Origin: a virus
Direction: 5' to 3' (one strand)
IMG/VR virus record: IMGVR_UViG_3300036715_002570
Span: 32,001-96,000 of that record
DNA length: 64,000 nucleotides
Both the position numbers and the translations under genes were made by a program. The notes beneath the pieces are model-generated. The model saw nothing but the letters and a program-made list of their open reading frames with translations. It made no database searches and was not told the DNA's origin. This document shows positions 1 to 64,000 of the stretch, piece after piece. Numbering within the stretch: position 1 is the first letter of the stretch; each line of letters begins with the position of its first letter.

Positions 1-89
1 ACGTCCAATACCAACTCGCAGAACTGCAGCCATCGGTTTTCCTGATCACGTCAGATAATCGGTACGATCTGGCACAACTATTTGCTTGT

Positions 90-686
90 GTGCAGGAGTT
101 CTACGAGAGTTCCGATCCGCAATGGAAAGGTAAACACTTCCCCCGTGAAGTGTTTGAACGTTGGTACGCACTGAATCAATGCGAAGACCACATCTTCTCG
201 TATCCAATGGATTGGAGTGGATTCAACGTACCGAGTTGGGCGATAGACGAGTTCTATAAGCAGTCGCCGTATAACACCGATAACAACTTCTACGACAGAA
301 TGATCAAGCACATTGACAGCTTGATTTCTGAGCGTATAGGCGTTGACATCCCGTACTACCTCATCGGGACTCAGTCAAACGATTTGGAAACGCTGGATCA
401 CGAGATCGCTCATGGGTTGTACGCAACGTCTCCTGGCTACAAAATGATGATGGATGAGCAGATTGGCAACCTGCCAACACGGACTCGCAACCGCCTCGCA
501 AGTGTGCTAACGAACATGGGATATGCTGAATCAGTGCACGATGATGAGATCCAGGCAAACTTTGCCACGGGATTGACGTCGTACTTTAAGGGCTTTCAGC
601 GGTTCTGTCCACCATTTATTGAGGCGTTTGAGCAATACCGCCAACCATTCAATCCAGACTTCACGATAGTCCATCCTTGCCCATAA
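90..686 (+). CDS. hypothetical protein with zincin-like HExxH motif (reading frame may start upstream of the window)
   Basis: ORF containing DHEIAH followed by a downstream DEIQA. Confidence 0.6.
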   Translation: MQEFYESSDPQWKGKHFPREVFERWYALNQCEDHIFSYPMDWSGFNVPSWAIDEFYKQSPYNTDNNFYDRMIKHIDSLISERIGVDIPYYLIGTQSNDLETLDHEIAHGLYATSPGYKMMMDEQIGNLPTRTRNRLASVLTNMGYAESVHDDEIQANFATGLTSYFKGFQRFCPPFIEAFEQYRQPFNPDFTIVHPCP

Positions 687-689
687 ATA
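682..689 (+). promoter_or_regulatory. T4-like late promoter motif CATAAATA (representative copy)
   Basis: Same motif just upstream of genes at 3559, 10603, 17062, 17983, 22626, 23896, 36738, 46372, 47892, 59233, 62171 (+) and 12451, 35056, 51970 (-); resembles the T4 gp55 consensus TATAAATA. Confidence 0.75.
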
Positions 690-713
690 TCCACTCACAC
701 AGTGGAGACTGGC

Positions 714-956
714 ATGAAACTATTTGAAATCTTGAACGAAATTGATGCAGGTGATCTGTATCTGGCACATATGGTCGATGATCGCCGCAACCGTGGTGAG
801 CGTGATCGCAACTCTTACCTAACAGGCTTCTGGTTGATCGATCCGACGTCCGGTAAGAAGATTACCGGACCGTTCAAAGATAAGGAAGCAGCACTGCGCT
901 TCAAGGCCAATCGCCCTGATAAGGTCCCTGCAAACGCTGTTGTAAAACCTCTGTGA
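714..956 (+). CDS. small late protein, probable virion internal protein
   Basis: GGAG RBS, late promoter, N-terminus MKLFEILNE. Confidence 0.6.
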   Translation: MKLFEILNEIDAGDLYLAHMVDDRRNRGERDRNSYLTGFWLIDPTSGKKITGPFKDKEAALRFKANRPDKVPANAVVKPL

Positions 957-965
957 AAGTTTTAC

Positions 966-1046
966 GTCCCCATGGCTTAGGTAAATAGGTACAGCCAAAC
1001 CTCTTAAAAGGGTTCGCTTTTGTCGGTTCGAATCCGACTGGGGATA
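966..1046 (+). tRNA. tRNA-Leu(TAA), short variable region, long D-loop, no encoded CCA
   Basis: Acceptor GTCCCCA/TGGGGAT; anticodon arm AACCT-CTTAAAA-GGGTT; T-arm GTCGG-TTCGAAT-CCGAC. Confidence 0.8.
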
Positions 1047-1050
1047 CAAA

Positions 1051-1353
1051 ATGAAAAAACAAACACCCGACGTACGACAGCTCGTGTACGTCGTGCAAGA
1101 TTATGATCAGCAATTGTGTGGCGTCTACACCACACTGCGGCTAGCAGCAGAGCGCTACCAACACATCGTAGATCAAGACCTGACAAAGGAAGAGATCGAG
1201 ACGATGATTGAAGAATATGGCGAAGAGTTTCGCTCTCAATTCGAACGGGCTCCCTGTATCGTTGTCTACCGACTAGACACAGGATGGATCTGGTCATACG
1301 ATTCCTTGCACGAAATCAAACATGCTCTTGAGGGTGGAGAGCAATACGACTAA
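1051..1353 (+). CDS. hypothetical protein
   Basis: ORF in gene-dense + strand array. Confidence 0.6.
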   Translation: MKKQTPDVRQLVYVVQDYDQQLCGVYTTLRLAAERYQHIVDQDLTKEEIETMIEEYGEEFRSQFERAPCIVVYRLDTGWIWSYDSLHEIKHALEGGEQYD

Positions 1354-1361
1354 GGAAGACA

Positions 1362-1679
1362 ATGGCTATCGAAGCAACGAGCGAAACGTTCGAACAAGAA
1401 GTACTAAACAGTGATCTGCCCGTACTGGTTGATTTTTGGGCACCGTGGTGTGGACCGTGCAAAGCACTAGCGCCAACGTTTGAAGCGGTTTCTGCTGACT
1501 ATGCAGGGAAGGTCAAATTCGTCAAGGTCAACGTTGACGAGACAGACCTTGCAAGTAAATATGGCGTCCGTGGCATCCCTGCGCTGCTGGCGTTCAGGGG
1601 AGGCCGGGTACAAGCGTCGAAGTCCGGCGCCGTTAGCAAGGCAGTGCTAACGCAACTTGTGGATGCTCAGTTGCTATGA
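1362..1679 (+). CDS. trxA: thioredoxin
   Basis: VLVDFWAPWCGPCK active site, GIP cis-Pro loop, 105 aa. Confidence 0.95.
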   Translation: MAIEATSETFEQEVLNSDLPVLVDFWAPWCGPCKALAPTFEAVSADYAGKVKFVKVNVDETDLASKYGVRGIPALLAFRGGRVQASKSGAVSKAVLTQLVDAQLL

Positions 1680-1936
1680 TCGAACAAAGCCCCGTGTTCT
1701 ACTATATGTCGTTTGATGAGATCGTTACAGATTTGATGCTGTACAAGATGTCAGAGGCAACAAAGCGGTACCTCAGGGGGCAGTCGGATCAAGCACAGGA
1801 AGTTGCGCGAGTAATGTTTCCCCTGATTAACAACTATTACAGGTTGACGGATCAGGCCAATACGCACACAAACGATATCCTACCGTCTGTGTTCTGTCAG
1901 AAGATATTTCGAACGATCTGGGGTCGTCTCCAATAA
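1676..1936 (+). CDS. hypothetical protein
   Basis: ATGA overlap with trxA. Confidence 0.6.
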   Translation: MIEQSPVFYYMSFDEIVTDLMLYKMSEATKRYLRGQSDQAQEVARVMFPLINNYYRLTDQANTHTNDILPSVFCQKIFRTIWGRLQ

Positions 1937-1992
1937 CGTTGATCGTCACTTCAAACGGTTATACGGTTACTTGACGGAAACTGTTTAGGATA

Positions 1993-2286
1993 ATGATGAG
2001 CAATTTCAATTTCGATGAATGGGCTGAACTGTACCGAACAGACCCCCGCGCCTTCGACAAGAAGCGCCGTGAGGCAACAGATGCAGCAATTGCGAGCGCA
2101 CCGGAGCATCTTCGTGCCAAGTTGCGCGAAACACAAACGCAATGTGATGCAATTCACACAACACAGCCGGGCCGCGAAGGTGCATCACGGATGTTCGCAA
2201 TGATGCATGACAGTCTGTTGGACATGCAAAATGCGTGGTACGATCTCGCATTCGCCCACCGCGAATTGGCAGCCGTTGCCAAGTAG
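1993..2286 (+). CDS. DUF3135-like protein
   Basis: FDEWAELYRTDP.AF...R N-terminal pattern recalled from DUF3135. Confidence 0.6.
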   Translation: MMSNFNFDEWAELYRTDPRAFDKKRREATDAAIASAPEHLRAKLRETQTQCDAIHTTQPGREGASRMFAMMHDSLLDMQNAWYDLAFAHRELAAVAK

Positions 2287-2325
2287 GTTGAAAACGGCTA
2301 AGGTATTTGACTAAATACCAAACAT

Positions 2326-2416
2326 GGATGGTTAACCGCACAGGCGTGCGGCACTGTTTCGAAAACAGTTGGAGTCGGCTAGAACCCGGCTTGGGGATCA
2401 AGACCTCAGCCATCCG
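2326..2416 (+). tRNA. tRNA-Ser(CGA)
   Basis: Acceptor GGATGGT/GCCATCC; ACTGT-TTCGAAA-ACAGT; long variable arm; atypical T-loop ATCAAGA. Confidence 0.8.
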
Positions 2417-2492
2417 CATAAGGTGAACCACACCCGGCAATTAGAGCCTCAAGTGTCGTACCTACTCATAACTATACTCAGGGGAGACTCTG

Positions 2493-2753
2493 CTGCGTCC
2501 AGACCATGATAAACTCTTTCACGAGCCAGAACGAGCTGGCTCCTCTAACGGTTACAACAACGTTCGTACCCGTCGCGCGTACGAAGAACGTTTTGATGAT
2601 CGATATTACGACGGCGTGTTGTCGCCGTCGATGATTGGCTCTGTTGCCCGTGAGGGCATGTGCCTCCGCCACAACTGACATTGGAGCGAGGACAAGGGCC
2701 AGCGCTACAACACCAACGCAATCCGTGGCTTGATTCATAAGAACGTTGACTGA
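2493..2753 (+). pseudogene. truncated ORF with CTG start and in-frame TGA at 2676
   Basis: GGGGAG RBS at 2481; protein-like translation LRPDHDKLFHEPERAGS...CLRHN*HWSEDKGQRYNTNAIRGLIHKNVD*. Confidence 0.45.
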
Positions 2754-3110
2754 CCCTATCCGCTTCCGGATAGTTTGCAATAAGGAGATTCACATGCTTT
2801 GTTGCAAATGCCAGTCCCGCCTGTCGCTGAACTTGGAGAAGTTGAAGCTGATGAATAAATACACCTCTGCGGAGGTGCAGCGTGACAACAGTGCGTACAT
2901 ACATCCGTGCAGTTGTGCACGGACATGAGACAGTAGTATTTGAAATTCCAGCATGGAAACCAGGCGTCTGGATTCATTTGTCGAAGAGGGATGTACCACC
3001 AATTGAACGAGCACATTTACACCCTGGATTCAGGTGTAACGTGACGATCAACATTGACGCAGAAACACCAGACCAACTTCATATCCGTGATTGGGGTTTG
3101 GATTGAGCCT

Positions 3111-3186
3111 GTCCCCATAGTTCAAATGGACAGAATAAGACACTCCTAAGGTCAAGATCCGAGTTCGAACCTCGGTGGGGGCTCCA
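3111..3186 (+). tRNA. tRNA-Arg(CCT)
   Basis: GTCCCCA/TGGGGGC acceptor, loop CTCCTAA, T-arm CCGAG-TTCGAAC-CTCGG, CCA end. Confidence 0.85.
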
Positions 3187-3446
3187 AACATGAAAAAGTA
3201 CATCACGGTAATCAACCCACAAGGCGCCACTCTAGATGGGGTGTTTGTTCCGATTAGCCACAGAATCCTAATTGAGGGAACAACCATGCATGGGTATGAG
3301 AGTACTGCAAAGCTGTTCCCCACATATCAACAGTTTGCTGATTTTGTCAGCCAAGCTGCGCGATCTCCATCAGGTACGACTGGGACCGTGCGTACCCTCA
3401 GTTGGGAAGTTGCCGACGCGTAAAGCGTCATATATACTTGAATCAT

Positions 3447-3532
3447 GCTGGTGTCGCATAGCGGCTATTGCACCGGTCTTGTAAGCCGGCAGGGAAACCT
3501 AATCGTGAGTTCGAGTCTCACCGCCAGCACCA
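3447..3532 (+). tRNA. tRNA-Thr(TGT) with long variable arm
   Basis: GCTGGTG/CGCCAGC; CCGGT-CTTGTAA-GCCGG; extra arm AGG-GAAA-CCT; CCA end. Confidence 0.85.
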
Positions 3533-3581
3533 ATTTATGGTAGATCAACCGACTGAGTCATAAATATCCCCAGGAGATTTT

Positions 3582-4223
3582 ATGACCAGCGCTTACCATC
3601 AAATACAACAACACGACGAGTCTATCATCATCGGGATGATGCAAGATGGGCAGTCAAACACTGCAATCATCACCACTCTGGTGAATGAAAAAGCGGCAAG
3701 CGATCCACGAATTCGCAAGTACGTAACCACGATACGAGATCGAGCCGGCATTAAGGCTAAGCGACTACGTCACGCATACGCAGTTGACGATGTTCGCAAC
3801 GCTGTGGCTGCATCCATGTGTATGTCCGACGTCCTTCGCATACTGGGGTTAGCTACCCACGGCGGCAATGGTGAAACAATTCACCGACTGATCTGTGATC
3901 ATGAAATTGACATCTCTCACTTTGACGTCAACTACAGCCGGACCCGCAACCGTCGGCAGTGGACTCGAGAAACTGTGTTTGTTCAGCACTCCAAGGTGCC
4001 ACGACCAACCCTCTCTGGCTACGTGAAGCGGTTCAACGCACTTGAATACAAGTGTACCGGCTGTGGAAATCCCGGTGAGTGGTTGGGTAAACCTATCACG
4101 CTAACAGTTGATCATAAGAACGGCGTGAGTGACGATAATCGCATTGAAAATTTACGTTACCTCTGCCCTAACTGCCATGCACAGACAGATACATTTGGCA
4201 ACAGGAATAGAACCACTAAATGA
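3582..4223 (+). CDS. HNH homing endonuclease (paralogue 1 of 3, tRNA-associated)
   Basis: CxxC...LTVDHKNGVSDDNRIENLRYLCPNCH; own late promoter at 3559. Confidence 0.9.
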   Translation: MTSAYHQIQQHDESIIIGMMQDGQSNTAIITTLVNEKAASDPRIRKYVTTIRDRAGIKAKRLRHAYAVDDVRNAVAASMCMSDVLRILGLATHGGNGETIHRLICDHEIDISHFDVNYSRTRNRRQWTRETVFVQHSKVPRPTLSGYVKRFNALEYKCTGCGNPGEWLGKPITLTVDHKNGVSDDNRIENLRYLCPNCHAQTDTFGNRNRTTK

Positions 4224-4240
4224 CTAACAAACGTTGACGA

Positions 4241-4708
4241 ATGACCCGAATCAATCTTGTCGATCCTGTTGAACTAACAGACCAACACCTGATCGCTGAG
4301 TACCGCGAAACGCGCCTGTTGACAGCGAACATGCGTAAGTCGTTTAGGCTGACGGGGTACGATAAGCAAAAGATCCCGAAGCAGTTTACGTTGAATGCAG
4401 GGCACGTAACGTTCTTCAAGAACAAGGGCCCGTACATCTCCAATCGGTATCACAAGTTGATCTACGAGATGGAAAACTGTTGGTTTACCCCCACGTACAC
4501 GTCAATCGATACAACTGCGTGGCCAGCCAATTGCTTCAACGACTGGACACCTACAGAGCGTGACAAACAAATCGTCCGTGAGCGAATCGCCTTGCGGATA
4601 TCGGCTAAACCGTTGTGGTATCGGTACTACAGCAAACCTCTCGGAGAACTCTATGACGCGCGTTGTCGAATGTCCAACCTCAGCTCTACAGCTCCTGCAC
4701 GAACCTGA
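4241..4708 (+). CDS. denV: pyrimidine dimer DNA glycosylase / endonuclease V
   Basis: MTRINL...L.DQHLIAEYRE...IPKQFTL.AGHV.FF, as in T4 DenV. Confidence 0.92.
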   Translation: MTRINLVDPVELTDQHLIAEYRETRLLTANMRKSFRLTGYDKQKIPKQFTLNAGHVTFFKNKGPYISNRYHKLIYEMENCWFTPTYTSIDTTAWPANCFNDWTPTERDKQIVRERIALRISAKPLWYRYYSKPLGELYDARCRMSNLSSTAPART

Positions 4709-5171
4709 TAATCGGTACGTGTTCCTTGCAGGCGGAATCTCAGGATGCCCCGACTGGCAGAAGGAGATGATCGCTCGCTTCAAGGGCGTTGATGATCACC
4801 TCGTGCTCGTCAATCCACGTCGTGCCTCCTTCGATATTACCAACCCATCAGAGAGCGATTTCCAGATCGAATGGGAGGCAACGCATTTGCATATGTGCGA
4901 TGCTGCGATCTTCTGGTTTCCGTTTCACACACTGTGTCCGATTACGCTGTTCGAAATTGGCAAGCATGCAGAACAGGGAATGACGCTATTCGTTGGCTGC
5001 CATCCTGCATATGCCCGTGCGTTCGACGTGCGCAAGCAGCTATCTCTGATGCGTCCGGATATCGTCGTGCATGACAGTTTCACCCCGTTGGTGGAACAGA
5101 CGATTGACTGGTATCATCGTTCTGTTGATGAGAACCGATTCATCGCTGAGTCAGTTGGTGGCAACACTTAA
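4653..5171 (+). CDS. nucleoside 2-deoxyribosyltransferase-like protein
   Basis: VFLAGGI..CPDWQ, NPRR, QIEWE, CPITLFEIG motifs. Confidence 0.8.
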   Translation: MTRVVECPTSALQLLHEPDNRYVFLAGGISGCPDWQKEMIARFKGVDDHLVLVNPRRASFDITNPSESDFQIEWEATHLHMCDAAIFWFPFHTLCPITLFEIGKHAEQGMTLFVGCHPAYARAFDVRKQLSLMRPDIVVHDSFTPLVEQTIDWYHRSVDENRFIAESVGGNT

Positions 5172-5570
5172 ACAGGCTTAGAGGAAGTTCGGGGCTACAC
5201 AGAGCAAGACTCGGCGCTCTGTGGGAGACACCATGTGCACTTACGGAAGCCGTCCTTGAGACGAGTTGACCTTCCAGTGCCTCGACAGTCGGGTAGAATA
5301 CGCTAGTGCTCTGAGCATGAAGGTCGCAATAGGTTGGTAGCCGCCGCGATCAGTTCCCTCGAGTAGGCGTACCTATCTGGACAACATGCCGTTCGCGGGC
5401 CGGGAGGTGCGGTCGTTTGTACCACAACGTTGACTGTAGCAAGCCAAACAGATCCTGCTGACGTTGCTCGCCGAGGGATCGGGTTGGTGCAGCTGCCTAT
5501 AAACGGCAGCCAGGTCGTAAGGCCTGAGATGAATGATGAATTAGAAACAGGACTCCGGCTATGAGTTCTC
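5130..5570 (+). ncRNA. rnpB: RNase P RNA (bacterial type)
   Basis: GAGGAAGTTCGGGGC (CR-I), TAGCAAGCCAAA, AGATGAATGAT, ACAGGACTCCGGCTA (CR-V); P1 GAGAAC/GTTCTC, P2 ATTCATC/GATGAAT, P3 TGAGTC/GGCTTA. Confidence 0.88.
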
Positions 5571-5984
5571 CGCGACACTGCTAGCGCTCAAATATTGGAT
5601 TGCACTTTCCAGTATTTGGGCGTTATCTTTTGCCAAGCCCAACATTACATTGCAGTTTCGACAGAGGATTCCACGCACAGCTCCGGTAGTGTGGCAGTGA
5701 TCGACGGCAACCAAATTGGATGTGATGGGCGCTAGCTTGTCTTTGCATATAGCACACTTACCATCTTGATCAACGATCATTTGCTTTTTGTGCTCTAACG
5801 TAATGCCGTACTTCTGCTGAAGGCGCTCACACGGCGTCATTCGTCTTCGATTCGGATGTGATTTCGACCATGCTCGCGATTTGGCCTTAGCGCACTCCTT
5901 GCACTTTGAATGGATGACCCCTTCTTTTGACTTGTAGAAATCTGGTTCTGGCTTGATAGTAGCACATTGCTTGCATTGTTTCAT
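5559..5984 (-). CDS. endonuclease VII-type HNH homing endonuclease
   Basis: Q.GKCAIC...VDHCHTTGAVRGILC..CN..LG. Confidence 0.88.
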   Translation of the reverse strand: MKQCKQCATIKPEPDFYKSKEGVIHSKCKECAKAKSRAWSKSHPNRRRMTPCERLQQKYGITLEHKKQMIVDQDGKCAICKDKLAPITSNLVAVDHCHTTGAVRGILCRNCNVMLGLAKDNAQILESAIQYLSASSVAENS

Positions 5985-6020
5985 GCAGCTATTTACATCC
6001 TTAACACACAAGGAAACACC

Positions 6021-6113
6021 ATGTTTCTACTCGGTCTTTTCATCGGTTTCGTTGTCGGTTTTGTGTTTGGTCCCAAGCTGCGGGACGAATACAACTCTGT
6101 TGCGAACAAGTGA
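6021..6113 (+). CDS. 30-aa membrane peptide
   Basis: AAGGA RBS; MFLLGLFIGFVVGFVFGPKLRDEYNSVANK. Confidence 0.6.
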   Translation: MFLLGLFIGFVVGFVFGPKLRDEYNSVANK

Positions 6114-6297
6114 ACGTAAGTGAGCGGTTTTGTCCGCTCACTTACGTTCACCCTTCATATATACGGTTGTTGAGATGATTGCGGATCGCATTTATTGTTT
6201 CAACAACCGTAACGAGAAGTCAGGCCTCATCAAATTCTGACACAACAGCCAATCGGACAGACCGATTGCGTATCAACTATTGCAAAGGAACTTTGCC

Positions 6298-7764
6298 ATG
6301 CTATCTCTGATCAAGTCTCCCAATTTCATCATGGCCCGCGACAGCTACAAGGCTGGTCACTGGCAGGAAATCCCATCCGACATCAAATACGCCGTGTCGG
6401 CAATCGTCCCCCGCAAGCCAAGCAAACGACTGAACATCAACGAAGTCGTCGCTGCCGGTCTCGCCGTTTGTGCGGAGATCCTCGTGAATACGCGGATCAC
6501 GCATGCGATGATCGACGAAGCGGAAATCGAGGCGAATGAACAGGGCTATGAGTTCAACCGTGCAGGCTGGGAGCGAATCGTTACGGAATGTGACGGCAAG
6601 CTGCCGATCGCGATGTACGGCGTTGAAGAAGGCCGCGTCGTGCACCCGCAGACGCCGATCGCGATGTTCACCAACACCAAGCCTGGCTTTGCTTGGCTGG
6701 CGTCCGACATCGAAACATGGTCTCAGGGGATCATCTGGAAGATGTCGTCTGTCGCCAGCGTGTGCCGTGCTGCTCGTCTGAAGATTCGCGCAGGCATGAT
6801 CAAGTCTGGTGCCGATCTGGCATGGCTGGACTACAAGCTGCATAACTTCGGCGACCGTGCAACGACGCCGGAAGACGCAATTATGGCTGGTATCGCGCAC
6901 GCGATGTTGTTCAACGGGTCCGACTGCCTCCGCGCGAACGGGTACATCAAGACGATCTACCACACGAACGAGGCATACCTGTCCAGCGTCGAAGCGACCG
7001 AGCACAGCACGATGTGCATGAACAGCAACGCCGCTGAGAAGGATGACTTCGGTGCGGCAGAAATGGCTGTCACGCGCTTGGAAGCGGTCGTCAAGCGCGT
7101 CAAGCAAAAGTACATCGGTATTCCGCTGATGAGCGCTGTGATTGACACGTACGACAGTCGTCGTTTCGTGCGCGAATACCTCGGCACTCGCCTGAAGGAC
7201 CGAATTCTCGCTAGCGGTGGCAAGTTCGTCGCTCGTCCGGACAGTGGTGATGTCGCTGTTGAACCTGGCCTCGTTGCCAAAGACTGGGAAGACACTGTCG
7301 GTCTTGCCGGCTACACGTCGACCGGCTACAAGATCCTGAACCCCGCTGTTGGTGTGCTGCAAGGCGACGGCATCCGCTTGAACACGATTGATGCAGTGCA
7401 GGAAGGGTTCATGTCCGCAGGCTACAGTTGGGACAACTTCGTGCTCGGCATGGGTCACGGTACGACGAATGACGTGTCTCGCGACGACTTCAGCTTCAGC
7501 ATGAAGGCAATGGCGTTCAGCCGTGATGGCAAGTCGTGGACCCGCCTGCTCAAGGAACCGAAGACTGACCTCAGTAAGAAGTCGCTGAGCGGCCTAATCC
7601 GCTGCGCAGAGACGGTTGATGGTGATCTCGACGTGATTGACATGACGAACGACCCAGCTGGCTACTTCACGTCTACCCCTGGCTGGCGTCTGTACTCTAA
7701 GGACGGTGAACGGCATTACCTTCAGTCGTTCGACGATGTCATGGCGCGAGCGCGATCGCTGTAA
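6298..7764 (+). CDS. nadV: nicotinamide phosphoribosyltransferase
   Basis: DSYKAGH, LHNFGDR, ATEHS, VIDTYD, RPDSGD, LQGDGI motifs. Confidence 0.93.
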   Translation: MLSLIKSPNFIMARDSYKAGHWQEIPSDIKYAVSAIVPRKPSKRLNINEVVAAGLAVCAEILVNTRITHAMIDEAEIEANEQGYEFNRAGWERIVTECDGKLPIAMYGVEEGRVVHPQTPIAMFTNTKPGFAWLASDIETWSQGIIWKMSSVASVCRAARLKIRAGMIKSGADLAWLDYKLHNFGDRATTPEDAIMAGIAHAMLFNGSDCLRANGYIKTIYHTNEAYLSSVEATEHSTMCMNSNAAEKDDFGAAEMAVTRLEAVVKRVKQKYIGIPLMSAVIDTYDSRRFVREYLGTRLKDRILASGGKFVARPDSGDVAVEPGLVAKDWEDTVGLAGYTSTGYKILNPAVGVLQGDGIRLNTIDAVQEGFMSAGYSWDNFVLGMGHGTTNDVSRDDFSFSMKAMAFSRDGKSWTRLLKEPKTDLSKKSLSGLIRCAETVDGDLDVIDMTNDPAGYFTSTPGWRLYSKDGERHYLQSFDDVMARARSL

Positions 7765-7765
7765 C

Positions 7766-7790
7766 ATGAAGGGCCTTTGGGCCCTTCATC
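7766..7790. terminator. hairpin after NAMPT
   Basis: ATGAAGGGCC-TTTG-GGCCCTTCAT. Confidence 0.5.
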
Positions 7791-8155
7791 CGTTTGGAGA
7801 CCACTATGGAACGAAAAACAAGTTGTATTAGCGCGGTCCGACCTGTTCATGATCCTTCGGAAACACATGCTAGAGCTGTTTCCAAATGACAACACGTGTA
7901 ACGTGTCATTTGCGGTGGATGGGAAGCCGCTGGACGTTACCACAGCTGATGTAAAGGTGATCGTTCACATGACGACGTACGAGATTGATCCACAGAAGGC
8001 TCAGCGTGTAATCCCTCGCGGTCGATCGTCTGATTGAATTACGGATTCGAAAATGGTCCAGTGGGTGGTGTAAATGATACGCCGTATGGGTCGCATGGAG
8101 TATGTAAATTTGCAGGTAGGAATAGCGCTGGGCCTGTGTGAAACATCAGTTGCCT

Positions 8156-8978
8156 CTACGGAACGTGAGGATCCGTTTCTGTTAGCGTGCCATCATTAGC
8201 AACCCACAACGGAGCGCCGACTGTGCTCCAATTCCAGTCGGGATTGACGATCGTTGATGTTTGTAAGTCGTCGTACGTCGCCAGATTCAATTGGCCGAAA
8301 TCAGAGAACTTAACAACCTGATACTTGGCCATTGTCTCAAGAGCCGTGCCAGTAACCACAGTTGCGTCAAGACGGACCGGGTTGATCACCGAACCGTCGA
8401 CAAAGAAGTTGCTTTCAGAGGTAAAAAAAAGTGCCGTTGCTCTGGCGAATTGGCACACCTACAGAATCAGTGATAATGTGGCCCACGGCAACATTTGCTG
8501 TGTTTAGGTCAACCTGTGATCCTGCATATGGCTTCGACGGAAAGCCAGCCCCAAGGCCAGCAAACGTTGATGTGTTGACCTTGGCAGCAAATACACGAAT
8601 CACTTCGCGGTAACGCCCGCTGGTAAACACGTACTGGATCGCATTAGTTGTATCAAACCAGTGCTGATCTGGAACACCAGGAATCTGCGATGGACTATAT
8701 ACAGGCTTAACAGTTGTAAATCCAAACGTACGAGCCCCAGTGCGCAGATCAAGATCCCAGTACAGCCAGCAATCTATACTAGACGGAATTGGACCCCACG
8801 CATTGTTAACGTCTGTATCCTCAGTCAACAGGTAATCAGCTGTGCGGTGTGCAAACGCAACATCAACGTGAGAGGTTGATGCACGTAGGGAAACGTACAA
8901 CCCTTGCTTCTGCAAAAACGCTTGTGCACCACCAGAAATTGGGTAAGAGACGATACCCTGACGGAAATTGATTCGCAT
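8156..8978 (-). CDS. virion structural protein, frameshifted at an A8 run (~8423-8430)
   Basis: MRINFRQGIV N-terminus, late promoter GTATAAATA upstream; frames 8415-9002 and 8156-8458 join as GTFF|TSESNFF if one base is removed. Confidence 0.6.
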
Positions 8979-9079
8979 TTGAACCCCTTGTTGAGATGTC
9001 ATATTTATACAGCGGCCGGCAAGTTGATCTGTGCGAATCGTATCTGTATAGTGATCAAATCTAGACTCAAGTAACCAGC

Positions 9080-9919
9080 ATGGCCTTCATCGACATACAT
9101 ATCGTCCCGAAGTTGAACGCGACAGATGACCCAAAAGTACTCGGCGCGATCTCTGTGATCGAGAACCTTGCCAACCAGCTTGGGGTTCCTGTCGTCCCAG
9201 AACAATCAGTGAATAGTGGAACACTATGTATCGCCGTCGGCGGTGACGGGACGATGATCGAAGCAATGCGTCGCGCTGCTCGATCCCGAGGATGGGCCCT
9301 AGGGATTAACCTTGGCCACATCGGCTTCTTGACTGACTACACAGCAACCTCACAGCTGCATGAGCAGTTGCGTGATGTGATCTTCAACCTCGATGAAATG
9401 CATCAGAGTGACTTCATGAGCTTCGAACGCCGAGCGGTATTGGAGAACTCTCTCGTTGACCGGCTGGCAATAAACGACGTGTCAATCTCGTCGCTCGCCT
9501 CCGATGAGATGATCAAGTACCAACTACTGATTGACGACCATAATGCAGGGATTCACCGAGCAAACTCATTGTTGGTGTCGACAGCGACAGGATCAACAGC
9601 GTACTCCCTGTCGGCTGGTGGAGCACTATTGATGCCCGGCATGCAATCGATCCAGGTTGTGCCAGTCGCCGCAGCTACGATGACGTCTCGCCCCCTGATC
9701 GTCAGCAGTCGTTCAAAGGTTACTGTCCGCGTGTTTGGACAGGGGGTTTCGGTTCGCGTGGATGGCCAACGTGTGTTCTCGAGTGAACAATCGTATACGA
9801 AGGATGCTCCGTTTGAAGTGGTTGTCAACCGGTATTCGCAAGATGTTGCTGTGATTCACCCGAAGGGCTGGAACTTTTTTGACATGCTGTCTATGAAACT
9901 TGGGTGGATCAAGGAATGA
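9080..9919 (+). CDS. nadK: NAD kinase
   Basis: GGDGT, GINLGHIGFL, ND, STATGSTAYSLSAGG. Confidence 0.93.
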   Translation: MAFIDIHIVPKLNATDDPKVLGAISVIENLANQLGVPVVPEQSVNSGTLCIAVGGDGTMIEAMRRAARSRGWALGINLGHIGFLTDYTATSQLHEQLRDVIFNLDEMHQSDFMSFERRAVLENSLVDRLAINDVSISSLASDEMIKYQLLIDDHNAGIHRANSLLVSTATGSTAYSLSAGGALLMPGMQSIQVVPVAAATMTSRPLIVSSRSKVTVRVFGQGVSVRVDGQRVFSSEQSYTKDAPFEVVVNRYSQDVAVIHPKGWNFFDMLSMKLGWIKE

Positions 9920-10384
9920 TGTTCGACGAACCAACTGTGGCACCGATCCTCGAGTTCTCAGGCGAGCACCACTTTCTGTCAAACTTCCACGAGGGTGATC
10001 CGTTCGTTTGGAACGGCGATCTCTGGCTGACATCGGAGCATGCGTACCAGGCTGCGAAGTGTGCTCGTGAATACCAGTACCACTTGATTCGTAACCTGGC
10101 TCGTCCAAACCAAGCGAAGCGCGCAGGTAAGCATGTTGAGCTGCGTAGCGACTGGGAGCAGGTCAAAGATGGCATCATGCTCAGCATCGTTCGTGCAAAG
10201 TTCAATTCGCATCAACACCTTGCCCGCCTGTTGCTAGCAACAGGTGATGCCCATCTCGAAGAGGGGAATTGGTGGAAGGATCGGTACTGGGGTGTTTTGC
10301 CCCGTTGGAGGGTCGGGACAAAATAAGTTGGGGAAAATTCTAATGATCGTTCGAGACGAACTGACCTTTAGGAGCGAGCAGTGA
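9916..10384 (+). CDS. NADAR (YbiA-like) family protein; +1 frameshift in a T4 run near 10295
   Basis: FLSNF, SEHAYQAAK, LRSDWE.VK, LLLATGDA.LEE; removing one T restores WGVCP...GQNKLGKILM.VRDEL. Confidence 0.85.
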
Positions 10385-10627
10385 CTGAATACAAAGTGAT
10401 TGAAGAACGATTCAAGCCAGACTTCGAACTGGCTGTTAACCTTTTTCTACGCGATGGCTGGAAACTCGTTGGTGTCGCAATGAATGATGGCTACTACATC
10501 CAGACAATGACGCGCGCGGCAAACTGGGACTACCGAGGTGAATGTTCAGCTCACCTTGCATTGCGTCCAAAGTGATGGGCAAGTTCTACGCCGGTCTTAA
10601 AGCATAAATACCCGCATAGGAGACTTT

Positions 10628-11203
10628 ATGCCAAAGACCAGAACAGCTACGCCTCGTGAATTTGAAATTCGTACAGAAAATCGGTATACGTTGCATCCCC
10701 TCGATAAGAAGCGATGCACTGTGTGTGAAATTGTGTACGATGGGATCGTTGACCATTTTGACATCCACCACCTCAAACTTGACGGTACATATTCATATGC
10801 AGGACAATGTAAGCAATGTCTAGCAGCCATTCGTGCTGATCGGACGATGACATATAAGTCTGACATATCTCTGTACGTCAAGCGACTACTCCCAGCAGTT
10901 CGGTGTCGAGCAAAAGAAGTTGGCGTTGAGTTCAATCTCACACCCAACGCTCTGATCGAACAGTGGAATCGACAGCATGGCCTGTGCTATTACACTCACA
11001 TACCCATGGACTTACAAGCCACCAGCGCGTCGGGAAAAGCCCCTCACCATGACTTTCCATCGTTAGATCGTAAGACCCCCAAAGACGGTTACACGGTGAA
11101 TAACGTAGTATGGACTACCTTCGCGGTGAACAGAATGAAAAATGATCTAACAGACAATTTGTTTGTTGAACTGTGTCGCAAGGTACTAACTTATCATGGC
11201 TAA
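10628..11203 (+). CDS. HNH-like free-standing endonuclease
   Basis: CxxC pairs, Q.GLCYYT, PSLDRK....GYT.NNVVW...VN.MK; own late promoter. Confidence 0.8.
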   Translation: MPKTRTATPREFEIRTENRYTLHPLDKKRCTVCEIVYDGIVDHFDIHHLKLDGTYSYAGQCKQCLAAIRADRTMTYKSDISLYVKRLLPAVRCRAKEVGVEFNLTPNALIEQWNRQHGLCYYTHIPMDLQATSASGKAPHHDFPSLDRKTPKDGYTVNNVVWTTFAVNRMKNDLTDNLFVELCRKVLTYHG

Positions 11204-11726
11204 ATATTTCGCCGGAATTGGTTCAAGGGAGACACCTGATGACGTGCTGGAGCAAATGCGTGAGCTGGCAAAGTTGGCTGCGCGTCTCAACTGGTCTCTG
11301 CGTTCTGGAGCAGCTCCAGGCGCTGATACAGCGTTCGAACAGGGTTGTGATCTGGCTGGGGGATTGAAAGAAATCATGTTGCCGTGGAAAGGGTTTAACG
11401 GCAGCACCTCTCCTTATGCAAAGCACAATGAAGCAGCCTTCCAAGTTGCATCCGTTATCCACCCCGCATGGTCTTTCCTGAAACCCGCAGCAAAGCAATT
11501 GGCCGCGCGCAATATGCAACAGATTATGGGGGAAGACATGAATAACCCTGTAAAATGTGTAATTTGCTGGACTAGAGATGGTGCTCGAACGCATCGCGAG
11601 TACAGTCACAAAACAGGTGGAACTGGAACAGCCATTGCCCTCGCGTCTCTGTTTGATATTCCCGTGTTTAATTTGAAGCGCCCGTTGGATCATGACATGG
11701 CTGTTGAGTTCCTTCAATCAGTATAA
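11196..11726 (+). CDS. SLOG / DprA-like nucleotide-binding protein
   Basis: FAGIGSRETP, LRSGAAPGADTAFE, GGTGTAI motifs. Confidence 0.8.
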   Translation: MAKYFAGIGSRETPDDVLEQMRELAKLAARLNWSLRSGAAPGADTAFEQGCDLAGGLKEIMLPWKGFNGSTSPYAKHNEAAFQVASVIHPAWSFLKPAAKQLAARNMQQIMGEDMNNPVKCVICWTRDGARTHREYSHKTGGTGTAIALASLFDIPVFNLKRPLDHDMAVEFLQSV

Positions 11727-12430
11727 CGCCACGCCATTCCGTTGAGGGTATGTGAATAGCGATAGCCCTTACAGCATGCAACAATGTTGGCGGCACTTAT
11801 GTCATACGCCAGAGCGGCCGCTTTGATTGACGGAAACGTAGCAACTACAACATTGTCCTGTAGGCACTCCACACGCTTCCGACGGAGAGCATGCCTACTT
11901 TCTGTGATTGGCTGCAGTGGTTCCCCCGAATATGCCCAACGAAATCCGTATGCTTGGTTGGTCCGGCCCTTGCAACATTGTAGAATGCTCGCGATTCTGA
12001 CAGATAGAGCGGCAGCTGCTTGAGAGGCTGACGGGAACGTCTGCACCAAATCCCCATCCATGGTATATTGGATCACTTCCTTAGTCTGTCGCTTAGCATT
12101 ACCCGTTCTTCGATCTGAACTGCATCCGTAAACATTTGTTAGAATTCCTGTCCCGGTTACCAGCAGGCCGTACTTGGTAATCAATGCATCTTCCATGACA
12201 TATGCGGTGTGTTCATCCAAGTGCTCTTGCACCTTAATAATTTTGACCTCGTACCCCTGAGACCAAATTGAGTTAATACGTTCACATTTAATTGCATTAG
12301 TCCAAGTTGTTTTGGGCCGCTTGGCCTCTGCTAAATGCGACCTGTCACGATAACCTACACCCTTACCTACATAGAACGGGTGATCATTCCTGGGATCAAT
12401 TAGTTCGTAAACGTAATAGTTGCCGGTCAT
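11714..12430 (-). CDS. GIY-YIG homing endonuclease with NUMOD1 repeats
   Basis: YVYELIDP...FYVGKG; two V.QY...F.S...AA...I..CCKG repeats; own late promoter. Confidence 0.88.
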   Translation of the reverse strand: MTGNYYVYELIDPRNDHPFYVGKGVGYRDRSHLAEAKRPKTTWTNAIKCERINSIWSQGYEVKIIKVQEHLDEHTAYVMEDALITKYGLLVTGTGILTNVYGCSSDRRTGNAKRQTKEVIQYTMDGDLVQTFPSASQAAAALSVRIASILQCCKGRTNQAYGFRWAYSGEPLQPITESRHALRRKRVECLQDNVVVATFPSIKAAALAYDISAANIVACCKGYRYSHTLNGMAWRYTD

Positions 12431-12463
12431 CCTGAACTCCCCTATCATCTTATTTATGATAGT

Positions 12464-12619
12464 ACACGCGACGGATGTGAGAGCATTAAGACTTACAACC
12501 GGAAAACTGGGGGTACGGGAACTGCTATTGCATTTGCTTCATCTCAAGATATACCAATTTTTAACCTGAACAATCCGTTCCGCTACGAATATGCGATCGA
12601 TTTTCTTCAAACCAACTAA
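12464..12619 (+). pseudogene. displaced 3' end of the SLOG gene
   Basis: Translates TRDGCESIKTYNRKTGGTGTAIAFASSQDIPIFNL...IDFLQTN*, homologous to the last ~51 aa of 11196-11726. Confidence 0.85.
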
Positions 12620-12905
12620 GGACTACTCATGTTGTTTGGAATTCTGTTTTTCGCCGCCCTGCCTGCAGGGATTCTCAAGCGTGATGTGTACGGCAATCGT
12701 CGGTTAGGTTCACATTACCTGTGCTCACTTTGCGGCACCGCAGAGCAGAAGCATGGGGCACACTTTGTGTCCAAAATTTCACCCCAGTACTGTAAAGGGT
12801 GCGTTGACATCGTCAATACGACGAACGAAACCCACCACGACCGGTATCAATTCTTCCTTCAATACATGGAAGGAACGAACCAACAAGTAACTTCAAGGAT
12901 TACGA

Positions 12906-13415
12906 ATGGTCGATGACATCTTAGAGAAATTACGCCAATGTGCCGATACTGCAGCAGCCGTACCTGTTGTTCCTCAGAAAACTGAACAAGAACTCGCCCT
13001 TGACGTTGTTGCTGCTTGTCCGTCAAAGTGCTATCTTGGTGGGTCGCGACGTATGGCAGAGCGGGCTCCATTTCGGATCACTGTGACTGATAGCACAGAC
13101 TATGACTACTACGTCACACATTCTGCATCCGTTCTGAGCTATTTCCTTGCGAACGGCTTCGATTACGCGCCCTCATCGAGAGGCGGGTATTATCTCGACG
13201 ACGAGGCTGTTGACATTGTTCAGCGTGGCCCCGTTCAAGTAGTACTACGCCATGACGCAGAGTTCTACTACGACGTTTTCGAAACGATCGACTCTAGATT
13301 CTACTACGAGATGTTGTGGAAATCGTCGCCCGTAGTGACGACTGACATGCGCAAGAACATTCAACCAATTTTCAACGCTTTATTCCAAGCCGCACATTCA
13401 AGAGAGGACAGCTGA
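12906..13415 (+). CDS. nucleotidyltransferase-like protein
   Basis: YLGGSR...STDYDYY resembles the pol-beta GS/DxD motif. Confidence 0.55.
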   Translation: MVDDILEKLRQCADTAAAVPVVPQKTEQELALDVVAACPSKCYLGGSRRMAERAPFRITVTDSTDYDYYVTHSASVLSYFLANGFDYAPSSRGGYYLDDEAVDIVQRGPVQVVLRHDAEFYYDVFETIDSRFYYEMLWKSSPVVTTDMRKNIQPIFNALFQAAHSREDS

Positions 13416-13705
13416 TGCCATATATCCGTCAAGAAAAGCGAGAAGCACTCGACCCCGTGATTACCGAAACTCTCCAGGCCCTCCGCGGCCTGGAGAGTGA
13501 CGACCCCACCAACGACATGGGTGGCAATCTGAATTACCTGTTCTCGTGCTTGCTTGATGCTTGCTACGGTAAGAAGTATAGCGAAATGGCTCAGGCTGTA
13601 TCCGTCCTCGAGATGGCCAAGCTTGAGTATTATCGCAGGCGCGCTGCTCCGTACGAAGACAATAAAGCATACCAGAATGGTGAGGTGTACGAACCTTTAC
13701 TGTAA
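13415..13705 (+). CDS. conserved phage protein (DUF6899-like)
   Basis: MPYI...G.LNY...LE.AKLEYYRR.AAPYED.K...NG.VY. Confidence 0.65.
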   Translation: MPYIRQEKREALDPVITETLQALRGLESDDPTNDMGGNLNYLFSCLLDACYGKKYSEMAQAVSVLEMAKLEYYRRRAAPYEDNKAYQNGEVYEPLL

Positions 13706-14225
13706 CCTATAGGGAACCTCCAAAATTGAGTGCATACATACAGCACTGATTTGGAGGTTCCCATGCTCACAGAAGTGTCGCCAACGTTTTGGGCTGTACG
13801 TGTAAACGGCCGCATTGTTGCTTCAAACCTGCCTTCGCAGCGTCTTGCAGAACATACGATCCTGTCCCTCCCGCCTGAGCAACAGCGTGTTGCTGAAGTC
13901 GTCCCCATGACGAGCAGCGGTCAGCAGATTTTGCTTGGATAATCTGGCTGTTTTGGGTAGCCCCTCGTAAATACGGTCAGCTTGTTTTGACCCTATATGA
14001 GGCCCCATGAACACCACATCCCTGTACGAACTGCTAGAGCGGGTTGACGACTTTATTGCCGCTCTAGAGCAGGACGAAAATCGATTCTATGTAGCGATCG
14101 ATTTGGCTCATCAGCTGCGTGATGAGTTATCCCAGACTATCGAATTGGCTGAGTAATGTTGATTTCGCAGGCTCTGGTTGCGTCTTCAATAAATACCTCC
14201 CACAACCTCCTGCAGGATAACAAAC

Positions 14226-14420
14226 ATGAGTGACAACACAACTGATTACGAGCCAATGGCTCTTCTCAAGGAAATGCTTCAGCTCGACGAAGCAAAGAAA
14301 AAGGTGCCCCTCAAGAAGGCCGCAAAGTCCGTGTATCACCGTGACTACATGAAGACTCGCAACAAGCCATACCGTAAGTACAGTCCAGAAGACGAAGAAT
14401 TGTCTTCTGACAAGGAGTAA
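14226..14420 (+). CDS. small basic late protein
   Basis: Late promoter AATAAATA upstream, AGGA RBS. Confidence 0.6.
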   Translation: MSDNTTDYEPMALLKEMLQLDEAKKKVPLKKAAKSVYHRDYMKTRNKPYRKYSPEDEELSSDKE

Positions 14421-14422
14421 AC

Positions 14423-15247
14423 ATGGGGCTGAAAACTGTTCGTTGTGAGACGGTAACGGAAGGTCCAATGGACTTCCTACGAGGCGCCGCAGGCGCCGCT
14501 GGTCAGAAGGTTGCCACAGGCGCCCGTAATGTTGGTGCTGCAGTTGCTAACACAGCACGTGATATTCACGCCGCCGGCCAACAAGCGTCTCTTCAGGGTG
14601 ATCTTCAAGCAGCCCTGGTTGATCTCGCAAAGACTCTGTTTGTGCTCGATAAGCTGAAGACAAATGCTGCCGGTGCAAATGCTGGCGAACAACATCAACA
14701 AGCTGAAGAGCCGCCACAGCAGCAGCAACAACAAGCTGAAGATCCCACCTTGGCTAATAATCCATTCCGCACACCAAAGAATGTGCCAACACAACAAAAA
14801 CCGCGCGCCAGCACAGTCAACCGCAGTGGTGCATATCCCGGGTACGGCCCTCAACTGCAATTCAGTAGCTACCTGCAAGCAACACACGGCGAGCGCATTG
14901 ACGAAGGTGTGTGGGATTTCGTGAAGGGTGCTGGTTCCTATGTTGGTTCACGAATCAAGGACAAAATTAACCGGTACGCTGGTACAACGGGCGAAGTCCT
15001 AAATGACGTGATCAAGGCGGGACGGCAAGCCTCTGCTGAAGGTGACCAACGTAAGTTGGGTGAACAACTGCAGCAGACACAGGCCGCTGCTCAGCAGAAG
15101 GTTAAGAGCGTCCTGGGCATGGTTGAAAAACTTGGTCCCAATGGTGCAGCAATGTTGAAGGCGGCGGTGGCAAAGATTGACCCACGCATGCAGCGTCGCT
15201 TGGCATACGTGCAGCCCCTACAGAAGATGTTGCAACCTCAGCAATAA
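14423..15247 (+). CDS. probable virion protein, Q/A-rich
   Basis: Repeated EG..DF.KGA motif; late operon. Confidence 0.55.
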   Translation: MGLKTVRCETVTEGPMDFLRGAAGAAGQKVATGARNVGAAVANTARDIHAAGQQASLQGDLQAALVDLAKTLFVLDKLKTNAAGANAGEQHQQAEEPPQQQQQQAEDPTLANNPFRTPKNVPTQQKPRASTVNRSGAYPGYGPQLQFSSYLQATHGERIDEGVWDFVKGAGSYVGSRIKDKINRYAGTTGEVLNDVIKAGRQASAEGDQRKLGEQLQQTQAAAQQKVKSVLGMVEKLGPNGAAMLKAAVAKIDPRMQRRLAYVQPLQKMLQPQQ

Positions 15248-15309
15248 TCGTTTTTGGGGTTACCCTCATGACATAGTAAGCTCCAGCTAATCACTGGAGC
15301 TTACTTTTT

Positions 15310-15702
15310 ATGGTCCCCCACAATCCAAATATGAACGTCAAACTTTGGGTTGACGATCTTCGCATTCCGCCTGATGATACATTTGACGTTGCTCGTACGT
15401 TTAACGATGCGATTCAAGCGTTGATGGCCGTCGAGTACGAGGAAATCTACCTCGATCACGACCTCAGTTCTTGGGATGATGTGGGCCGCGAACGGACAGG
15501 AGCACACATTGTCGATTGGTTGGCAGAACAATCGATGACCGTCCCTGGATTTGCAGCACCGAAGCGGTTTTACATCTTGTCCGACAATGGTCCAGGTATC
15601 CGCACGATGCGGTTGACGATTGAGCGGTACTTCGGTCCCGTGCAGCCGTGGATCAAACCGAGCAATTTGAAGTCAATCGCTGACGTGGAGCATTCGAGAT
15701 GA
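15310..15702 (+). CDS. cyclic-phosphate-processing receiver domain protein
   Basis: KLWVDDLR.P, LDHDL, TG..IV.WL, S.N..G...M. Confidence 0.75.
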   Translation: MVPHNPNMNVKLWVDDLRIPPDDTFDVARTFNDAIQALMAVEYEEIYLDHDLSSWDDVGRERTGAHIVDWLAEQSMTVPGFAAPKRFYILSDNGPGIRTMRLTIERYFGPVQPWIKPSNLKSIADVEHSR

Positions 15703-15897
15703 GAACATTCAAAATTACGGTCAAAGCTCGCCGCGCCAAGATCGAATTTGCGCCCGGTATGGGCGTTGGAACTCTGGTGTCCCGGGAGATCAGCTCCCCG
15801 ACAACGCACGTGAGGTTGAGATGGGACTGATGGTTGACAATCTGTGTCAAGAGCTGATTCGAGATGCAATCGAAGTCACGACCGAGGAGGTCACGAA

Positions 15898-16995
15898 ATG
15901 AAGAAGTACCTCGTAGGTGGTGCGGTTCGTGACCTGCTGCTCGGGATCAAGCCGAAGGATCGCGACTGGGTGGTAGTAGGATCCTCTCCTGAGGAGATGC
16001 TCGCACTTGGATACCAGCAGGTAGGAGCATCTTTCCCCGTCTTCATTAAGGATGGTGAAGAATATGCACTGGCGCGTACCGAACGAAAGACGGGCGTTGG
16101 ATACAACGGGTTCGATGTCACGTTCGATCCTTCTGTCACATTGGAGGAGGACCTGATCCGCCGCGACCTGACGATCAACGCGATGGCGCTCGACATCGAT
16201 ACGTACCAACTGATCGATCCGCACGGCGGTCGCAGGGACTTACACAACGGAATCCTTCGCCATACCAGCCTCGCGTTCGCGGAAGATCCCGTCCGTGTTC
16301 TCCGCACAGCTCGGTTCGCTGCTCGGTACCAGTTCTCCGTGGATCCGACAACGATCCGTCTGATGTCCGACGTTGCACATGAACTTGTGCACGTGCCCCA
16401 AGAGCGGATCTGGGCGGAGTTCAAGAAGGGCCTGACGGAAGATACACCTCATCTGATGATGGACGTTCTCAGCCGCTGTGGCGCGTTGTCAACACCTGCG
16501 CTCGAGATCTACAGCCACGCCAATTTGGACATGATCCGGAATCTGTCCCCAACCCATCCAATGCACGTTCGCCTTGGCGCTGTGTTCCGGAACACAGTGG
16601 GTGACGTCAATGCGTGGTCGAAAAAGCTGAACAATGCGAAGATCCCTGCTGCATTGATCAAGATTCTCGTCACGTACCTGCGTGAGTATGACATCCTGTA
16701 CAACTACTGTCTGCAAGATGCGGATACACGCGTTCGGTTGCTTGACCGCCTTCGTGCGTTCTCGGATCCGAACCTGTTGTCACACGTGATGGATTGCATG
16801 ATCAACAACGATCTGATGTACTTCTACGTGTATCGCCCAATCCCGTCGTATCTGACCGGTCAGAAGGCGGCAGCTTTTCGTGATCTCGATACGATTCAAG
16901 CGAACGTTGACAGCGTTGCAATCGCTGCGTCAGTCGATACCAAGTCGATCAAGCAGGCGATTCATGATGCACGCGTTGCGGCATTGAGCAAGTAG
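15898..16995 (+). CDS. cca: tRNA nucleotidyltransferase (CCA-adding enzyme)
   Basis: [12 protein letters not shown]...[47 protein letters not shown]. Confidence 0.95.
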
Positions 16996-17012
16996 CCGGC
17001 TTAGTGATCGTC

Positions 17013-17047
17013 AAGAGGGTGGTTGGGCAATGCCCAACCACCCTCTT
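17013..17047. terminator. long inverted-repeat terminator
   Basis: AAGAGGGTGGTTGGGC-AAT-GCCCAACCACCCTCTT. Confidence 0.6.
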
Positions 17048-17117
17048 CGTTTCGCCTCGTACATAAATACGTGCTTAACGTATTGGGTTGAGCCGCTGGC
17101 TCCCCTTGAGGAACAAA

Positions 17118-17468
17118 ATGATCACTCCAGCCCAGCACAACTTCATCATCTATCAAGGCTCCACGCTACGTAAGCCATTTGTGTGGCAGGCAAACAACGT
17201 GCCTGTTGACATCACGGGATACACTGGCCGTTGTCAATTCCGCCCAACGCTGGACTCTGACATTGTTGCCCTCAATCTAACGACACTAAACGGTGGCGTG
17301 TTGATTGATGGTCCAACGGGCACGATCACCCTGTACGCGAGTGACGCCCAGACAGCAGCGCTGACGCTGGACAAGTATGTGTATGATCTTGAAATTGTGG
17401 ACACTGTTGGTGATGTCAGCCGTCTAGTGTTTGGTACCGTGACTCTCAGTAAGGAGATCACGCGGTGA
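17118..17468 (+). CDS. virion/tail accessory protein
   Basis: I.QG.T...F.W...PVDITGY...YVYDLEI pattern; late promoter. Confidence 0.6.
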   Translation: MITPAQHNFIIYQGSTLRKPFVWQANNVPVDITGYTGRCQFRPTLDSDIVALNLTTLNGGVLIDGPTGTITLYASDAQTAALTLDKYVYDLEIVDTVGDVSRLVFGTVTLSKEITR

Positions 17469-17995
17469 GCACTCCAGTCCTAGTCACTCCCGCACCGTCA
17501 ACGACGGTAGTGGTTGGCACTAATGATACGGTGATTCTGCAGACAACTGAGACGCCTGTATCACTGATTGTCAACCCTGAAGTGACATACACAATCGTGA
17601 CAGCTGCCGAGCAAGGCCCGCGTGGTACTGACGGCGTGAGTCCGGGAGCAATAATCTACCCAGCGGCGACGACTTTGTCTGGCCATATGTTTGTGTATGT
17701 TAACACAAGCGGCCAAGTAGATGTCGCTGACGCTACGGTTATTGCTTCTGCGGCATCCGTTGTAGGAATCACGACAGGTGCCGTAGTTGCAGGGGCGCCC
17801 GTCATTCCTCAGTCTTCTGGTGTGATTGTGTTTAACGGCTGGTCATTTACGCCAGGCGCTAATATAGTGCTGGGTACTAATGGCCAGCCTGTACAAACGC
17901 CCGTGCCTGGATCAGCCTTCACTCTCAGCGTTGGGACAGCTTTGTCGGCGACGAAGTTGCTCATTAGTATCCGTTCGCCGATCATAAATACCTAA
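17465..17995 (+). CDS. virion/tail-fibre-associated protein
   Basis: QGPRG collagen-like stub, beta-rich. Confidence 0.55.
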   Translation: MSTPVLVTPAPSTTVVVGTNDTVILQTTETPVSLIVNPEVTYTIVTAAEQGPRGTDGVSPGAIIYPAATTLSGHMFVYVNTSGQVDVADATVIASAASVVGITTGAVVAGAPVIPQSSGVIVFNGWSFTPGANIVLGTNGQPVQTPVPGSAFTLSVGTALSATKLLISIRSPIINT

Positions 17996-18016
17996 CACGC
18001 CTACAAGGACGACACC

Positions 18017-18619
18017 ATGGGAACCACCTCCACAACGAAGTACATCAAGCAGGTTGCTGGTGTATTGACAGAAGAAGCAGCACTAACAACCAGCGCCGGC
18101 GCTGGTGACGCACAAAAGATTCCAGCTCTGAACGCTTCCGGTGTGCTGGATCCGTCAATCGTTAACGCAACGACCGCAAGCGCTGGTGTAGGTTCGTCGG
18201 GGCAGGTTGCTGCTCTTGATAGTTCTGGCCGCCTTGACATAACGATGATGCCGGTAGGCGTTGTTGCAGAAACAGCGTTGATCACTGCAAGTGAGGCACT
18301 TGCATCAGGTGACTACGTCAACGTGTGGAACAGCTCTGGTGCAAAGGTTCGTAAAGCAGACGCCACGGTTGCTGGCAAGGAAGCAATGGGTTTCGTTCTT
18401 GCATCGGTTGGTAGCGGTTCTCCAGCAACTGTATACTTTGAAGGTACCAACACGGCTGTTTCTGGCCAGACAGCTGGCAATGTGTTCCTGTCAACAACGC
18501 CGGGCCAAGGCACATCAACACCTCCGTCTGGCTCTGGTAACGTTGTTCAACCAATTGGTTTTGCTGTCAGCGCAACAGCCGTCAACTTTAACGCATCCCG
18601 TCCTGTAACGCTGGCCTAA
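18017..18619 (+). CDS. virion structural protein
   Basis: A/S/G/T-rich, late promoter 17983. Confidence 0.6.
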   Translation: MGTTSTTKYIKQVAGVLTEEAALTTSAGAGDAQKIPALNASGVLDPSIVNATTASAGVGSSGQVAALDSSGRLDITMMPVGVVAETALITASEALASGDYVNVWNSSGAKVRKADATVAGKEAMGFVLASVGSGSPATVYFEGTNTAVSGQTAGNVFLSTTPGQGTSTPPSGSGNVVQPIGFAVSATAVNFNASRPVTLA

Positions 18620-18620
18620 C

Positions 18621-18821
18621 ATGACAACAGCTAAGCCGATCATCGTTGTCAATGGACAACTGCAGGAAATGTCGCCAACGATCCAGATTGATCCTATCAA
18701 TCTGGGTGCCGGCACACCTGACGGCACGAAGTTCTTGCGCGATGATGGTACGTTTGTCACGCCAACGGTGGTTGCGCTACCACCTAGTATTGCACGCACA
18801 TTCATGATGATGGGGGCCTAA
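18621..18821 (+). CDS. small virion protein
   Basis: LG.GT.DGT.FLRDDG tail-fibre motif. Confidence 0.55.
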   Translation: MTTAKPIIVVNGQLQEMSPTIQIDPINLGAGTPDGTKFLRDDGTFVTPTVVALPPSIARTFMMMGA

Positions 18822-19150
18822 TGGCTGACGCATTCAAAATTCTAGGCCAAGCAATCCCCGCCGCTACGACGCTGACGGACGTGTATACCGTCACTACTGG
18901 CGCAATGGCAACCGTGTCCACGGTTACGTTCTGTAATCAATCAGCAAACGCAACAACAGTACGCATGGCTGTAGCTGTTGCGGGAGCAGCAAACACACCT
19001 GCACAGTATGTCGTAATGGACGCCTCCGTTCGTGGCAACGACACTCTAACACTAACGATCGGGATGACTCTCGGATCAACTGACGTTCTGCGTGGTTATA
19101 GCGCTAACGGACAAGTGTCAATCAACGTTTTTGGTGTTGAGGTACAATAA
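18821..19150 (+). CDS. virion protein
   Basis: KILGQ..PAATTLT.VYTV...SINVFGVE family pattern. Confidence 0.6.
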   Translation: MADAFKILGQAIPAATTLTDVYTVTTGAMATVSTVTFCNQSANATTVRMAVAVAGAANTPAQYVVMDASVRGNDTLTLTIGMTLGSTDVLRGYSANGQVSINVFGVEVQ

Positions 19151-20943
19151 TGTCCGCAGGATCAATCCTCAATCTGTCACCAAGTGAAGGCACCACAGGC
19201 CAAGCAGTTCCAGGAGTTGCTCAATTGTTGGGCTACTCCAGCGGCGGTACGTTAACAGGTGTTGCTGTTTCAGCCGGTCTGCCCGTATCACTAAACCAGA
19301 TTTACTACCCCTCAAGCGCCGCCAACAGCAGCACCGTCCAGCTCGCAGCAGGCGCCTCATTCACAGGCTCAATTGAAACGATCCTGAGTCTCCAAGCGGC
19401 GCAGATTGAAATCGTTTGCGATCAACCGTACACTGTAACGATCAACCAGTACATCGATGCTGCAGGAACGAAGCTGTCGAGCACAGACGTGTTCACTATT
19501 GGTGCAGGCGTACCGTTTTCTCAGAACGTAACGCTGCCAGGCAACTACTTTAATTTGGTTGTAACAAACAATGGTGTTGTACCAACGACAACGCTGACGA
19601 TTAACACCACGTTTGGTATCATGGATACGTTGCCGCGTACGCTTACGCTGCTTGGTAATGCTCGCGTCGCTCTGAATGAAGTTGGTGGCACTGCACTGAC
19701 GCTTGGACAAAAGACGTCCGCGGGCTCCATTCCCGTCGTCCTCCCATCGGATCAGGTCGTCATAGTACAAGACACAGACAGCTCCGTTGTGTACTCCGCA
19801 ACGTTGAATGCTATCGGTTACGGTACGTCAATCGACACCTCAGGCGCAGGTGCTGTAACGTTCCAATTTGTCGGCTCCGGCTTCTGGAACATTGGAATTG
19901 AAGGTAGTAACAACAACACCAACTGGGCTCCCGTGTTGATCCAACGCCTGGACAGCAACACTCTGACAGAATATGTTGGTCATGCTGGCAACTTTGCCGT
20001 TAAGACCAGTACGCGCTACCTACGTCTGAACGTTCGCGCGATCGTTGGAACGGCTACAGTCACAGCAGTAGCCCGCAACACTGTGGGGCCAAGCCCGTCA
20101 GACTTGCTAGCTCTTGCTCTTGATTCAGAACACAACGTCCAAATGAACGTCAACTTGGCATCCGGCCTAAAGACGGACGCTGTACAGGCGATGGTTCCGA
20201 GCGACGCCCCACTGCCAATCACGATTCAAGCAGCTGTCAACACGCCGTTCATCATTGACACGCAAGGTTACTCAACATTGCACTTGACCACTGCTGCTCT
20301 TGCAGGTGCACTAACGTGCTCCAACGATAAGGTTACGTGGTCTGCTTTGCAGGCTGTACCAATCGCAATTGCCGCACCAGTGAGTTCGATTGTGGCCAAC
20401 ACTGGTTACGTGATCAACTGCTCGGCACGATACATTCGTATCGTGCCGACGACTGCTGGTACAGCAGTCGGTTACCTGCGCGCCGCCGCTCCTGCCCTAA
20501 CTACGTCAAACATCGCATTCGTTGGTAACTCACTGACCGCGTCGCCAGGCCTTGCCGGCGCATTTGCAGTTGGTGGCGGTACAGCTGCTGGCGCCGCTAC
20601 ATCAATGTACCCGGTTCTTGTAGGTGGTGTTGATACCGGCGCCCTCGTTCGTCGTCTCCTAACAGATACTGCAGGCCGTCTTGCTGTAGCAGCCGATCAG
20701 GTTGGCTCGGGTGTTCGCGCTCCAAGTACACAAACGTCATATTTGAACGGTGCAGCACTAAATATACAGGACACGTCGCAGTTTGAAGGTCAATCATTCG
20801 TAGAACTGCTGGCTCAGATCCTCCTCGAACTGAGGATTATGAACCAGTATATGTATGATCTGCCAGAAACCCTACAGAGCGGTTATGGCTTTACCTCTGA
20901 ACCGCAACACTTCCGTGCTGATACCACGGTATTCAACCTATAA
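19150..20943 (+). CDS. tail fibre / virion structural protein
   Basis: 597 aa, beta-rich, within structural operon. Confidence 0.6.
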   Translation: MSAGSILNLSPSEGTTGQAVPGVAQLLGYSSGGTLTGVAVSAGLPVSLNQIYYPSSAANSSTVQLAAGASFTGSIETILSLQAAQIEIVCDQPYTVTINQYIDAAGTKLSSTDVFTIGAGVPFSQNVTLPGNYFNLVVTNNGVVPTTTLTINTTFGIMDTLPRTLTLLGNARVALNEVGGTALTLGQKTSAGSIPVVLPSDQVVIVQDTDSSVVYSATLNAIGYGTSIDTSGAGAVTFQFVGSGFWNIGIEGSNNNTNWAPVLIQRLDSNTLTEYVGHAGNFAVKTSTRYLRLNVRAIVGTATVTAVARNTVGPSPSDLLALALDSEHNVQMNVNLASGLKTDAVQAMVPSDAPLPITIQAAVNTPFIIDTQGYSTLHLTTAALAGALTCSNDKVTWSALQAVPIAIAAPVSSIVANTGYVINCSARYIRIVPTTAGTAVGYLRAAAPALTTSNIAFVGNSLTASPGLAGAFAVGGGTAAGAATSMYPVLVGGVDTGALVRRLLTDTAGRLAVAADQVGSGVRAPSTQTSYLNGAALNIQDTSQFEGQSFVELLAQILLELRIMNQYMYDLPETLQSGYGFTSEPQHFRADTTVFNL

Positions 20944-20958
20944 CCCGGAGAGAAACTC

Positions 20959-21579
20959 ATGCTAGTACAATCACAAGTCGGTCCAGTAACAGCCGTTACT
21001 TCTATTTCAGCAGGTACCCAGCCGCCTCTGCGTGCTGGTCAGATGGGTGACGTTATCGTCTCCGAACTGCACGGCCGTTACTACGAAACCTCATATCGTC
21101 GCGCGCTGTACGCAGCTGCCAACCAGGCTGCCCAGGCAACAACTGTTGCTCTTGCAACAACCTACACTGGCCTCTGCTTGTCAAATCCTGCTGGCTCTAC
21201 AGTCAACTTGGTACTGAATAAAGTTGGCCTCACACTGACTGTTGCTCCTGCCGCCGCCGCTTCGCTTGGCATCATGACTGGTTACAACAGCACAACCAAC
21301 GTGACCCACACCACGCCTGTGACACCTCGTTCACAGTTCTTCGGTGCTGGTGCCGCTGGTATCGGGTTGGTTGATGCTGCCGCCACTCTACCAACCGCTC
21401 CCGTGGTCAACACGATGCTGATGGGTGGTTTCACAGCTGCCGCTCTGCCAAGCACTTCCCCAGCTCTAATCGACTTGGAAGGCTCGATCATTCTGCCTCC
21501 GGGCGCCTACGCTGCGATCTACACACTGACGGCCGTTACTGGTATGTTCAGCTTCCAGTGGGAAGAAGTTCCAATCTAA
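20959..21579 (+). CDS. virion structural protein
   Basis: ELHGRYYE...F.WEEVP, last gene before a terminator. Confidence 0.6.
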   Translation: MLVQSQVGPVTAVTSISAGTQPPLRAGQMGDVIVSELHGRYYETSYRRALYAAANQAAQATTVALATTYTGLCLSNPAGSTVNLVLNKVGLTLTVAPAAAASLGIMTGYNSTTNVTHTTPVTPRSQFFGAGAAGIGLVDAAATLPTAPVVNTMLMGGFTAAALPSTSPALIDLEGSIILPPGAYAAIYTLTAVTGMFSFQWEEVPI

Positions 21580-21598
21580 TCGTACGTTGGTTAGACGA

Positions 21599-21626
21599 AG
21601 AAAAAGGGCCATATGGCCCTTTTTCT
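21599..21626. terminator. bidirectional intrinsic terminator
   Basis: AAAAAGGGCC-ATAT-GGCCCTTTTT. Confidence 0.7.
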
Positions 21627-21887
21627 GTTTATATCATCGCCCACAGTTTCATCCCGTTGTCTATCATCGCTTCTTGGATCTCGTTCAGATCTTTTCCTTG
21701 GTCAGCACAGGACATGGTTTGGGCGATTACCCAGATGCACGCTGCCGTCGATATCAAGCATCCGGTCTTCACGAACCTTAACTTTGATGTAGAACCCATC
21801 ATCTTTGCACCGTTGCAGAGCCATCTTTTTTGTATTGATCGAATGGGATTTCTGGCTCCAGGTTGGCTAGTTTAATTTTGTGGAGTT

Positions 21888-22514
21888 TCATAGTCGCGCC
21901 TGCGCTTTCATCCCTGCATCCAGTAGTTCTTCTTGGAATTGATTGATGTCATGGTGTGAGACGTCAAAGTTGATGTTGCGTTTTGACCGCACAATGTGTA
22001 CTGATGAAATTCCTGGGATTAGTGCTAGCCCAAGGATGTTGGTCATATTAGGAGACAAGTATACTCCCTCCTTGACTACGAGGGCCTTGTGCGTCTTGTG
22101 AATGCCAGACAATGACTGGATATTCTCTAGGTACATCAGATTCAGGAACCTCCCAATCTTCGTTGGCATGTGCTCCAACGAAGTCAGCTTAGGATTATAC
22201 TTGATGGATAGCATGCCGCCAACTTGTGAAGGTGCAAATGCCAAAGTCGTCAGCTGACGACTCATAGACATGTCACCACCAACCACAGATGGAGCTCCCC
22301 TCAACGTTGTCAGATAAGAGCAGTAGAAGTTACCTGTCACAATGCCAAATTGCACAGGTAACACACTTTCGTCGTAGCTGATACTACCATTAACGTGAAC
22401 AATCCCGTCCTTATCAGCGTTCCATTGACCGGCAATGTTGAACCGATCCATCACTCTATCGAGGTCCCCAGGGAACGTTGCAGACGTTGAATCAAGAATT
22501 TCGGTTAAGCGCAT
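21888..22514 (-). CDS. leucine-rich-repeat-like late protein
   Basis: LTTL.GAP..VGG repeats; MRLTEILD N-terminus; late promoter. Confidence 0.65.
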   Translation of the reverse strand: MRLTEILDSTSATFPGDLDRVMDRFNIAGQWNADKDGIVHVNGSISYDESVLPVQFGIVTGNFYCSYLTTLRGAPSVVGGDMSMSRQLTTLAFAPSQVGGMLSIKYNPKLTSLEHMPTKIGRFLNLMYLENIQSLSGIHKTHKALVVKEGVYLSPNMTNILGLALIPGISSVHIVRSKRNINFDVSHHDINQFQEELLDAGMKAQARL

Positions 22515-22677
22515 AGCAATCCTTCTTTCAAGTTATTTATCTGACCCCGTTGACTCAATAGGCTAAGTGACGGATAGTCAACGAACTGATTTCAACATCG
22601 CGATTGCAACTTTTCTTGCAGTTGCCATAAATACCCATACAGACAATCACGTCTACCAAATACAAGAGTTACACGAA

Positions 22678-22758
22678 ATGTTCACCACAACTGTTATCAC
22701 CGTCAAGGTCGTGACAAATGCGATTAAAAATTCGCAGGGGACTCTTCGTACCAATTAA
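22678..22758 (+). CDS. attenuator leader peptide of the tRNA operon, MFTTTVITVKVVTNAIKNSQGTLRTN
   Basis: Short ORF after promoter 22626; composition matches the downstream tRNA isotypes; 3' end overlaps the antiterminator strand. Confidence 0.8.
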   Translation: MFTTTVITVKVVTNAIKNSQGTLRTN

Positions 22759-22813
22759 GCATCTGCTAATTAACACAAGAGCCCCGCAGAACTAGTTTCT
22801 CCGGGGCTTTTTT
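22734..22813 (+). terminator. attenuator: antiterminator (22734-46 with 22777-87) versus intrinsic terminator (22777-22813)
   Basis: GCAGGGGACTCTT pairs with AAGAGCCCCGC; alternatively AGCCCCG...CGGGGCT followed by a U-run. Confidence 0.85.
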
Positions 22814-22889
22814 GTTAGTTTGTCGAAATTGAAACCAGCTCGATTCCGCGCGTCAACATGCGAACCGCGGCAGCATTTCAACCAGATAC

Positions 22890-22905
22890 TGTTCTTTTAC
22901 AATTT
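22890..22905 (+). promoter_or_regulatory. boxA-like Nus antitermination site
   Basis: TGTTCTTTTACAATTT versus rrn boxA TGCTCTTTAACAATTT, 12 nt before the first tRNA. Confidence 0.7.
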
Positions 22906-22916
22906 GCGCACGTTTT

Positions 22917-22987
22917 GGGCTTGAAGCTTTAAGGTGAAGCAGCGGACTTTTAATCCGCAGAAGAGGGGTCAGTACCCTCCAGGCCTA
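22917..22987 (+). tRNA. tRNA-Lys(TTT)
   Basis: GGGCTTG/CAGGCCT; GCGGA-CTTTTAA-TCCGC. Confidence 0.85.
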
Positions 22988-23003
22988 CAAATGTGTCTAT
23001 TGC

Positions 23004-23091
23004 TCCGTCCGGGCTGGCTTGGTGAAGGCCTCTGACTGTTAATCAGAAGGATGCAGAAAATGCATGCGAGGATCGTAACCTCGGGACGGAG
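23004..23091 (+). tRNA. tRNA-Asn(GTT) with long variable arm
   Basis: TCCGTCC/GGACGGA; TCTGA-CTGTTAA-TCAGA; extra arm ATGCA-GAAAA-TGCAT. Confidence 0.8.
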
Positions 23092-23110
23092 CAATAGACA
23101 CTTAGACAAT

Positions 23111-23186
23111 TCCTCTTTAGCTCAGTTGGTAGAGCGTTGCACTGTTAATGCAAATGTCGTTGGTTCGAACCCAGCAAGAGGAGCCA
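23111..23186 (+). tRNA. tRNA-Asn(GTT)
   Basis: Canonical cloverleaf, CCA end. Confidence 0.95.
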
Positions 23187-23191
23187 AATTT

Positions 23192-23265
23192 GGGATGCAA
23201 GCTTTAAGGTGAAGCAACTGGCTCTTACCCAGTAGAACTCGGTTCAATACCGTGGCGTCCTACCA
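23192..23265 (+). tRNA. tRNA-Lys(CTT)
   Basis: ACTGG-CTCTTAC-CCAGT, CCA end. Confidence 0.9.
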
Positions 23266-23267
23266 CT

Positions 23268-23339
23268 CTTCCGTTGGTGTAATTGGCAACACAGCTGGCT
23301 TTTACGCAGTCGTTCTCGAATCGTTGCCGAGGCGGAGGA
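23268..23339 (+). tRNA. degenerate tRNA with TTT anticodon (Lys)
   Basis: D-arm GTGT/ACAC intact; acceptor and T-arm weak. Confidence 0.5.
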
Positions 23340-23382
23340 CTTAGACGATTATAGAACAACATAATATCTGGAGACGAAATAG

Positions 23383-23619
23383 ATGATTGGTGTCACGACC
23401 CTCTCGCGTGAAGAACGCGTTAAGCTGAAGAAGGCGCTCGAACGAATCGAGGAAGAAGCAACGAAGACGTACGCGATCACACTAAAGATCGTCGTCAAGG
23501 AAACTCGCAGTGACGACCTTGCAGAACCGGGAAGTGCAGTTGACAGCATTGTTGACGTGCTGCTACCTGGCTCTGAAAGGCTGGTCGTCCTCAACCTGAC
23601 GTTCCCTGACGAAGAATAA
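23383..23619 (+). CDS. hypothetical protein
   Basis: GGAG RBS, within tRNA cluster. Confidence 0.6.
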   Translation: MIGVTTLSREERVKLKKALERIEEEATKTYAITLKIVVKETRSDDLAEPGSAVDSIVDVLLPGSERLVVLNLTFPDEE

Positions 23620-23629
23620 CAGGACAAAT

Positions 23630-23701
23630 TACCGCGTAGCTCAGAAGTAGAGCAACACTCTTACAAAGTGAAGGTCGAGATTGCAAAATTCTCCGTGGCA
23701 A
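23630..23701 (+). tRNA. tRNA-Val(TAC), atypical T-loop
   Basis: CACT-CTTACAA-AGTG; D-arm GCTC/GAGC. Confidence 0.7.
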
Positions 23702-23707
23702 CAAAAT

Positions 23708-23781
23708 GGTCGCGTAGCTCAATTGGTAGAGCGTTCTCTTGATAGGGGGAATGGTTGTAGGTTCAACTCCTACCGTGGCCA
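23708..23781 (+). tRNA. tRNA-Ile(GAT)
   Basis: GGTCGCG/CGTGGCC; loop TTGATAG. Confidence 0.85.
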
Positions 23782-23788
23782 CAAATAT

Positions 23789-23860
23789 ACCCGCGTAATT
23801 CAGTGGTAGAATGCACGCTTGATAGGCGTGAGGTCGTAGGTTCAAGTCCTACCGTGGGTA
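23789..23860 (+). tRNA. tRNA-Ile(GAT)
   Basis: ACCCGCG/CGTGGGT; CACGC-TTGATAG-GCGTG. Confidence 0.9.
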
Positions 23861-23923
23861 CAATGTTTAGGATACGGTACTATACCATATCGACTCATAA
23901 ATAACTTCAGCACAGGAGTTAGC

Positions 23924-24562
23924 ATGCAGTCTATGGAAATTATTCGTCAGGTGGAGATTGAGCGGCTTATTGAGGCATATGCTGAAACAGGGTCAATCGC
24001 AGGTGTGGGTCGAGTGATGGGAATATCTGTTAAGGCTCCATGTGTTCGCAAGCTAATAAAGCAGCGCCTGGCAGCAGCAAGCCCATCATTAATGAAGGAG
24101 CATTCCGCCCGCGGATCGTATAGCATTGAGCAAATAAGAGCTGCAGTAGCGAAATCGATCTGTATGTCAGAAGTGTTGCGAGAAATTGGATTAAGTACAC
24201 ATGGGTCTTGCGCTAATGTAATCAAGCGAATCATGAAAGAACACAACATTCTTTCAGATCACTTTGATCCTGCTTTGGCGCTTCGTAAAGGTAACGCTCG
24301 TAGATGGTCACCAGACGAAGTGTTTATCGAGCACAGCCCAATCCCACGGGCCACTCTGCACACGCATGTTAAACGGCATAACGTAATTGGGACACCGGTG
24401 TGCAGTGAATGTGGAGTTGCAACTACTTACAATCGTAAGCCGATTTCTCTGACCGTTGACCATATAAACGGCGTTAGTGATGATAATCGAATAGAAAATC
24501 TAAGGTGGCTATGTCCAAATTGTCATTCACAGACGAGTACGTATTGTGGGAAGAACAAGTGA
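23924..24562 (+). CDS. HNH homing endonuclease (paralogue 2)
   Basis: LTVDHINGVSDDNRIENLRWLCPNCH; own late promoter. Confidence 0.9.
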   Translation: MQSMEIIRQVEIERLIEAYAETGSIAGVGRVMGISVKAPCVRKLIKQRLAAASPSLMKEHSARGSYSIEQIRAAVAKSICMSEVLREIGLSTHGSCANVIKRIMKEHNILSDHFDPALALRKGNARRWSPDEVFIEHSPIPRATLHTHVKRHNVIGTPVCSECGVATTYNRKPISLTVDHINGVSDDNRIENLRWLCPNCHSQTSTYCGKNK

Positions 24563-24590
24563 CGGTGTTTCTTGCAGAGAAGTAAAGAAC

Positions 24591-24663
24591 GGGCCTCTAG
24601 TATAGGGGATATTATGCCGTGCTTGCACCGCAGAGACCTAGGGTTCGATTCCCTTCTCTCCTA
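24591..24663 (+). pseudogene. chimeric tRNA: Ala(TGC) 5' half joined to a Val-like 3' half
   Basis: GGGCCTC does not pair with CTCTCCT; CCGTG does not pair with CGCAG. Confidence 0.6.
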
Positions 24664-25110
24664 CAAATAAAAAAGACATGCACACGATGCAAGCAAGAAA
24701 AGCTTCTACAAGACTTCACACGAGACTCATCCCAAAAAGAAGGACATTATTCTGCTTGTAAATTGTGCAAGCGTTTCACAGCCAGGATTCGTCATAAAGG
24801 TGATAATGTGGCGCAGGCGCGAAACAAGCTAAGAGTACAGCAAACATCGCAGATGATTCGTGATAAAAAGTCTTCAGGATGCATTGTATGTGGTGAGCTT
24901 GAGCCAGTCTGCTTAGATTTACACCACACGGATCCAAGTAAGAAAGACGTTGATCCAAACAAGCTGTGGAACCGTGTGTGGGATAAGTTCATGCAGGAGG
25001 CACAAAAGTGTATTGTCGTGTGTAGTAACTGTCACAAAAAGATTCATGCAGGGATGATCGTCAGCCAGTGTGACGGGACTGCAACAATGTTAAGAGCTGA
25101 TCAAGTGTAA
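24619..25110 (+). CDS. HNH-type endonuclease overlapping tRNAs at both ends
   Basis: CTRC, CKLC, CIVCG...LDLHH.DP, KCIVVCSNCH.KIH. Confidence 0.75.
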   Translation: MLAPQRPRVRFPSLLQIKKTCTRCKQEKLLQDFTRDSSQKEGHYSACKLCKRFTARIRHKGDNVAQARNKLRVQQTSQMIRDKKSSGCIVCGELEPVCLDLHHTDPSKKDVDPNKLWNRVWDKFMQEAQKCIVVCSNCHKKIHAGMIVSQCDGTATMLRADQV

Positions 25111-25167
25111 GTGGTGACACGCCTCTCTCGTAAGGAGGAGAACGGAGTTCAATTCTCCGGATCAGCA
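25096..25167 (+). tRNA. tRNA-Thr(CGT)
   Basis: GCTGATC/GATCAGC; CCTCT-CTCGTAA-GGAGG. Confidence 0.88.
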
Positions 25168-25173
25168 CAAATT

Positions 25174-25244
25174 GCCCCTATAGTTAAATGGTATAACAGG
25201 ACCTTTGTAACGTTCAGTCCACAGTTCGATTCTGTGTAGGGGCA
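25174..25244 (+). tRNA. tRNA-Thr(TGT)
   Basis: GCCCCTA/TAGGGGC; loop TTTGTAA. Confidence 0.85.
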
Positions 25245-25353
25245 CACACTGCAAACAATGGAGGATGCTATGACACAGCTAAACGCAGAACCAATGGAGT
25301 ACCGCGCAAGTCGGTAAACGGAGTTTCAAACAAGTTCAAACAAGTTCAAACGA

Positions 25354-25692
25354 ATGTCTGAACTTTACAGGCACTTTTCCAAAGACTGGGAGCATGTACT
25401 TGATTACTCTGATCAAGCACTACTCGACTTGTACAACCAAGAATCATACGGTGGCCGCGTAGAGTCCAACAACGGATTCGCTGTCGGTAAGAAATGGTTG
25501 AACGTCTACGTAACAGCATGGAAACAATCGATCAGAGAAGGTACTCTGTTCGTCCATGAACTGTACGAAGACCCAGGTTTCCCACATTGGTGGCTAGATA
25601 GCGTACTGAAGGGTGTGTACGACAATCTAGACGTCTGGTGGCAAGACTACAGCAAGACGAAAGTACATCATGATCTCACAAGCGCTTCATAG
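25354..25692 (+). CDS. hypothetical protein
   Basis: ORF. Confidence 0.6.
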   Translation: MSELYRHFSKDWEHVLDYSDQALLDLYNQESYGGRVESNNGFAVGKKWLNVYVTAWKQSIREGTLFVHELYEDPGFPHWWLDSVLKGVYDNLDVWWQDYSKTKVHHDLTSAS

Positions 25693-25993
25693 CAAGTTTC
25701 TAACAAACACAGACGATACGGGCCGATTTGTTGTGTATTCACAGCGAACCGGTCGTCGGTACTACGTTGAGCCGATCGAAACACAACACACCCCCAAGTG
25801 GGGTTCAGTTGATCCAGCAACGGGTGAACTGATGCACAAGAAAGGCGATGGCAAGTACCGTGGCGGTGTCTCTCCAAAGGAGAGCCTGGTCACAGCTGAA
25901 AACGGGTTCAGCATCATTCATGAGCTTGGTATTGGCGTGAGCCCACACCATGCAATCGATGTGATTGATGCTAAGTATCCAGACAAAGCATAA
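25670..25993 (+). CDS. conserved hypothetical protein
   Basis: TGRFVVYS.RTGR.YYVEPI...WGS.DPATG...KY.G pattern. Confidence 0.65.
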   Translation: MISQALHSKFLTNTDDTGRFVVYSQRTGRRYYVEPIETQHTPKWGSVDPATGELMHKKGDGKYRGGVSPKESLVTAENGFSIIHELGIGVSPHHAIDVIDAKYPDKA

Positions 25994-26079
25994 CAGGCCA
26001 ATGTACAAACAGTGTCCCGGGTTCATTGTTATGCTGTAGTAGGGTTTCCTCACTTTGTCCCACCTATACAAAGTGATAC

Positions 26080-26153
26080 GGGGGCGGGGTGTTTACCGGA
26101 TAGCATATTACCCTTGCAAGGTTTTGGATCGAGTTCGAGTCTCGACGCCTCCA
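26080..26153 (+). tRNA. tRNA-Ala(TGC)
   Basis: GGGGGCG/CGCCTCC with G3:U70; loop CTTGCAA. Confidence 0.85.
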
Positions 26154-26448
26154 CAAACGCTGTTGATTTACCCTGTTGTAATCGAGAAGATTATGTCACA
26201 AATGGGAATAGTCAGGGGCGAGAAATGGAAAAAGCACTCGTGGTATTCGGTTGCACGATAGTTGGCGGTGGTGCTGGCTATCTAGTCAGCCCCGATGGAA
26301 CTGCCGTGACAATCGGAAGTGCAGTCGGTTTTCTGATTGGCTGCATGTTGGTCAGTGGCAGCGGCGGCGACGGCGGAAGTGCAGCGATCGTTGACCTGAT
26401 TGACGACCTCACTGACGGCTTCGCAACCAGTCACCACTGACAATTTTT

Positions 26449-26514
26449 GGGGATTAGTACAGCTGGAAAAACGCTAGCCTTGCACGCTTGAGTCAGGAGT
26501 TCGATCCTCCACCA
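26449..26514 (+). pseudogene. tRNA-Ala(TGC) with collapsed 3' end
   Basis: TTCGATCCTCCACCA: T-stem and acceptor 3' strands merged, consistent with loss of one ATCCTCC repeat. Confidence 0.6.
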
Positions 26515-26541
26515 GCTAGAAGTCAAACAAAGACAAATAAT

Positions 26542-26615
26542 AGCTCCATAGCTCAATGGTAGAGCACTGCGTTGACATCGCAGATACGAAGGTTCGATTC
26601 CTTCTGGAGCTACCA
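26542..26615 (+). tRNA. tRNA-Val(GAC)
   Basis: AGCTCCA/TGGAGCT; CTGCG-TTGACAT-CGCAG; CCA. Confidence 0.93.
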
Positions 26616-26626
26616 ATTAAAGGAAC

Positions 26627-26959
26627 ATGATGATTTACGTCGCAGCACCACACAGCGACCCTGATCTTGCGATCAAGGACGCTAGGGTGCGCGAGTTCTA
26701 CGAGTTTGAGACCACCAAATATAGTCAGATGCCTGATGATTGGGTCTACTGGCAACAGTACAGTGAGCAAATGCTGAGCAAGTGTGACGGGATGGTCTTG
26801 CTGCTGCTAGAAGGCTGGGATAAGTCGACGGGCGTCCTCGCAGAACTCCGTACTGCCGAGACAACGGAATCCCATCCTCGTGACGGATGTCCGCTGGAAG
26901 CAGTTGTACGTTCCCGGACAGGGAATCGAATCATTCGTCATCAAACTGATAACCACTAA
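26627..26959 (+). CDS. DUF1937-like protein, possibly internally deleted
   Basis: IYVAAPHS, GWDKSTGVLAE. Confidence 0.55.
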   Translation: MMIYVAAPHSDPDLAIKDARVREFYEFETTKYSQMPDDWVYWQQYSEQMLSKCDGMVLLLLEGWDKSTGVLAELRTAETTESHPRDGCPLEAVVRSRTGNRIIRHQTDNH

Positions 26960-26986
26960 ATAAGTGGTCCAGTTAAGGGAGCCCTT

Positions 26987-27145
26987 ATGCGTCTGCAAGA
27001 CCTTTCATTCATCACAGAACAACAACTCCGTGAGCAAGCTGTTGCCCAACAGGCTCATGCTTTGCTAGAATCTGCAACTCCTGAGGAACTGATTTTGTCG
27101 GAACCTCGCAGCGCAGAAGACGTAATTGCGGAGTTGTACAAGTGA
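26987..27145 (+). CDS. small acidic protein, putative antitoxin
   Basis: 52 aa ending SAEDVIAELYK; GTGA overlap with the RelE-like gene; promoter CTAAATA. Confidence 0.55.
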   Translation: MRLQDLSFITEQQLREQAVAQQAHALLESATPEELILSEPRSAEDVIAELYK

Positions 27146-27495
27146 TCGAAGTTCGCACGTGCATCTTGTTTCGTAAAACCTCGGTACAGCACTCACGTGA
27201 TCCGCGAGTGCGCGACAAGATCGTAGACTTCATCCGATTCAAGTCAGAGCACCCCCTTGAGTTGTATGGCTCGAAGGATCGTGCGTTTGCTAATGAAGGC
27301 AACTTGCGTGGTTTCATCCACGCAGGCCTAACGTTTGACGTTTCGATCGTGTACAAGATTGGGATGGTCGGTGGTAAGCGGACGTTGGATCTGTACGGCG
27401 TGTTCTCCCACGACGAGCTTGGTACAGGCCAGCCTCGTAACATCAATCGTCAACGTTCTGCTGGTGAAAAGCTGCGGAACCAAGAGATGGAGTAA
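27142..27495 (+). CDS. RelE/YafQ-like ribonuclease toxin
   Basis: L.G..HA.L..DVSIVYKI...L.LYGVFSHDEL. Confidence 0.65.
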   Translation: MIEVRTCILFRKTSVQHSRDPRVRDKIVDFIRFKSEHPLELYGSKDRAFANEGNLRGFIHAGLTFDVSIVYKIGMVGGKRTLDLYGVFSHDELGTGQPRNINRQRSAGEKLRNQEME

Positions 27496-27510
27496 CGCTC
27501 CATCTTTCAT

Positions 27511-27581
27511 GCTCTGTTAGTATAGTGGGATAATAACTCCTTGGTACGGAGTAGACACAGGTTCAATTCCTGTACAGAGCA
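27511..27581 (+). tRNA. tRNA-Thr(GGT)
   Basis: GCTCTGT/ACAGAGC; ACTCC-TTGGTAC-GGAGT. Confidence 0.88.
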
Positions 27582-27594
27582 CAAAACATCGCCT

Positions 27595-27667
27595 GGTGAG
27601 CGTAGCGGGTGACACCTCCTCTCCTACAAAGAGGTATTGCAGGGTTCGAACCCAGCCGTGGCCACCA
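27595..27667 (+). tRNA. degenerate tRNA-Val(TAC)
   Basis: CCTCT-CCTACAA-AGAGG, T-loop, CCA; D-arm damaged. Confidence 0.55.
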
Positions 27668-27852
27668 TCTAAAGGAACAAACGTGCGCAATATTGTCCAG
27701 TATCCATTACAGTACGATGAGGTCGTCACGAGCGCTTGAGCGCACAGCTCAAGCGCTCGCTGAAAAAGAAGCCGGTACTTGCGGGAGCATTGACGCACAC
27801 GTGTTGAATTGGCTGCACCGGTTTGTGTTGAGCAACAAGACCAGGATGATCG

Positions 27853-28734
27853 ATGAACTCGCAAACGCTGACCAATACGGCCGCAACCGTCCTTGCCAGG
27901 CCTGATCGCCTGGCGTACCACGCAACGTCGTACGACGAAGTATACCAATACTTCCTGATGCGCAACCTTCAACTTGCTCCTCACGGCTTTCGTTGGTCGT
28001 TTGAGTTGACGCCACAAGAAGGTGGCTACACAACACATCTAACCAGCCAAGATGGTACCACGTATGATTCGTTTTATGTAACGAATCAAGGTAAGGGTGT
28101 TGGCAGGCGACTACTCAAGCAGTGCCACAACAAAATCATCACAATCGGCGATTGCCAAATCGTTGAGTGGCTCCGTCATCATGACGCGAACTTTGAAGTG
28201 ATTCATGGTGTCTTTGACACCGTAGAATACCAGATGATTCAGCGGACGTATGGCAACGAGCGCGCTAAACGTAGCGGTGTGTTTAAGATGAACCACATCG
28301 ACGAAGGAATCTACATTCTGTCCAAGCTCGGCGCATCGTCAATCGCACAGAAAGCGTTCTGCTTGCATCCCCTGCTGCAGCTGGATCCTGACCTCGAAAA
28401 GAACTTCGACGTCATCGTCGCACAGTGTGACAAGCGTGCTGTTGCGCTGGCGATGGAGTACCGGAATATCGCCAACGCATACCTTAGCCGTCGGGAGATC
28501 GATACGCTGGAAGAAGTTGCCCTCAGTCCTCTGGAAGGCGTCAACCGCATGTTGGTTGCTGACAAGATCCAAAACTATAAGGACTTTATGGCACATCACT
28601 ACGAAACGCACCCGCGTCGTCGTGAACTGAACGAGTACTTCCACAATTGGTTCGAGCGTTTGGGTGAAGATCGAATGGGCAATCTGCATTGGGTTGACTG
28701 GATCGCAAGCCTCGAATCCCTCCACACCAAGTGA
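27853..28734 (+). CDS. conserved phage protein (GNAT-like N-terminus, HD-like C-terminus)
   Basis: NQGKGVG; MNHIDEG...LHPLLQ...MLVADKIQN. Confidence 0.55.
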   Translation: MNSQTLTNTAATVLARPDRLAYHATSYDEVYQYFLMRNLQLAPHGFRWSFELTPQEGGYTTHLTSQDGTTYDSFYVTNQGKGVGRRLLKQCHNKIITIGDCQIVEWLRHHDANFEVIHGVFDTVEYQMIQRTYGNERAKRSGVFKMNHIDEGIYILSKLGASSIAQKAFCLHPLLQLDPDLEKNFDVIVAQCDKRAVALAMEYRNIANAYLSRREIDTLEEVALSPLEGVNRMLVADKIQNYKDFMAHHYETHPRRRELNEYFHNWFERLGEDRMGNLHWVDWIASLESLHTK

Positions 28735-29057
28735 GCAACTATGAAAATGATCCTCCCACCACCGCACGCGTCAAATACAACGTTCCCTCTACTGACGATC
28801 AACGTCGGCGAGGTGTGGCACGTTCGATTTCCTGAAGAGACGCGTATTCGACGTGTCTTGGTCGAATCGTTCACGGAGCGAGTGATCGAGCTGCGCGTGT
28901 ACAAGGACGGGCACGGTGACTCGAAGTTCAAGTTCCGTAGCTACATCGTCGATGACCTGCAGTGGATTCATCAGCTCGCTGAACCCGATCCTGAATCTGT
29001 TGACTGACACCTGCCGTTTTCAGGAAGATGGGCTGACTTAACAAGAAAGGTCAGTCC

Positions 29058-29615
29058 ATGAGCTCACTAGCAGATGTCGGAATCCCTGGGGTTGGCACGG
29101 GAATTCTTCAACCAAATTTAGCATACAAGTTCCGTGTACGGATCGTTGAGAATGACGTTCAGTACAACGAGCTGTCAATGCAAGTTGTATCAACATCAGA
29201 TTTTGGATATTGGTCATCCCAGTACGGTGGACACCGCCTAACCGTCGTATTCCAAGACGACGTAACTAACCAGGCCGCCCGCCGGCTAGTTGATCTGCAT
29301 GCACGAGGTGCAAAGATTGACGTGTTCGTAGACATTTTAGACGGCAACGACACCGTTACACGCACGCACGCTTTCAACGACGCAGTGATCGCCGGCGACC
29401 TCGTATTTTCACCGTTGGATTACGCTGGTGGCGGTTCTCCCGAACAGTTCGTGTTCAACAGCAACAATCGCGACGATAACCCTTTACGAACTATGCTAAG
29501 TGGCAGTAGGGTAGAGTTTTATAAGCGCGATCACAAGACGGGCGTAAATACGATCACCGCAACGTTTTTTGCACAGCAGTACCAGGTTTTGTTCCCCCAA
29601 CCGACTAAGGAATAG
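29058..29615 (+). CDS. tail tube protein paralogue
   Basis: L.DVGIPG.G.GILQP.L.YKFRV, F.DDVT, LDG.D, LDY motifs. Confidence 0.6.
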   Translation: MSSLADVGIPGVGTGILQPNLAYKFRVRIVENDVQYNELSMQVVSTSDFGYWSSQYGGHRLTVVFQDDVTNQAARRLVDLHARGAKIDVFVDILDGNDTVTRTHAFNDAVIAGDLVFSPLDYAGGGSPEQFVFNSNNRDDNPLRTMLSGSRVEFYKRDHKTGVNTITATFFAQQYQVLFPQPTKE

Positions 29616-30540
29616 TCATGCAATAGGTTTTTGAAAAGGTCGTTATCGTGTTTCACTTTAACAAGGCTCATCTAGCGGATCCGACGATCCCAATGTGGGT
29701 GTTGAAAGTGAAGGGTGAGTCACACTATGTGTCGCACGTTGAAGTGCAACCCGGGTGTGGGATTCTCCACGAAGGAAACTCCTGACAATCCACACACCGA
29801 AGGTGCGATCAAGATCAAGATCAGGGGGAATCTAAAATTGTTCACCAACGACCAAGGAGAACCTGAAGCATTGATCTACTGACATGCGCAAATATCGAAT
29901 CGTGTGCCGCGTATATGGCGATGGCTCCTGCACGTACACACCTCAGTATAAGGTGCGGTTTTGGCCGTTCTGGCTCCACTTCACAGACAATTACCCACAA
30001 TGTCCTGAGGTGTTTAACCAGCTGCACGAGGCACGGGAGTTTGTGATGCTTGAGATTAATCGAGAGCGTTCACACACGTTGGTATCAACCTACATTGAAA
30101 TGTGCGCCAAGGAATGATCAAGTACTTGTACCGCTATCGGTACGTGCTGTTTGATGCAGCGATAGTGGCAGCGGTAATTTGGACGATCTGGCAGTTTTCA
30201 CTACCGCCAATCACCGTTGTCTCTTTCCTGCTCGCATACCTTGGTATGCGGCACACTGTATCGAGGCAGCATGATCGCGAACAGCGCGAACTCGCTGTTC
30301 GCATTTTGCTTGAAAACGCGAAGTTCCACACAGAACAAAATTCAGGCAAGACCGCCGTCAAGGCGCTTCCCGTTTACCGAACGAATTGGTTTACAGGTAA
30401 GCAAACTGGTGAGATAATCGGCGCTCGCATTTTGTATTCCGATGGTCCATCGTCTGAATCGGATGTGTTCACGACACCAACGTTCCTCAGTTTCATGTTC
30501 ACCATCAATCCTGTCGTAACACGCAAGCAACACGTCAATC

Positions 30541-30960
30541 ATGCTGACCACCAATTTCACACACACCACGCAGCGTCTACCAAACGGTGGCGTTCAGATC
30601 GTTCTGACACGGCTGGAGGACGGTAAGACGCATACGATCGTTGAGCGCCGCACGTCGTACTATGACGATACTGCTCTTGCACGGCTCGTCCAACAAATGG
30701 AGTCATTTACGGACGAGTGTTGCGAATGCTACTTCCCAAAACCTCGCAAGACGAAGGAAGAGAAGAAGGCTGAAAAGGTCGTTGTGGAGAGGGCTCCGTT
30801 GACGAAAGAACAGCTTGAAGAACGGGAGAAGCAAGCGAAGGCAAAGGCTGAAAAGGCCGAGCGCGCGGCTGCTCGTGAGTTGCGAAAAGCTGAAAAGCGA
30901 GAACAAAAGATGAGGGAACGAAATGGCAACATGGTTACCGATGTCGACTGTGCCACTTGA
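30541..30960 (+). CDS. hypothetical protein with K/E-rich tail
   Basis: ORF. Confidence 0.55.
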   Translation: MLTTNFTHTTQRLPNGGVQIVLTRLEDGKTHTIVERRTSYYDDTALARLVQQMESFTDECCECYFPKPRKTKEEKKAEKVVVERAPLTKEQLEEREKQAKAKAEKAERAAARELRKAEKREQKMRERNGNMVTDVDCAT

Positions 30961-31189
30961 TGGCACAGAGGTTCTGCTGAAGACGAACATTGGTGTCGTC
31001 TCCGCGTGGTGGGCCACTCCTGTAATTACTCATGACTACTTCGACGGTGATGACATGGAAGGGTGTGAGTGGATATGCTATGACGATAAGTTCAGAATTC
31101 AAGTTGAGTGGTACAGTGATGCACCAAATGGTGAAGAATTCTGGCATAGCAGCGCTGGGATCACTGGCTGGATGCCAATTCCTCAATAA
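30923..31189 (+). CDS. DUF551-like protein
   Basis: W.P..T.P.DGT.VL...T.WMPIP. Confidence 0.65.
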   Translation: MATWLPMSTVPLDGTEVLLKTNIGVVSAWWATPVITHDYFDGDDMEGCEWICYDDKFRIQVEWYSDAPNGEEFWHSSAGITGWMPIPQ

Positions 31190-31200
31190 ATAGGTTAATT

Positions 31201-31268
31201 GTCCCCGCCTATTGGATAGTAGTCGCTCTTCTAAAGCGACGGTGAAAGTTCGACTCTTTCCGGGGGCA
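31201..31268 (+). tRNA. tRNA-Arg(TCT) with miniature D-arm
   Basis: GTCCCCG/CGGGGGC; GTCGCT-CTTCTAA-AGCGAC; GAAAG-TTCGACT-CTTTC; 68 nt. Confidence 0.75.
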
Positions 31269-31389
31269 CACACTCCCTCATCTTGGGAGCACAACCGTCG
31301 AGGACACGCAGACGTTAAAACAGTGGTGGGAGTCCAGTGGAAGCCTGGTACCGAATTGATAAATAGTCCACTAACCTAAGGGGCTATTG

Positions 31390-32352
31390 ATGAAATTCCT
31401 GAAGACTATTGTGGCAGCAGCTCTGTTTGCCATTTCTACAGCACAAGCGTGCACACCCATCACTCTAACAGCTGGCGCTAAAGGCAACAGCATTTGCTGG
31501 GGCTCTGAAACGTGGAATGAAGCTGCGAACAACGGTAAGTTGATGTCGCAGACGCTGAACTTCTACGCTGCAACAACGAATCCGTCAGCACCACTGATCA
31601 TCTACTTCCACCCAAATGGTGGTAGCAGCTATATTGACCAGAAGCAAAACCCAACACTGTACAGCCAGATTGTGCAACCTGCATTGGCTGCTGGTTACGC
31701 TATTGCTTCTGTAGAGTTCCGTCATCCGGTGGACAACGACAACGTACCAAACCGTGTTTCAGATCCACGCGTTCCTCACTGGGACGCCGCCCGAGCAATC
31801 CAGTTCTTGCGTGCTAACGCAACAGCCCTTGGCATTGACAAGCGCAATGTATTCGTGGTGGGTCATTCACGTGGCACACTATCGATGTGGACGGCTATGC
31901 AAGATGACATGGCGATCTCCAATAGCCCCGACGCTATTGCTCGTGAATCAACACGTGTTCGCGCAGTTTGGGCATATCAAGGTCAGACCTCATACAATCC
32001 GGTGGAATTTGCAGAGTGGTTCCTAATCCCGTCTGACCGTGCTCAAGCAGAAACAGGCTTTGAAACGCTGCATCCAAAGTGGCAGCAATTTGGTAGCGCC
32101 GTTGCATCCGTTACCCCCGATGATCCTCCGGTTCACCTACGCTACAAGCAACAGTTCATGCAGGGGTTCATTTCGTATCAAACAATGACGACAAAGTTCA
32201 ACCCTGAACACTATCCTGATTTTGGCGTTCAATTGTGCACGCGGTACACACAAGTGAATAATCGAAATGAGTGTGTTGCAGAGCAGCTAATTCCTGAGAC
32301 AGGTGCATACACGGGAATGATCGACTTTTTCAACAAGTACCTGATCCCTTAA
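31390..32352 (+). CDS. exported alpha/beta hydrolase (esterase/lipase)
   Basis: Signal peptide, IYFHPNGG, GHSRG nucleophile elbow. Confidence 0.8.
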   Translation: MKFLKTIVAAALFAISTAQACTPITLTAGAKGNSICWGSETWNEAANNGKLMSQTLNFYAATTNPSAPLIIYFHPNGGSSYIDQKQNPTLYSQIVQPALAAGYAIASVEFRHPVDNDNVPNRVSDPRVPHWDAARAIQFLRANATALGIDKRNVFVVGHSRGTLSMWTAMQDDMAISNSPDAIARESTRVRAVWAYQGQTSYNPVEFAEWFLIPSDRAQAETGFETLHPKWQQFGSAVASVTPDDPPVHLRYKQQFMQGFISYQTMTTKFNPEHYPDFGVQLCTRYTQVNNRNECVAEQLIPETGAYTGMIDFFNKYLIP

Positions 32353-32356
32353 GCTA

Positions 32357-32391
32357 ACAAAAACGGCGTTGTCGACAACGCCGTTTTTGTT
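32357..32391. terminator. intrinsic terminator
   Basis: AAAAACGGCGTTG-TCGA-CAACGCCGTTTTT. Confidence 0.7.
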
Positions 32392-32728
32392 TACGATAAT
32401 GGAATGTCTGCCTATCCATTAACTGTCTCGATCCCGTTTTGGCCGTACAATTTCAGGTTCAACAAAATGACCTGAGGTTCAGTAATGGCATTGATGTTGC
32501 GGCTGATATGACGCATGTGATTGTCACTCAATTCCAACAGTTAGACCCAACACTGTCACGATTGCATATCATTGGTGCTATCAATGGTATGCGTGCTCGC
32601 TTACGTTTGTCGCCAGAAGGGCGTCAAGCTGATCAAGTACGAAATTGAACATAATGGAAGTTCATACATAAGTATACAAGGCCTGGTTGAGTGGTGTTAA
32701 CCAGGAATTTGAAACAAGGAGCACCAAC

Positions 32729-33409
32729 ATGAAGACAATTGTCGAAATCCACTCCGCTGAAGGCGGTGACGACAGCAAGTTGTTTGTTAAGGACCTAGCA
32801 CAAGCATACGGGAAGATGTTCAGCCGTTTTGGCTGAAAGCACCATGTTGTGTTAGATACTTCGGGAGAGGTCCACATAGAAGTAAGTGGCACTGATCTAA
32901 CGCAGCTTAACAATGAACCAGGAGGTCATCGCCTCCAGCGTATTCCACCAACTGAACGCAAGGGTCGCGTCCATTCCTCATCGGTAATGGTTGCCGTAAT
33001 CCGTGTTGATCAATATGCCCAACCTGACTATTCGAAGATTGATCCGTCGGACTTCAAGATTGAATGGTACTCGGGAACAGGTGCAGGTGGACAACATCGC
33101 AACAAACACCAAAACAGCATCCGCTTGACCCATGTTCCTACAGGAGCAATGGTCACATCTCAGTGTCGTAGTCGAGAGAATTCGTACGCTGAGGCAATGC
33201 AAGAATTGATCAAGCGTCTGCAATCGGACGCAAAGTACCGCAGCATTGTGGCACAGTCAATTGAACGCAAGAAGCAGATGGGCTCTGGTATGCGTGGCGA
33301 CAAGGTACGGACGTACCGGTTCCAAGATAACATTGCGACTGATCATCGCACAGAGAAAAAAGTTCCGCTGTCCAAAGTAATGGACGGTAATTTTGATTTG
33401 TTGTGGTAA
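32729..33409 (+). CDS. class I release factor, RF1-like, lacking domain 1, with in-frame TGA at 32834
   Basis: AAGGAG RBS; VEIHSAEGGDDS, GGHRLQRIPPT (PxT), GAGGQHRNK, RTY.F...TDHR; codon 36 is TGA where RF1 has GW. Confidence 0.88.
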
Positions 33410-33793
33410 TTAAGTGCGGAAGGTGAATAGTGTTTGACCGTTAGTCGTCTTGACGGCAACGCGTGACGATAATCTACTGGCGATACGCCGATAGATGGAC
33501 GCACGCTTCGGGTCGGGTGTAGCAAATCCCACTGTTTGATGTATTTGTGTTCAAGCACGGGTTTATTCCGCCGAAGCAGTTTGCTAAATTGTTCCATCGG
33601 CATGATTGGTCCGCAGAAGTTGTGTACGAGGGGAATATGAACCATCAATTCATCAATGACGTGCGTACCGGCAAGTACCCAGTTTATGAAGGGGTCATTT
33701 GCAAAGGTGCTGACTGGACAGCTAAAATCAAAACGATTGAATTCCTAGATCGTCTCAAAGGTGAGAATGAAGGATTGTGGAACATCGAAAAGG

Positions 33794-34198
33794 ATGAGTA
33801 AATTGGCTAAAGATCGACCGTTTATTGAAATCAAGGTGTCAGGTGCGACGGGAGCTGGCAAGAGCGCAGTTGTGCAATTGATTGCCAAGGCTCTACAGGA
33901 CGCGGGGATGCAAGTGTCCGCGTTGACGTTGGATCATGATTTTCGCACTCCTAAGCGGCATCAGCGGGCGATTGAATCGATCGCTGCGAAGGGTGCGCTG
34001 GTTGGAATCGAGGAATATGTACCCGCATGTTACTCGAACACGATCACGGATGGGCACCAGTGGGTCCGTCACCTTGACGACATGATGACCAACGGAAGTG
34101 GGGTGTGCCACACATTCCTTGAAGCGGGTGGCCCCAACGCGCCAACGGCTCCTGAAGATCCAATTGCTGCATATGACCGAGCAATGAAGGTAATCTGA
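33794..34198 (+). CDS. P-loop-containing protein with C-terminal AYDRAMKV tag
   Basis: VSGATGAGKS. Confidence 0.6.
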   Translation: MSKLAKDRPFIEIKVSGATGAGKSAVVQLIAKALQDAGMQVSALTLDHDFRTPKRHQRAIESIAAKGALVGIEEYVPACYSNTITDGHQWVRHLDDMMTNGSGVCHTFLEAGGPNAPTAPEDPIAAYDRAMKVI

Positions 34199-34653
34199 TG
34201 CCAACAGCCAAAAAGCCAGCGATGCGTAGGACGGGACTGCTGTGTGAAAAGCATGGTGGTTCTGTCAAGCCATATGATGCGATGTGGTGCTGCGACGAAT
34301 GTGCAATCGTGGGGTACCTGCCATGTGTTAAATGTAATGGTAACGCTCGTGGCTTTGGAGAAGCGTTGTTTGCTGTTGCAGGATGTGAAATGTGTGATGA
34401 ATTTGTTTGTGGGACTAACGTAGATGTGCGTATGCTTTGGAATGCAGGCGTGCGCGGAAAGGTAAACTAATGGTGCATTCAGATTACAATGCGGATGTCA
34501 CGATGCGCAGCAAAACGATGAGCTTCCCGGACATGCAGGATCTATTCGAGCATCTCAGAGCACTTGCCGACCGGTACAACATTACGTTCACGTTGCGCCA
34601 AAAAGTAAAGGACCATTTTGTGGTCCTTTACGATGTAAACCCAACGGTTGGCT

Positions 34654-35034
34654 TTACTGCGTCACAGCTGGCTGTTGTTCAGTGGGAGCGGGGGAGCTCT
34701 TTGATGCAACAGGAGCGGCCTTACCTGAACGTAGACCAGAGATCACTGCCGCGTCATCTGCAGGGAATCCTGCAGCGCGAAGCTGGCGTTGGAGAGCGGC
34801 GCGAACCTTGTTCAGGTTCACAAACGTGGCAGACATCCACTTCTTCTTGTCTGCTGGGTCCGGAAGAGTGCTAACGATCTTCAACGCACGGCTGCAAGCG
34901 TCGAGACGCTTGATCAGTTCGTCCAGCGACAGATCATCACTGAGCTCCACAACTTCCATGAGTGACGAGTAAGTGGGGTTGTCAGTGCTATCTTTGGCAA
35001 GACCAGCAAGCTGTTTTAGGCGGGTTGTATCCAT
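34654..35034 (-). CDS. late protein, probable virion internal protein
   Basis: RLKQLAGL motif, late promoter 35056. Confidence 0.6.
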   Translation of the reverse strand: MDTTRLKQLAGLAKDSTDNPTYSSLMEVVELSDDLSLDELIKRLDACSRALKIVSTLPDPADKKKWMSATFVNLNKVRAALQRQLRAAGFPADDAAVISGLRSGKAAPVASKSSPAPTEQQPAVTQ

Positions 35035-35215
35035 GTGTTTGATCTCCAAATAGGATATTTATGCTAACATTGTTTCTTGATACAGAGTTTTACCGACTTC
35101 GGAAGCCGAATGGAATGCAGCAGTACTACAACATTGACCCGCGCCAACACCATGCGCTCGTTGATGCAAAAGCAAACCACCATGGCTGGTGGCAAGGATA
35201 TCAGGCAGGACTACA

Positions 35216-36172
35216 ATGAATAACACGATTGACAAACTCCATGGCGGTTTATACGGCGCCTTAATTGGTGACGCCGTTGGTGTACCGTATGAGTTCAAGA
35301 CAACTCTACAGATCCCCCACCCCCCAACGATGGTTCCACCACCTAAGTTCAACCGATCGTATCTTGGCGTCCCTCCTGGCACGTGGTCTGATGACGGTGC
35401 GCTGACGCTATGTCTGATGGAATCGTTGTTGAAGGCCGACGACTGGCTGGATACCGACTGGGTGCACGCGTTCGGACACCGGATGTCAAGGTGGCGATAC
35501 GAAGGGTACATGACGCCAGACAACAAGAAGTTTGACATTGGAAACCAGACCTCGGAGGCAATCCGTCTCCTGGAGTTTGGCCTTGATCCACTCGAGCTGA
35601 CGTATACAGAATACGAAAACGGCAACGGCGGCTTGATGCGTGCACTTCCTGTTGTTCTGGCGTTGTGGAAGTCGGAAGATATCGACCTAATCTGCGCCGT
35701 CTCGGACATGCATCACATGGTGTCGCACGGCCATCCAATCTCGTTGATCTGCGGTCAAATCTACGTAATGACAGCGATCATGCTGCTGCGTGGCGATAAG
35801 TTTAACGACGCCTTCTGGGCTGCCGTTGACATTGTTGAAGCTCGGTGTGACGATACCGAATGGCAAGGGCATTTCGCTACTGTCCTTGCAGGGAAAGACG
35901 AAGAGCCTCGCGGCACGGGATACGTTGTTGACACGCTATGGTCGGCACGTTTTGCAGTGCAAAGTTCGCTGATGGGCGATAACACGTTCATGAATGCAAT
36001 CGAACGCGCCATCCTTCTCGGTAACGACACAGACACAACTGCATGCGTGGCAGGTGGATGGGCTGGTATCATCTACGGCTGGAAGGGCATTCCTCAAGAG
36101 TGGCGTGATGGGTTGCGCGGTAAAGACCTCGTTAAGCCAATGGCAGATCGACTGGTGGCACTAAATGACTGA
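35216..36172 (+). CDS. ADP-ribosylglycohydrolase (DraG family)
   Basis: GALIGDAVG.P.EF, WSDDG, GNGGLMR, GNDTDTTACVAG. Confidence 0.92.
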   Translation: MNNTIDKLHGGLYGALIGDAVGVPYEFKTTLQIPHPPTMVPPPKFNRSYLGVPPGTWSDDGALTLCLMESLLKADDWLDTDWVHAFGHRMSRWRYEGYMTPDNKKFDIGNQTSEAIRLLEFGLDPLELTYTEYENGNGGLMRALPVVLALWKSEDIDLICAVSDMHHMVSHGHPISLICGQIYVMTAIMLLRGDKFNDAFWAAVDIVEARCDDTEWQGHFATVLAGKDEEPRGTGYVVDTLWSARFAVQSSLMGDNTFMNAIERAILLGNDTDTTACVAGGWAGIIYGWKGIPQEWRDGLRGKDLVKPMADRLVALND

Positions 36173-36563
36173 ATACGTTAAGCAGGTAATTGTCGTCCGC
36201 AAGGACCTTAAAATGCCGAAGGGCAAGATTGCAGCACATGCTGCCATGGCTCCTCTGCTGAAGATGATGGACAAAGACTTTGGTACCAGTGAAACGGAAG
36301 GTTGGATGCTTCGATTCAAGCACGGAAGCGCTCTCGACAGCTGGTTGAATGGGTCGTACACCAAGGTTTGTCTTGGTGTAGAAGACGAGGAGCAATTGCT
36401 TGCCCTGTTCGCAGCCGCAGAACAGGCAGGCTTGCCGTGTGCTTTGATTCGCGACAACGGCTTGACCGTCTTTAACGGTGTTCCGACGAACACCTGCATT
36501 GCGATTGGTCCTGACTACGAGAGCAAGATCAATTCGATCACGGGACACCTTCCTCTGCTGTAA
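36165..36563 (+). CDS. pth2: peptidyl-tRNA hydrolase, Pth2 type
   Basis: KQVIVVRKDLKM.KGKIAA, IRDNGLT, TCIAIGP, ITGHLPLL. Confidence 0.9.
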   Translation: MTEYVKQVIVVRKDLKMPKGKIAAHAAMAPLLKMMDKDFGTSETEGWMLRFKHGSALDSWLNGSYTKVCLGVEDEEQLLALFAAAEQAGLPCALIRDNGLTVFNGVPTNTCIAIGPDYESKINSITGHLPLL

Positions 36564-36613
36564 ATACGCTACCAGCGTTGCTAATATTGGCCAAGAAGCT
36601 TGCCAGTATCATT

Positions 36614-36703
36614 GCTTCCATAGTTTAGCGGTAAAACCCCCGGCTTATACCCGGTATAGCTCTAGATAAGGGCGCGTCGTAGGTTCGAATCCTACTGGAA
36701 GTA
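36614..36703 (+). tRNA. tRNA-Ile(TAT) with long variable arm
   Basis: GCTTCCA/TGGAAGT; CCGG-CTTATAC-CCGG; extra arm GCTCT-AGATA-AGGGC. Confidence 0.85.
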
Positions 36704-36767
36704 CTTTTTGGAATTATGGGATACAATAGTCCCCGCACATAAATATCTCCATAATTATGGAGATATC

Positions 36768-37409
36768 ATGAGTCTAACCCAAACGTTAATGCAAATGCCT
36801 GACGCAGAGTTGGCGCTGCTAATAGCGCAATCCTCATCCAAGCACGCTGTCTTGGCGTCGTTAGGTTTCAAGTGTGAAGATTGGCGAGCTTACAAGTATT
36901 TAAGCCTGTTTATTGAGCGAAATCATGTTGATACCACTCATTTCAAATCTGCAGGCCGCCCCGTCAGGTATACGGTAGAGGAGGTTATCGATGCTGTGCA
37001 ACAGTGCACAAATATCTCACAAGTTCTACGAAAATTGGGGCTAAGTGAAGTGGGTGGAAATGCCCGGACAATCAAAAATCTGATTGAGAAACATCAGATT
37101 TCAACAGTGCACTTCACTTCAGCCAGGATTGGGGTTACGCGTTCCAGCGAAGACATTCTATGTAAAAATAGCACCGCATCTAGAACGGTGGTACGACATC
37201 ATATCATCGTGACAAAAGCCATTCCGCACGTATGTCAAATGTGCAATAATTCAGGGGTGTGGAACTCTACCAAGCTAACATTGGAACTAGACCACATCAA
37301 TGGTGATCGAACCAACAATGAAGTTTCAAATTTGAGATTCTTGTGCCCAAACTGTCATTCTCAAACACCAACATTTAGAGGAAAGAACAATACCGCGCGG
37401 GATGCATGA
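36768..37409 (+). CDS. HNH homing endonuclease (paralogue 3)
   Basis: LELDHINGDRTNNEVSNLRFLCPNCH; own late promoter. Confidence 0.9.
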   Translation: MSLTQTLMQMPDAELALLIAQSSSKHAVLASLGFKCEDWRAYKYLSLFIERNHVDTTHFKSAGRPVRYTVEEVIDAVQQCTNISQVLRKLGLSEVGGNARTIKNLIEKHQISTVHFTSARIGVTRSSEDILCKNSTASRTVVRHHIIVTKAIPHVCQMCNNSGVWNSTKLTLELDHINGDRTNNEVSNLRFLCPNCHSQTPTFRGKNNTARDA

Positions 37410-37459
37410 CCTCTCCAGATAAGAGAGTTGTAATGTGGGTTCGATTCCCACCGCTGGTA
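37401..37459 (+). pseudogene. 3' half of a disrupted tRNA whose 5' half is at 36571-36600
   Basis: CTCTC-CAGATAA-GAGAG, T-arm GTGGG-TTCGATT-CCCAC, CGCTGGT pairs with ACCAGCG at 36571. Confidence 0.7.
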
Positions 37460-37460
37460 C

Positions 37461-37800
37461 TTACTCTCGAGCGGCAACAGTTTCATTGTACTTGCGGCGG
37501 GTTTCTTCAGACCATGTCGTTCCAAGATGCGTTCCATCCTTCCCAAAGTTTGGATTCTTCTCGCCTAACTTGGTTTCTGCCAACTTTGCACGGTGTTCGT
37601 CAGTTCGAGGAGGGAGCTTTCGTCCCTTCAATGGCGACACCCTGCCTTTGAGTGGTGACACCTTTCCTACTCTAGCCTCCTTCATTCGTTGTTTGGTTTC
37701 CTCAGAACGCTTGACGCCCTTCTTGGCGTCATTGATACGCTGCTTGGTTTCCTCTGATAGAACTTTGTTATCTCCTCCTGTAGTTAAGCCGTCGTACAAA
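37461..37800 (-). pseudogene. NUMOD3 repeat remnant of a homing endonuclease
   Basis: SEETK.R...A..G repeats, GEKNPNFGK; no intact nuclease domain upstream. Confidence 0.6.
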
Positions 37801-38156
37801 CGATGGTCGGCAACGACGGCCGGTTGAAGAGCGTTGCAGGTAAGAAGGTCGTCAAGATCGCTGTCAATTTGTCGGCGGCAACGTCGACACCGATGTCGAA
37901 GGGTGATGACTGGTACTCGATGGCTGGTTGGTCTCCAACGGAACATCGTTGGAGACCGGCAATCCGCGACAAGTCGTCTGTTGTCGATCAATTGTCTGGT
38001 CCGTACCGGGGTGGAATGACCCAGTAACTTGTTGTCGTAAGACACAAAACTACGTAATATGGGAGGCTGCTTAGCACAGCCTCCCCCTGCATTTGGGGAT
38101 AGGGTTAGTGTTAAATCGACCCAATAAGTACGACAACAATAACTAAAAGGTACTAT

Positions 38157-39296
38157 ATGACACTAATCACATACTTAACAAAAGCATACAGGAAAGCTGT
38201 AGGTTGGTTTGTTACTAAGCGCGACAACCGAATCTGGGAAGAACGGCTCGCTTCAAAGCTAAAGCTGTTCACTGCGAACGACCATGCATGGGTTACCCCC
38301 GTGTTGCAGAATGAGATTGCGTTTATTCGCAGCTCGTTCTCGAACTACAAGTTCGACTCATCACAGCAGGCGCTGCAGACAGATGAAGTGGCAACAATGG
38401 TGTTTAATGCCACTGTGTACGCATGCTTGGAACTAGTCCCTCTGAGAGGACTAGTTAGTATTCAACCATTGCAAGGTCCCGTCGGATTGGTATACCGGGC
38501 GGCGTACAAGTATCAAGATCCCGCAGTACAGGACAGCCAGTCGCTCCACCTTGAAGTGCTCAAGCACGCCGTTGAGGCAAAGACTCACAAGCTGGCAGCA
38601 AGGTTTAATGTTGAGGCAGCACAAGACTTATTCGCGATCTACGGGATTGACATCGCAGACGGGATTGCACGAGCCCTTGGTGCTGAAGTTGCGTACGAGT
38701 TGATTGCAGAGGTCCTCTGTGATTTGAACAAGATCGCAACCCACCGTCAGACAGTATCAGGCCTGCCGCACGATGACAATGCGATCATGATCAACGCAGT
38801 TGCGAATACAATTGCATCAACTACCCGTCGCGGCGCGGGCAACTTTATCGTCACATCTCCAAGGGGCGTCGCTCTACTGCAATCTGTATCGAAGAGTGGC
38901 TATGTCAAAACACCGGACTCTGAGCAGACGCACACCTATGCGCTGAGGCAAGTCGGTACTCTCAACGGCCAAATGCGTGTGTACGTGTCAATGGTTGACA
39001 TGAACGATAGTTCACCAAACATTGAATACCTGATCGGATACAAGGGTCCTAGCGACGTTGATGCGGGATACGTCTTTAGCCCGTACAATCTAGTGGTATA
39101 TAGTGGCGCCACGATTGATCCGAATACATACACCCCAATGATCAACCTCATGACTCGGTACGGTAAGACGGGTATCCAGTGTGATCCAACGACATCGAGT
39201 GAATCTGCGGATTACTACGGAGTGGTCACGGTTGAGGATGTATCGTACGCTGTCCCTGTTCCTGCGGTTGACTTACCCGCATGGGTTAGAAGATAG
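38157..39296 (+). CDS. divergent major capsid protein (gp23-like) paralogue
   Basis: VSIQPL.GPVGLVY, EAAQDL.A.YGID, TRRGAGNF, GYKG.S..DAG..F.PY, MTRYG. Confidence 0.85.
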   Translation: MTLITYLTKAYRKAVGWFVTKRDNRIWEERLASKLKLFTANDHAWVTPVLQNEIAFIRSSFSNYKFDSSQQALQTDEVATMVFNATVYACLELVPLRGLVSIQPLQGPVGLVYRAAYKYQDPAVQDSQSLHLEVLKHAVEAKTHKLAARFNVEAAQDLFAIYGIDIADGIARALGAEVAYELIAEVLCDLNKIATHRQTVSGLPHDDNAIMINAVANTIASTTRRGAGNFIVTSPRGVALLQSVSKSGYVKTPDSEQTHTYALRQVGTLNGQMRVYVSMVDMNDSSPNIEYLIGYKGPSDVDAGYVFSPYNLVVYSGATIDPNTYTPMINLMTRYGKTGIQCDPTTSSESADYYGVVTVEDVSYAVPVPAVDLPAWVRR

Positions 39297-39340
39297 TCCC
39301 GTCGCTTGTGAAAGCACAACATACCTATAAGGAAACAATC

Positions 39341-39532
39341 ATGTCATTCACGTTCACCGCCGTTGGCACCCGAGCCACAATTCCTGCTGGCAAGCAGATC
39401 ATCAAGAACGGTACACCTGCACGTCAGACTCGTCCAAGCGAAGTCACGATCGTCAAGGCTGAACCAGCCCGCCGTGGCAAGACCCGGATCTACTGGAAGT
39501 CAATGGGTTACCTGAACTCTACTCTGGTCTAA
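39341..39532 (+). CDS. small basic protein
   Basis: TAAGGA RBS, followed by a terminator at ~39550-39575. Confidence 0.6.
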   Translation: MSFTFTAVGTRATIPAGKQIIKNGTPARQTRPSEVTIVKAEPARRGKTRIYWKSMGYLNSTLV

Positions 39533-39631
39533 TACGCCAGAACACCAATAAAAGCCGCCGCTGCGCGGCTTTTTGCATATCTGGAGAGACGGAATGGTGA
39601 CGGAGACAGAACGCAATGGATAAGTAGGTGT

Positions 39632-40330
39632 ATAAACTACACTAAAATTTACCAGTCGCTCGTAACTCGAGCCAAGAATCGACCACCGCTGACTACGTAT
39701 GTTGAACGTCATCACATTCTCCCGAAGTGCATGGGTGGTTCAGATAACCTGGTTGATCTTACACAACAAGAACACTTTGTTGCTCATCAACTGCTGGTGA
39801 AAATGCACCCAGAACGTCCGTCGTTAATTTGGGCATTAGCCTGTATAATGGGCGGAGAGCGTCGAAACAACAAATATTATGGTTGGATCCGAACGTGTTT
39901 TGCTGTAGAAATGAGCAAACCAAAGTCTGTAGAAACTCGGCGTAAGATGAGTGAGTATTGGTCTGCTTATCGTAAAGCCAACCCCGTATCTGATGAAGAA
40001 CGACAACGGATGCGTGAGCGAAATCTTGGCAAAAAACTTTCCGCTGAAACCAAGGCTAAATGCAGTGCAGTGCACAAAGGTAAGGTATTCTCAGAGGAGC
40101 ATCGAGAGAATATAGGTAAGGCACGACGTGGCAAGAAAATGCCGCCAAAGACCGAAGAATATAAACAAATGCAACGTGTTTGGGCGGAGCGTAAAGCAGC
40201 TGGGGTTGCACGAGGGCCTCACATTAAACGAAGTGCTGAGGAGCTGCGCATTTATAAGCGTGAGCTTGCCCGACAACAGCGCGCTCGTAAGAAAGCTGCA
40301 CAAGTACAAATTGAGGTATCTGATGATTGA
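39632..40330 (+). CDS. HNH endonuclease with NUMOD3 repeats; apparent start codon is ATA
   Basis: INYTKIY..L..RAK.R...E.HHILPKCMGG...LT..EHFVAH.LL. Confidence 0.7.
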   Translation: MNYTKIYQSLVTRAKNRPPLTTYVERHHILPKCMGGSDNLVDLTQQEHFVAHQLLVKMHPERPSLIWALACIMGGERRNNKYYGWIRTCFAVEMSKPKSVETRRKMSEYWSAYRKANPVSDEERQRMRERNLGKKLSAETKAKCSAVHKGKVFSEEHRENIGKARRGKKMPPKTEEYKQMQRVWAERKAAGVARGPHIKRSAEELRIYKRELARQQRARKKAAQVQIEVSDD

Positions 40331-40793
40331 AACGGAACGTAAGTTTTTGGTCACAAACGACGGCTGGAAGAAAGCTTCAGCTAAGAAGATCAAGATCAGG
40401 CAAGGCTATCTGGCAAAGTCCAAAGGGATCACAGTCCGAGTACGTATTGCCAACGAAAAGGCATTCATCACGGTCAAGGGAAAGCGTGTCAATCTCTCTT
40501 GTCCGGAGTATGAATACGAGATCCCTCTCGTTGACGCGGAAGAAATGATCACGATGAGTGTCACCCTTCTGATCGAGAAGACACGCTACCTAGTGTTCGT
40601 CAACGGGATTAAGTGGGAGATCGACGTTTTTAAGGGCGTCAACGCCGGTCTGGTAATGGCGGAGGTTGAATTCGATGAAGGTGTGGCACCTACGCTCGGT
40701 CAGTTGCCAACATGGGTTGGCACAGAAGTGTCATACGACAAGCGTTATACCAACGTATACATCGCGGAGCATGTTGTACCCCATTCTCTTTGA
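40323..40793 (+). CDS. CYTH domain protein
   Basis: ETERKFLV, IRQGYL, VRVR, EYEYEIP, IEKTRY, WEIDVF, AEVEF. Confidence 0.92.
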   Translation: MIETERKFLVTNDGWKKASAKKIKIRQGYLAKSKGITVRVRIANEKAFITVKGKRVNLSCPEYEYEIPLVDAEEMITMSVTLLIEKTRYLVFVNGIKWEIDVFKGVNAGLVMAEVEFDEGVAPTLGQLPTWVGTEVSYDKRYTNVYIAEHVVPHSL

Positions 40794-41058
40794 CCCTTGT
40801 ATAAACCGGTCTATCGTTGTAGACTTGCGGCACTTTGACAGACCGGGAGATCACAATGGCACACTTTCACCGGGACGAGCGGGGCTTGCTCGTCAAATGC
40901 TACCACGAGTCGAAGTCCCAACTTCGCTCCCTTAGCTTTTGGGTTGGGATCACGATCTCATTCCCAATAGAACACTTTATCTGGGAGCATATACCACCTT
41001 TCTCCTGGATCACGCAATCACTAGGGTTGTGAGTGCGGTTATACACAAGAAGAACATC

Positions 41059-41514
41059 ATGACACAACGAATGATCAAGTTTCCGAGCATCAGTCAATTC
41101 CGCAACGTTGTGCACACGGTTGTTAGCCGTGCCCAGTACGTTGGTAAGGATGAGAACGTCGAACCCGTGTTCGACGAAGCAAAGCCGCTGCCTGTCCTGC
41201 CATTTCAAGGCACAACCAAGCTGCACGGGTGCGTTCACGCAGATACTCTGATCACGCTTGCTGATGGATCACGTGAACGGATCAAGGACGTTGTACCGGG
41301 GACATCGGTTCTATCGTACGATGAACACACGCAGCAAATTGTGGTTGATGTTGTGGATTCAGTCATCGTTCAAGAGTTGGACAAGCCTTGGATTGAGTTA
41401 AGTTTCAACAACGGCACTACTCTAAAGTGCACAGTAGACCATCCTCTGCTTACCACGGAAGGTTGGGTTGCGGCCGAAGATATTACCGAAGACCATCAAT
41501 TAATCATCGATTAA
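41059..41514 (+). CDS. RNA ligase N-extein plus split intein N-part (Int-N 41230-41511)
   Basis: KFPSI.QF...GTTKLHG|CVHADTLITLADG...LKCTVDHPLLT.EGWV.AE. Confidence 0.88.
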   Translation: MTQRMIKFPSISQFRNVVHTVVSRAQYVGKDENVEPVFDEAKPLPVLPFQGTTKLHGCVHADTLITLADGSRERIKDVVPGTSVLSYDEHTQQIVVDVVDSVIVQELDKPWIELSFNNGTTLKCTVDHPLLTTEGWVAAEDITEDHQLIID

Positions 41515-41550
41515 CCACCAACTTGGCATAAATGTCTCTACATTGGTTTC

Positions 41551-42399
41551 ATGGAGATATTTATGACAGTAACAGAGACGTGGTTTCAGGGCAAGCGGAG
41601 CATGGATAGGTGCTTGTGTGAAAATTGTGGTGCACAATATATTCAGCGATCTTGTGACACCAGGACACGGCGCGCACGAAAATTGTCAGAGGGATTAGAT
41701 TTGTGTGCCGATTGTACTAAGATGCGACACACAGCCGCTTTGGTTGCAAATGGAATTCGAGCCTTGCGAAAGCGTACCCCTGAGCAGAGAAAACAAGATG
41801 CAGCCAATGCTGGCAGGATTTCAGCGCAGAAGCACGACCCTGCTAAAAGCAGTCGTTTTACAAATGAGCGTTGGAACCAACTTACCCGAGAAGAACAACA
41901 ACGGCGTGTCAAAAAAGCTAGTGCAGCATCTCACGAATTGCTAAAGGACCCCGTCCACGCAGCAGCTCGATATGCAAAAATCTTTGCACAAGCACAATTA
42001 GGCTACATGTCCAAGGCTCATGCTCAATTGCATGGGTTAATAGAACAATATGGTTTTGAAAGTCACGTTCAAATCAGCGCCATGCAGGTGGATGAATGTA
42101 ACCGACAGTTAAAGATTGTTGTTGAATATAATGGTGATATGTGGCACTGTAATCCAAAAACGTGGCGAGCTGACCAATATAACACTATCATTAAGATGAC
42201 AGCCGGTGAAAAATGGGCCAAGGACCGAGCGCGATATGCTTTCTTACGTAGAGCTGGATACACAGTAATTGTCATCTGGGAAAGTGGTTGGAAATTAGAC
42301 CCACAAAAATACATCGATAGAATAAAGGATACGTATGATGAAATTAGTAAGCAAAAAGAGCATTCAGAGAGAAACGTGCTACGACCTGTCAGTACATAA
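41551..42399 (+). CDS. free-standing DUF559/Vsr-like endonuclease
   Basis: QVDE...KIVVEYNGD.WH, D..R...L...GY.V.VIWE; promoter CATAAATG at 41527. Confidence 0.8.
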   Translation: MEIFMTVTETWFQGKRSMDRCLCENCGAQYIQRSCDTRTRRARKLSEGLDLCADCTKMRHTAALVANGIRALRKRTPEQRKQDAANAGRISAQKHDPAKSSRFTNERWNQLTREEQQRRVKKASAASHELLKDPVHAAARYAKIFAQAQLGYMSKAHAQLHGLIEQYGFESHVQISAMQVDECNRQLKIVVEYNGDMWHCNPKTWRADQYNTIIKMTAGEKWAKDRARYAFLRRAGYTVIVIWESGWKLDPQKYIDRIKDTYDEISKQKEHSERNVLRPVST

Positions 42400-43366
42400 T
42401 CATCACAACTTTTTTGCCAACGGTATTTGTGTTCACAATACGAACGCTGCCGTAGCACACCAAGCAGGGACTACGTGGTGTCAATCTCGTGATAACATCA
42501 TTACGATGATGTCGGACAATGCTGGCTTTGCGACGTGGGTCCACTCGCAGCGCGAGTTGTTTGACTGGATGTTCTCGTACCTAAAGGCCGTCCTCAACCC
42601 AACGGATGACCAGGCGATCATGATCTTCGGTGAATGGTGTGGTGGCAGCATTCAAAAGAGCGTCGGGCTGAACCAGCTGCCGAAGATGTTCGTGGTGTTC
42701 AACATCGCCGTCGTTGATGCAGAGGGTGAGAAGGTATGGCATGGTCGACATCTGATCCCCGCCCTGTTCGATGAGATCGAGCTCCAAGGTAAGGCCATTC
42801 CCGCCCTCAAGAATACGTATCAATTTGAGACGTTCGGTATTGAGATCGACTTTGCCCGCGCATATGCAGCTCAGGAACCGTTGGCTGCAATGACGCTCGA
42901 AGTTGAGAAGGTATGCCCTGTCGCCAAGGCCCTCGGCGCTGTTCCCAATGATAAGGGAATAATCGTCGGTGAAGGGATTGTTTGGATATGCACTCACCCT
43001 GACTATCAAGATAGCAGCTATTGGTTCAAGGTGAAGGGCGACGAGCACGCTCCGAAGACAAAGGTCAAGACGCTGGCTGCGGCAGACGTTGTCCGCCTGG
43101 ACTCGATCAACGAGCTTGCGGATTTGCTGTGCCCGACGTGGCGTCTGGAACAGATGTACGAGCAAACGTTCAACACGTTGAATGGCGGTAAGCCAGACAT
43201 CAAGAGGACGGGCGAGTTCATCCGTGCAATGATGGCCGACATCGTCAAAGAGTGTTCCGATGATGTTGCGGCGTCCGGGTTTACCATGAAAGACATTAGT
43301 GGGCGCGTCAGTAAGCACGCACGAGACTATTTGATCAATCAACTGAACGCAGAAGCATTCGGTTGA
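42335..43366 (+). CDS. split intein C-part (42335-42439) plus RNA ligase C-extein (Rnl2-like)
   Basis: YDLSV..HHNFFANGICVHN|TNAA; FGEWCG..IQK, GEGIVW, FKVKG, ADIVKE. Confidence 0.88.
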   Translation: MMKLVSKKSIQRETCYDLSVHNHHNFFANGICVHNTNAAVAHQAGTTWCQSRDNIITMMSDNAGFATWVHSQRELFDWMFSYLKAVLNPTDDQAIMIFGEWCGGSIQKSVGLNQLPKMFVVFNIAVVDAEGEKVWHGRHLIPALFDEIELQGKAIPALKNTYQFETFGIEIDFARAYAAQEPLAAMTLEVEKVCPVAKALGAVPNDKGIIVGEGIVWICTHPDYQDSSYWFKVKGDEHAPKTKVKTLAAADVVRLDSINELADLLCPTWRLEQMYEQTFNTLNGGKPDIKRTGEFIRAMMADIVKECSDDVAASGFTMKDISGRVSKHARDYLINQLNAEAFG

Positions 43367-43424
43367 TCCCGTTTTAGGGGTTCAATAAGATTGCGTCATC
43401 TCTAACTCAATGAGAACACCCAAC

Positions 43425-43997
43425 ATGAAACCGTTGTTCGTCGACGCTGCCAAAGCACCGTCAATCTCTCAACTCCACGAGCAGACGTCCGTGCCGTATC
43501 CGCACAGCACGGAACTGGCCGTCCAACCTACAACTCCTGTGCGAGCGATCTCAATGTCCGACATCGACAAAGTCGGGCAGCAGACCGAGGTTCGTGTAGG
43601 TGCCACAACCAAGAAGATTCTGGATGGTGCCAAGACAAACGACGCGGGCGAGTTCGGCACCAAGCTGAACGTCCTGATCGCCACAACCAAGGAGCTGAAC
43701 CCGAAGACGATGGGTAAGCAAGGGCTGCTGTCCAAGCTCGTCCACTTCGGCGGCTCTGTCAAGGAGCGGATGTTGTCGGAGTTCGAAAGCGTGACCAAGC
43801 GCATCGAGACGCTGGTCGCAGAACTCGACCGCACGGCTACCCTGGCTGAACAGCGTGCTGACCAGTGCGATGCGCTGTTCGAGGAGAACTACCAGACGTT
43901 CCGCCAACTGGACATCGACAAAGCCACGCTCGCTTCGATGGTTGCCGAACTCAACGCACAACTCGCCAGCCTGCCGCAGGTTTCTTCGCACGGATGA
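43425..43997 (+). CDS. toxic anion resistance (TelA-like) protein, apparently truncated
   Basis: G.KL..L......L.P....K.GL.SKL......F..V...I..L...L coiled-coil pattern; stops early. Confidence 0.6.
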   Translation: MKPLFVDAAKAPSISQLHEQTSVPYPHSTELAVQPTTPVRAISMSDIDKVGQQTEVRVGATTKKILDGAKTNDAGEFGTKLNVLIATTKELNPKTMGKQGLLSKLVHFGGSVKERMLSEFESVTKRIETLVAELDRTATLAEQRADQCDALFEENYQTFRQLDIDKATLASMVAELNAQLASLPQVSSHG

Positions 43998-44916
43998 CGC
44001 AGGACGCCCCCGTCGATCCGAGCACGTTCCGTCCCCGCTTGACCCTGATGGCTACTCGCTTGCCTACAATCCTGGCGGAGTGCGAAGACCATGCGGAGAA
44101 GTGCAAGGCGAACCAGCGTGACATGGCGCTCAAGCTCGCCGTGCTGGTTGCCGCTGTCGACAGTGCAGGGACGATTTCTGACAACACCCTTGATTCGGCA
44201 ATCTACAATCGCCGTCAACTGCTCCAGCAGGGGTGTATGCAGTCCAAACTGATCGTCCAGCAACTGGAAGCGAATATGCAGGCGATCATCGACCTGCGTA
44301 CCGCCGTCGATCAAATGCTGAACATCACCCTTCCGCAGTTCGAGGCGGCCCGAACCCGCAGTTGACTCTTACCCCAATTGCGAGTAAGATGCCCGCATCA
44401 ACAACGAGCTGAGGATTCTCACTATGATCAAGTCCACGATTCTGCCGCAAGTGATGGATCGCCTGGAAACCGTGACGTTCGACGTGAACAACCGTGAACA
44501 CCTCGAAGCGTTCCGCATGCTGACCGATCGTCGCAACTCGCGCCAACATCCCCGTCTCCGCTTCCGACTGGAACACCCGTACATTGACGTCCGTGCGATG
44601 CTGTACGACAAGGTCGGCCAAGCGTTCCTTGCTTCGCAAGGACTCACTGCCTGAAATGTCAACCTTCTACGACACTGCAGATCGACACTGCAGTCGAAAG
44701 AAGCGGTAATCGGGTTGCTCATATATACCAGCATGAGCACAAAAGATCTTGAACAAGTCAAGTTAGCAGCTACCGTGGCACGCCTGGAAAAGGTTGTCTC
44801 GGCGCTGCTAATCCGCGTTGCGACCCTGGAAAAAGAGACAAAGCGCCTGCGCGGGAGCGTCGGACGTGCTACAGACCAAGTCGGCTACTTAGACCGACGT
44901 ACACAGGGGAAATAAG

Positions 44917-45303
44917 ATGTGGTTGACATTATTACGCATGTGGTGGAAGCCAATTGCAGCCGTACTTTTGATCGTCGCGGTCTATGGCTATTGGGCTCAT
45001 CTCGAGAGCACAATTGAAGGGCAGCAGAAGACGATCGTCACTCTGCAAACATCCGTTGCAACGCTGCAAGCCAACAACGAGAAGCTGAACGCAACCGTAC
45101 AAGCCAACAGCGACGCTGTTGTTAAGCTGGCGGAAGGCACGCAGCAAACCGTTCAGGGGTTTGCTGCGCTGCAGAACACCGTCACTGCACGTACTGGCAC
45201 ATTGCAATCGCAGTTGCGTGGTATCTTGGCTGAAAAGAAGCCACAGACTTGTGATGACACGATCAAGTATCTGATCGACGCGGCACAAGGATACCACAAA
45301 TGA
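44917..45303 (+). CDS. i-spanin (Rz-like)
   Basis: N-terminal TM followed by coiled coil, Cys near C-terminus. Confidence 0.75.
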   Translation: MWLTLLRMWWKPIAAVLLIVAVYGYWAHLESTIEGQQKTIVTLQTSVATLQANNEKLNATVQANSDAVVKLAEGTQQTVQGFAALQNTVTARTGTLQSQLRGILAEKKPQTCDDTIKYLIDAAQGYHK

Positions 45304-45686
45304 AAACCCATCTGATTGCTCTATGCATGTGTTTAGCAATTGCTGGTTGCAGTACGCTTCCGGCACACGATCATGTTGTCGTTGCTGATAAGCCGGTAGC
45401 GGTAATCCCCGCGCCACCGGAAACGCCGAAATTCGTCTCCCAAGTTGATAAGCTAGTTCCTACTGACGCTGCCGATCCTGGCAAGGTGGGGGTCGCGTAC
45501 AAATACGACATGACAGCGCTTCGTGAGATCAATTCGATTCTCGAAGCGATCATCGATCAGTACCGTTCCGGATCTGCGAACTTCGACAAAGTGAACGCAC
45601 AAATCACAGCACTTTACCAGCACGTCAACGGTAATCCTGCTGTTGCTCCTGCAACTCCCGCTTCCGCTGCATCTGCCCCGCGTTGA
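45300..45686 (+). CDS. o-spanin lipoprotein (Rz1-like)
   Basis: Lipobox IAGC, Pro-rich, overlaps i-spanin stop. Confidence 0.75.
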   Translation: MKTHLIALCMCLAIAGCSTLPAHDHVVVADKPVAVIPAPPETPKFVSQVDKLVPTDAADPGKVGVAYKYDMTALREINSILEAIIDQYRSGSANFDKVNAQITALYQHVNGNPAVAPATPASAASAPR

Positions 45687-45738
45687 CAAAACGGGGAAAA
45701 TTGGGGTATGATTATTTACCCTAATTCAGGAGATTGTC

Positions 45739-46368
45739 ATGAGTTGGTTTTGGTTTAGCAAGAAAAAGCCCCCCGAGTACGACTACTGGTCTGATGCCGA
45801 GTTGGGTGTGCCGGACCCACAGTACACGCTGGCTGAAATGGCGGCTATCGATGGCAAGGTACAGCCGTGGATGTTGTATCTGTTGGAGCACAACACCCCG
45901 TGCTTCGACGACCGTTACCCGCAGTCGGATGAGCGCCATTACTTGGGCGGGCCGCCGCGTGCACCGATCATGGCCTACCTGAAGGCACATCCGCATACGT
46001 CGTTGAATAGCACGTCTCTGCTGATTCATCTGACGACCGGGGAGGCGCAAGCCGAGCGAGAACTTGAGGAGCGTGAGCGGGTCTGCGGCTCGTACGGGAT
46101 GTCCGCTGAAGAACGCGCAGAGGTGCTCGCCCGCCGTGCGGCCGAGATCATGTGGATGCTCGGACAGGCGGACGATGCTTCCGATATCCAATTCCGGATG
46201 ATGCTCGCTGAAGGTGACAACAAGCGGGCGGTTGCACGACAGTTGGAGAACATTCGCACTGCAATCGATCGCAGCGCAGTTGGTGCGAACGCGTTGGATC
46301 TTGCAAAGCAGCATCCTGTGATCACGGCTGTTCTGGCAGAGCTTGCGATCAATGCACTGAAACGCTGA
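45739..46368 (+). CDS. hypothetical early protein
   Basis: TTGACA-N18-TATGAT upstream, AGGAG RBS. Confidence 0.6.
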   Translation: MSWFWFSKKKPPEYDYWSDAELGVPDPQYTLAEMAAIDGKVQPWMLYLLEHNTPCFDDRYPQSDERHYLGGPPRAPIMAYLKAHPHTSLNSTSLLIHLTTGEAQAERELEERERVCGSYGMSAEERAEVLARRAAEIMWMLGQADDASDIQFRMMLAEGDNKRAVARQLENIRTAIDRSAVGANALDLAKQHPVITAVLAELAINALKR

Positions 46369-46403
46369 CGCCATAAATACGCCACACAAGGGAGTGGCGT
46401 ATT

Positions 46404-46682
46404 ATGGTGTTACAGGATCTGCTGGAGGCAAAGGGTGAGTTTGAAACCTTGAAGGACAACAAGGTAGCTCTGACACCTGAAGAACGTAAGCAGTGTCTGG
46501 ATCAAGACGCCGTATGGCATCATGGCCAAAACGGTGCACCATCGCCTGCCGTCTGGAAGTCTGTCAATCCACGATCGAAGAAGGTGACTTACGTCACCAA
46601 CACCCATCGTGCATACAATACAGCTCCAACGCTAAAAGGTGCTATTCGCCGCTTCCATGAGTTCATTAAGGACACAGCATGA
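46404..46682 (+). CDS. late protein
   Basis: MVLQDLLEA N-terminus, late promoter. Confidence 0.65.
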   Translation: MVLQDLLEAKGEFETLKDNKVALTPEERKQCLDQDAVWHHGQNGAPSPAVWKSVNPRSKKVTYVTNTHRAYNTAPTLKGAIRRFHEFIKDTA

Positions 46683-47413
46683 GCGGACCAGGCAACGACA
46701 ATGAGTTTTCGAAGCAATCTTCAGAAATGAAGATTCCGTCTCAGTACGACAACCGTGATTGGGGCAAGGCGACAAAGATCGTCAAACGGAAGGTCACGAC
46801 AAAAGATAGCGGGGATCCATCGAAGGAGTATGGATCGAAGGCGATTATGACCAAAGAAGAACACAAGCCATCGTTTACCGACTTCCTACTGGGTGAAGGC
46901 TCTGACATTTCAACGCTGCCCGACTCAGTGATCGCTGAGATCAAGAAGAACATTCGCACAGGTGCCAAAGATTTGGTACAGAAGTGGAAGAATGCTCTTG
47001 AACTACTCCACAAAGCATATCAAGTTGCAAACGTTCGTCGCCCAACGCCTGATCAGAAAGGTGCTTGGAAGCAGTACAACGATCTGATTCAATTCGCTGT
47101 CCGTCAGCTAGTCGCAACACGCGGTCTAGATGGAGAGTGGCGCACGTCGCAAATCCTCGTCCGGGAGGACATGGAGCAGAACCATATTGGTTCGAAGCGT
47201 TTCTTTGTTGAAATTCCTGGTGAGCGTGCTCAAGAAGTTGATGGCAAGAATATGGACGAGATCATTGATGCGATCTCAAACAAGATCCGCAACAGCAAAC
47301 ACGTAACAGGAACAAAGGTTCGTGTTGAAGAGCGGTCCAAGGAACACGCGATTCTGACTGTGTGGGTCAACGACATCAAACGTGAACGGATTGTGATCAA
47401 ACAGGTATCGTAA
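46679..47413 (+). CDS. late protein
   Basis: ATGA coupling to the upstream gene. Confidence 0.6.
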   Translation: MSGPGNDNEFSKQSSEMKIPSQYDNRDWGKATKIVKRKVTTKDSGDPSKEYGSKAIMTKEEHKPSFTDFLLGEGSDISTLPDSVIAEIKKNIRTGAKDLVQKWKNALELLHKAYQVANVRRPTPDQKGAWKQYNDLIQFAVRQLVATRGLDGEWRTSQILVREDMEQNHIGSKRFFVEIPGERAQEVDGKNMDEIIDAISNKIRNSKHVTGTKVRVEERSKEHAILTVWVNDIKRERIVIKQVS

Positions 47414-47468
47414 CGCCTGAAAAAGACGGTGTAAATAAAATATCCTGACCTAACGGAAAGGATACACC

Positions 47469-47876
47469 ATGTCAATCATTTACGGTACATCAGCCTCCAC
47501 ACTAAAGTCTAACTTGCCACCGGTTGAAGAGTTGGGGTCGTGCCGCCACGACCCCGCTTTTTCTGGGGTTTACGACGCTTCTATGCTGTCAACGCTAGCA
47601 CATTACCGTAGTGTAATTCAACACCTAGAAACGGACCTCAACCAAAAAACGGGCCAAATTGCAAGTCTCCAGGCTCGTGTAATCAAGATGGGTCGTGAAA
47701 TGTGTGACAATCAGCCACGGAATAGTATGGTAATCAACAATATTGTTGAGCAACTGACCCACGGAGAACTGACGAGTCGCGACGTTGAAGCATACCGCAA
47801 TGTTGGTGGGCGGATCGCCTTGCGTTGGGCTGAAGACCCAATTGAAGCTTACGATCGCGCAATGAAGGTTTGTTGA
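47469..47876 (+). CDS. hypothetical protein with C-terminal AYDRAMKV tag
   Basis: ORF, AAGGA RBS. Confidence 0.6.
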   Translation: MSIIYGTSASTLKSNLPPVEELGSCRHDPAFSGVYDASMLSTLAHYRSVIQHLETDLNQKTGQIASLQARVIKMGREMCDNQPRNSMVINNIVEQLTHGELTSRDVEAYRNVGGRIALRWAEDPIEAYDRAMKVC

Positions 47877-47925
47877 TCTTTAGTTCATATGCATAAATAG
47901 ATATGTACCAATTTAGGAGGTGCAT

Positions 47926-48684
47926 ATGAACTCAAAGCGAGGCGGTAGCCGAAAGAAGTGGACAAATGAGGTTATTGACGAATTTCTTCGTGGTGGTACA
48001 TTTGTCCGTCTAACAGATACTACAAATGTATCCCAACCGTCAACGACTCCACTGCAGTGGAAGTGCAATACTTGCAGCCATATATGGCTCGCGCGCGTTG
48101 ACAACATCGTTTGGAAACGATCAGGGTGTCCTAGGTGTGCAGGTAACGTTGCGTACACCATTGAGACCTTTCAATCTAAGTTGGCGGTGCAGGACCGTAC
48201 TGATCTCCGTGCTGTTGCATTACATCCATCATCAGCTACCGAAAAATACAGAATGGCTGATTTTGAATGTTTAAACTGCAACCACACTTGGTCCGCCAAC
48301 GTATTCAACGTGCTGAAATTTAGATATGGTTGTCCACTGTGTAATGATAACGTTAGTTCCCGCGTAGTAGACGCATCTGGAAACAAGTTTCATTCGAAAC
48401 TTGAGTACTATTTCTGGAAGCAGTACCAATCAATTCCCGGATTGCCCACTGTGATTCGCCAGCAGAGATATCTAAGTGTGAGGAGATTGACGTGCGACTA
48501 CTTTATTCCTGAATTGCAGTGGTGGATTGAGGTTAGTGGAACGGTTCTCCTTAACCAAGGCAAATATTCTTCAACCATAGAAGAGAAGCGTCAGATCACC
48601 CTTGATAAGGGGCATCGCTTTACAGTACTGTCATCTTTCATGGAAATAGATGCTTTCATAACTAAAATAAAGGATAGAGCATGA
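47926..48684 (+). CDS. Zn-ribbon plus PD-(D/E)xK/DUF559-type endonuclease
   Basis: Two C..C.H.W...GCP.C repeats, F.SKLE, CDYFIP...WIEV; own late promoter. Confidence 0.75.
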   Translation: MNSKRGGSRKKWTNEVIDEFLRGGTFVRLTDTTNVSQPSTTPLQWKCNTCSHIWLARVDNIVWKRSGCPRCAGNVAYTIETFQSKLAVQDRTDLRAVALHPSSATEKYRMADFECLNCNHTWSANVFNVLKFRYGCPLCNDNVSSRVVDASGNKFHSKLEYYFWKQYQSIPGLPTVIRQQRYLSVRRLTCDYFIPELQWWIEVSGTVLLNQGKYSSTIEEKRQITLDKGHRFTVLSSFMEIDAFITKIKDRA

Positions 48685-49529
48685 GTAAATTTGTCAAGCA
48701 ACCGTCGTTTTGCTACATTGCCCCAACAGCATATCTGAAAGACTATGCCACGGCAAGCAAGACGCATCTCGTGCTTGCACACTTAGTTGACTCTGATGAA
48801 GGTTATGCGGCGTTTTACCACGAACGTTCCGCCGCAGGAGACTTCATTATGGCAGACAACAGCGCCTATGAACTTAAGGAACCTTACTCGCCGGATAAGT
48901 TAATCGAATTAGGTCACAAGTGCGGCGCGAATGCGATTGTTCTCCCTGACTATCCGTTCCAGCCGAGCATCACAACGATTCATGCCGCTGAGAAGTTTGC
49001 TCCTCTGTTCAAGGCTGCCGGGTTCCACACGTTCTTCGTTCCTCAGTCGCAACCAGGGGATCTTGAAGATTGGATTCACGCATATACGTGGGCTGATCAG
49101 AACCCCGACATCGACATCATCGGCATGTCGATCCTCGGCATCCCCAACGCCATGCCTCACATCGAGCCCGCCTACGCTCGCGTCGTGATGACGCAATTGC
49201 TGAAGGACCGTGGCATCTTCTCTTCCAAGCATCACCACTATCTTGGTCTCAATTCTGGTCCTGCGCTAGAAGTTCCGTCCTTGCTGCGGATGGGCGTGCT
49301 GGACACGATCGATAGCTCAAATCCTGTATGGATGGGCATTCTTGGTCATGAATACACCAAGAACGCTGATTCGTTCCTGGCTACGCGCAAGATCAATCTT
49401 CCCGTTGACTTCAGTCAGAAGCTGACGCGTGACAAGGCTACGATGCAGCGCATTGCAAACAATGTCGCTCTGACGCAAGAGCTGTTCAACATTCCACAGG
49501 TAATCTCTCCTTGGTACGCCCAGGAGTAA
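48681..49529 (+). CDS. TGT/DpdA-like TIM-barrel protein (putative deazaguanine transglycosylase)
   Basis: DNSAYE, VLPD, HHYLG, DTIDSS motifs; queD and queE nearby. Confidence 0.6.
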   Translation: MSKFVKQPSFCYIAPTAYLKDYATASKTHLVLAHLVDSDEGYAAFYHERSAAGDFIMADNSAYELKEPYSPDKLIELGHKCGANAIVLPDYPFQPSITTIHAAEKFAPLFKAAGFHTFFVPQSQPGDLEDWIHAYTWADQNPDIDIIGMSILGIPNAMPHIEPAYARVVMTQLLKDRGIFSSKHHHYLGLNSGPALEVPSLLRMGVLDTIDSSNPVWMGILGHEYTKNADSFLATRKINLPVDFSQKLTRDKATMQRIANNVALTQELFNIPQVISPWYAQE

Positions 49530-49543
49530 AAAGAAGAAAAACC

Positions 49544-50137
49544 ATGTTGATTGACGTAAAAGCACTTGCTGAAGACTACACATACGTAGGTATCGTCGAA
49601 CGAACAATCGGTAAGCTGATCGGGAATCTCGTAGACCTTCCCGTCACAGACTTCACTGAAGATGTCGCTCGTCCAGAATATGACTTCCTCGTAGGCGATC
49701 TGCCTGTGGAGTTGAAGATTACAGACGGGTTCATGATCCCCGTGGAAATGTCGAAGGGCGAAGATGGATCCGTGCCATCTGGAGTTGCCGTAACCAAGGC
49801 ACCGTACGTCCTGTACATTTCTAACGGGCGAGCTCGCGACGAAGAAGGTGAAGGCCATCCTGCTGCGAAGGTCCGCCTGTTTGAGACAAATTGGCTGATC
49901 AAGACAGCCAAGCAAATCGAACCACGTCGCTTCAAAGGCCCGAAGGCCTCTGAGGATGCCAATGTCCACTATATCAAGGGCCCTTGGCACAACAAGGATA
50001 TCTGGCTCGGTGACATGCAGTATGCAGAGTCTGGTGGCAGGTGGTTCATTGACACAGACACATTCACACCGTCGCGACAAGCGATCGGTGCAATCCAACT
50101 CTTAGAACAGGAGTACCGTGATGGCTCTTTTGACTGA
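49544..50137 (+). CDS. PD-(D/E)xK-like hypothetical protein
   Basis: PEYDFLV...VELKI. Confidence 0.45.
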   Translation: MLIDVKALAEDYTYVGIVERTIGKLIGNLVDLPVTDFTEDVARPEYDFLVGDLPVELKITDGFMIPVEMSKGEDGSVPSGVAVTKAPYVLYISNGRARDEEGEGHPAAKVRLFETNWLIKTAKQIEPRRFKGPKASEDANVHYIKGPWHNKDIWLGDMQYAESGGRWFIDTDTFTPSRQAIGAIQLLEQEYRDGSFD

Positions 50138-50438
50138 ACGACAAGTGTTTGCGGCAATTAGCCAAGAACGACAACACCAACGCAACAAGTACGGTCCTGA
50201 CCGTCAGCAATCGTTACCAGGCTTCCTGCTGATCGCCAAGCGTGAGCTCGACGAGGCAATTGAAGGCTGGAATAAGGACGGCGAAGGCCGCGATTCCCCG
50301 CTCTACGAGCTGTGCCAAGTGGCAGCCGTCTGCGTCGCAGCGATGGAGAAGTATGGCACGATCGGCAACACGATCTCAACAGACGATGTACCCGATACAC
50401 CAATTCAACCGTTTGCGGTTGTCTCCAATATCGTGTAA
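50118..50438 (+). CDS. MazG-like protein
   Basis: ER..Q..KYG...E..EA...EL.QVAAV.VAAME. Confidence 0.55.
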   Translation: MMALLTERQVFAAISQERQHQRNKYGPDRQQSLPGFLLIAKRELDEAIEGWNKDGEGRDSPLYELCQVAAVCVAAMEKYGTIGNTISTDDVPDTPIQPFAVVSNIV

Positions 50439-50470
50439 GCTAGTCATCTAACTCTAACAAGGACACATAG

Positions 50471-51088
50471 ATGTTCATTAATCCAAAGACCGTTATCGAA
50501 AACGGCTGGGTCACGCGTAGTGACTGTAAGACATACCAGGATTGGGATGACCGCAAGTTTGTCAGCCCCAATGCAATTGACTTTACGCTTGATAGTCTTA
50601 AAGTGCTGGGCAGCGGATCGCCCGCTGTTATCTCTGAACATAGTAAGACTATGCGTCAGCTACACTCCGTAGCTACAAATCAAGACGGGAACTGGCACCT
50701 TAATCAAGGTGTAGTATATGATGGTGTTAGTACCACCTACGTCAAGGTTCCGGAAGGTATGGCAGCGTTGCTATATGTCCGTTCTACGCTTGCGCGTAAT
50801 GGCACATTCTTAATCAGCGGGATTTTTGACGCTGGTTATGAAGGTGCGTGCGGGTTTACGCTATACCCAATGGGGGGGAACATTGCGATTGAGCCTGGGA
50901 CACGAGTAGGCCAAATTGCATTCATTGATGCAGGAACTGCCAAGATGTATGCAGGAGGATACAATCATGCCCCTGACACGCATTATACAGAGCCTGCAGA
51001 TTCTAAGGAAAAGAGTGCTAAAGGTTCAGGTAAGGTAAGCAAAGCGGTCACCACCGACATCCAATCGCTTTCCGGAACAGCAGGCTGA
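50471..51088 (+). CDS. dCTP deaminase / trimeric dUTPase family
   Basis: PNAIDF, RSTLARNG, FDAGYEG, GTRVGQI, Y.GGY. Confidence 0.85.
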   Translation: MFINPKTVIENGWVTRSDCKTYQDWDDRKFVSPNAIDFTLDSLKVLGSGSPAVISEHSKTMRQLHSVATNQDGNWHLNQGVVYDGVSTTYVKVPEGMAALLYVRSTLARNGTFLISGIFDAGYEGACGFTLYPMGGNIAIEPGTRVGQIAFIDAGTAKMYAGGYNHAPDTHYTEPADSKEKSAKGSGKVSKAVTTDIQSLSGTAG

Positions 51089-51940
51089 TACTGCGCCAAT
51101 ATTGTGACCTGTAGCTTTAGCAGCAGACGTAACGGACACAAAAGTCTGACTCGTATTGAGGTGTACGACTGGCTTTCGTACCTCAATGGTAGGTCGCACT
51201 GAGCCTGGTGAGACATTGAGGTACGTCCACATAAAACCAACCGCCTGACGGACATAACCCTTCAGGCAATCATTAATGGTTGAAGCGTCACACTTACACA
51301 CTTGCGCTGCTTCTGATTGGGAGGAGAATTTATTAATAAATTCTCCTCCCAATGACCATTGGTAAACGGGTCGTACCTTAGAGCGCAGCTTTGGTGGTAT
51401 TCCCTTATATGCCCATATGAATCCTTTGTATGATGCTTCTTTGTGAGAGCAGCAAGCACTAATGGTGGAGTAATTACTCCACCCGTTGAGCCGCATCGCC
51501 TCCTTAGCATTTTTGTACTCGGCTACAAATTCTCCAAATAGATTATACTGACAAACGGGTATTCCTTCGGACGTGTTGCCTTCGCCTCCGTTGCATATAT
51601 TAGTGAGTATGCCGGAGCCAGTTGACCGCTGTCCGTAGAGCTCAATTAACCTGCGTTCATCAGTAAAGGCATCATCTTCCGTATTAAACGTGGAGATGAT
51701 CCGAACTATCACTTGCATACCATTGTTGATGATTTGAGCAATCGTTGCAGCTTTGTGGGGGTTTGATTGGTTGGCTTTGGCATTGTTTCGCATCAACACG
51801 TGCTTCCACGCTCGATTATCCCGACCTTTCCCAACGTAAAATGGTTGCATAGTAGCTGGGTTAACTAGTTCATACGTATAAAAATTGTTTGATTGAAAGT
51901 CGTGGTTAGCCTGATTTTCAATCAAGTAGTGCTTTGCCAT
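51026..51940 (-). CDS. GIY-YIG homing endonuclease with NUMOD1 repeats
   Basis: YTYELVNP...FYVGKG, GILTN; own late promoter; overlaps the dcd 3' end. Confidence 0.88.
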   Translation of the reverse strand: MAKHYLIENQANHDFQSNNFYTYELVNPATMQPFYVGKGRDNRAWKHVLMRNNAKANQSNPHKAATIAQIINNGMQVIVRIISTFNTEDDAFTDERRLIELYGQRSTGSGILTNICNGGEGNTSEGIPVCQYNLFGEFVAEYKNAKEAMRLNGWSNYSTISACCSHKEASYKGFIWAYKGIPPKLRSKVRPVYQWSLGGEFINKFSSQSEAAQVCKCDASTINDCLKGYVRQAVGFMWTYLNVSPGSVRPTIEVRKPVVHLNTSQTFVSVTSAAKATGHNIGAVSACCSGKRLDVGGDRFAYLT

Positions 51941-52278
51941 CCCATGTCTCCTATAAACCCAGTTGAAGGTATTTATGGGTTGGTGCATAATCAATTTGTG
52001 ATTCTCACAAAAACAACAAGAAAGAGAAGAAAATGACCACAGAACAATCCTCTCCTGATGTCACTCTGGACATCATGAAGCAGCTGGCACTCCAAATTCA
52101 GAACCACGAAAAGCAAATCCAATATCTGATTATTCAGGTCCAGAACCTGTATGCTCGTCTTGGATTGGTGCCACTTGACGTGACAGCCGTCACGCAAACG
52201 CGCTCAACGCGCACGGAAACCGGCATGGGCGTTCTGCCAGGTGCCGACCAAACATCGTACCTGTAAGCGGAGTGGAAC

Positions 52279-52902
52279 ATGGCAGACAAGAAGCCTCGCG
52301 GCTACATTGATTTCGTCTTGTTCTGCGATGCAGAGACAAGCGGAATTGCTTTTGGATCTCTCGATCCGACGAAGGGTGCTGATGGTACTACGTACCAGGC
52401 TGTGTCGTTCGGCTTCGTTGTCGCTAGCGCTCGCACGCTAGAAGCAGTTGAGAAGCTATACGTTGAGATCAAGTGGAATGGTGAGAGTGCGTGGTCAAAG
52501 GAAGCCGAAGGCGTCCACGGCCTATCACTCGCCTACCTGGAAGAGAACGGTATGGTGGAAGAGGACGCTGTTGTCGAGATTGCGTCGCTAATCCTGAAGT
52601 ACTGGGGTCCTGACAGTCCAATCTGCCTTGGCGGCCATAATGTTGGCACGTTCGACAAGTTCTTCCTCGCCGATCTGTGTGCTCGACATGGCATCAATCT
52701 GAAGTTTGGAAGCAAGACAATCGACACAAATTCGATTGGATTCGCTACGTTTGGCACCCACAACTCTGACGATCTGTTTGAGATGGTTGGTCTGCCGAAG
52801 CGTGATCCTGCAAAGCACAACGCTCTGACGGACGCTGATAACGCGCGTCGCGCAGTTCAAGTCGTTCGTCGGTTGTTCTCAACCGTGCTAGACGGGGAGT
52901 AA
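52279..52902 (+). CDS. DEDDh 3'-5' exonuclease
   Basis: DAETSG, GHNV.FD, IDT, HNAL.DA. Confidence 0.88.
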   Translation: MADKKPRGYIDFVLFCDAETSGIAFGSLDPTKGADGTTYQAVSFGFVVASARTLEAVEKLYVEIKWNGESAWSKEAEGVHGLSLAYLEENGMVEEDAVVEIASLILKYWGPDSPICLGGHNVGTFDKFFLADLCARHGINLKFGSKTIDTNSIGFATFGTHNSDDLFEMVGLPKRDPAKHNALTDADNARRAVQVVRRLFSTVLDGE

Positions 52903-53231
52903 ATGGGAACCTCTTCGCAGGGATACGAAACGCTCAAAGCTCTGGCGGGAGATCATCTGATCTCCCCCATAACCGACTATCACAATAATCGATCACTGTT
53001 ATCATTCTCGTGCTCTTGCGGCCGAATCTTCCATGCAACGAAGTATTTGTACGAGAAGAGTCGTGATGACCTGATCAGCTCTGGAATTACGATGGATAAG
53101 GTTGTGCGGAAGCTACAGCTCAAATTCAAGAAAGCTAAAATACATCCCGTCGTCTTTGATGATGAAAATAGCGACGGCGTTGCCTTTATTCGCCCCCACC
53201 CAAAGCAATGGATCGTTTTCCCGTACGAGTA

Positions 53232-53438
53232 ATGGTGTACAACCTCATACACATTGTAAAGGATTTCTTAACGGGCAACCTGCGGTCTGCCCCAAAGGAA
53301 ACGATCGACAAGCGGGTAGCGATCTGTAATTCTTGCGAGGTTCGCAATGAGGTACTCAATACGTGTACCGCATGCGGATGTTTTATCGCAGCCAAGACAA
53401 AGCTAGAGAAGTCCACCTGCCCGTTAGAGCTGTGGTAA
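53232..53438 (+). CDS. small Cys-rich protein
   Basis: R..IC..C...C..CGC...KTK....CP...W. Confidence 0.6.
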   Translation: MVYNLIHIVKDFLTGNLRSAPKETIDKRVAICNSCEVRNEVLNTCTACGCFIAAKTKLEKSTCPLELW

Positions 53439-53822
53439 TTTGGCTACCGTTGATCTTTTACCCCCTATTAGCGTATGATTGAAGCAACGAACTCTATGGA
53501 GCTGCGAATGAGCTCAGTTGATAAGATGCTGGACGGCGATGAGTTGATTGTCCAGCAGATCTCGAGCAACGAAGGACCGATGGCCGCAAAGCGCTACGTG
53601 CAGCAATTCAACAATGCATGCATGCAGATGTGCGGCTTTGAAGATGCGCTGGAAGAGATCGAACACCGTTTCAAGGCTACAGGCATTGGTTTCTTTGCGT
53701 CCGTACACAGTCTATCGTATACGACGCATTGATTAGGGTTTGTTGATCGATCGCCCCGAAGTGGGTAGAATTGATAACGATCCCACCCAATTTTGCAGGG
53801 AACACAGACAGAGGAGATAGAC

Positions 53823-54371
53823 ATGACCAAACCCACCATGAGCTGGCCGGAGCGTTTTGCGCTTCTGGATCACTACAAGCCGCAAGATTCGCAGGTGTGC
53901 AGCGCCTTCAACATCACCAAGGACGAGCTCGACGTTGCTCGTATGATGCGTGATGCTGGCGTGTTCGCTCCGTCGAAGACGCTTGACGTTGCGGCATATG
54001 CCAACGTGTTCTCCGCCAACCCCGGTTCCGAACCGACGGTGGCGACGCCAACGATCGGCAAGTCCAACAAGAGTCGTACTGGGGGGTCGACGACGCACGT
54101 CAAGCCGGAGAGCGTGTCCAAGCGCGTCAAGGTTCCGCAGAAGCGTGGTCGCAAGGGTAGCAAGATCGCCACCGCCCTGCTCGCTGTGACGACGACGCAA
54201 GTGCCGGTCGAGACGTTCATCGCCCAGCATGGCGTTTCGCTCGCAGTCCTGCGTCAGAGCAAGCGGTTCATTGATACCCTCGACCCGGCGCTCCAGAAGC
54301 AGATCGGCCGCGTCAACGTCCGCCAGGACGCAGCGACGAAGCGGCTGATGATCTGGCGTGAAGACGTATGA
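53823..54371 (+). CDS. hypothetical basic protein
   Basis: GGAG RBS, KRGRKG.KI motif. Confidence 0.6.
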   Translation: MTKPTMSWPERFALLDHYKPQDSQVCSAFNITKDELDVARMMRDAGVFAPSKTLDVAAYANVFSANPGSEPTVATPTIGKSNKSRTGGSTTHVKPESVSKRVKVPQKRGRKGSKIATALLAVTTTQVPVETFIAQHGVSLAVLRQSKRFIDTLDPALQKQIGRVNVRQDAATKRLMIWREDV

Positions 54372-54691
54372 TGGCTGACGATACAGTCCAGATCGTTGGC
54401 CGGCGTGCTGACGGCACGGAAGTTGTAGTCGGGGAGGCACTGATGCCTCCTTTGATGAAGGCTCGGGAGCTGGCGCGTGAGATGTTTGGGGGCGACCCCG
54501 CTGACGACACCAGCGACACGGCAATGGCGTTCTGGGTGTGCGAGAACTTCTACAACTGGCTGGTCTCAACTGGCCAACTGAAGCCGGGGTTGTTCGGCGT
54601 CCAGGTACGGTAGCCAACGTAGAGTTTCCGTAAAGGCGTGCACGGGGCACGCCTTTACTTTTTGTGTGAACTGATATATAGTTGATCAACA

Positions 54692-55315
54692 ATGAGTTGG
54701 TCAATGGCGACAGAACAACAACTAAAAACGCTTGACAAATACGTAGACACGATCCACGAACTACTGATTGATCAGATCGAAGGCTTCCGCGTAAACCCTG
54801 CTCGACAACTGACGACCAATCGTCAGATATTTGTCCGAATGCTCGGCCAATTGCTGTATGAAGCACCACGCTTACATACTGGCAAGGTCAGCATCCGTAT
54901 GGTTGAAGAGAAGTTAAAAGACTTCACAGCCAAGGCATGCTTTGAACACCACCAAAGTCGTCAAAAAGGTGGCAAAGCCTTCCTGCATTTAGTTGACGCA
55001 GCAGTACGTACGGGTGTCAACCCAACCGTAGAACAGGTGCGCGCAATCGCTCTGGTCTACTGTCAAGTCCATTATACGACCGCACAGGAGAATGCGCAGC
55101 TTCGAAAGCACCAGCGCAGATGCTCTAGTGAGGCCGCTTACCGCCGTGCCAACATTCCCCTAATTGAGGCACGCGACCTGTTCACGAAGCTGGGACGACA
55201 CTCTGAACAGTGGAAGCGTACAATGATCGCAAAATACCAACCGATCATTGATGCATACAACACACCTGCGGTTAGCATACAGCCATTACCCGAAATGCCG
55301 ATTGTCATCAACTGA
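54692..55315 (+). CDS. hypothetical protein
   Basis: ORF. Confidence 0.55.
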   Translation: MSWSMATEQQLKTLDKYVDTIHELLIDQIEGFRVNPARQLTTNRQIFVRMLGQLLYEAPRLHTGKVSIRMVEEKLKDFTAKACFEHHQSRQKGGKAFLHLVDAAVRTGVNPTVEQVRAIALVYCQVHYTTAQENAQLRKHQRRCSSEAAYRRANIPLIEARDLFTKLGRHSEQWKRTMIAKYQPIIDAYNTPAVSIQPLPEMPIVIN

Positions 55316-55617
55316 TTGGGTTATTGTGGTGGCCACTTCCACCTGCTCCGGTGAAGTAACACTTGCTCCATTTTAATGGCCTGATCTAAGGAGACGACGG
55401 TAGATATAATTTCTTCGCGGTTGTAAGCCTTGTACCGTGCATCTTGCACTTGATCTCAACAGTAGTGCTGGCGTTGATATATATAACCTTATCGCAATCG
55501 TACCGATTGCTGTGCACCCGTTGTGACAGTTCTACAAATTGCTTCTGGGTTAACGCTGATGGTAGTATAATCACCTATAATCAAATCTGTCCCTATCTAT
55601 CGAATCGGAGGCACTAA

Positions 55618-56514
55618 GTGGCAAAATACGAATGGTCTGAAGTTTTCTACTCTATTGAAGGGGAGGCCAAATATGCTGGGCGGCCTACTGTCTACGCGCG
55701 GTTCGCTCTGTGCAATTTCCAGTGCAAAGGATTCGGCAATCCTGAGAAATTGGATACCACAAAGATTGATGTTCTCGGATTCAACCCCGCGGACTACAAA
55801 GACATCTACTCAATCCCTCTAATTACGAGGGGGTGCGACTCCATCTATTCATGGGATCCAAAGTTCAAGCATATGTGGCGGAAGACGGATGAGCATGAGC
55901 TGGCACAAGAATTGCTGAACGTTCTTCCGAACAAATCCTTTATTCAACCATCAGGCCAGCGCGTGATCTTGTCCTTGACGGGAGGAGAGCCAACTCTCCG
56001 TGCCAAATTCCTTCCAGCACTATTCAACGCTGCGGAGTTGTCGGACGTGAAGCATATCCTGGTAGAGACAAACTGCGCCGTTCCTCTGAAGCGTGATTTC
56101 ATGATGGAAATCAACGCATGGCTTGCAGCAGACGCGGAACGAAAGTGGACGTGGAGTAATTCACCCAAACTGTCTGTCTCAGGAGAGGAGTGGGATGAAG
56201 CGATTCGCCCTGAAATCGCCGTGATGCAACGGTTGGCTACCAGCCGTGAGTTTCAGCCACAGCAGGTTGATCAGTATTTCAAGTTCGTTTGTGACCCAAC
56301 CGACGAAAGCTTCAATGAAGTAGCGAAGGCTATGGAAGAGTACTACACGGCTGGAATCCCCCGAAACACAGAGGTATACATCATGCCCGTGGCGTGCCAA
56401 GACACAGACCAGTCGGCGATTTCTTCAGCGGTGGCACAGCAATGCATGACTCGTGGATATATCTACTGTCACCGTGTTCACCTTGATGTGTTTGGTAACG
56501 CACCAGGAACCTGA
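55618..56514 (+). CDS. queE: 7-carboxy-7-deazaguanine synthase (radical SAM)
   Basis: EVFYSIEGE, CNFQC...GCDS with insertion, LTGGEP, ETN, SPKL, RVH. Confidence 0.85.
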   Translation: MAKYEWSEVFYSIEGEAKYAGRPTVYARFALCNFQCKGFGNPEKLDTTKIDVLGFNPADYKDIYSIPLITRGCDSIYSWDPKFKHMWRKTDEHELAQELLNVLPNKSFIQPSGQRVILSLTGGEPTLRAKFLPALFNAAELSDVKHILVETNCAVPLKRDFMMEINAWLAADAERKWTWSNSPKLSVSGEEWDEAIRPEIAVMQRLATSREFQPQQVDQYFKFVCDPTDESFNEVAKAMEEYYTAGIPRNTEVYIMPVACQDTDQSAISSAVAQQCMTRGYIYCHRVHLDVFGNAPGT

Positions 56515-56809
56515 GGGAACAAAATGATCAACAGCCTAATCACGATCAATGACAAGTCGTACCAAGTACCGGCTACATCACGCCTGGATGCGACAGATCT
56601 CGCCGTCCTAGACGACCGCGCATGTGGGAAAAGTGCTATCAGTGTTCATGATCTCCAAGAGGCTGTGCAGGGTCGCCGATTTACTGAAGATGCCAGCTAT
56701 AGTCATAACTTCAGTGCTACAAGAGCAGAGCGAGCTCGCTCCACAGAGAAACAATGTCGTGAAGCTATCACGATGATCCGTCAGACCTTCACACAACAAG
56801 CGAGGTAAC

Positions 56810-57319
56810 ATGATTCCCGCCGGTTCAATTCACCAAAGCCACTTTGACCAAGAAGAAGGACCCTGGTGCAAACAGGTCCTTCTGTACTCTCCCGACAACG
56901 GTGGAGACAATCCAGACAACCGCATTGATTTGTATGCTGGGGAGCCTCAACGCTTGTCAGACGAGCGAATCATCGAGCTAGCGAAGAAAATCCTACGGCG
57001 AGACATCTTTGCGGGCTCTGCTCTAGCAGTATTTGCTCGAGCTGTTGAACAAGAAGCCACACAGCTACCAAAGGTGGAGAAGCTGCAAATGGTCAGGATC
57101 ACAATCAACGGAAAGCCTCACTTGGTATACAACAGGCCAATGACGTACTATGACGTTGTTCGCTTGGCATGGGGTGAAGGAGATCACCCACTGTTGACGG
57201 TGACGTATGCGAGCGAACATTGCAGTGGACTGCTTGCGCCTGGTACGAACCGGCGAGAAGCGTCTGTTGTTCCGTGTGACAATATGCACTTCTGTGCTGT
57301 TCATACAGGGAACGCTTAA
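56810..57319 (+). CDS. protein with C-terminal multi-ubiquitin-like domain
   Basis: ITING......MTY.DVVRLA....TVTY....G.L.PG....V....M.F..V.T. Confidence 0.6.
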   Translation: MIPAGSIHQSHFDQEEGPWCKQVLLYSPDNGGDNPDNRIDLYAGEPQRLSDERIIELAKKILRRDIFAGSALAVFARAVEQEATQLPKVEKLQMVRITINGKPHLVYNRPMTYYDVVRLAWGEGDHPLLTVTYASEHCSGLLAPGTNRREASVVPCDNMHFCAVHTGNA

Positions 57320-58528
57320 TTATGGTAGCAAAACTCAAGTTGGATGAAGAGGTCGCTGTGTCCTACGCGGTGAACATTCGTGGTGAGAAGGCTGACCCAA
57401 ATACGATCCAGTTTTTTAACGGTCACGAGTCATTGTTCACTGCGGTGCAAGTGATGCGGTTGGCTGACAAATTGGGTGTTAAATTGGTGCAGGATGATAA
57501 ATCTAATTGGACCGCTTTTCAGTACCAAGGAAAGCACCTGTCTAACGTCAACTTTTATCATCCTAGTCACGCCTATGCTTTCCTGTTGGGTGTGGCTGCC
57601 ATCAAGGGAATTACATGAGCCACAAATTTACCGTGCACGTAGAGGGTGCTGACACGGCAGCAAAGAAGGCACTAACACACCTGCTAGCCTCATTTCTGGA
57701 AGACAGCGTCAAGCACGTAATCGTTCCAGGCGAACGTATGTCAATGCAGAAGATTTTCGGGCAGATGGATCGAATTCAAGACCATGCTGTGGTTGAATTC
57801 GTCACAGATGCTCCCGTGGTGCACACCGTTCAAGCGGTAGTTGCACCTACAACGGTTGCTGGCACTGCTCCTACCTACACGGCCGCCACTGTATCTGCAC
57901 CTGCCACTGTATCCGTTTCCGCAAGTGCTGTTGATGAAGACGGTGACGCGTTGACTCTGCCAAACGTAGCAGAGTTTCTTCCTCCAACCCCTGCGAAGGC
58001 ATTACCGCAGCATCCTGCTACTGTGATGGCACGACCAAAGCATCGTTGGTAAAGTGAAGCCCATGCCTCGTAAATAGCACGACTATGGAGGGGGCACATG
58101 GAGAGCAATTGGCACAACTGGTTTGCGTGGCGGCCAGTTCGAATGATGGGTGGTAGGATTGTATGGTTCTGCTACGTATGGCGCCGTCGAATTCGACAGC
58201 AATGGCAATATCACGTTTTCTGAAAGGCCAACGATGGACATGAAGACCACTGGCTACGCAGCAATTGATCTCCAAGAGTTCCTTGAGATCGTATTGATGT
58301 GGCATTGCAGTGGTGATATTCCCATGGACCGCAAGTCAACTGCGGAGTTCATTGAGACGGACACCTTCAGTGAATTTCTGATGTCCGTTAAGCACTGGGC
58401 GCGCAGATTTGGTGTAAAGGTACCAACGACAGCTGAGATCGTCAAGACGCTGTACGCGCTATACAACGATCCTGCGCGTTGCAGTACATGACGGTTGCGA
58501 TATATACTCCGATCTAACAGGAGTTTCT

Positions 58529-58957
58529 ATGTCGTACGATAAAAAGTTGGTCTACCGGGCAAGTCTAATCCCATATGTCGTGGAGAACGGCCAGGTACTG
58601 ATGATGTTCATGAAGCCGTCCAACCCTGAGTATGGCGGCAATACCTACCAACTGGCCAAGGGCCGCATTGAAGATGGTGAGGACTCGAAGGCTGCTGCGA
58701 TCCGTGAAGCGAAAGAAGAGCTCGGCTTGTTCGTTGGCAATGTTGTATTGACCGAAAGCATCGGTCAATTCATGGGTAGGACGTCGGTATACGTTGCCAA
58801 AGTCAAGGATCGCAATATGTTCGGTGAGCCGGATTTTGAAACGGAAAGCGTCACGTGGATGACGGCCGAAGAGTTTGATCACGTTGGTCGTGATCTCCAC
58901 CGCCCCGTAGTCAAGGCTGCTGTGCGGAAAATTTGTCAGTTGGAGAAGCTACAATGA
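58529..58957 (+). CDS. Nudix hydrolase
   Basis: KGRIEDGEDSKAAAIREAKEELG. Confidence 0.92.
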   Translation: MSYDKKLVYRASLIPYVVENGQVLMMFMKPSNPEYGGNTYQLAKGRIEDGEDSKAAAIREAKEELGLFVGNVVLTESIGQFMGRTSVYVAKVKDRNMFGEPDFETESVTWMTAEEFDHVGRDLHRPVVKAAVRKICQLEKLQ

Positions 58958-59217
58958 AGTTACGAGCACTATTAGAGCGAGATTACACGTACCCTGTATC
59001 GGTTCAGTACGAACAGGAATACACAAATGCGGACGGTGAGGTTGACGTCGAGGAAGATCCATACGCTACAGGTGATTCTCCGTCGCTGTCTTCTTTTGAG
59101 CCGACAGCTGTGTTCGTGACGGACACAAAGGAGCAGCTGGATCTTGCAGCGTTCCTCAAGTCGTTGACACCAGCACTGTACGAGTGGATTACCAGCGAAG
59201 CGCTGGAATTGGCCTAA
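58954..59217 (+). CDS. acidic small protein
   Basis: MKLRALLE N-terminus. Confidence 0.55.
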   Translation: MKLRALLERDYTYPVSVQYEQEYTNADGEVDVEEDPYATGDSPSLSSFEPTAVFVTDTKEQLDLAAFLKSLTPALYEWITSEALELA

Positions 59218-59267
59218 TACTAGACGTGCCCTCATAAATACTCCTACAACTCTGTAGGAGAACCAAT

Positions 59268-60032
59268 ATGAGTACACAATGGAATATGGCTTCAGTACGC
59301 CGCCTCGCCGGCCTGCCACTGACAGAAGGTTGGATGCGTGATGACGACGACGATGATGAAGATCCAGACGTCAAGATTGTCAATGCTGACAAGGGCCAAA
59401 CGGCTTTCGAACGCAAGAACAAGAGCCACCTCGATGACAACGCTGAAGCACTGAAGAAACGCACAGCTGAAGTCAAGGCAAAGGCAGCTGAGAAAAAGGC
59501 CGAGAAGAAGGCTGAACCAAAGTCTGAGACCCCTGCAAAGGACAAGACAGAAGAGAAGTCTCCACCTGCTGAAAAGGCTCCTGCTAAGGCTGAGCCAGCC
59601 AAGGAAGAAAAGAAGGTTGAAGCTGCGGCTGAGAAGAAGCGTCGTGGTAAGGCTCCTGATGAGAACAGCAAGTCGGGCCAGATGCGTACGTGGTACAACG
59701 CAAACAAGCCAACACAGCGCAAGCACTTCCTTGCTCATGCAGCAAAGATTGGCATGAGCGCTGCTCAGGCATCAACCTTGCATGCCAAGCTGAATCCAAA
59801 GTCTGGCCGCGAGGTCAAGACCGACGAGTGCTACGTGATTACACACCCGTTCATGCCATCGTTCATGCTTGCAGAAAACCGCGAAATGAACGGTCAAATG
59901 CAGTGGATCGATCCAGCAAGCCCTCTCGATCCATTGGTGTTTGAAACCGCTGAGGAAGCTCAGAAGGTTGTCAAGTACATGGCTGAGTGGAAGGGTCAAA
60001 CATCCAAGGTAACGAAGGTTGTGTTTGACTGA
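59268..60032 (+). CDS. late K/E/A-rich probable virion protein
   Basis: RRLAGL...TE motif, late promoter. Confidence 0.65.
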   Translation: MSTQWNMASVRRLAGLPLTEGWMRDDDDDDEDPDVKIVNADKGQTAFERKNKSHLDDNAEALKKRTAEVKAKAAEKKAEKKAEPKSETPAKDKTEEKSPPAEKAPAKAEPAKEEKKVEAAAEKKRRGKAPDENSKSGQMRTWYNANKPTQRKHFLAHAAKIGMSAAQASTLHAKLNPKSGREVKTDECYVITHPFMPSFMLAENREMNGQMQWIDPASPLDPLVFETAEEAQKVVKYMAEWKGQTSKVTKVVFD

Positions 60033-60242
60033 TCATGAACTCGCTGTTCTACACTGTCTGGCTCGGCGTTCAGGTAATCCATCCAGACACCCATGTGGCT
60101 AATTGCAAAGCTCCGCGGTAAGACGTATGAGTGGTGGGGCGGCGTACAGTAAGACGCAAACTTACTAGTAAACAAAGGGAAGCGTTGCTTCCCTTTCTTT
60201 TTGCCTATACGATATAGGCTTCTATCTACGTATGAAGCTCCT

Positions 60243-60722
60243 GTGAACAAACTTCTTGCCGCCCTGATGCTCGTCGCGTTTAACGCTTATGCGGTCGACG
60301 CCCCTGATCCGACGCTGACTCCTGGCGCCGCCCGAACGACGGACCCCGCTGACATCTGCTCGACCGCTGGTCACAAGATCAGCACAAAGGATGTCCGCAA
60401 TGTGCCAGAGTCCGTCAAGAGGCAAGTGTTCGCTGAGTATCACGTTGACGGTGGCAACCACACTGGTTACTGTGCTGTGACGAGCGGATGTGAAGTTGAC
60501 CATCTGATCAGCCTGGAACTCGGCGGCAGCAACGACATCAAGAACCTGTGGCCGCAGCCGTACACCGGTGTGTGGAATGCACACATGAAGGATGCGTTGG
60601 AGGATAAACTGCACCACATGGTCTGCACTGGTCAGATTTCGCTCCCCGATGCCCAACATGCGATCGCTTCCAACTGGAAGGGGGCATGGGTGAAGTACGT
60701 TAACAAGGGACAACCAAAATGA
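60243..60722 (+). CDS. exported HNH-like nuclease
   Basis: Signal peptide, PDP.LTPG, EVDHLISLELGGSN...NLWPQP. Confidence 0.75.
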   Translation: MNKLLAALMLVAFNAYAVDAPDPTLTPGAARTTDPADICSTAGHKISTKDVRNVPESVKRQVFAEYHVDGGNHTGYCAVTSGCEVDHLISLELGGSNDIKNLWPQPYTGVWNAHMKDALEDKLHHMVCTGQISLPDAQHAIASNWKGAWVKYVNKGQPK

Positions 60723-61086
60723 TTGCGTTGGGTACATACGTTCAGTTCAAGCCAGAAATGTTCCTCCCGCCGAATACTCCATGGTATGATGGCTATGAAG
60801 GCCACGTATTCGAGGTGATCGGTTACATGCCGAACCAGGGGATTGAATTCGACCTGTCATCCCCTGAGCTCAAGGGAACACCATTCGATCACGGTGACGT
60901 TGTGTACGACCACATCAGTCTGAAGTGCGTCACTGGCGATGTGGTCGTACGTGGATACGTCCATGATTGGGATGTGATTCAGGTACCTTGACCTGTTCGC
61001 TGAACAGAATATATAGTAGATGACAGGTCTTCGGCTCATCCCTGCTAACTCTGCGCCAAAACAATAACTACAACAAGGAATAGAGC

Positions 61087-61614
61087 ATGAGCACACAGTA
61101 CCCCGCAATTGAATATAAGTGGACCTCTTCCAAGGAATATGTTGATGCATTTCCTGTTGCATACCGGCAATGGAGAGATGATGATAAGAATGGAGATATT
61201 CCTGGATGCAATAAAATTCACGGATATGCTTTCAGCATGAAATTTGAGTTTGGATCTAATGAACTTGATCGCCGAAATTGGGTTCAAGATTATGGATCTC
61301 TCAAGCCACTGAAAGAGTTCTTACAATCCCAGTTTGACCATACCTTGTTGGTCGCATCCGACGATCCTGAGTTGAGTTGGTATAAAGAGGCTGATAAGCG
61401 AGGGATCGCAAAGGTAATTGAACTACCCAATCTGGGGTGCGAATGTCTGGCTGATATGTTGTACAAGTACGTCAATGGTGTGTTTATTCCCACCGCATTC
61501 GGTTCGGGAGAATCAGATCGCATTTGGTGCTACAGGGTTTCAGTGCGAGAAACACAATCGAATGTCGCGTCTCGCACTGGTCATCGTGGGTGGGGAGAGG
61601 ACCTCTTTGCCTGA
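61087..61614 (+). CDS. queD: 6-carboxytetrahydropterin synthase
   Basis: C..IHGY, WVQDYG.LK, FDHTLL, GCE.LA, V.VRET..N. Confidence 0.88.
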   Translation: MSTQYPAIEYKWTSSKEYVDAFPVAYRQWRDDDKNGDIPGCNKIHGYAFSMKFEFGSNELDRRNWVQDYGSLKPLKEFLQSQFDHTLLVASDDPELSWYKEADKRGIAKVIELPNLGCECLADMLYKYVNGVFIPTAFGSGESDRIWCYRVSVRETQSNVASRTGHRGWGEDLFA

Positions 61615-62205
61615 AGTAGTAGTTCGCCACGGTGGTAGACAGCGCCGTGACCATAAACTTCTAAAAGTTTGGTATAGGCATTCGTCAGCATGAGCACATC
61701 CACAGCCCAACCCGTCGCCGATACATTCAATGAATGTATCGCTCAAGAGTTGATTCTGCAAGTCAATCCAAATGCAACAGAGGCAGAGATTACCGAGACT
61801 TGGCACAAGTGTCGCGATAATCCTTGGGATGCTGGCATCCTGTATGCTCTGTTGCAACTCGCAAGGGAGCGCGCATGATCGATACAACCGTCACCGTGTC
61901 GGGGATGGGTGGGTGCATCCAGAATGAGATTTTCTTGATCTCTGGTGCACCCCGCGCAGCGGGGGTTCATTGTCAAGGTGGATGACTCATACTCCCCCAC
62001 AGAGAAGTACGACGACCCCCTCAACACTCCAACAGGTTCGCCAGCATTGTCAGAAATTCAATGCTGGCATACTATCCCCTAACAGACCGCAAGCACGAAC
62101 CAAATACTGTACGTATTATTGCTCGCCATATTCCCCGGGGGCGGTTAAACACAACATTGAAAGTGAATGCCATAAATACAGCACCTGCCCCATAGGAGCG
62201 TATGT

Positions 62206-63480
62206 ATGACATTCAAAATGATCCGGGAAGCACAAGCGCTTGCCCGCCTCGGCCGTAATGCTGAATTCACCCAAACCGTTAAGAACGTGTTGGGTGTTGA
62301 CTCTGTAATCGGCTTGCCTGTGCTGCACGAAGGTGCAAGCCCTGAGCCAAGTGACTTCTCAACTTGGCTAACGACTCTCGTCGATCACGCCGCTGATGCT
62401 GGCATCAACATTTCAAAGCGTCAGGACTTTATGGACCTGGCCCACGAAATGTTTGACAACGACCCAAAGATGGGTATGTTTGGTGGTGGCCACAAGATGC
62501 GTGAGCGTTGTGCCAATATGCTGTGGGCTCAGTACAAGATGAACCAAGCCCACCAGCAAGTGCAAGATCACGTTGCCAACGTTGTTGCCCCAGGCAACGA
62601 AAACGAAGAGTCTGGCTTCAGCCAAGCGCTGACGATGGCCAAGGGTAGCGAAAATGAAGAGCGTGCTCGCACAAAAGCGCCTGTTCTTGCTCGTGCTCTG
62701 AAGGTTAACACGAAGACCAAGAAGAACCCATACCCAGCTGGATCTCTCCGTGCAGCGCTGTGGGATGACCTGCATTCAGGCTCTGAGGATGAGGAAGAAG
62801 ATCCAGAACTGCAAGACGATGTCAACGATGAGATTCCATCCGACATGGACGAGCCAGATTCATCCGATATGTCTCCAGATCAACTCGCCATGCGCATTAC
62901 CGGTGTAGCACACACTAGCGAGGATGACGAGGGCGACATCGAAGCACGTCTCGATGACCTAGAACAGCGCGTATCTGACATCGAAGGTACAGATAAGGAC
63001 GTCGGCAACGATGAACTGCTGGACCAGGAGCGCGAAGACAATCCAGAAATGGATCATCCAAAGGCTGATGACGACACCGACGACGCTGGCATCGACCAGA
63101 TGGGCGATGACGAGTACGCTGACGATGATGGTGAGGAAGATCCGATTGCCGCTGTCCGCAATAAGCCAGAAGGTGAAAAGCCTCGTGCTTTCCAACCAGG
63201 TGCACGCTTCCAAGAGGACGAAGAGTTTTCACCGGAAGTAACCAAGACGATTTTCCAACACGCCATCACACAACCTAAGCAGCATATGGCTCAGGCTCTG
63301 AAGGATGAGGAAGATGCTGGTGCGACAGCTTGGCTGAAGACACAACTGCCTAAGAATCCCCACCCAAAGGATTCACCAGCACACCGTGCTTGGATGAAGG
63401 GTCTGCGCAACACTGCTGCGCAAGCTCTGGGTATTAACCTGAAGCCTCGCGACCCCGTGAAGACCAAGAAGAAGCGCTAA
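62206..63480 (+). CDS. large acidic late protein (head internal or scaffold-like)
   Basis: Repeated ENEE/EDEE motifs, late promoter 62171. Confidence 0.6.
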   Translation: MTFKMIREAQALARLGRNAEFTQTVKNVLGVDSVIGLPVLHEGASPEPSDFSTWLTTLVDHAADAGINISKRQDFMDLAHEMFDNDPKMGMFGGGHKMRERCANMLWAQYKMNQAHQQVQDHVANVVAPGNENEESGFSQALTMAKGSENEERARTKAPVLARALKVNTKTKKNPYPAGSLRAALWDDLHSGSEDEEEDPELQDDVNDEIPSDMDEPDSSDMSPDQLAMRITGVAHTSEDDEGDIEARLDDLEQRVSDIEGTDKDVGNDELLDQEREDNPEMDHPKADDDTDDAGIDQMGDDEYADDDGEEDPIAAVRNKPEGEKPRAFQPGARFQEDEEFSPEVTKTIFQHAITQPKQHMAQALKDEEDAGATAWLKTQLPKNPHPKDSPAHRAWMKGLRNTAAQALGINLKPRDPVKTKKKR

Positions 63481-63588
63481 TGCACCGCGCGTAGAGAGAA
63501 CTAGAGCACCCAACAGTGTTCAGTTCTCTCTACTCACTTTCGGTCGTATAATCATAACAGACGTGTATGTAACACGCAAGAGAAAACA

Positions 63589-63960
63589 ATGCAAGAAGCG
63601 AAGCCTTTCCTGACGGTTCAAGAGCTGATCGATCACGTTGACACCGTTCTCCTATCGTATCAATCCGTGCTCCAGCATGCGCGCGCCGGCACGATTGACA
63701 CTCTATACCATAGCACCATCAAGTGCGTCGTTGACGAAATGATGATGATGCCTTCTCGTCGTGTAGACTTGAAGATGGAGGTGGTTGAGGAGCAGCAAAA
63801 GGTAACTGAGGGGATGGCTACAATCACTAACATCCTCGCTGCAATGTGTGATCGTACCCTAACTGAAGTTACTGAAGATGTGGCTAAGGTAATAGGCGAA
63901 TTTCCCCAGCAGGATGTCATTACAGCCACACAGCTTCGCCGAACGAATATGCTCAACTGA
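63589..63960 (+). CDS. hypothetical protein
   Basis: ORF. Confidence 0.55.
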   Translation: MQEAKPFLTVQELIDHVDTVLLSYQSVLQHARAGTIDTLYHSTIKCVVDEMMMMPSRRVDLKMEVVEEQQKVTEGMATITNILAAMCDRTLTEVTEDVAKVIGEFPQQDVITATQLRRTNMLN

Positions 63961-64000
63961 GTTGAGCATTAAACCCCTATCAGATAGGATATCGGTCATT

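Follow-up and report, generated by a model that had tools for sequence, protein, structure and literature searches.

Both large tRNA blocks of a jumbo phage sit behind a codon-matched leader and a putative switchable terminator

Leader C and its tRNA array

The window is a 64,000-nt stretch (positions 32,001 to 96,000) of IMG/VR virus record IMGVR_UViG_3300036715_002570. It carries a large tRNA array (array C) that is preceded by a short ORF (leader C) and an intrinsic terminator (Table 1). Downstream of the leader lie tRNA genes, HNH nucleases and small ORFs without assigned function. The phage has a T4-type capsid, and no RNA polymerase beta gene was found in G000, the complete G001 or RsoM2USA, a search that divergent phage polymerases could escape. 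Both observations may point to host polymerase and no phage nucleus, a setting in which transcription and translation would share one compartment.

Table 1. Features of the leader C locus and its twin, in window coordinates unless stated otherwise
Feature	Position	Strand	Remarks
Sigma70-type promoter candidate TTGACT-N17-GATAGT	22550..22578	+	9/12 consensus positions, alone not above chance
T4-late-type promoter motif CATAAATA	22626..22633	+	
Segment 1 candidate	22668..22683	+	Predicted fold; spans start codon, could pair with 22737-22752 as long as segment 3 is not yet transcribed
Leader C ORF, 26 codons	22678..22758	+	Weak Shine-Dalgarno, A-rich stretch upstream
Sensor tract, codons 3-18	22684..22731	+	Exclusively Thr, Val, Ile, Lys, Asn, Ala
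5-bp hairpin	22719..22736	+	Immediately 5' of segment 2; may act as a pause hairpin for RNA polymerase
Segment 2, antiterminator 5' strand	22734..22746	+	Within 3' end of ORF
Segments 3 and 4, intrinsic terminator hairpin with T run	22777..22813	+	-17.3 kcal/mol
boxA antitermination motif, rrn-type	22889..22908	+	
tRNA array C	22917..27667	+	16 tRNA or tRNA-like genes and interspersed ORFs
Internal late-type promoter motif CATAAATA	23896..23903	+	5' of HNH endonuclease gene
Two HNH endonuclease genes inserted in array C	23924..25110	+	PHROG HNH, E 6e-40 and 5e-30
107-aa protein, no Pfam/PHROG family	25670..25993	+	Usually in or beside phage tRNA arrays
Putative twin switch, leader A	genome 8285-8475 (outside window)		Precedes array for the other 14 amino acids

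A recount confirmed the 26-codon ORF described in a first-pass annotation, in which codons 3-18 are 16 consecutive codons for only six residues, all six of them present. No run of this type is longer in the six frames of the 150-kb genome; the runner-up reaches 11 in any frame, and 9 is the maximum within the phage's ORFs. The six residues make up 38.5% of residues in these ORFs, which gives a probability of 2e-7 for a given 16-codon run. Both promoter motifs were found where the annotation had placed them. The TTGACT of the sigma70-type candidate keeps its position in two orthologues. The late-type motif is over-represented on the genome's + strand, with 18 copies where base composition predicts about 2, and the copy at 22626 is retained in orthologues L005 and L028. 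As had been flagged, the leader's Shine-Dalgarno signal is weak, and it is weak in most leaders of the surveyed phages; the leader C orthologues in G001, L028 and L069 have GGA or AGGA upstream.

Array C runs in the order Lys, Asn, Asn, Lys, Lys-like, Val, Ile, Ile, and then Ala-like, Thr, Thr, Ala, Ala-like, Val, Thr, Val-like, so its isotypes are exclusively the six of the first-pass annotation. That annotation's count of 16 genes needs qualifying: 12 were called by default ARAGORN or Rfam, the Lys-like gene at 23268 by relaxed ARAGORN, and three (Ala-like 24592, Ala-like 26450 and Val-like 27590) are degenerate, with anticodon loops read by eye. Ala rests on a single ARAGORN call, and ARAGORN wrongly assigns Pro to the Ala-like gene at 24592, an error that lowers rather than raises specificity. 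The earlier anticodon list was incomplete, a Thr(CGT) tRNA being present as well. The 107-aa protein, which served as a marker, has 305 homologues, with tRNA genes at 45 of 47 viral loci.

Folding and conservation indicate that a 2:3 antiterminator and the U-tailed 3:4 terminator are mutually exclusive. The pairing proposed earlier between segment 2 (22734-46) and the terminator 5' arm (22777-87) is borne out (-17.7 kcal/mol, z -4.4), as is the terminator, whose hairpin spans 22779-22809 with a T run at 22808-13. A simple terminator scan missed this hairpin, probably because its interrupted stem falls outside the scan's loop rule. The terminator always wins in the full transcript (predicted P 0.89), so the switch would have to be kinetic. 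In a model that imposes a ribosome footprint, as the first-pass annotation had suggested, 2:3 pairing persists for a ribosome stalled anywhere from codon 2 to codon 18 and disappears once it reaches codon 19-20. The fear that a stall near the end of the sensor tract would cover segment 2 carries little weight, P(2:3) still being 0.67 at codon 18. The hairpin at 22719-36 had been read as a 1:2 stem, yet the predicted fold contains it together with the 2:3 stem, so it is not a 1:2 protector. Pairing of the segment 1 candidate with segment 2 can form early, but its predicted stability falls short of that of the 2:3 fold by about 10 kcal/mol. In equilibrium folds of the nascent RNA the antiterminator prevails even without a ribosome, so termination may not be the default for an untranslated leader.

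The twin leader, relatives and other phage tRNA arrays

If leader C is an attenuator, a complementary array elsewhere in this genome should be preceded by a matched leader too. Indeed, array A has one. The codons of leader A are those of its 14-amino-acid array and avoid the six residues of leader C, and its antiterminator is a perfect 10-bp duplex. With six amino acids in one leader and 14 in the other, the two sensors would cover the code. The 13-nt boxA core, defined from the E. coli rrn boxA consensus, occurs at just two genome sites (<=1 mismatch), one behind each putative attenuator. No leader was found before array B (genome 28362-35532), the lone Arg tRNA or the lone Ile tRNA. The 6/14 split is not fully explained by metabolism (aspartate and pyruvate families) or by t6A logic, as Met, Asp, Leu and Ser-GCT are in the other array; the split differs in other phages. 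Stop-codon recoding, which had been suspected in the genome, is unsupported, TGA being simply the commonest stop.

Relatives retain both cassettes, with leader C orthologues in three phages (G001, 25 codons; L028, 25; L069, 32) and leader A orthologues in nine. The leader C orthologues conserve the ORF, its composition and both stems, and their substitutions remain within the six-residue set with the sole exception of one His. The G001 array has the same six tRNA types and an identical initial gene order. Segment 2 has changed in sequence in L028 and L069 with pairing maintained, and the 5-bp hairpin before it is identical in three phages, whereas L069 has another hairpin in that position. Furthermore, a 23-nt leader stretch is identical in three phages, synonymous sites included, which points to constraint at the RNA level. 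The first-pass annotation had proposed looking for covariation: it is evident in the terminator stem, where four pairs are altered on both sides, and weak for the leader A antiterminator alone (one pair; 53 of 500 shuffles scored as high).

Blastn searches of cultured phages with the two leader regions as queries returned only tRNA matches or noise, the exact DNA pattern of the leader start had no match in IMG/VR, and the neighbour genes at 21888-22514 and 19150-20943 yielded no related viral loci. Matches of a 17-nt pattern in L029, L030 and L032 are chance and lack tRNAs.

A composition-blind rule, whose ORF-to-terminator spacing was picked after viewing examples, was applied to 56 phage tRNA arrays. 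It placed a leader before 36 and none before 20; XacN1, DLP6 and E. coli phage A4 likewise yielded none. For L033 the rule chose the wrong ORF at a nearer hairpin; the permutation test includes this case and the profile tests exclude it. The match of leader codons to the leader's own array is 0.845, compared with 0.551 +/- 0.029 for shuffled pairs (p<5e-5), the co-variation with isotype that the first-pass annotation had recommended seeking upstream of other arrays. Among 17 family representatives the match is 0.83 versus 0.50, and the own array ranks first in 14. Leaders swapped within genomes (6 phages) fall from 0.80-1.00 to 0.00-0.37, and the match of 0.85 in frame 0 drops to 0.42 in the other frames. 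It holds for leader sets as different as Leu/Ser/Trp/Tyr, Gly/Lys/Met/Thr and Ala/Cys/Gly/His/Pro/Ser/Thr/Tyr, and two leaders examined once the rule was fixed both fit their own arrays. Codon enrichment stays near +0.4 until 3 codons before segment 2 and is zero from 1 codon before (33 leaders), in agreement with the modelled switch point. The antiterminator duplex has a median z of -3.9 across leaders, and only 3 of 83 control terminators have a short ORF with such a duplex. The cultured Ralstonia phage RsoM2USA (MG752970) carries two such cassettes. They are unannotated, with no CDS listed there, and the RsoM2USA paper mentions neither leader nor attenuation.

A proposed switch and its alternatives

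Judged from sequence and folding models, leader C very likely works by ribosome-mediated transcription attenuation of the classical kind, here acting on tRNA genes. This was the reading of the first-pass annotation, and its predictions held for the twin leader, the orthologues, the isotype matching and the end of codon enrichment at footprint distance. Given a codon-matched leader and a switchable terminator, the phage probably makes these tRNAs when ribosomes run short of them. From the anatomy, conservation, array matching and alternative folds we infer translation of the leader, termination, regulation and its trigger as follows. Host RNA polymerase would start at 22550 or 22626, and a ribosome would translate leader C. 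With the six charged tRNAs plentiful, the ribosome would pass codon 19 and cover segment 2, the terminator would form and transcription would end near 22812. Slow decoding of any of the six would make the ribosome lag on codons 3-18, leaving segment 2 to pair with the terminator 5' arm; the polymerase would then read through, acquire boxA-type antitermination and transcribe the tRNAs. The new tRNAs would relieve the stall, a negative feedback in which the sensed molecule is the product. The twin switch would act likewise for the other 14 amino acids. Internal late-type promoters may nevertheless let distal tRNAs escape this control.

It is improbable that the leaders are general gauges of translation, in which any slowed or failed translation (initiation block, antibiotics, host shut-off) gives read-through, as in whiB7-type or toiL-type uORFs, and the codon match merely tunes the response. 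Such a gauge would suit the nascent RNA, where equilibrium folding favours the antiterminator even without a ribosome (P 0.78), the joint span of all 20 amino acids by the two leaders, and relatives with one all-amino-acid leader (L098); toiL, too, answers to several stall kinds (PMC12121999). However, the leaders nearly exclude the codons of the other array, as the swap test indicates, and a gauge has no need of this. A general gauge is compatible with attenuation and differs from it in specificity only.

The switch could also be real and minor, a timing device, with most tRNAs coming from leak or internal late promoters. The motif at 23896 may transcribe the distal eight tRNA-like genes and bypass the attenuator, a weaker motif (CTAAATA) lies at 26956 inside array C, and array A likewise contains further late-type copies. 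We nevertheless regard this as very improbable: no promoter motif was found from the terminator to the first eight tRNA-like genes, the motif at 23896 is that of the HNH gene and has no counterpart at this place in G001 or L028, and codon matching is kept across many lineages. Still less credible is that the leader RNA senses tRNAs without a ribosome, as T-boxes do, or that the peptide acts in trans. The 23-nt identity would fit direct RNA sensing, yet neither a T-box nor any other Rfam family scored above threshold, and the signal lies in one frame, from ATG to stop, and ends at ribosome-footprint distance from segment 2. A peptide acting in trans is at odds with sequences that diverge freely across families while composition follows the array. 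Chance is the least plausible account of all. Leader C is A-rich, a composition that upstream of a terminator would favour Lys/Asn/Thr/Ile codons, and a short ORF stops at a comparable distance from 17 of the 83 control terminators. Against this, leader A avoids precisely these residues, leaders with other residue sets match their own arrays, and the permutation, frame and swap tests contradict chance or a base-composition artefact.

Why phages carry tRNAs has long been debated, with codon bias, host range and replacement of host-destroyed tRNAs as the proposed reasons. A switch active only on decoding failure would favour replenishment on demand and open the question to direct tests: each leader would list the tRNAs monitored by its phage. 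We tentatively suggest, at somewhat less than an even chance, that the leaders give the phage early warning when the host destroys tRNAs as an anti-phage defence, an inducible counter-defence. An anticodon nuclease that cuts one tRNA would cause a stall in the matching leader and turn on only the replacement block; two or more sensors would cover the whole genetic code, an arrangement recurring in many jumbo and T4-like phages. The leaders could also serve as 150-nt reporters, programmable by codon choice, for the level of charged tRNA or the activity of tRNA nucleases.

Comparison with known regulatory systems

Phage tRNAs have been described as counter-defence against anticodon nucleases, a reason to supply depleted tRNAs, in work that reports no regulatory element and in whose text 'attenuat' is absent (PMC10264068). 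The long trn array (L-array) of Anabaena PCC 7120 is induced by impaired translation; it is bacterial, and neither a leader nor attenuation figures in the study (PMC8421152). T-boxes, in which tRNA status likewise selects terminator or antiterminator, bind uncharged tRNA directly, lack a leader ORF and regulate genes for synthetases, biosynthesis and transport (PMC2494555); an Rfam search of 22520-22920 for a T-box, with its stem I, specifier loop and T-box bulge, gave no match at E<=10. In antibiotic-sensing uORFs (E. coli toiL; whiB7/wblC; vmlR), a ribosome stall in a short ORF switches RNA structure (PMC12121999; see also PMC9226507). These sense drugs or general stress, control protein genes and have no codon match to a tRNA set.

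Attenuation is known for amino-acid genes. We could not find a published case for tRNA genes in the literature searched, outside which most subscription papers lie. At E. coli pheST, the pheM leader peptide senses charged tRNA and controls phenylalanyl-tRNA synthetase. Leader C would resemble pheM in controlling part of the decoding machinery through charged-tRNA sensing, but pheM governs a charging enzyme for one amino acid and leader C the tRNA genes themselves, of many types.

Leader C scores below the Rfam cut-offs for His_leader (21.1 bits, cut-off 49) and Thr_leader (14, cut-off 55), and leader A matches no Rfam amino-acid leader. The Rfam Thr, His, Trp and Leu leaders regulate biosynthetic enzymes or synthetases, which is not so downstream of leader C. 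Multivalent attenuators of enterobacteria include thrL and the ilvGMEDA and ilvBN leaders; trpL, hisL, pheL and leuL are further leader-peptide attenuators. For pheL the mechanism with its leader peptide has been described (PMC3082878). Enterobacterial attenuators and leader C are alike in a short ORF with control codons, a segment 2 in the 3' end of the ORF, mutually exclusive 2:3 and 3:4 hairpins and a U-tailed terminator. They differ in that the former sense 1-3 amino acids and regulate enzymes, whereas the phage leaders would sense 6 and 14, leader C would regulate tRNAs, and it has no clear 1:2 protector. Attenuation would then govern tRNA supply as well as amino-acid supply, and would operate in viruses as well as in cells.

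Paired leaders and tRNA arrays in one genome

Leader C is a 26-codon ORF that precedes array C, a cluster of tRNA genes. The first-pass annotation had read this region as a leader-peptide attenuator in front of tRNA genes, and checks of coordinates and folding placed the ORF, its codon run, the terminator hairpin (segments 3 and 4) and the antiterminator pairing of the leader 3' end (segment 2) with segment 3 where it had put them. tRNA callers and direct reading also bore out its claim that the array C anticodons are solely those for Lys, Asn, Val, Ile, Ala and Thr. Of the genes in array C, default tools found 12 tRNAs and relaxed ARAGORN one more; three others are degenerate copies. These six amino acids make up 38.5% of residues in the ORFs of this phage, where their longest uninterrupted run is nine; the run of 16 in leader C is the genome maximum in any frame, with a runner-up of 11. 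A tRNA-Asn(GTT) in array C has a long variable arm, is missed by the Rfam tRNA model and holds the same rank in G001, a complete relative. A late-type promoter motif within array C may drive its distal half independently of leader C.

Array A, elsewhere in the same genome, encodes tRNAs for His, Ser, Leu, Pro, Arg, Phe, Asp, Tyr, Gln, Cys, Glu, Met, Trp and Gly, plus one weak Val. Since these types are the complement of those in array C, a second leader was sought, and it was found (leader A, 45 codons). All 14 array A residues and one Val occur in its codons 3-35, and Lys, Asn, Ile, Ala and Thr do not; ten nucleotides in its 3' part are perfectly complementary to the 5' side of a terminator hairpin with a U tail. 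Both cassettes are preceded by a TTGACT-type promoter and a CATAAATA motif. An rrn-type boxA core, assigned with the E. coli rrn boxA consensus, lies 3' of both, and these are its sole two genome matches at ≤1 mismatch.

G001 carries both cassettes, with the tRNA types divided the same way, and further leader C orthologues occur at two related phage loci, L028 and L069. Codons 3-18 of the three alignable leader C orthologues differ at many sites, all within the six-residue set bar one His. Segments 2 and 3 change together, so that the L028 and L069 sequences differ while pairing is kept at -24 and -22 kcal/mol. Covariation had been proposed as a check on both stems. In an alignment of nine leader A orthologues, four terminator pairs are altered on both sides; the antiterminator is 92% paired, with one pair changed on both sides, which is weak evidence alone.

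Coordinates of the cassettes and other features
Feature	Sequence	Position	Remark
RNase P RNA-like match	window	5127-5577 (+)	Rfam RF00010
Nicotinamide phosphoribosyltransferase	window	6280-7764	
NAD kinase	window	9080-9919	
CCA-adding enzyme	window	15844-16995	
Leader C	window	22678-22758	
Array C	window	22917-27667	
tRNA-Asn(GTT)	window	23004-23092	
Late-type promoter motif	window	23896	
107-aa gene	window	25670-25993	
Release-factor-like ORF	window	32849-33409	RF-1 and PCRF domains
ADP-ribosylglycohydrolase	window	35189-36172	
Gp23-like ORF	window	38157-39296	
RNA ligase	window	42335-43366	intein remnant
Leader A	whole record	8285-8422	
Array A	whole record	8601-16472	
tRNAs beyond the two gated arrays	window	2326-3532, 31201, 36614	
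tRNAs beyond the two gated arrays	whole record	28362-32000	
Tandem leader-terminator cassettes	related locus	L095:5557-5978	
Amber-suppressor-type tRNA	related loci	L009:14868, L011:2901, L012:5141, L017:8395, L018:6973	CTA anticodon

Leader composition across phage tRNA arrays

The first-pass annotation had suggested looking upstream of other arrays for leaders whose codons follow the isotypes of those arrays. The 107-aa gene in array C served as a marker and added ~50 phage loci, almost all of them bearing tRNA arrays that differ in composition. Leaders were called by a composition-blind rule (an ATG-initiated ORF, 20-55 codons long, with its 3' end 15-40 nt upstream of a terminator that lies ≤900 nt from the first tRNA), which finds one at 36 of 56 arrays after removal of duplicates. 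The remaining 20 arrays, some of them truncated, yielded no leader by this rule, nor did XacN1, DLP6 or E. coli phage A4. The design is thus common, not universal, among the phage arrays examined. One locus has two tandem leader-terminator cassettes ahead of a single array.

Leader codons do track the arrays. The fraction of codons in a leader that specify an amino acid served by a tRNA of its own array is 0.845, against 0.551 ± 0.029 for shuffled pairs (0 of 20,000 shuffles as high). Restricting the set to a single representative of each obvious family (n = 17) gives 0.83 versus 0.50, and the own array ranks first in 14. Six phages carry two cassettes apiece and so control for kinship and base composition: there the own match is 0.80-1.00 and the swapped match 0.00-0.37. 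The match belongs to the leader reading frame (0.85 versus 0.42 in the other two). Pairing of the leader ORF 3' end with the 5' arm of the terminator has a median z of -3.9. Of 83 control terminators located away from tRNAs, only 3 combine a short ORF with a duplex at least as stable as -15 kcal/mol.

After the rule had been fixed, two further leaders were examined as predictions. A leader A orthologue precedes the second array of the L069 phage. The second array of the cultured Ralstonia phage RsoM2USA encodes Cys, Glu, His, Leu, Pro, Ser, Val, Trp and Tyr tRNAs, and codons 3-23 of its 25-codon leader, which has a 13-bp antiterminator, specify exactly those nine residues. The leaders of the two RsoM2USA cassettes lie at 87361-87248 and 112124-112047 of that phage's record, on the minus strand.

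Probable ribosome involvement and the proposed switch

In 33 leaders superposed at the first base of segment 2, array residues are enriched by about +0.4 up to the third codon before it, by 0.12 at the second and not at all from the codon immediately before onward. The enrichment ends 2-3 codons before segment 2, which is how far a ribosome reaches ahead of its A site, and we take this as evidence for the ribosome. Folding of leader C with the footprint constrained agrees with the earlier proposal that stalling frees segment 2: the predicted probability of the antiterminator is 0.67-0.97 with A-site codons 2-18, 0.29 at 19 and <0.05 at 20 and beyond. For leader A the switch comes at codon 36-37, and in both leaders the sensor tract ends at the modelled switch point. 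Matching at the codon level is modest, with 726 of 812 in-set codons readable by an array anticodon versus 665 expected under uniform synonymous use. The predicted ribosome-binding sites are weak. With no ribosome present, a pairing of segment 1, at the start codon, with segment 2 can form first, and the 2:3 fold is predicted to be ~10 kcal/mol more stable.

The comparative evidence strongly supports a leader-peptide attenuator of tRNA genes, with translation and termination predicted. On the model of pheL attenuation (PMC3082878), a fast ribosome would cover segment 2 and the terminator would form; a ribosome slowed on the sensor codons would leave segment 2 free, allowing the antiterminator and transcription of the tRNA genes. 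By analogy with rrn operons, boxA could then shield the long untranslated transcript from Rho. Whatever slows decoding might act as the trigger, be it uncharged tRNA, cleavage of tRNA by a host nuclease (PMC10264068) or the demand of late protein synthesis, and sequence alone cannot separate these three.

Phage setting and relation to known attenuators

The source record is linear (150,677 bp, ~64% complete). Among cultured phages, its CCA-adding enzyme is most similar to that of the Ralstonia jumbo phage RsoM2USA (41% identity), a phage placed with Xanthomonas phage XacN1 close to the Rak2-like phages (PMC8504454). Because G001 (350 kb) has a T4-type capsid gene and a search of its complete genome found no RNA polymerase beta gene, our working assumption is that host polymerase transcribes the cassettes in the cytoplasm. 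The similarity of the Gp23-like ORF to the capsid family is confined to the C-terminal part, and G001 also has such a partial copy alongside its full capsid gene.

The CCA-adding enzyme, release-factor-like ORF and RNA ligase may form a wider tRNA maintenance and translation kit. The RNase P RNA-like match covers the full model length, scores 41.8 bits against a gathering cut-off of 100, which it does not reach, and is a possible phage-encoded tRNA-processing ribozyme. The unannotated 107-aa family (>300 members) lies in or adjoining tRNA arrays at almost all viral loci found and is a candidate tRNA-related protein. tRNAs beyond the two gated arrays (Ser, Leu, Arg, Val, Thr and Ile(TAT)) were searched for leaders and none was found. 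In relatives, an amber-suppressor-type tRNA lies upstream of array A, and RsoM2USA and XacN1 are reported to have one as well; few ORFs of this genome end in TAG (6 of 112). The nicotinamide phosphoribosyltransferase, NAD kinase and ADP-ribosylglycohydrolase are suggestive of NAD-restoring counter-defence.

Our literature search, of incomplete coverage, found no published account of this attenuation of tRNA genes. The phage cassettes would share their mode of working with the multivalent thr/ilv-type attenuators but are not members of those named families, and unlike them target tRNA genes.

Follow-up and report, generated by a model that had tools for sequence, protein, structure and literature searches.

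A conserved in-frame UGA in the gene for a short RF1-type release factor of large phages

Why should the gene for a protein that ends translation contain a stop codon of its own? The question is raised by a 64,000-nucleotide stretch of viral DNA (the window), which represents positions 32001-96000 of a 150,677-bp IMG/VR viral contig (CheckV completeness 64%; G000 below). A Shine-Dalgarno-like AAGGAG (32716..32721, + strand, as are all features of this gene) is followed 7 nt downstream by an ATG at 32729, which opens a release factor gene of 226 codons that closes with TAA (33407..33409) and is interrupted by a single in-frame TGA at codon 36 (32834..32836), with A as the next base. The earlier note on this DNA reported the ribosome-binding site, the start codon, the TGA and a frame open to the PPT and GGQ motifs, and each was found again on re-reading the sequence. 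Codons 1-35 (32729..32833) specify, from their translation and an AF2 model, strand beta1 and a long helix with the GG tip that contacts the stop codon, and codons 37-226 (32837..33406; 190 codons) encode the remainder of domain 2, the PPT 'anticodon' motif (32945-32953), the GGQ motif (33086-33094) and domain 4.

The prfB gene for RF2 provides the textbook example of translational autoregulation by recoding in release factor genes, and huge phages encode RF1 or RF2 and tmRNAs. Full-text literature searches yielded no account of RF1-like genes, from phages or of the bacterial type, that carry a UGA in frame. The neighbours of the gene that were examined provided no functional clue. An alpha/beta-hydrolase/esterase-like gene (BD-FAE, 7e-14) is located directly 5' of it at window 31387-32352 (+), without an obvious translation link. 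Further downstream is a gene for a Pth2-like peptidyl-tRNA hydrolase (36177-36560, +; PF01981 at 105 bits), the ATG of which adjoins the TAA of an ADP-ribosylglycohydrolase gene (35189-36172), with a tRNA-Ile(UAU) at 36614-36704; an early in-frame stop is absent from the Pth2-like gene of G000 and from its orthologues in the relatives G001-G003.

Conservation of the in-frame TGA

Two scans of viral contigs recovered 155 loci, which represent 100 distinct gene sequences with pairwise protein identities of 44-100% (median 65%). All 100 begin with ATG, preceded in 90 by a Shine-Dalgarno-like motif, and all contain exactly one internal stop, which is always TGA and always codon 36. A metagenome scan, using an alignment headed by distant family members, provided 63 further loci with TGA at this column, some only 42-47% identical to the window protein, and the gate is carried by 157 distinct 63-nt contexts (viral and metagenomic), extending down to approximately 42% protein identity, well past what chance would produce. 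Synonymous sites are saturated (pS ~0.76), and pN/pS values of 0.29 ahead of the stop and 0.34 behind it indicate purifying selection on both halves, so that a conserved in-frame stop is followed by a selected frame, the pattern of programmed read-through. The other Trp codons of these genes are TGG (166, compared with 81 gate TGAs), and TAA closes 98 of the 100 family genes, compared with 53% of the 2,893 ORFs in nine family genomes. The viral locus L101, as well as L395, has Leu at the gate column and lacks the stop. Other searches were less productive: blastn of the release factor region against phage records returned zero matches, queries P0128, P0132 and P0137 yielded no useful viral loci, and a degenerate-pattern scan of viral contigs for TGG versus TGA detected just 2 matches where at least 78 were known, so that its zero for TGG is not counted as evidence.

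From a lone sequence, several readings in which the TGA is not a gate could not be set aside, namely a pseudogene or sequencing error, genome-wide use of TGA for Trp, selenocysteine, or two separate polypeptides (a 35-aa peptide and a re-initiated piece). A TGG-to-TGA mutation or read error, which the earlier note had allowed for, is excluded because TGA is invariant while synonymous sites have reached saturation, and both parts of the gene are conserved under purifying selection. Databases do hold 'full-length' versions of the protein (222-226 aa) with W at the gate, but these come only from contigs of up to approximately 4.7 kb, and long contigs yield 175-191-aa fragments. Since five of the W-bearing proteins are the letter-for-letter code-4 translation of loci whose DNA has TGA, these are gene-caller artefacts. 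Taken as a group, readings without a gate are considered very improbable.

The genome itself uses TGA freely as a terminator. It is the commonest terminator in G000 (78 of the 163 ORFs with a length of 100 aa or more) and ends 28-53% of ORFs in eight complete relatives. The screen for in-frame stops used best-frame tblastn HSPs in which 20 or more residues were aligned on each side of the stop; crude ORF coverage under alternative codes is uninformative alone, since coverage goes up whichever stop is relaxed. When G000 was compared with G001, a complete relative of 350 kb, no other stop came near the release factor TGA, which is aligned in the two genomes, in conservation on both sides (flank identities 0.85 and 0.65). 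Six more ordered comparisons, among G001-G004, reported this stop alone; it passed the flank threshold only for the G001/G002 pair, and no stop came up in the other four. At position 16599 (minus strand) of G000, outside the window and within G000:C1:16530-17396, a TGA faces Trp in G001 with flanks of 0.6 and 0.55; this region has HSPs on both strands and frames with several stops, and may be conserved non-coding or mis-framed DNA. The proposal that the genome is not recoded is thus upheld, and G000 does not belong to the class of recoded phages (code 4, 15 or 25). Recoded phages with suppressor tRNAs likewise combine phage release factor genes and suppressor tRNAs in large genomes, but in those described by Borges et al. 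in-frame stops occur in 26-71% of genes and the code-change operon is kept in standard code (10.1101/2021.08.26.457843), whereas here the release factor gene is alone in holding a stop and the rest of the genome follows the standard code.

The gate can also change its place. In L393 the Trp column is TGG and a TGA occurs 4 codons later, and in L396 (a 283-kb contig) the column holds Phe and the TGA is 10 codons later; apart from this the two genes are intact, with TAA as the final stop. The genes of a separate clade, found in the published huge phages LR756504, LR745206, LR756501 (735 kb) and LR756502, have one or two in-frame TGAs, at approximately columns 38, 43 and 51, and control helicase genes are open for 525-593 aa in all four. 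The standard code applies in LR756501, where ORFs cover 84.4% of the genome under code 11 and 85.0% with TGA as sense, TGA ends 21% of the ORFs, and TGG occurs at 12.8 per 1000 codons. Such changes of place argue for selection on the gate itself. Selenocysteine is a poor fit, since the gate position varies and the residue is non-catalytic, and the few UCA-anticodon tRNAs described below are ordinary 77-nt molecules, not tRNA-Sec-like. At the level of sequence comparison, the gate is established as real, ancient, selected and specific to the release factor gene, with both halves in one frame. Phage-type release factor genes were also seen in two metagenome-assembled genomes, one labelled Rhodospirillales (L442; contig of 244,738 bp, one TGA) and one labelled Bacteroidetes (L445; contig of 154 kb, two TGAs). 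These are probably jumbo-phage contigs mis-binned with hosts, which, if so, could hint at host range.

An RF1-type product that lacks domain 1

Pfam matches span the stop and comprise the C-terminal part of PCRF (PF03462, 5e-19) and the whole of RF-1 (PF00472, 5e-20). The best NCBIfam model is prfA at 184.7 bits (prfB, 108), with the match beginning at model position 106-114; the score is below the equivalog cut-off of 400 because domain 1 is missing, and the Shine-Dalgarno-led ATG sits immediately 5' of domain 2. A profile of the family, compared with solved structures, gave 245 bits for RF1, 152 for RF2 and 82 for PrfH, and placed the TGA column on the conserved RF1 Trp ('kgW'), in agreement with the position assigned in the earlier note.

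An AlphaFold (AF2) model from a 44-sequence alignment had a mean pLDDT of 93.3, with a strand at residues 2-9 and a helix at 14-34 (both with pLDDT >94) and W36 at the helix-to-strand junction. By Foldseek, the model has a TM of 0.91 to ribosome-bound RF1 (~2 Å), 0.84 to RF2 and 0.70 to PrfH. In RF1, the GG tip of the long helix of domain 2 reads the first base of the stop codon. Because the model folds the N-terminal piece into an RF1-like domain 2, the 35 codons ahead of the stop belong integrally to the codon-reading domain. Residues P73, G120, G121 and Q122 are invariant in the family, P74 and T75 are kept in at least 90%, and the recognition loop is RF1-type throughout (Q70, P73-P74-T75, E76, H-T/S), suggesting specificity for UAA and UAG. 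The tip of the helix is GG(E/D)D in the family, as opposed to GGDE or GGTE.

Bacterial RF1 (prfA) is therefore the best match in sequence and structure, sharing PxT, GGQ and domains 2-4 with the phage factor. The latter differs in the lack of the ~105-aa domain 1, in its score under the NCBIfam equivalog cut-off, and in the internal UGA of its gene, as prfA genes are not known to be recoded. A likeness to PrfH (RF-H), the RtcB-partnered rescue factor of ~200-230 aa, had also been proposed. Absence of domain 1, and with it a length in this range, is indeed common to both, but the resemblance goes no further: the match to the PrfH equivalog TIGR03072 is weak (45.1 bits against a cut-off of 166.65), the scores are those of RF1, the PxT codon-reading motif is retained, whereas PrfH has a non-canonical 'anticodon' motif, and RtcB was not found in the five genomes searched. 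Each genome examined has one gene with a release factor domain.

The UGA and its probable decoding

The context of the gate is distinctive. Of the 157 contexts, 120 have A directly after the TGA, 19 have G, 18 have C and none has T, whereas T follows 32% of 1,133 ordinary terminal TGAs of the same genomes (chi-square 131, for sequences that are not phylogenetically independent). A U at position +4 is a context that lowers read-through (PMC5289835). The leaky context suggested for the window, UGA followed by A, is thus matched across the family, in which the stop at the gate column is always UGA and +4 is never U. In the contexts inspected, a Leu codon after the gate is always CTN and never TTR.

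Synonymous variation, corrected for relatedness and codon degeneracy, is lowest in the gene at codons 35-45 (observed/expected 0.48, given for codons 36-42, against 1.04 for the median codon window), with a second dip at codons 55-59. The 90 nt from the TGA fold more stably than shuffled versions in which the synonymous codons of a gene have exchanged places (mean z -1.98; below -2 in 54% of 52 diverse genes); the window gene has a z of -1.46, and a control region -0.47. A long imperfect hairpin is predicted at 32846..32906 (+), starting 12 nt after the first TGA base, and overlaps both stretches of synonymous suppression (codons 37-45 and 55-59). A 7-bp hairpin, TTCAGCC/GGCTGAA, with the TGA in its 3' arm, is predicted at 32819..32837 (+) and occurs in only part of the family. 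RNAalifold detected no consensus structure or covariation in MAFFT, codon-based or two subclade alignments, and the downstream structure is putative, with support from thermodynamics and site conservation.

A second polypeptide started behind the gate would require a start site. The distance to the next in-frame start is 4-148 codons; only 8% of these starts are ATG and 13% follow a Shine-Dalgarno-like motif, and re-initiation after the gate is unsupported.

Which tRNA might decode the UGA was considered by scanning whole genomes, as a BLAST search of ten genomes with a suppressor tRNA matched mostly ordinary tRNAs. G000 encodes 45 tRNAs, including an atypical tRNA-Trp(CCA), and neither the window nor the full 150.7-kb contig, which is 64% complete, was found to contain a tRNA with a UCA anticodon. 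The absence of a suppressor tRNA stated in the earlier note accordingly holds for the window and this contig but does not extend to the eight complete relatives, of which six have tRNA(CUA) and one has tRNA(UCA). When LR756501 is included, one or two tRNA(CUA) amber suppressors are present in seven of nine complete genomes, tRNA(UCA) in one (G002, two genes beside the tmRNA) and neither in one, and tRNA-Trp(CCA) is present in eight. The suppressor genes are located at 332868-332944 and 344214-344286 in G001, 199793-199869 and 199929-200005 in G002, and 690585-690738 in LR756501.1; the list also includes G003, G004, G008, G011 and G012. No conserved in-frame TAG or TGA was found besides the release factor gate. 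The UCA tRNA of G002 is 81% identical to a CUA tRNA of G001, which indicates that anticodons are switched within this suppressor lineage.

These tRNAs bear on a further possibility, that the UGA is a timing gate and the factor is made only once a UGA-reading tRNA of the phage is expressed. The paired UCA genes beside the tmRNA in G002, orthologous to the CUA suppressors of relatives, would suit such an arrangement, and the window contig is incomplete. CUA (amber) suppressors, however, cannot read UGA. As UCA occurs in one of nine complete genomes, CUA in seven and neither in one, and all nevertheless keep the TGA, a cognate suppressor is not the general key; a UCA tRNA is also absent from the 150 kb available for the window phage. 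A timing gate is accordingly thought quite unlikely.

Several features of the translation apparatus of these phages were noted in passing. The tRNA-Trp(CCA) of G000 (G000:C1:12190-12262, outside the window) is drawn by ARAGORN with a D stem of only 3 bp and with an A-C mismatch in its 6-bp anticodon stem, a shape that may favour UGA reading, as in the Hirsh D-arm suppressor. A tmRNA is present in all eight complete relatives (G001-G004, G008, G011, G012 and G014; for example, G002 198905-199249), with proteobacterial-style tags such as ANNSVYALAA, ANDESYRVAA and ANDSVFALAA, among others, and SmpB was found only in G003 among G001-G004 searched. In G002 and G004 the tmRNA is ~0.5-0.9 kb upstream of the suppressor tRNA. 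In several genomes, ARAGORN also reported tRNA-like genes in which a 6- or 8-membered loop leaves an 'anticodon' of 2 nt or 4 nt (G000:C1:28362-28432; G001 342827-342896; G003 147932-148005; G004 227532-227606; LR756501.1 204243-204333 and 228902-229090).

The reading favoured here, with moderate confidence and from sequence evidence, is that programmed UGA read-through gates a short RF1-type factor and ties its production to RF2 activity or UGA-decoding capacity; we infer that the stop is read through, that the residue inserted is Trp, that RF2 activity is sensed and that the factor is specific for UAA and UAG. Ribosomes would initiate at the good Shine-Dalgarno sequence and ATG, and most would probably terminate at codon 36, using host RF2. 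A fraction would decode UGA, most likely as Trp via a near-cognate tRNA-Trp(CCA) of the host or the phage or, in the few relatives with a phage tRNA(UCA), by that tRNA, and these ribosomes would complete the 226-aa factor. Read-through is probably enhanced by the weak termination context and by the stable RNA structure that starts ~12 nt downstream. Output of the factor should climb as RF2 capacity drops relative to UGA-decoding tRNA, since UGA is read by RF2 alone. The RF1-type residues (Q, PxT, E, H-T/S) imply that the factor would not read its own UGA, and the loop would then be indirect. One possible logic is load-balancing, in which an extra UAA/UAG terminator spares RF2 its UAA work, in a setting of phage genes that end mostly in TAA and TGA. 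Near-cognate read-through of the two serial TGAs of some huge phages would be very inefficient, which hints at a more efficient route.

Bacterial homologues and the logic of the gate

A scan of cellular genomes detected short RF1-like genes, without domain 1 and with the PPTE motif, in several bacterial groups. These include Myxococcota (among them the complete genomes of Archangium gephyra and Minicystis rosea), Thiobacillus denitrificans DSM 12475, a Hydrogenophilales MAG, Novimethylophilus kurashikiensis, and MAGs of Beijerinckiaceae, Acidobacteriota and Bradymonadia. In 13 bacterial genes (L448, L450, L451, L462, L466, L473, L474, L480, L489, L491, L497, L501 and L515) and the metagenome locus L398, the N-terminal segment ends in Leu and a stop and the remainder continues in the +1 frame. 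The junction is CTT TGA C or CTT TGA G in 12 of the 14 and CTT TAG C in two (Archangium gephyra and L398), and is often preceded by a Shine-Dalgarno-like GGAGGGG or GGGG. The stop of the shift site coincides with the phage gate column in 11 of the 14 and is 10-13 codons later in three Betaproteobacteria. Neither RtcB nor another recognisable partner was found within 1.5 kb of the bacterial short RF1-like genes. In a quick maximum-likelihood tree, the genes with the stop at column 36 form one clade (SH-aLRT 99), the huge-phage genes another (96), and the frameshift genes fall into two or three more groups.

The arrangement in bacteria is that of prfB, in which a +1 frameshift at CUU UGA C (codon 26), with a Shine-Dalgarno-like element, is autoregulatory. 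Both prfB and the phage gene are class-I release factor genes cut early by an RF2-specific UGA, a stop that is almost never another codon, and bacterial homologues of the phage factor hold a prfB-type cassette at the column of the phage gate. The phage gene, by contrast, reads GGC TGA A and stays in frame 0, which would require read-through and not frameshifting, and its gate lacks the CUU slippery codon and the Shine-Dalgarno-like stimulator. The phage gate follows helix alpha5 of domain 2, whereas the prfB site is in domain 1, and the phage product is RF1-type and so should not read its own UGA. In a survey of 8,160 genomes, the prfB stop was TGA in 98.6% and TAG in none, and the RF1 family has been stated in the literature not to have such a frameshift; no description of a frameshifted RF1-family gene was found. 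The suggestion in the earlier note that the full-length factor would be made only with host RF2 impaired is plausible; the evidence for it consists of the exclusive use of an RF2-specific stop in the phages and of the prfB-type cassette at a like place in the bacterial relatives. The TAG at the shift site of two bacterial-type relatives fits a pure RF2 sensor poorly.

Those TAG sites would be tolerable to an omnipotent factor, and raise the possibility of true autoregulation, in which the short factor reads UGA, or all three stops, and ends its own synthesis by the logic of prfB with read-through in place of a frameshift. The coincidence of the phage gate with the bacterial cassettes, the constant use of TGA in phages and the altered GG(E/D)D tip of the helix would all be compatible with this. 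The recognition loop, on the other hand, is of the RF1 type throughout, and the family profile matches RF1 far better than RF2, so that autoregulation is regarded as unlikely. A constitutive attenuator is held to be improbable as well. Here, the UGA would simply keep production of the factor, which would do harm at high levels, constantly low, without sensing; UGA is the leakiest stop, the gene combines a strong Shine-Dalgarno sequence with a presumably low required dosage, and buffering of over-expression by internal stops was proposed by the authors who described giant-virus eRF1. A weak Shine-Dalgarno sequence or promoter would, however, achieve the same more simply, and the exclusive TGA, the re-creation of the gate at other codons and the prfB-type cassette in bacteria speak for a regulatory device.

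To our knowledge, the eRF1 of giant viruses is the only viral parallel. The eRF1-type gene of Mimivirus and Megavirus is expressed by way of a frameshift as well as a read-through (Jeudy et al. 2012, PMC3521657). As in the phages, a virus-encoded termination factor has internal stops in its own mRNA that need recoding, and it is the only recoded gene of the Mimivirus genome. The Mimivirus factor is, however, of the eukaryotic/archaeal type, from a eukaryotic virus and unrelated in sequence, whereas the phage factor is bacterial-type and its gene, which does not involve a frameshift, is interrupted by one in-frame UGA (two in some lineages). In-frame read-through of UGA alone, in the gene for a bacterial-type RF1-like factor, would be a third, different recoding solution, besides those of prfB and giant-virus eRF1.

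The device is widespread, being present in hundreds of jumbo and huge phage contigs, with the largest published phage genome among them, and the gene is systematically mis-annotated, either as a truncated 175-190-aa protein or through a spurious code-4 call. It could provide a natural, tunable UGA read-through element for bacteria. It also draws attention to an unstudied class of short release factors, the bacterial members of which frameshift although RF1-family genes have been thought not to. It is tentatively suggested that the RF1-like factors without domain 1, of bacteria and of jumbo or huge phages, represent an unrecognised class of class-I release factor, the synthesis of which is always wired to termination at UGA. 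If this is true, bacterial members would be expressed via a prfB-like +1 frameshift and phage members via read-through of one or two UGAs, aided by a weak context and a downstream structure. The phage version would then be the first release factor feedback in the bacterial world to operate by read-through, and would be either a cross-sensor that gives UAA/UAG termination under RF2 saturation or, if UGA reading has been acquired, an autoregulator. The finding bears on what the termination factors of phages do and on how phages monitor the termination capacity of their hosts.
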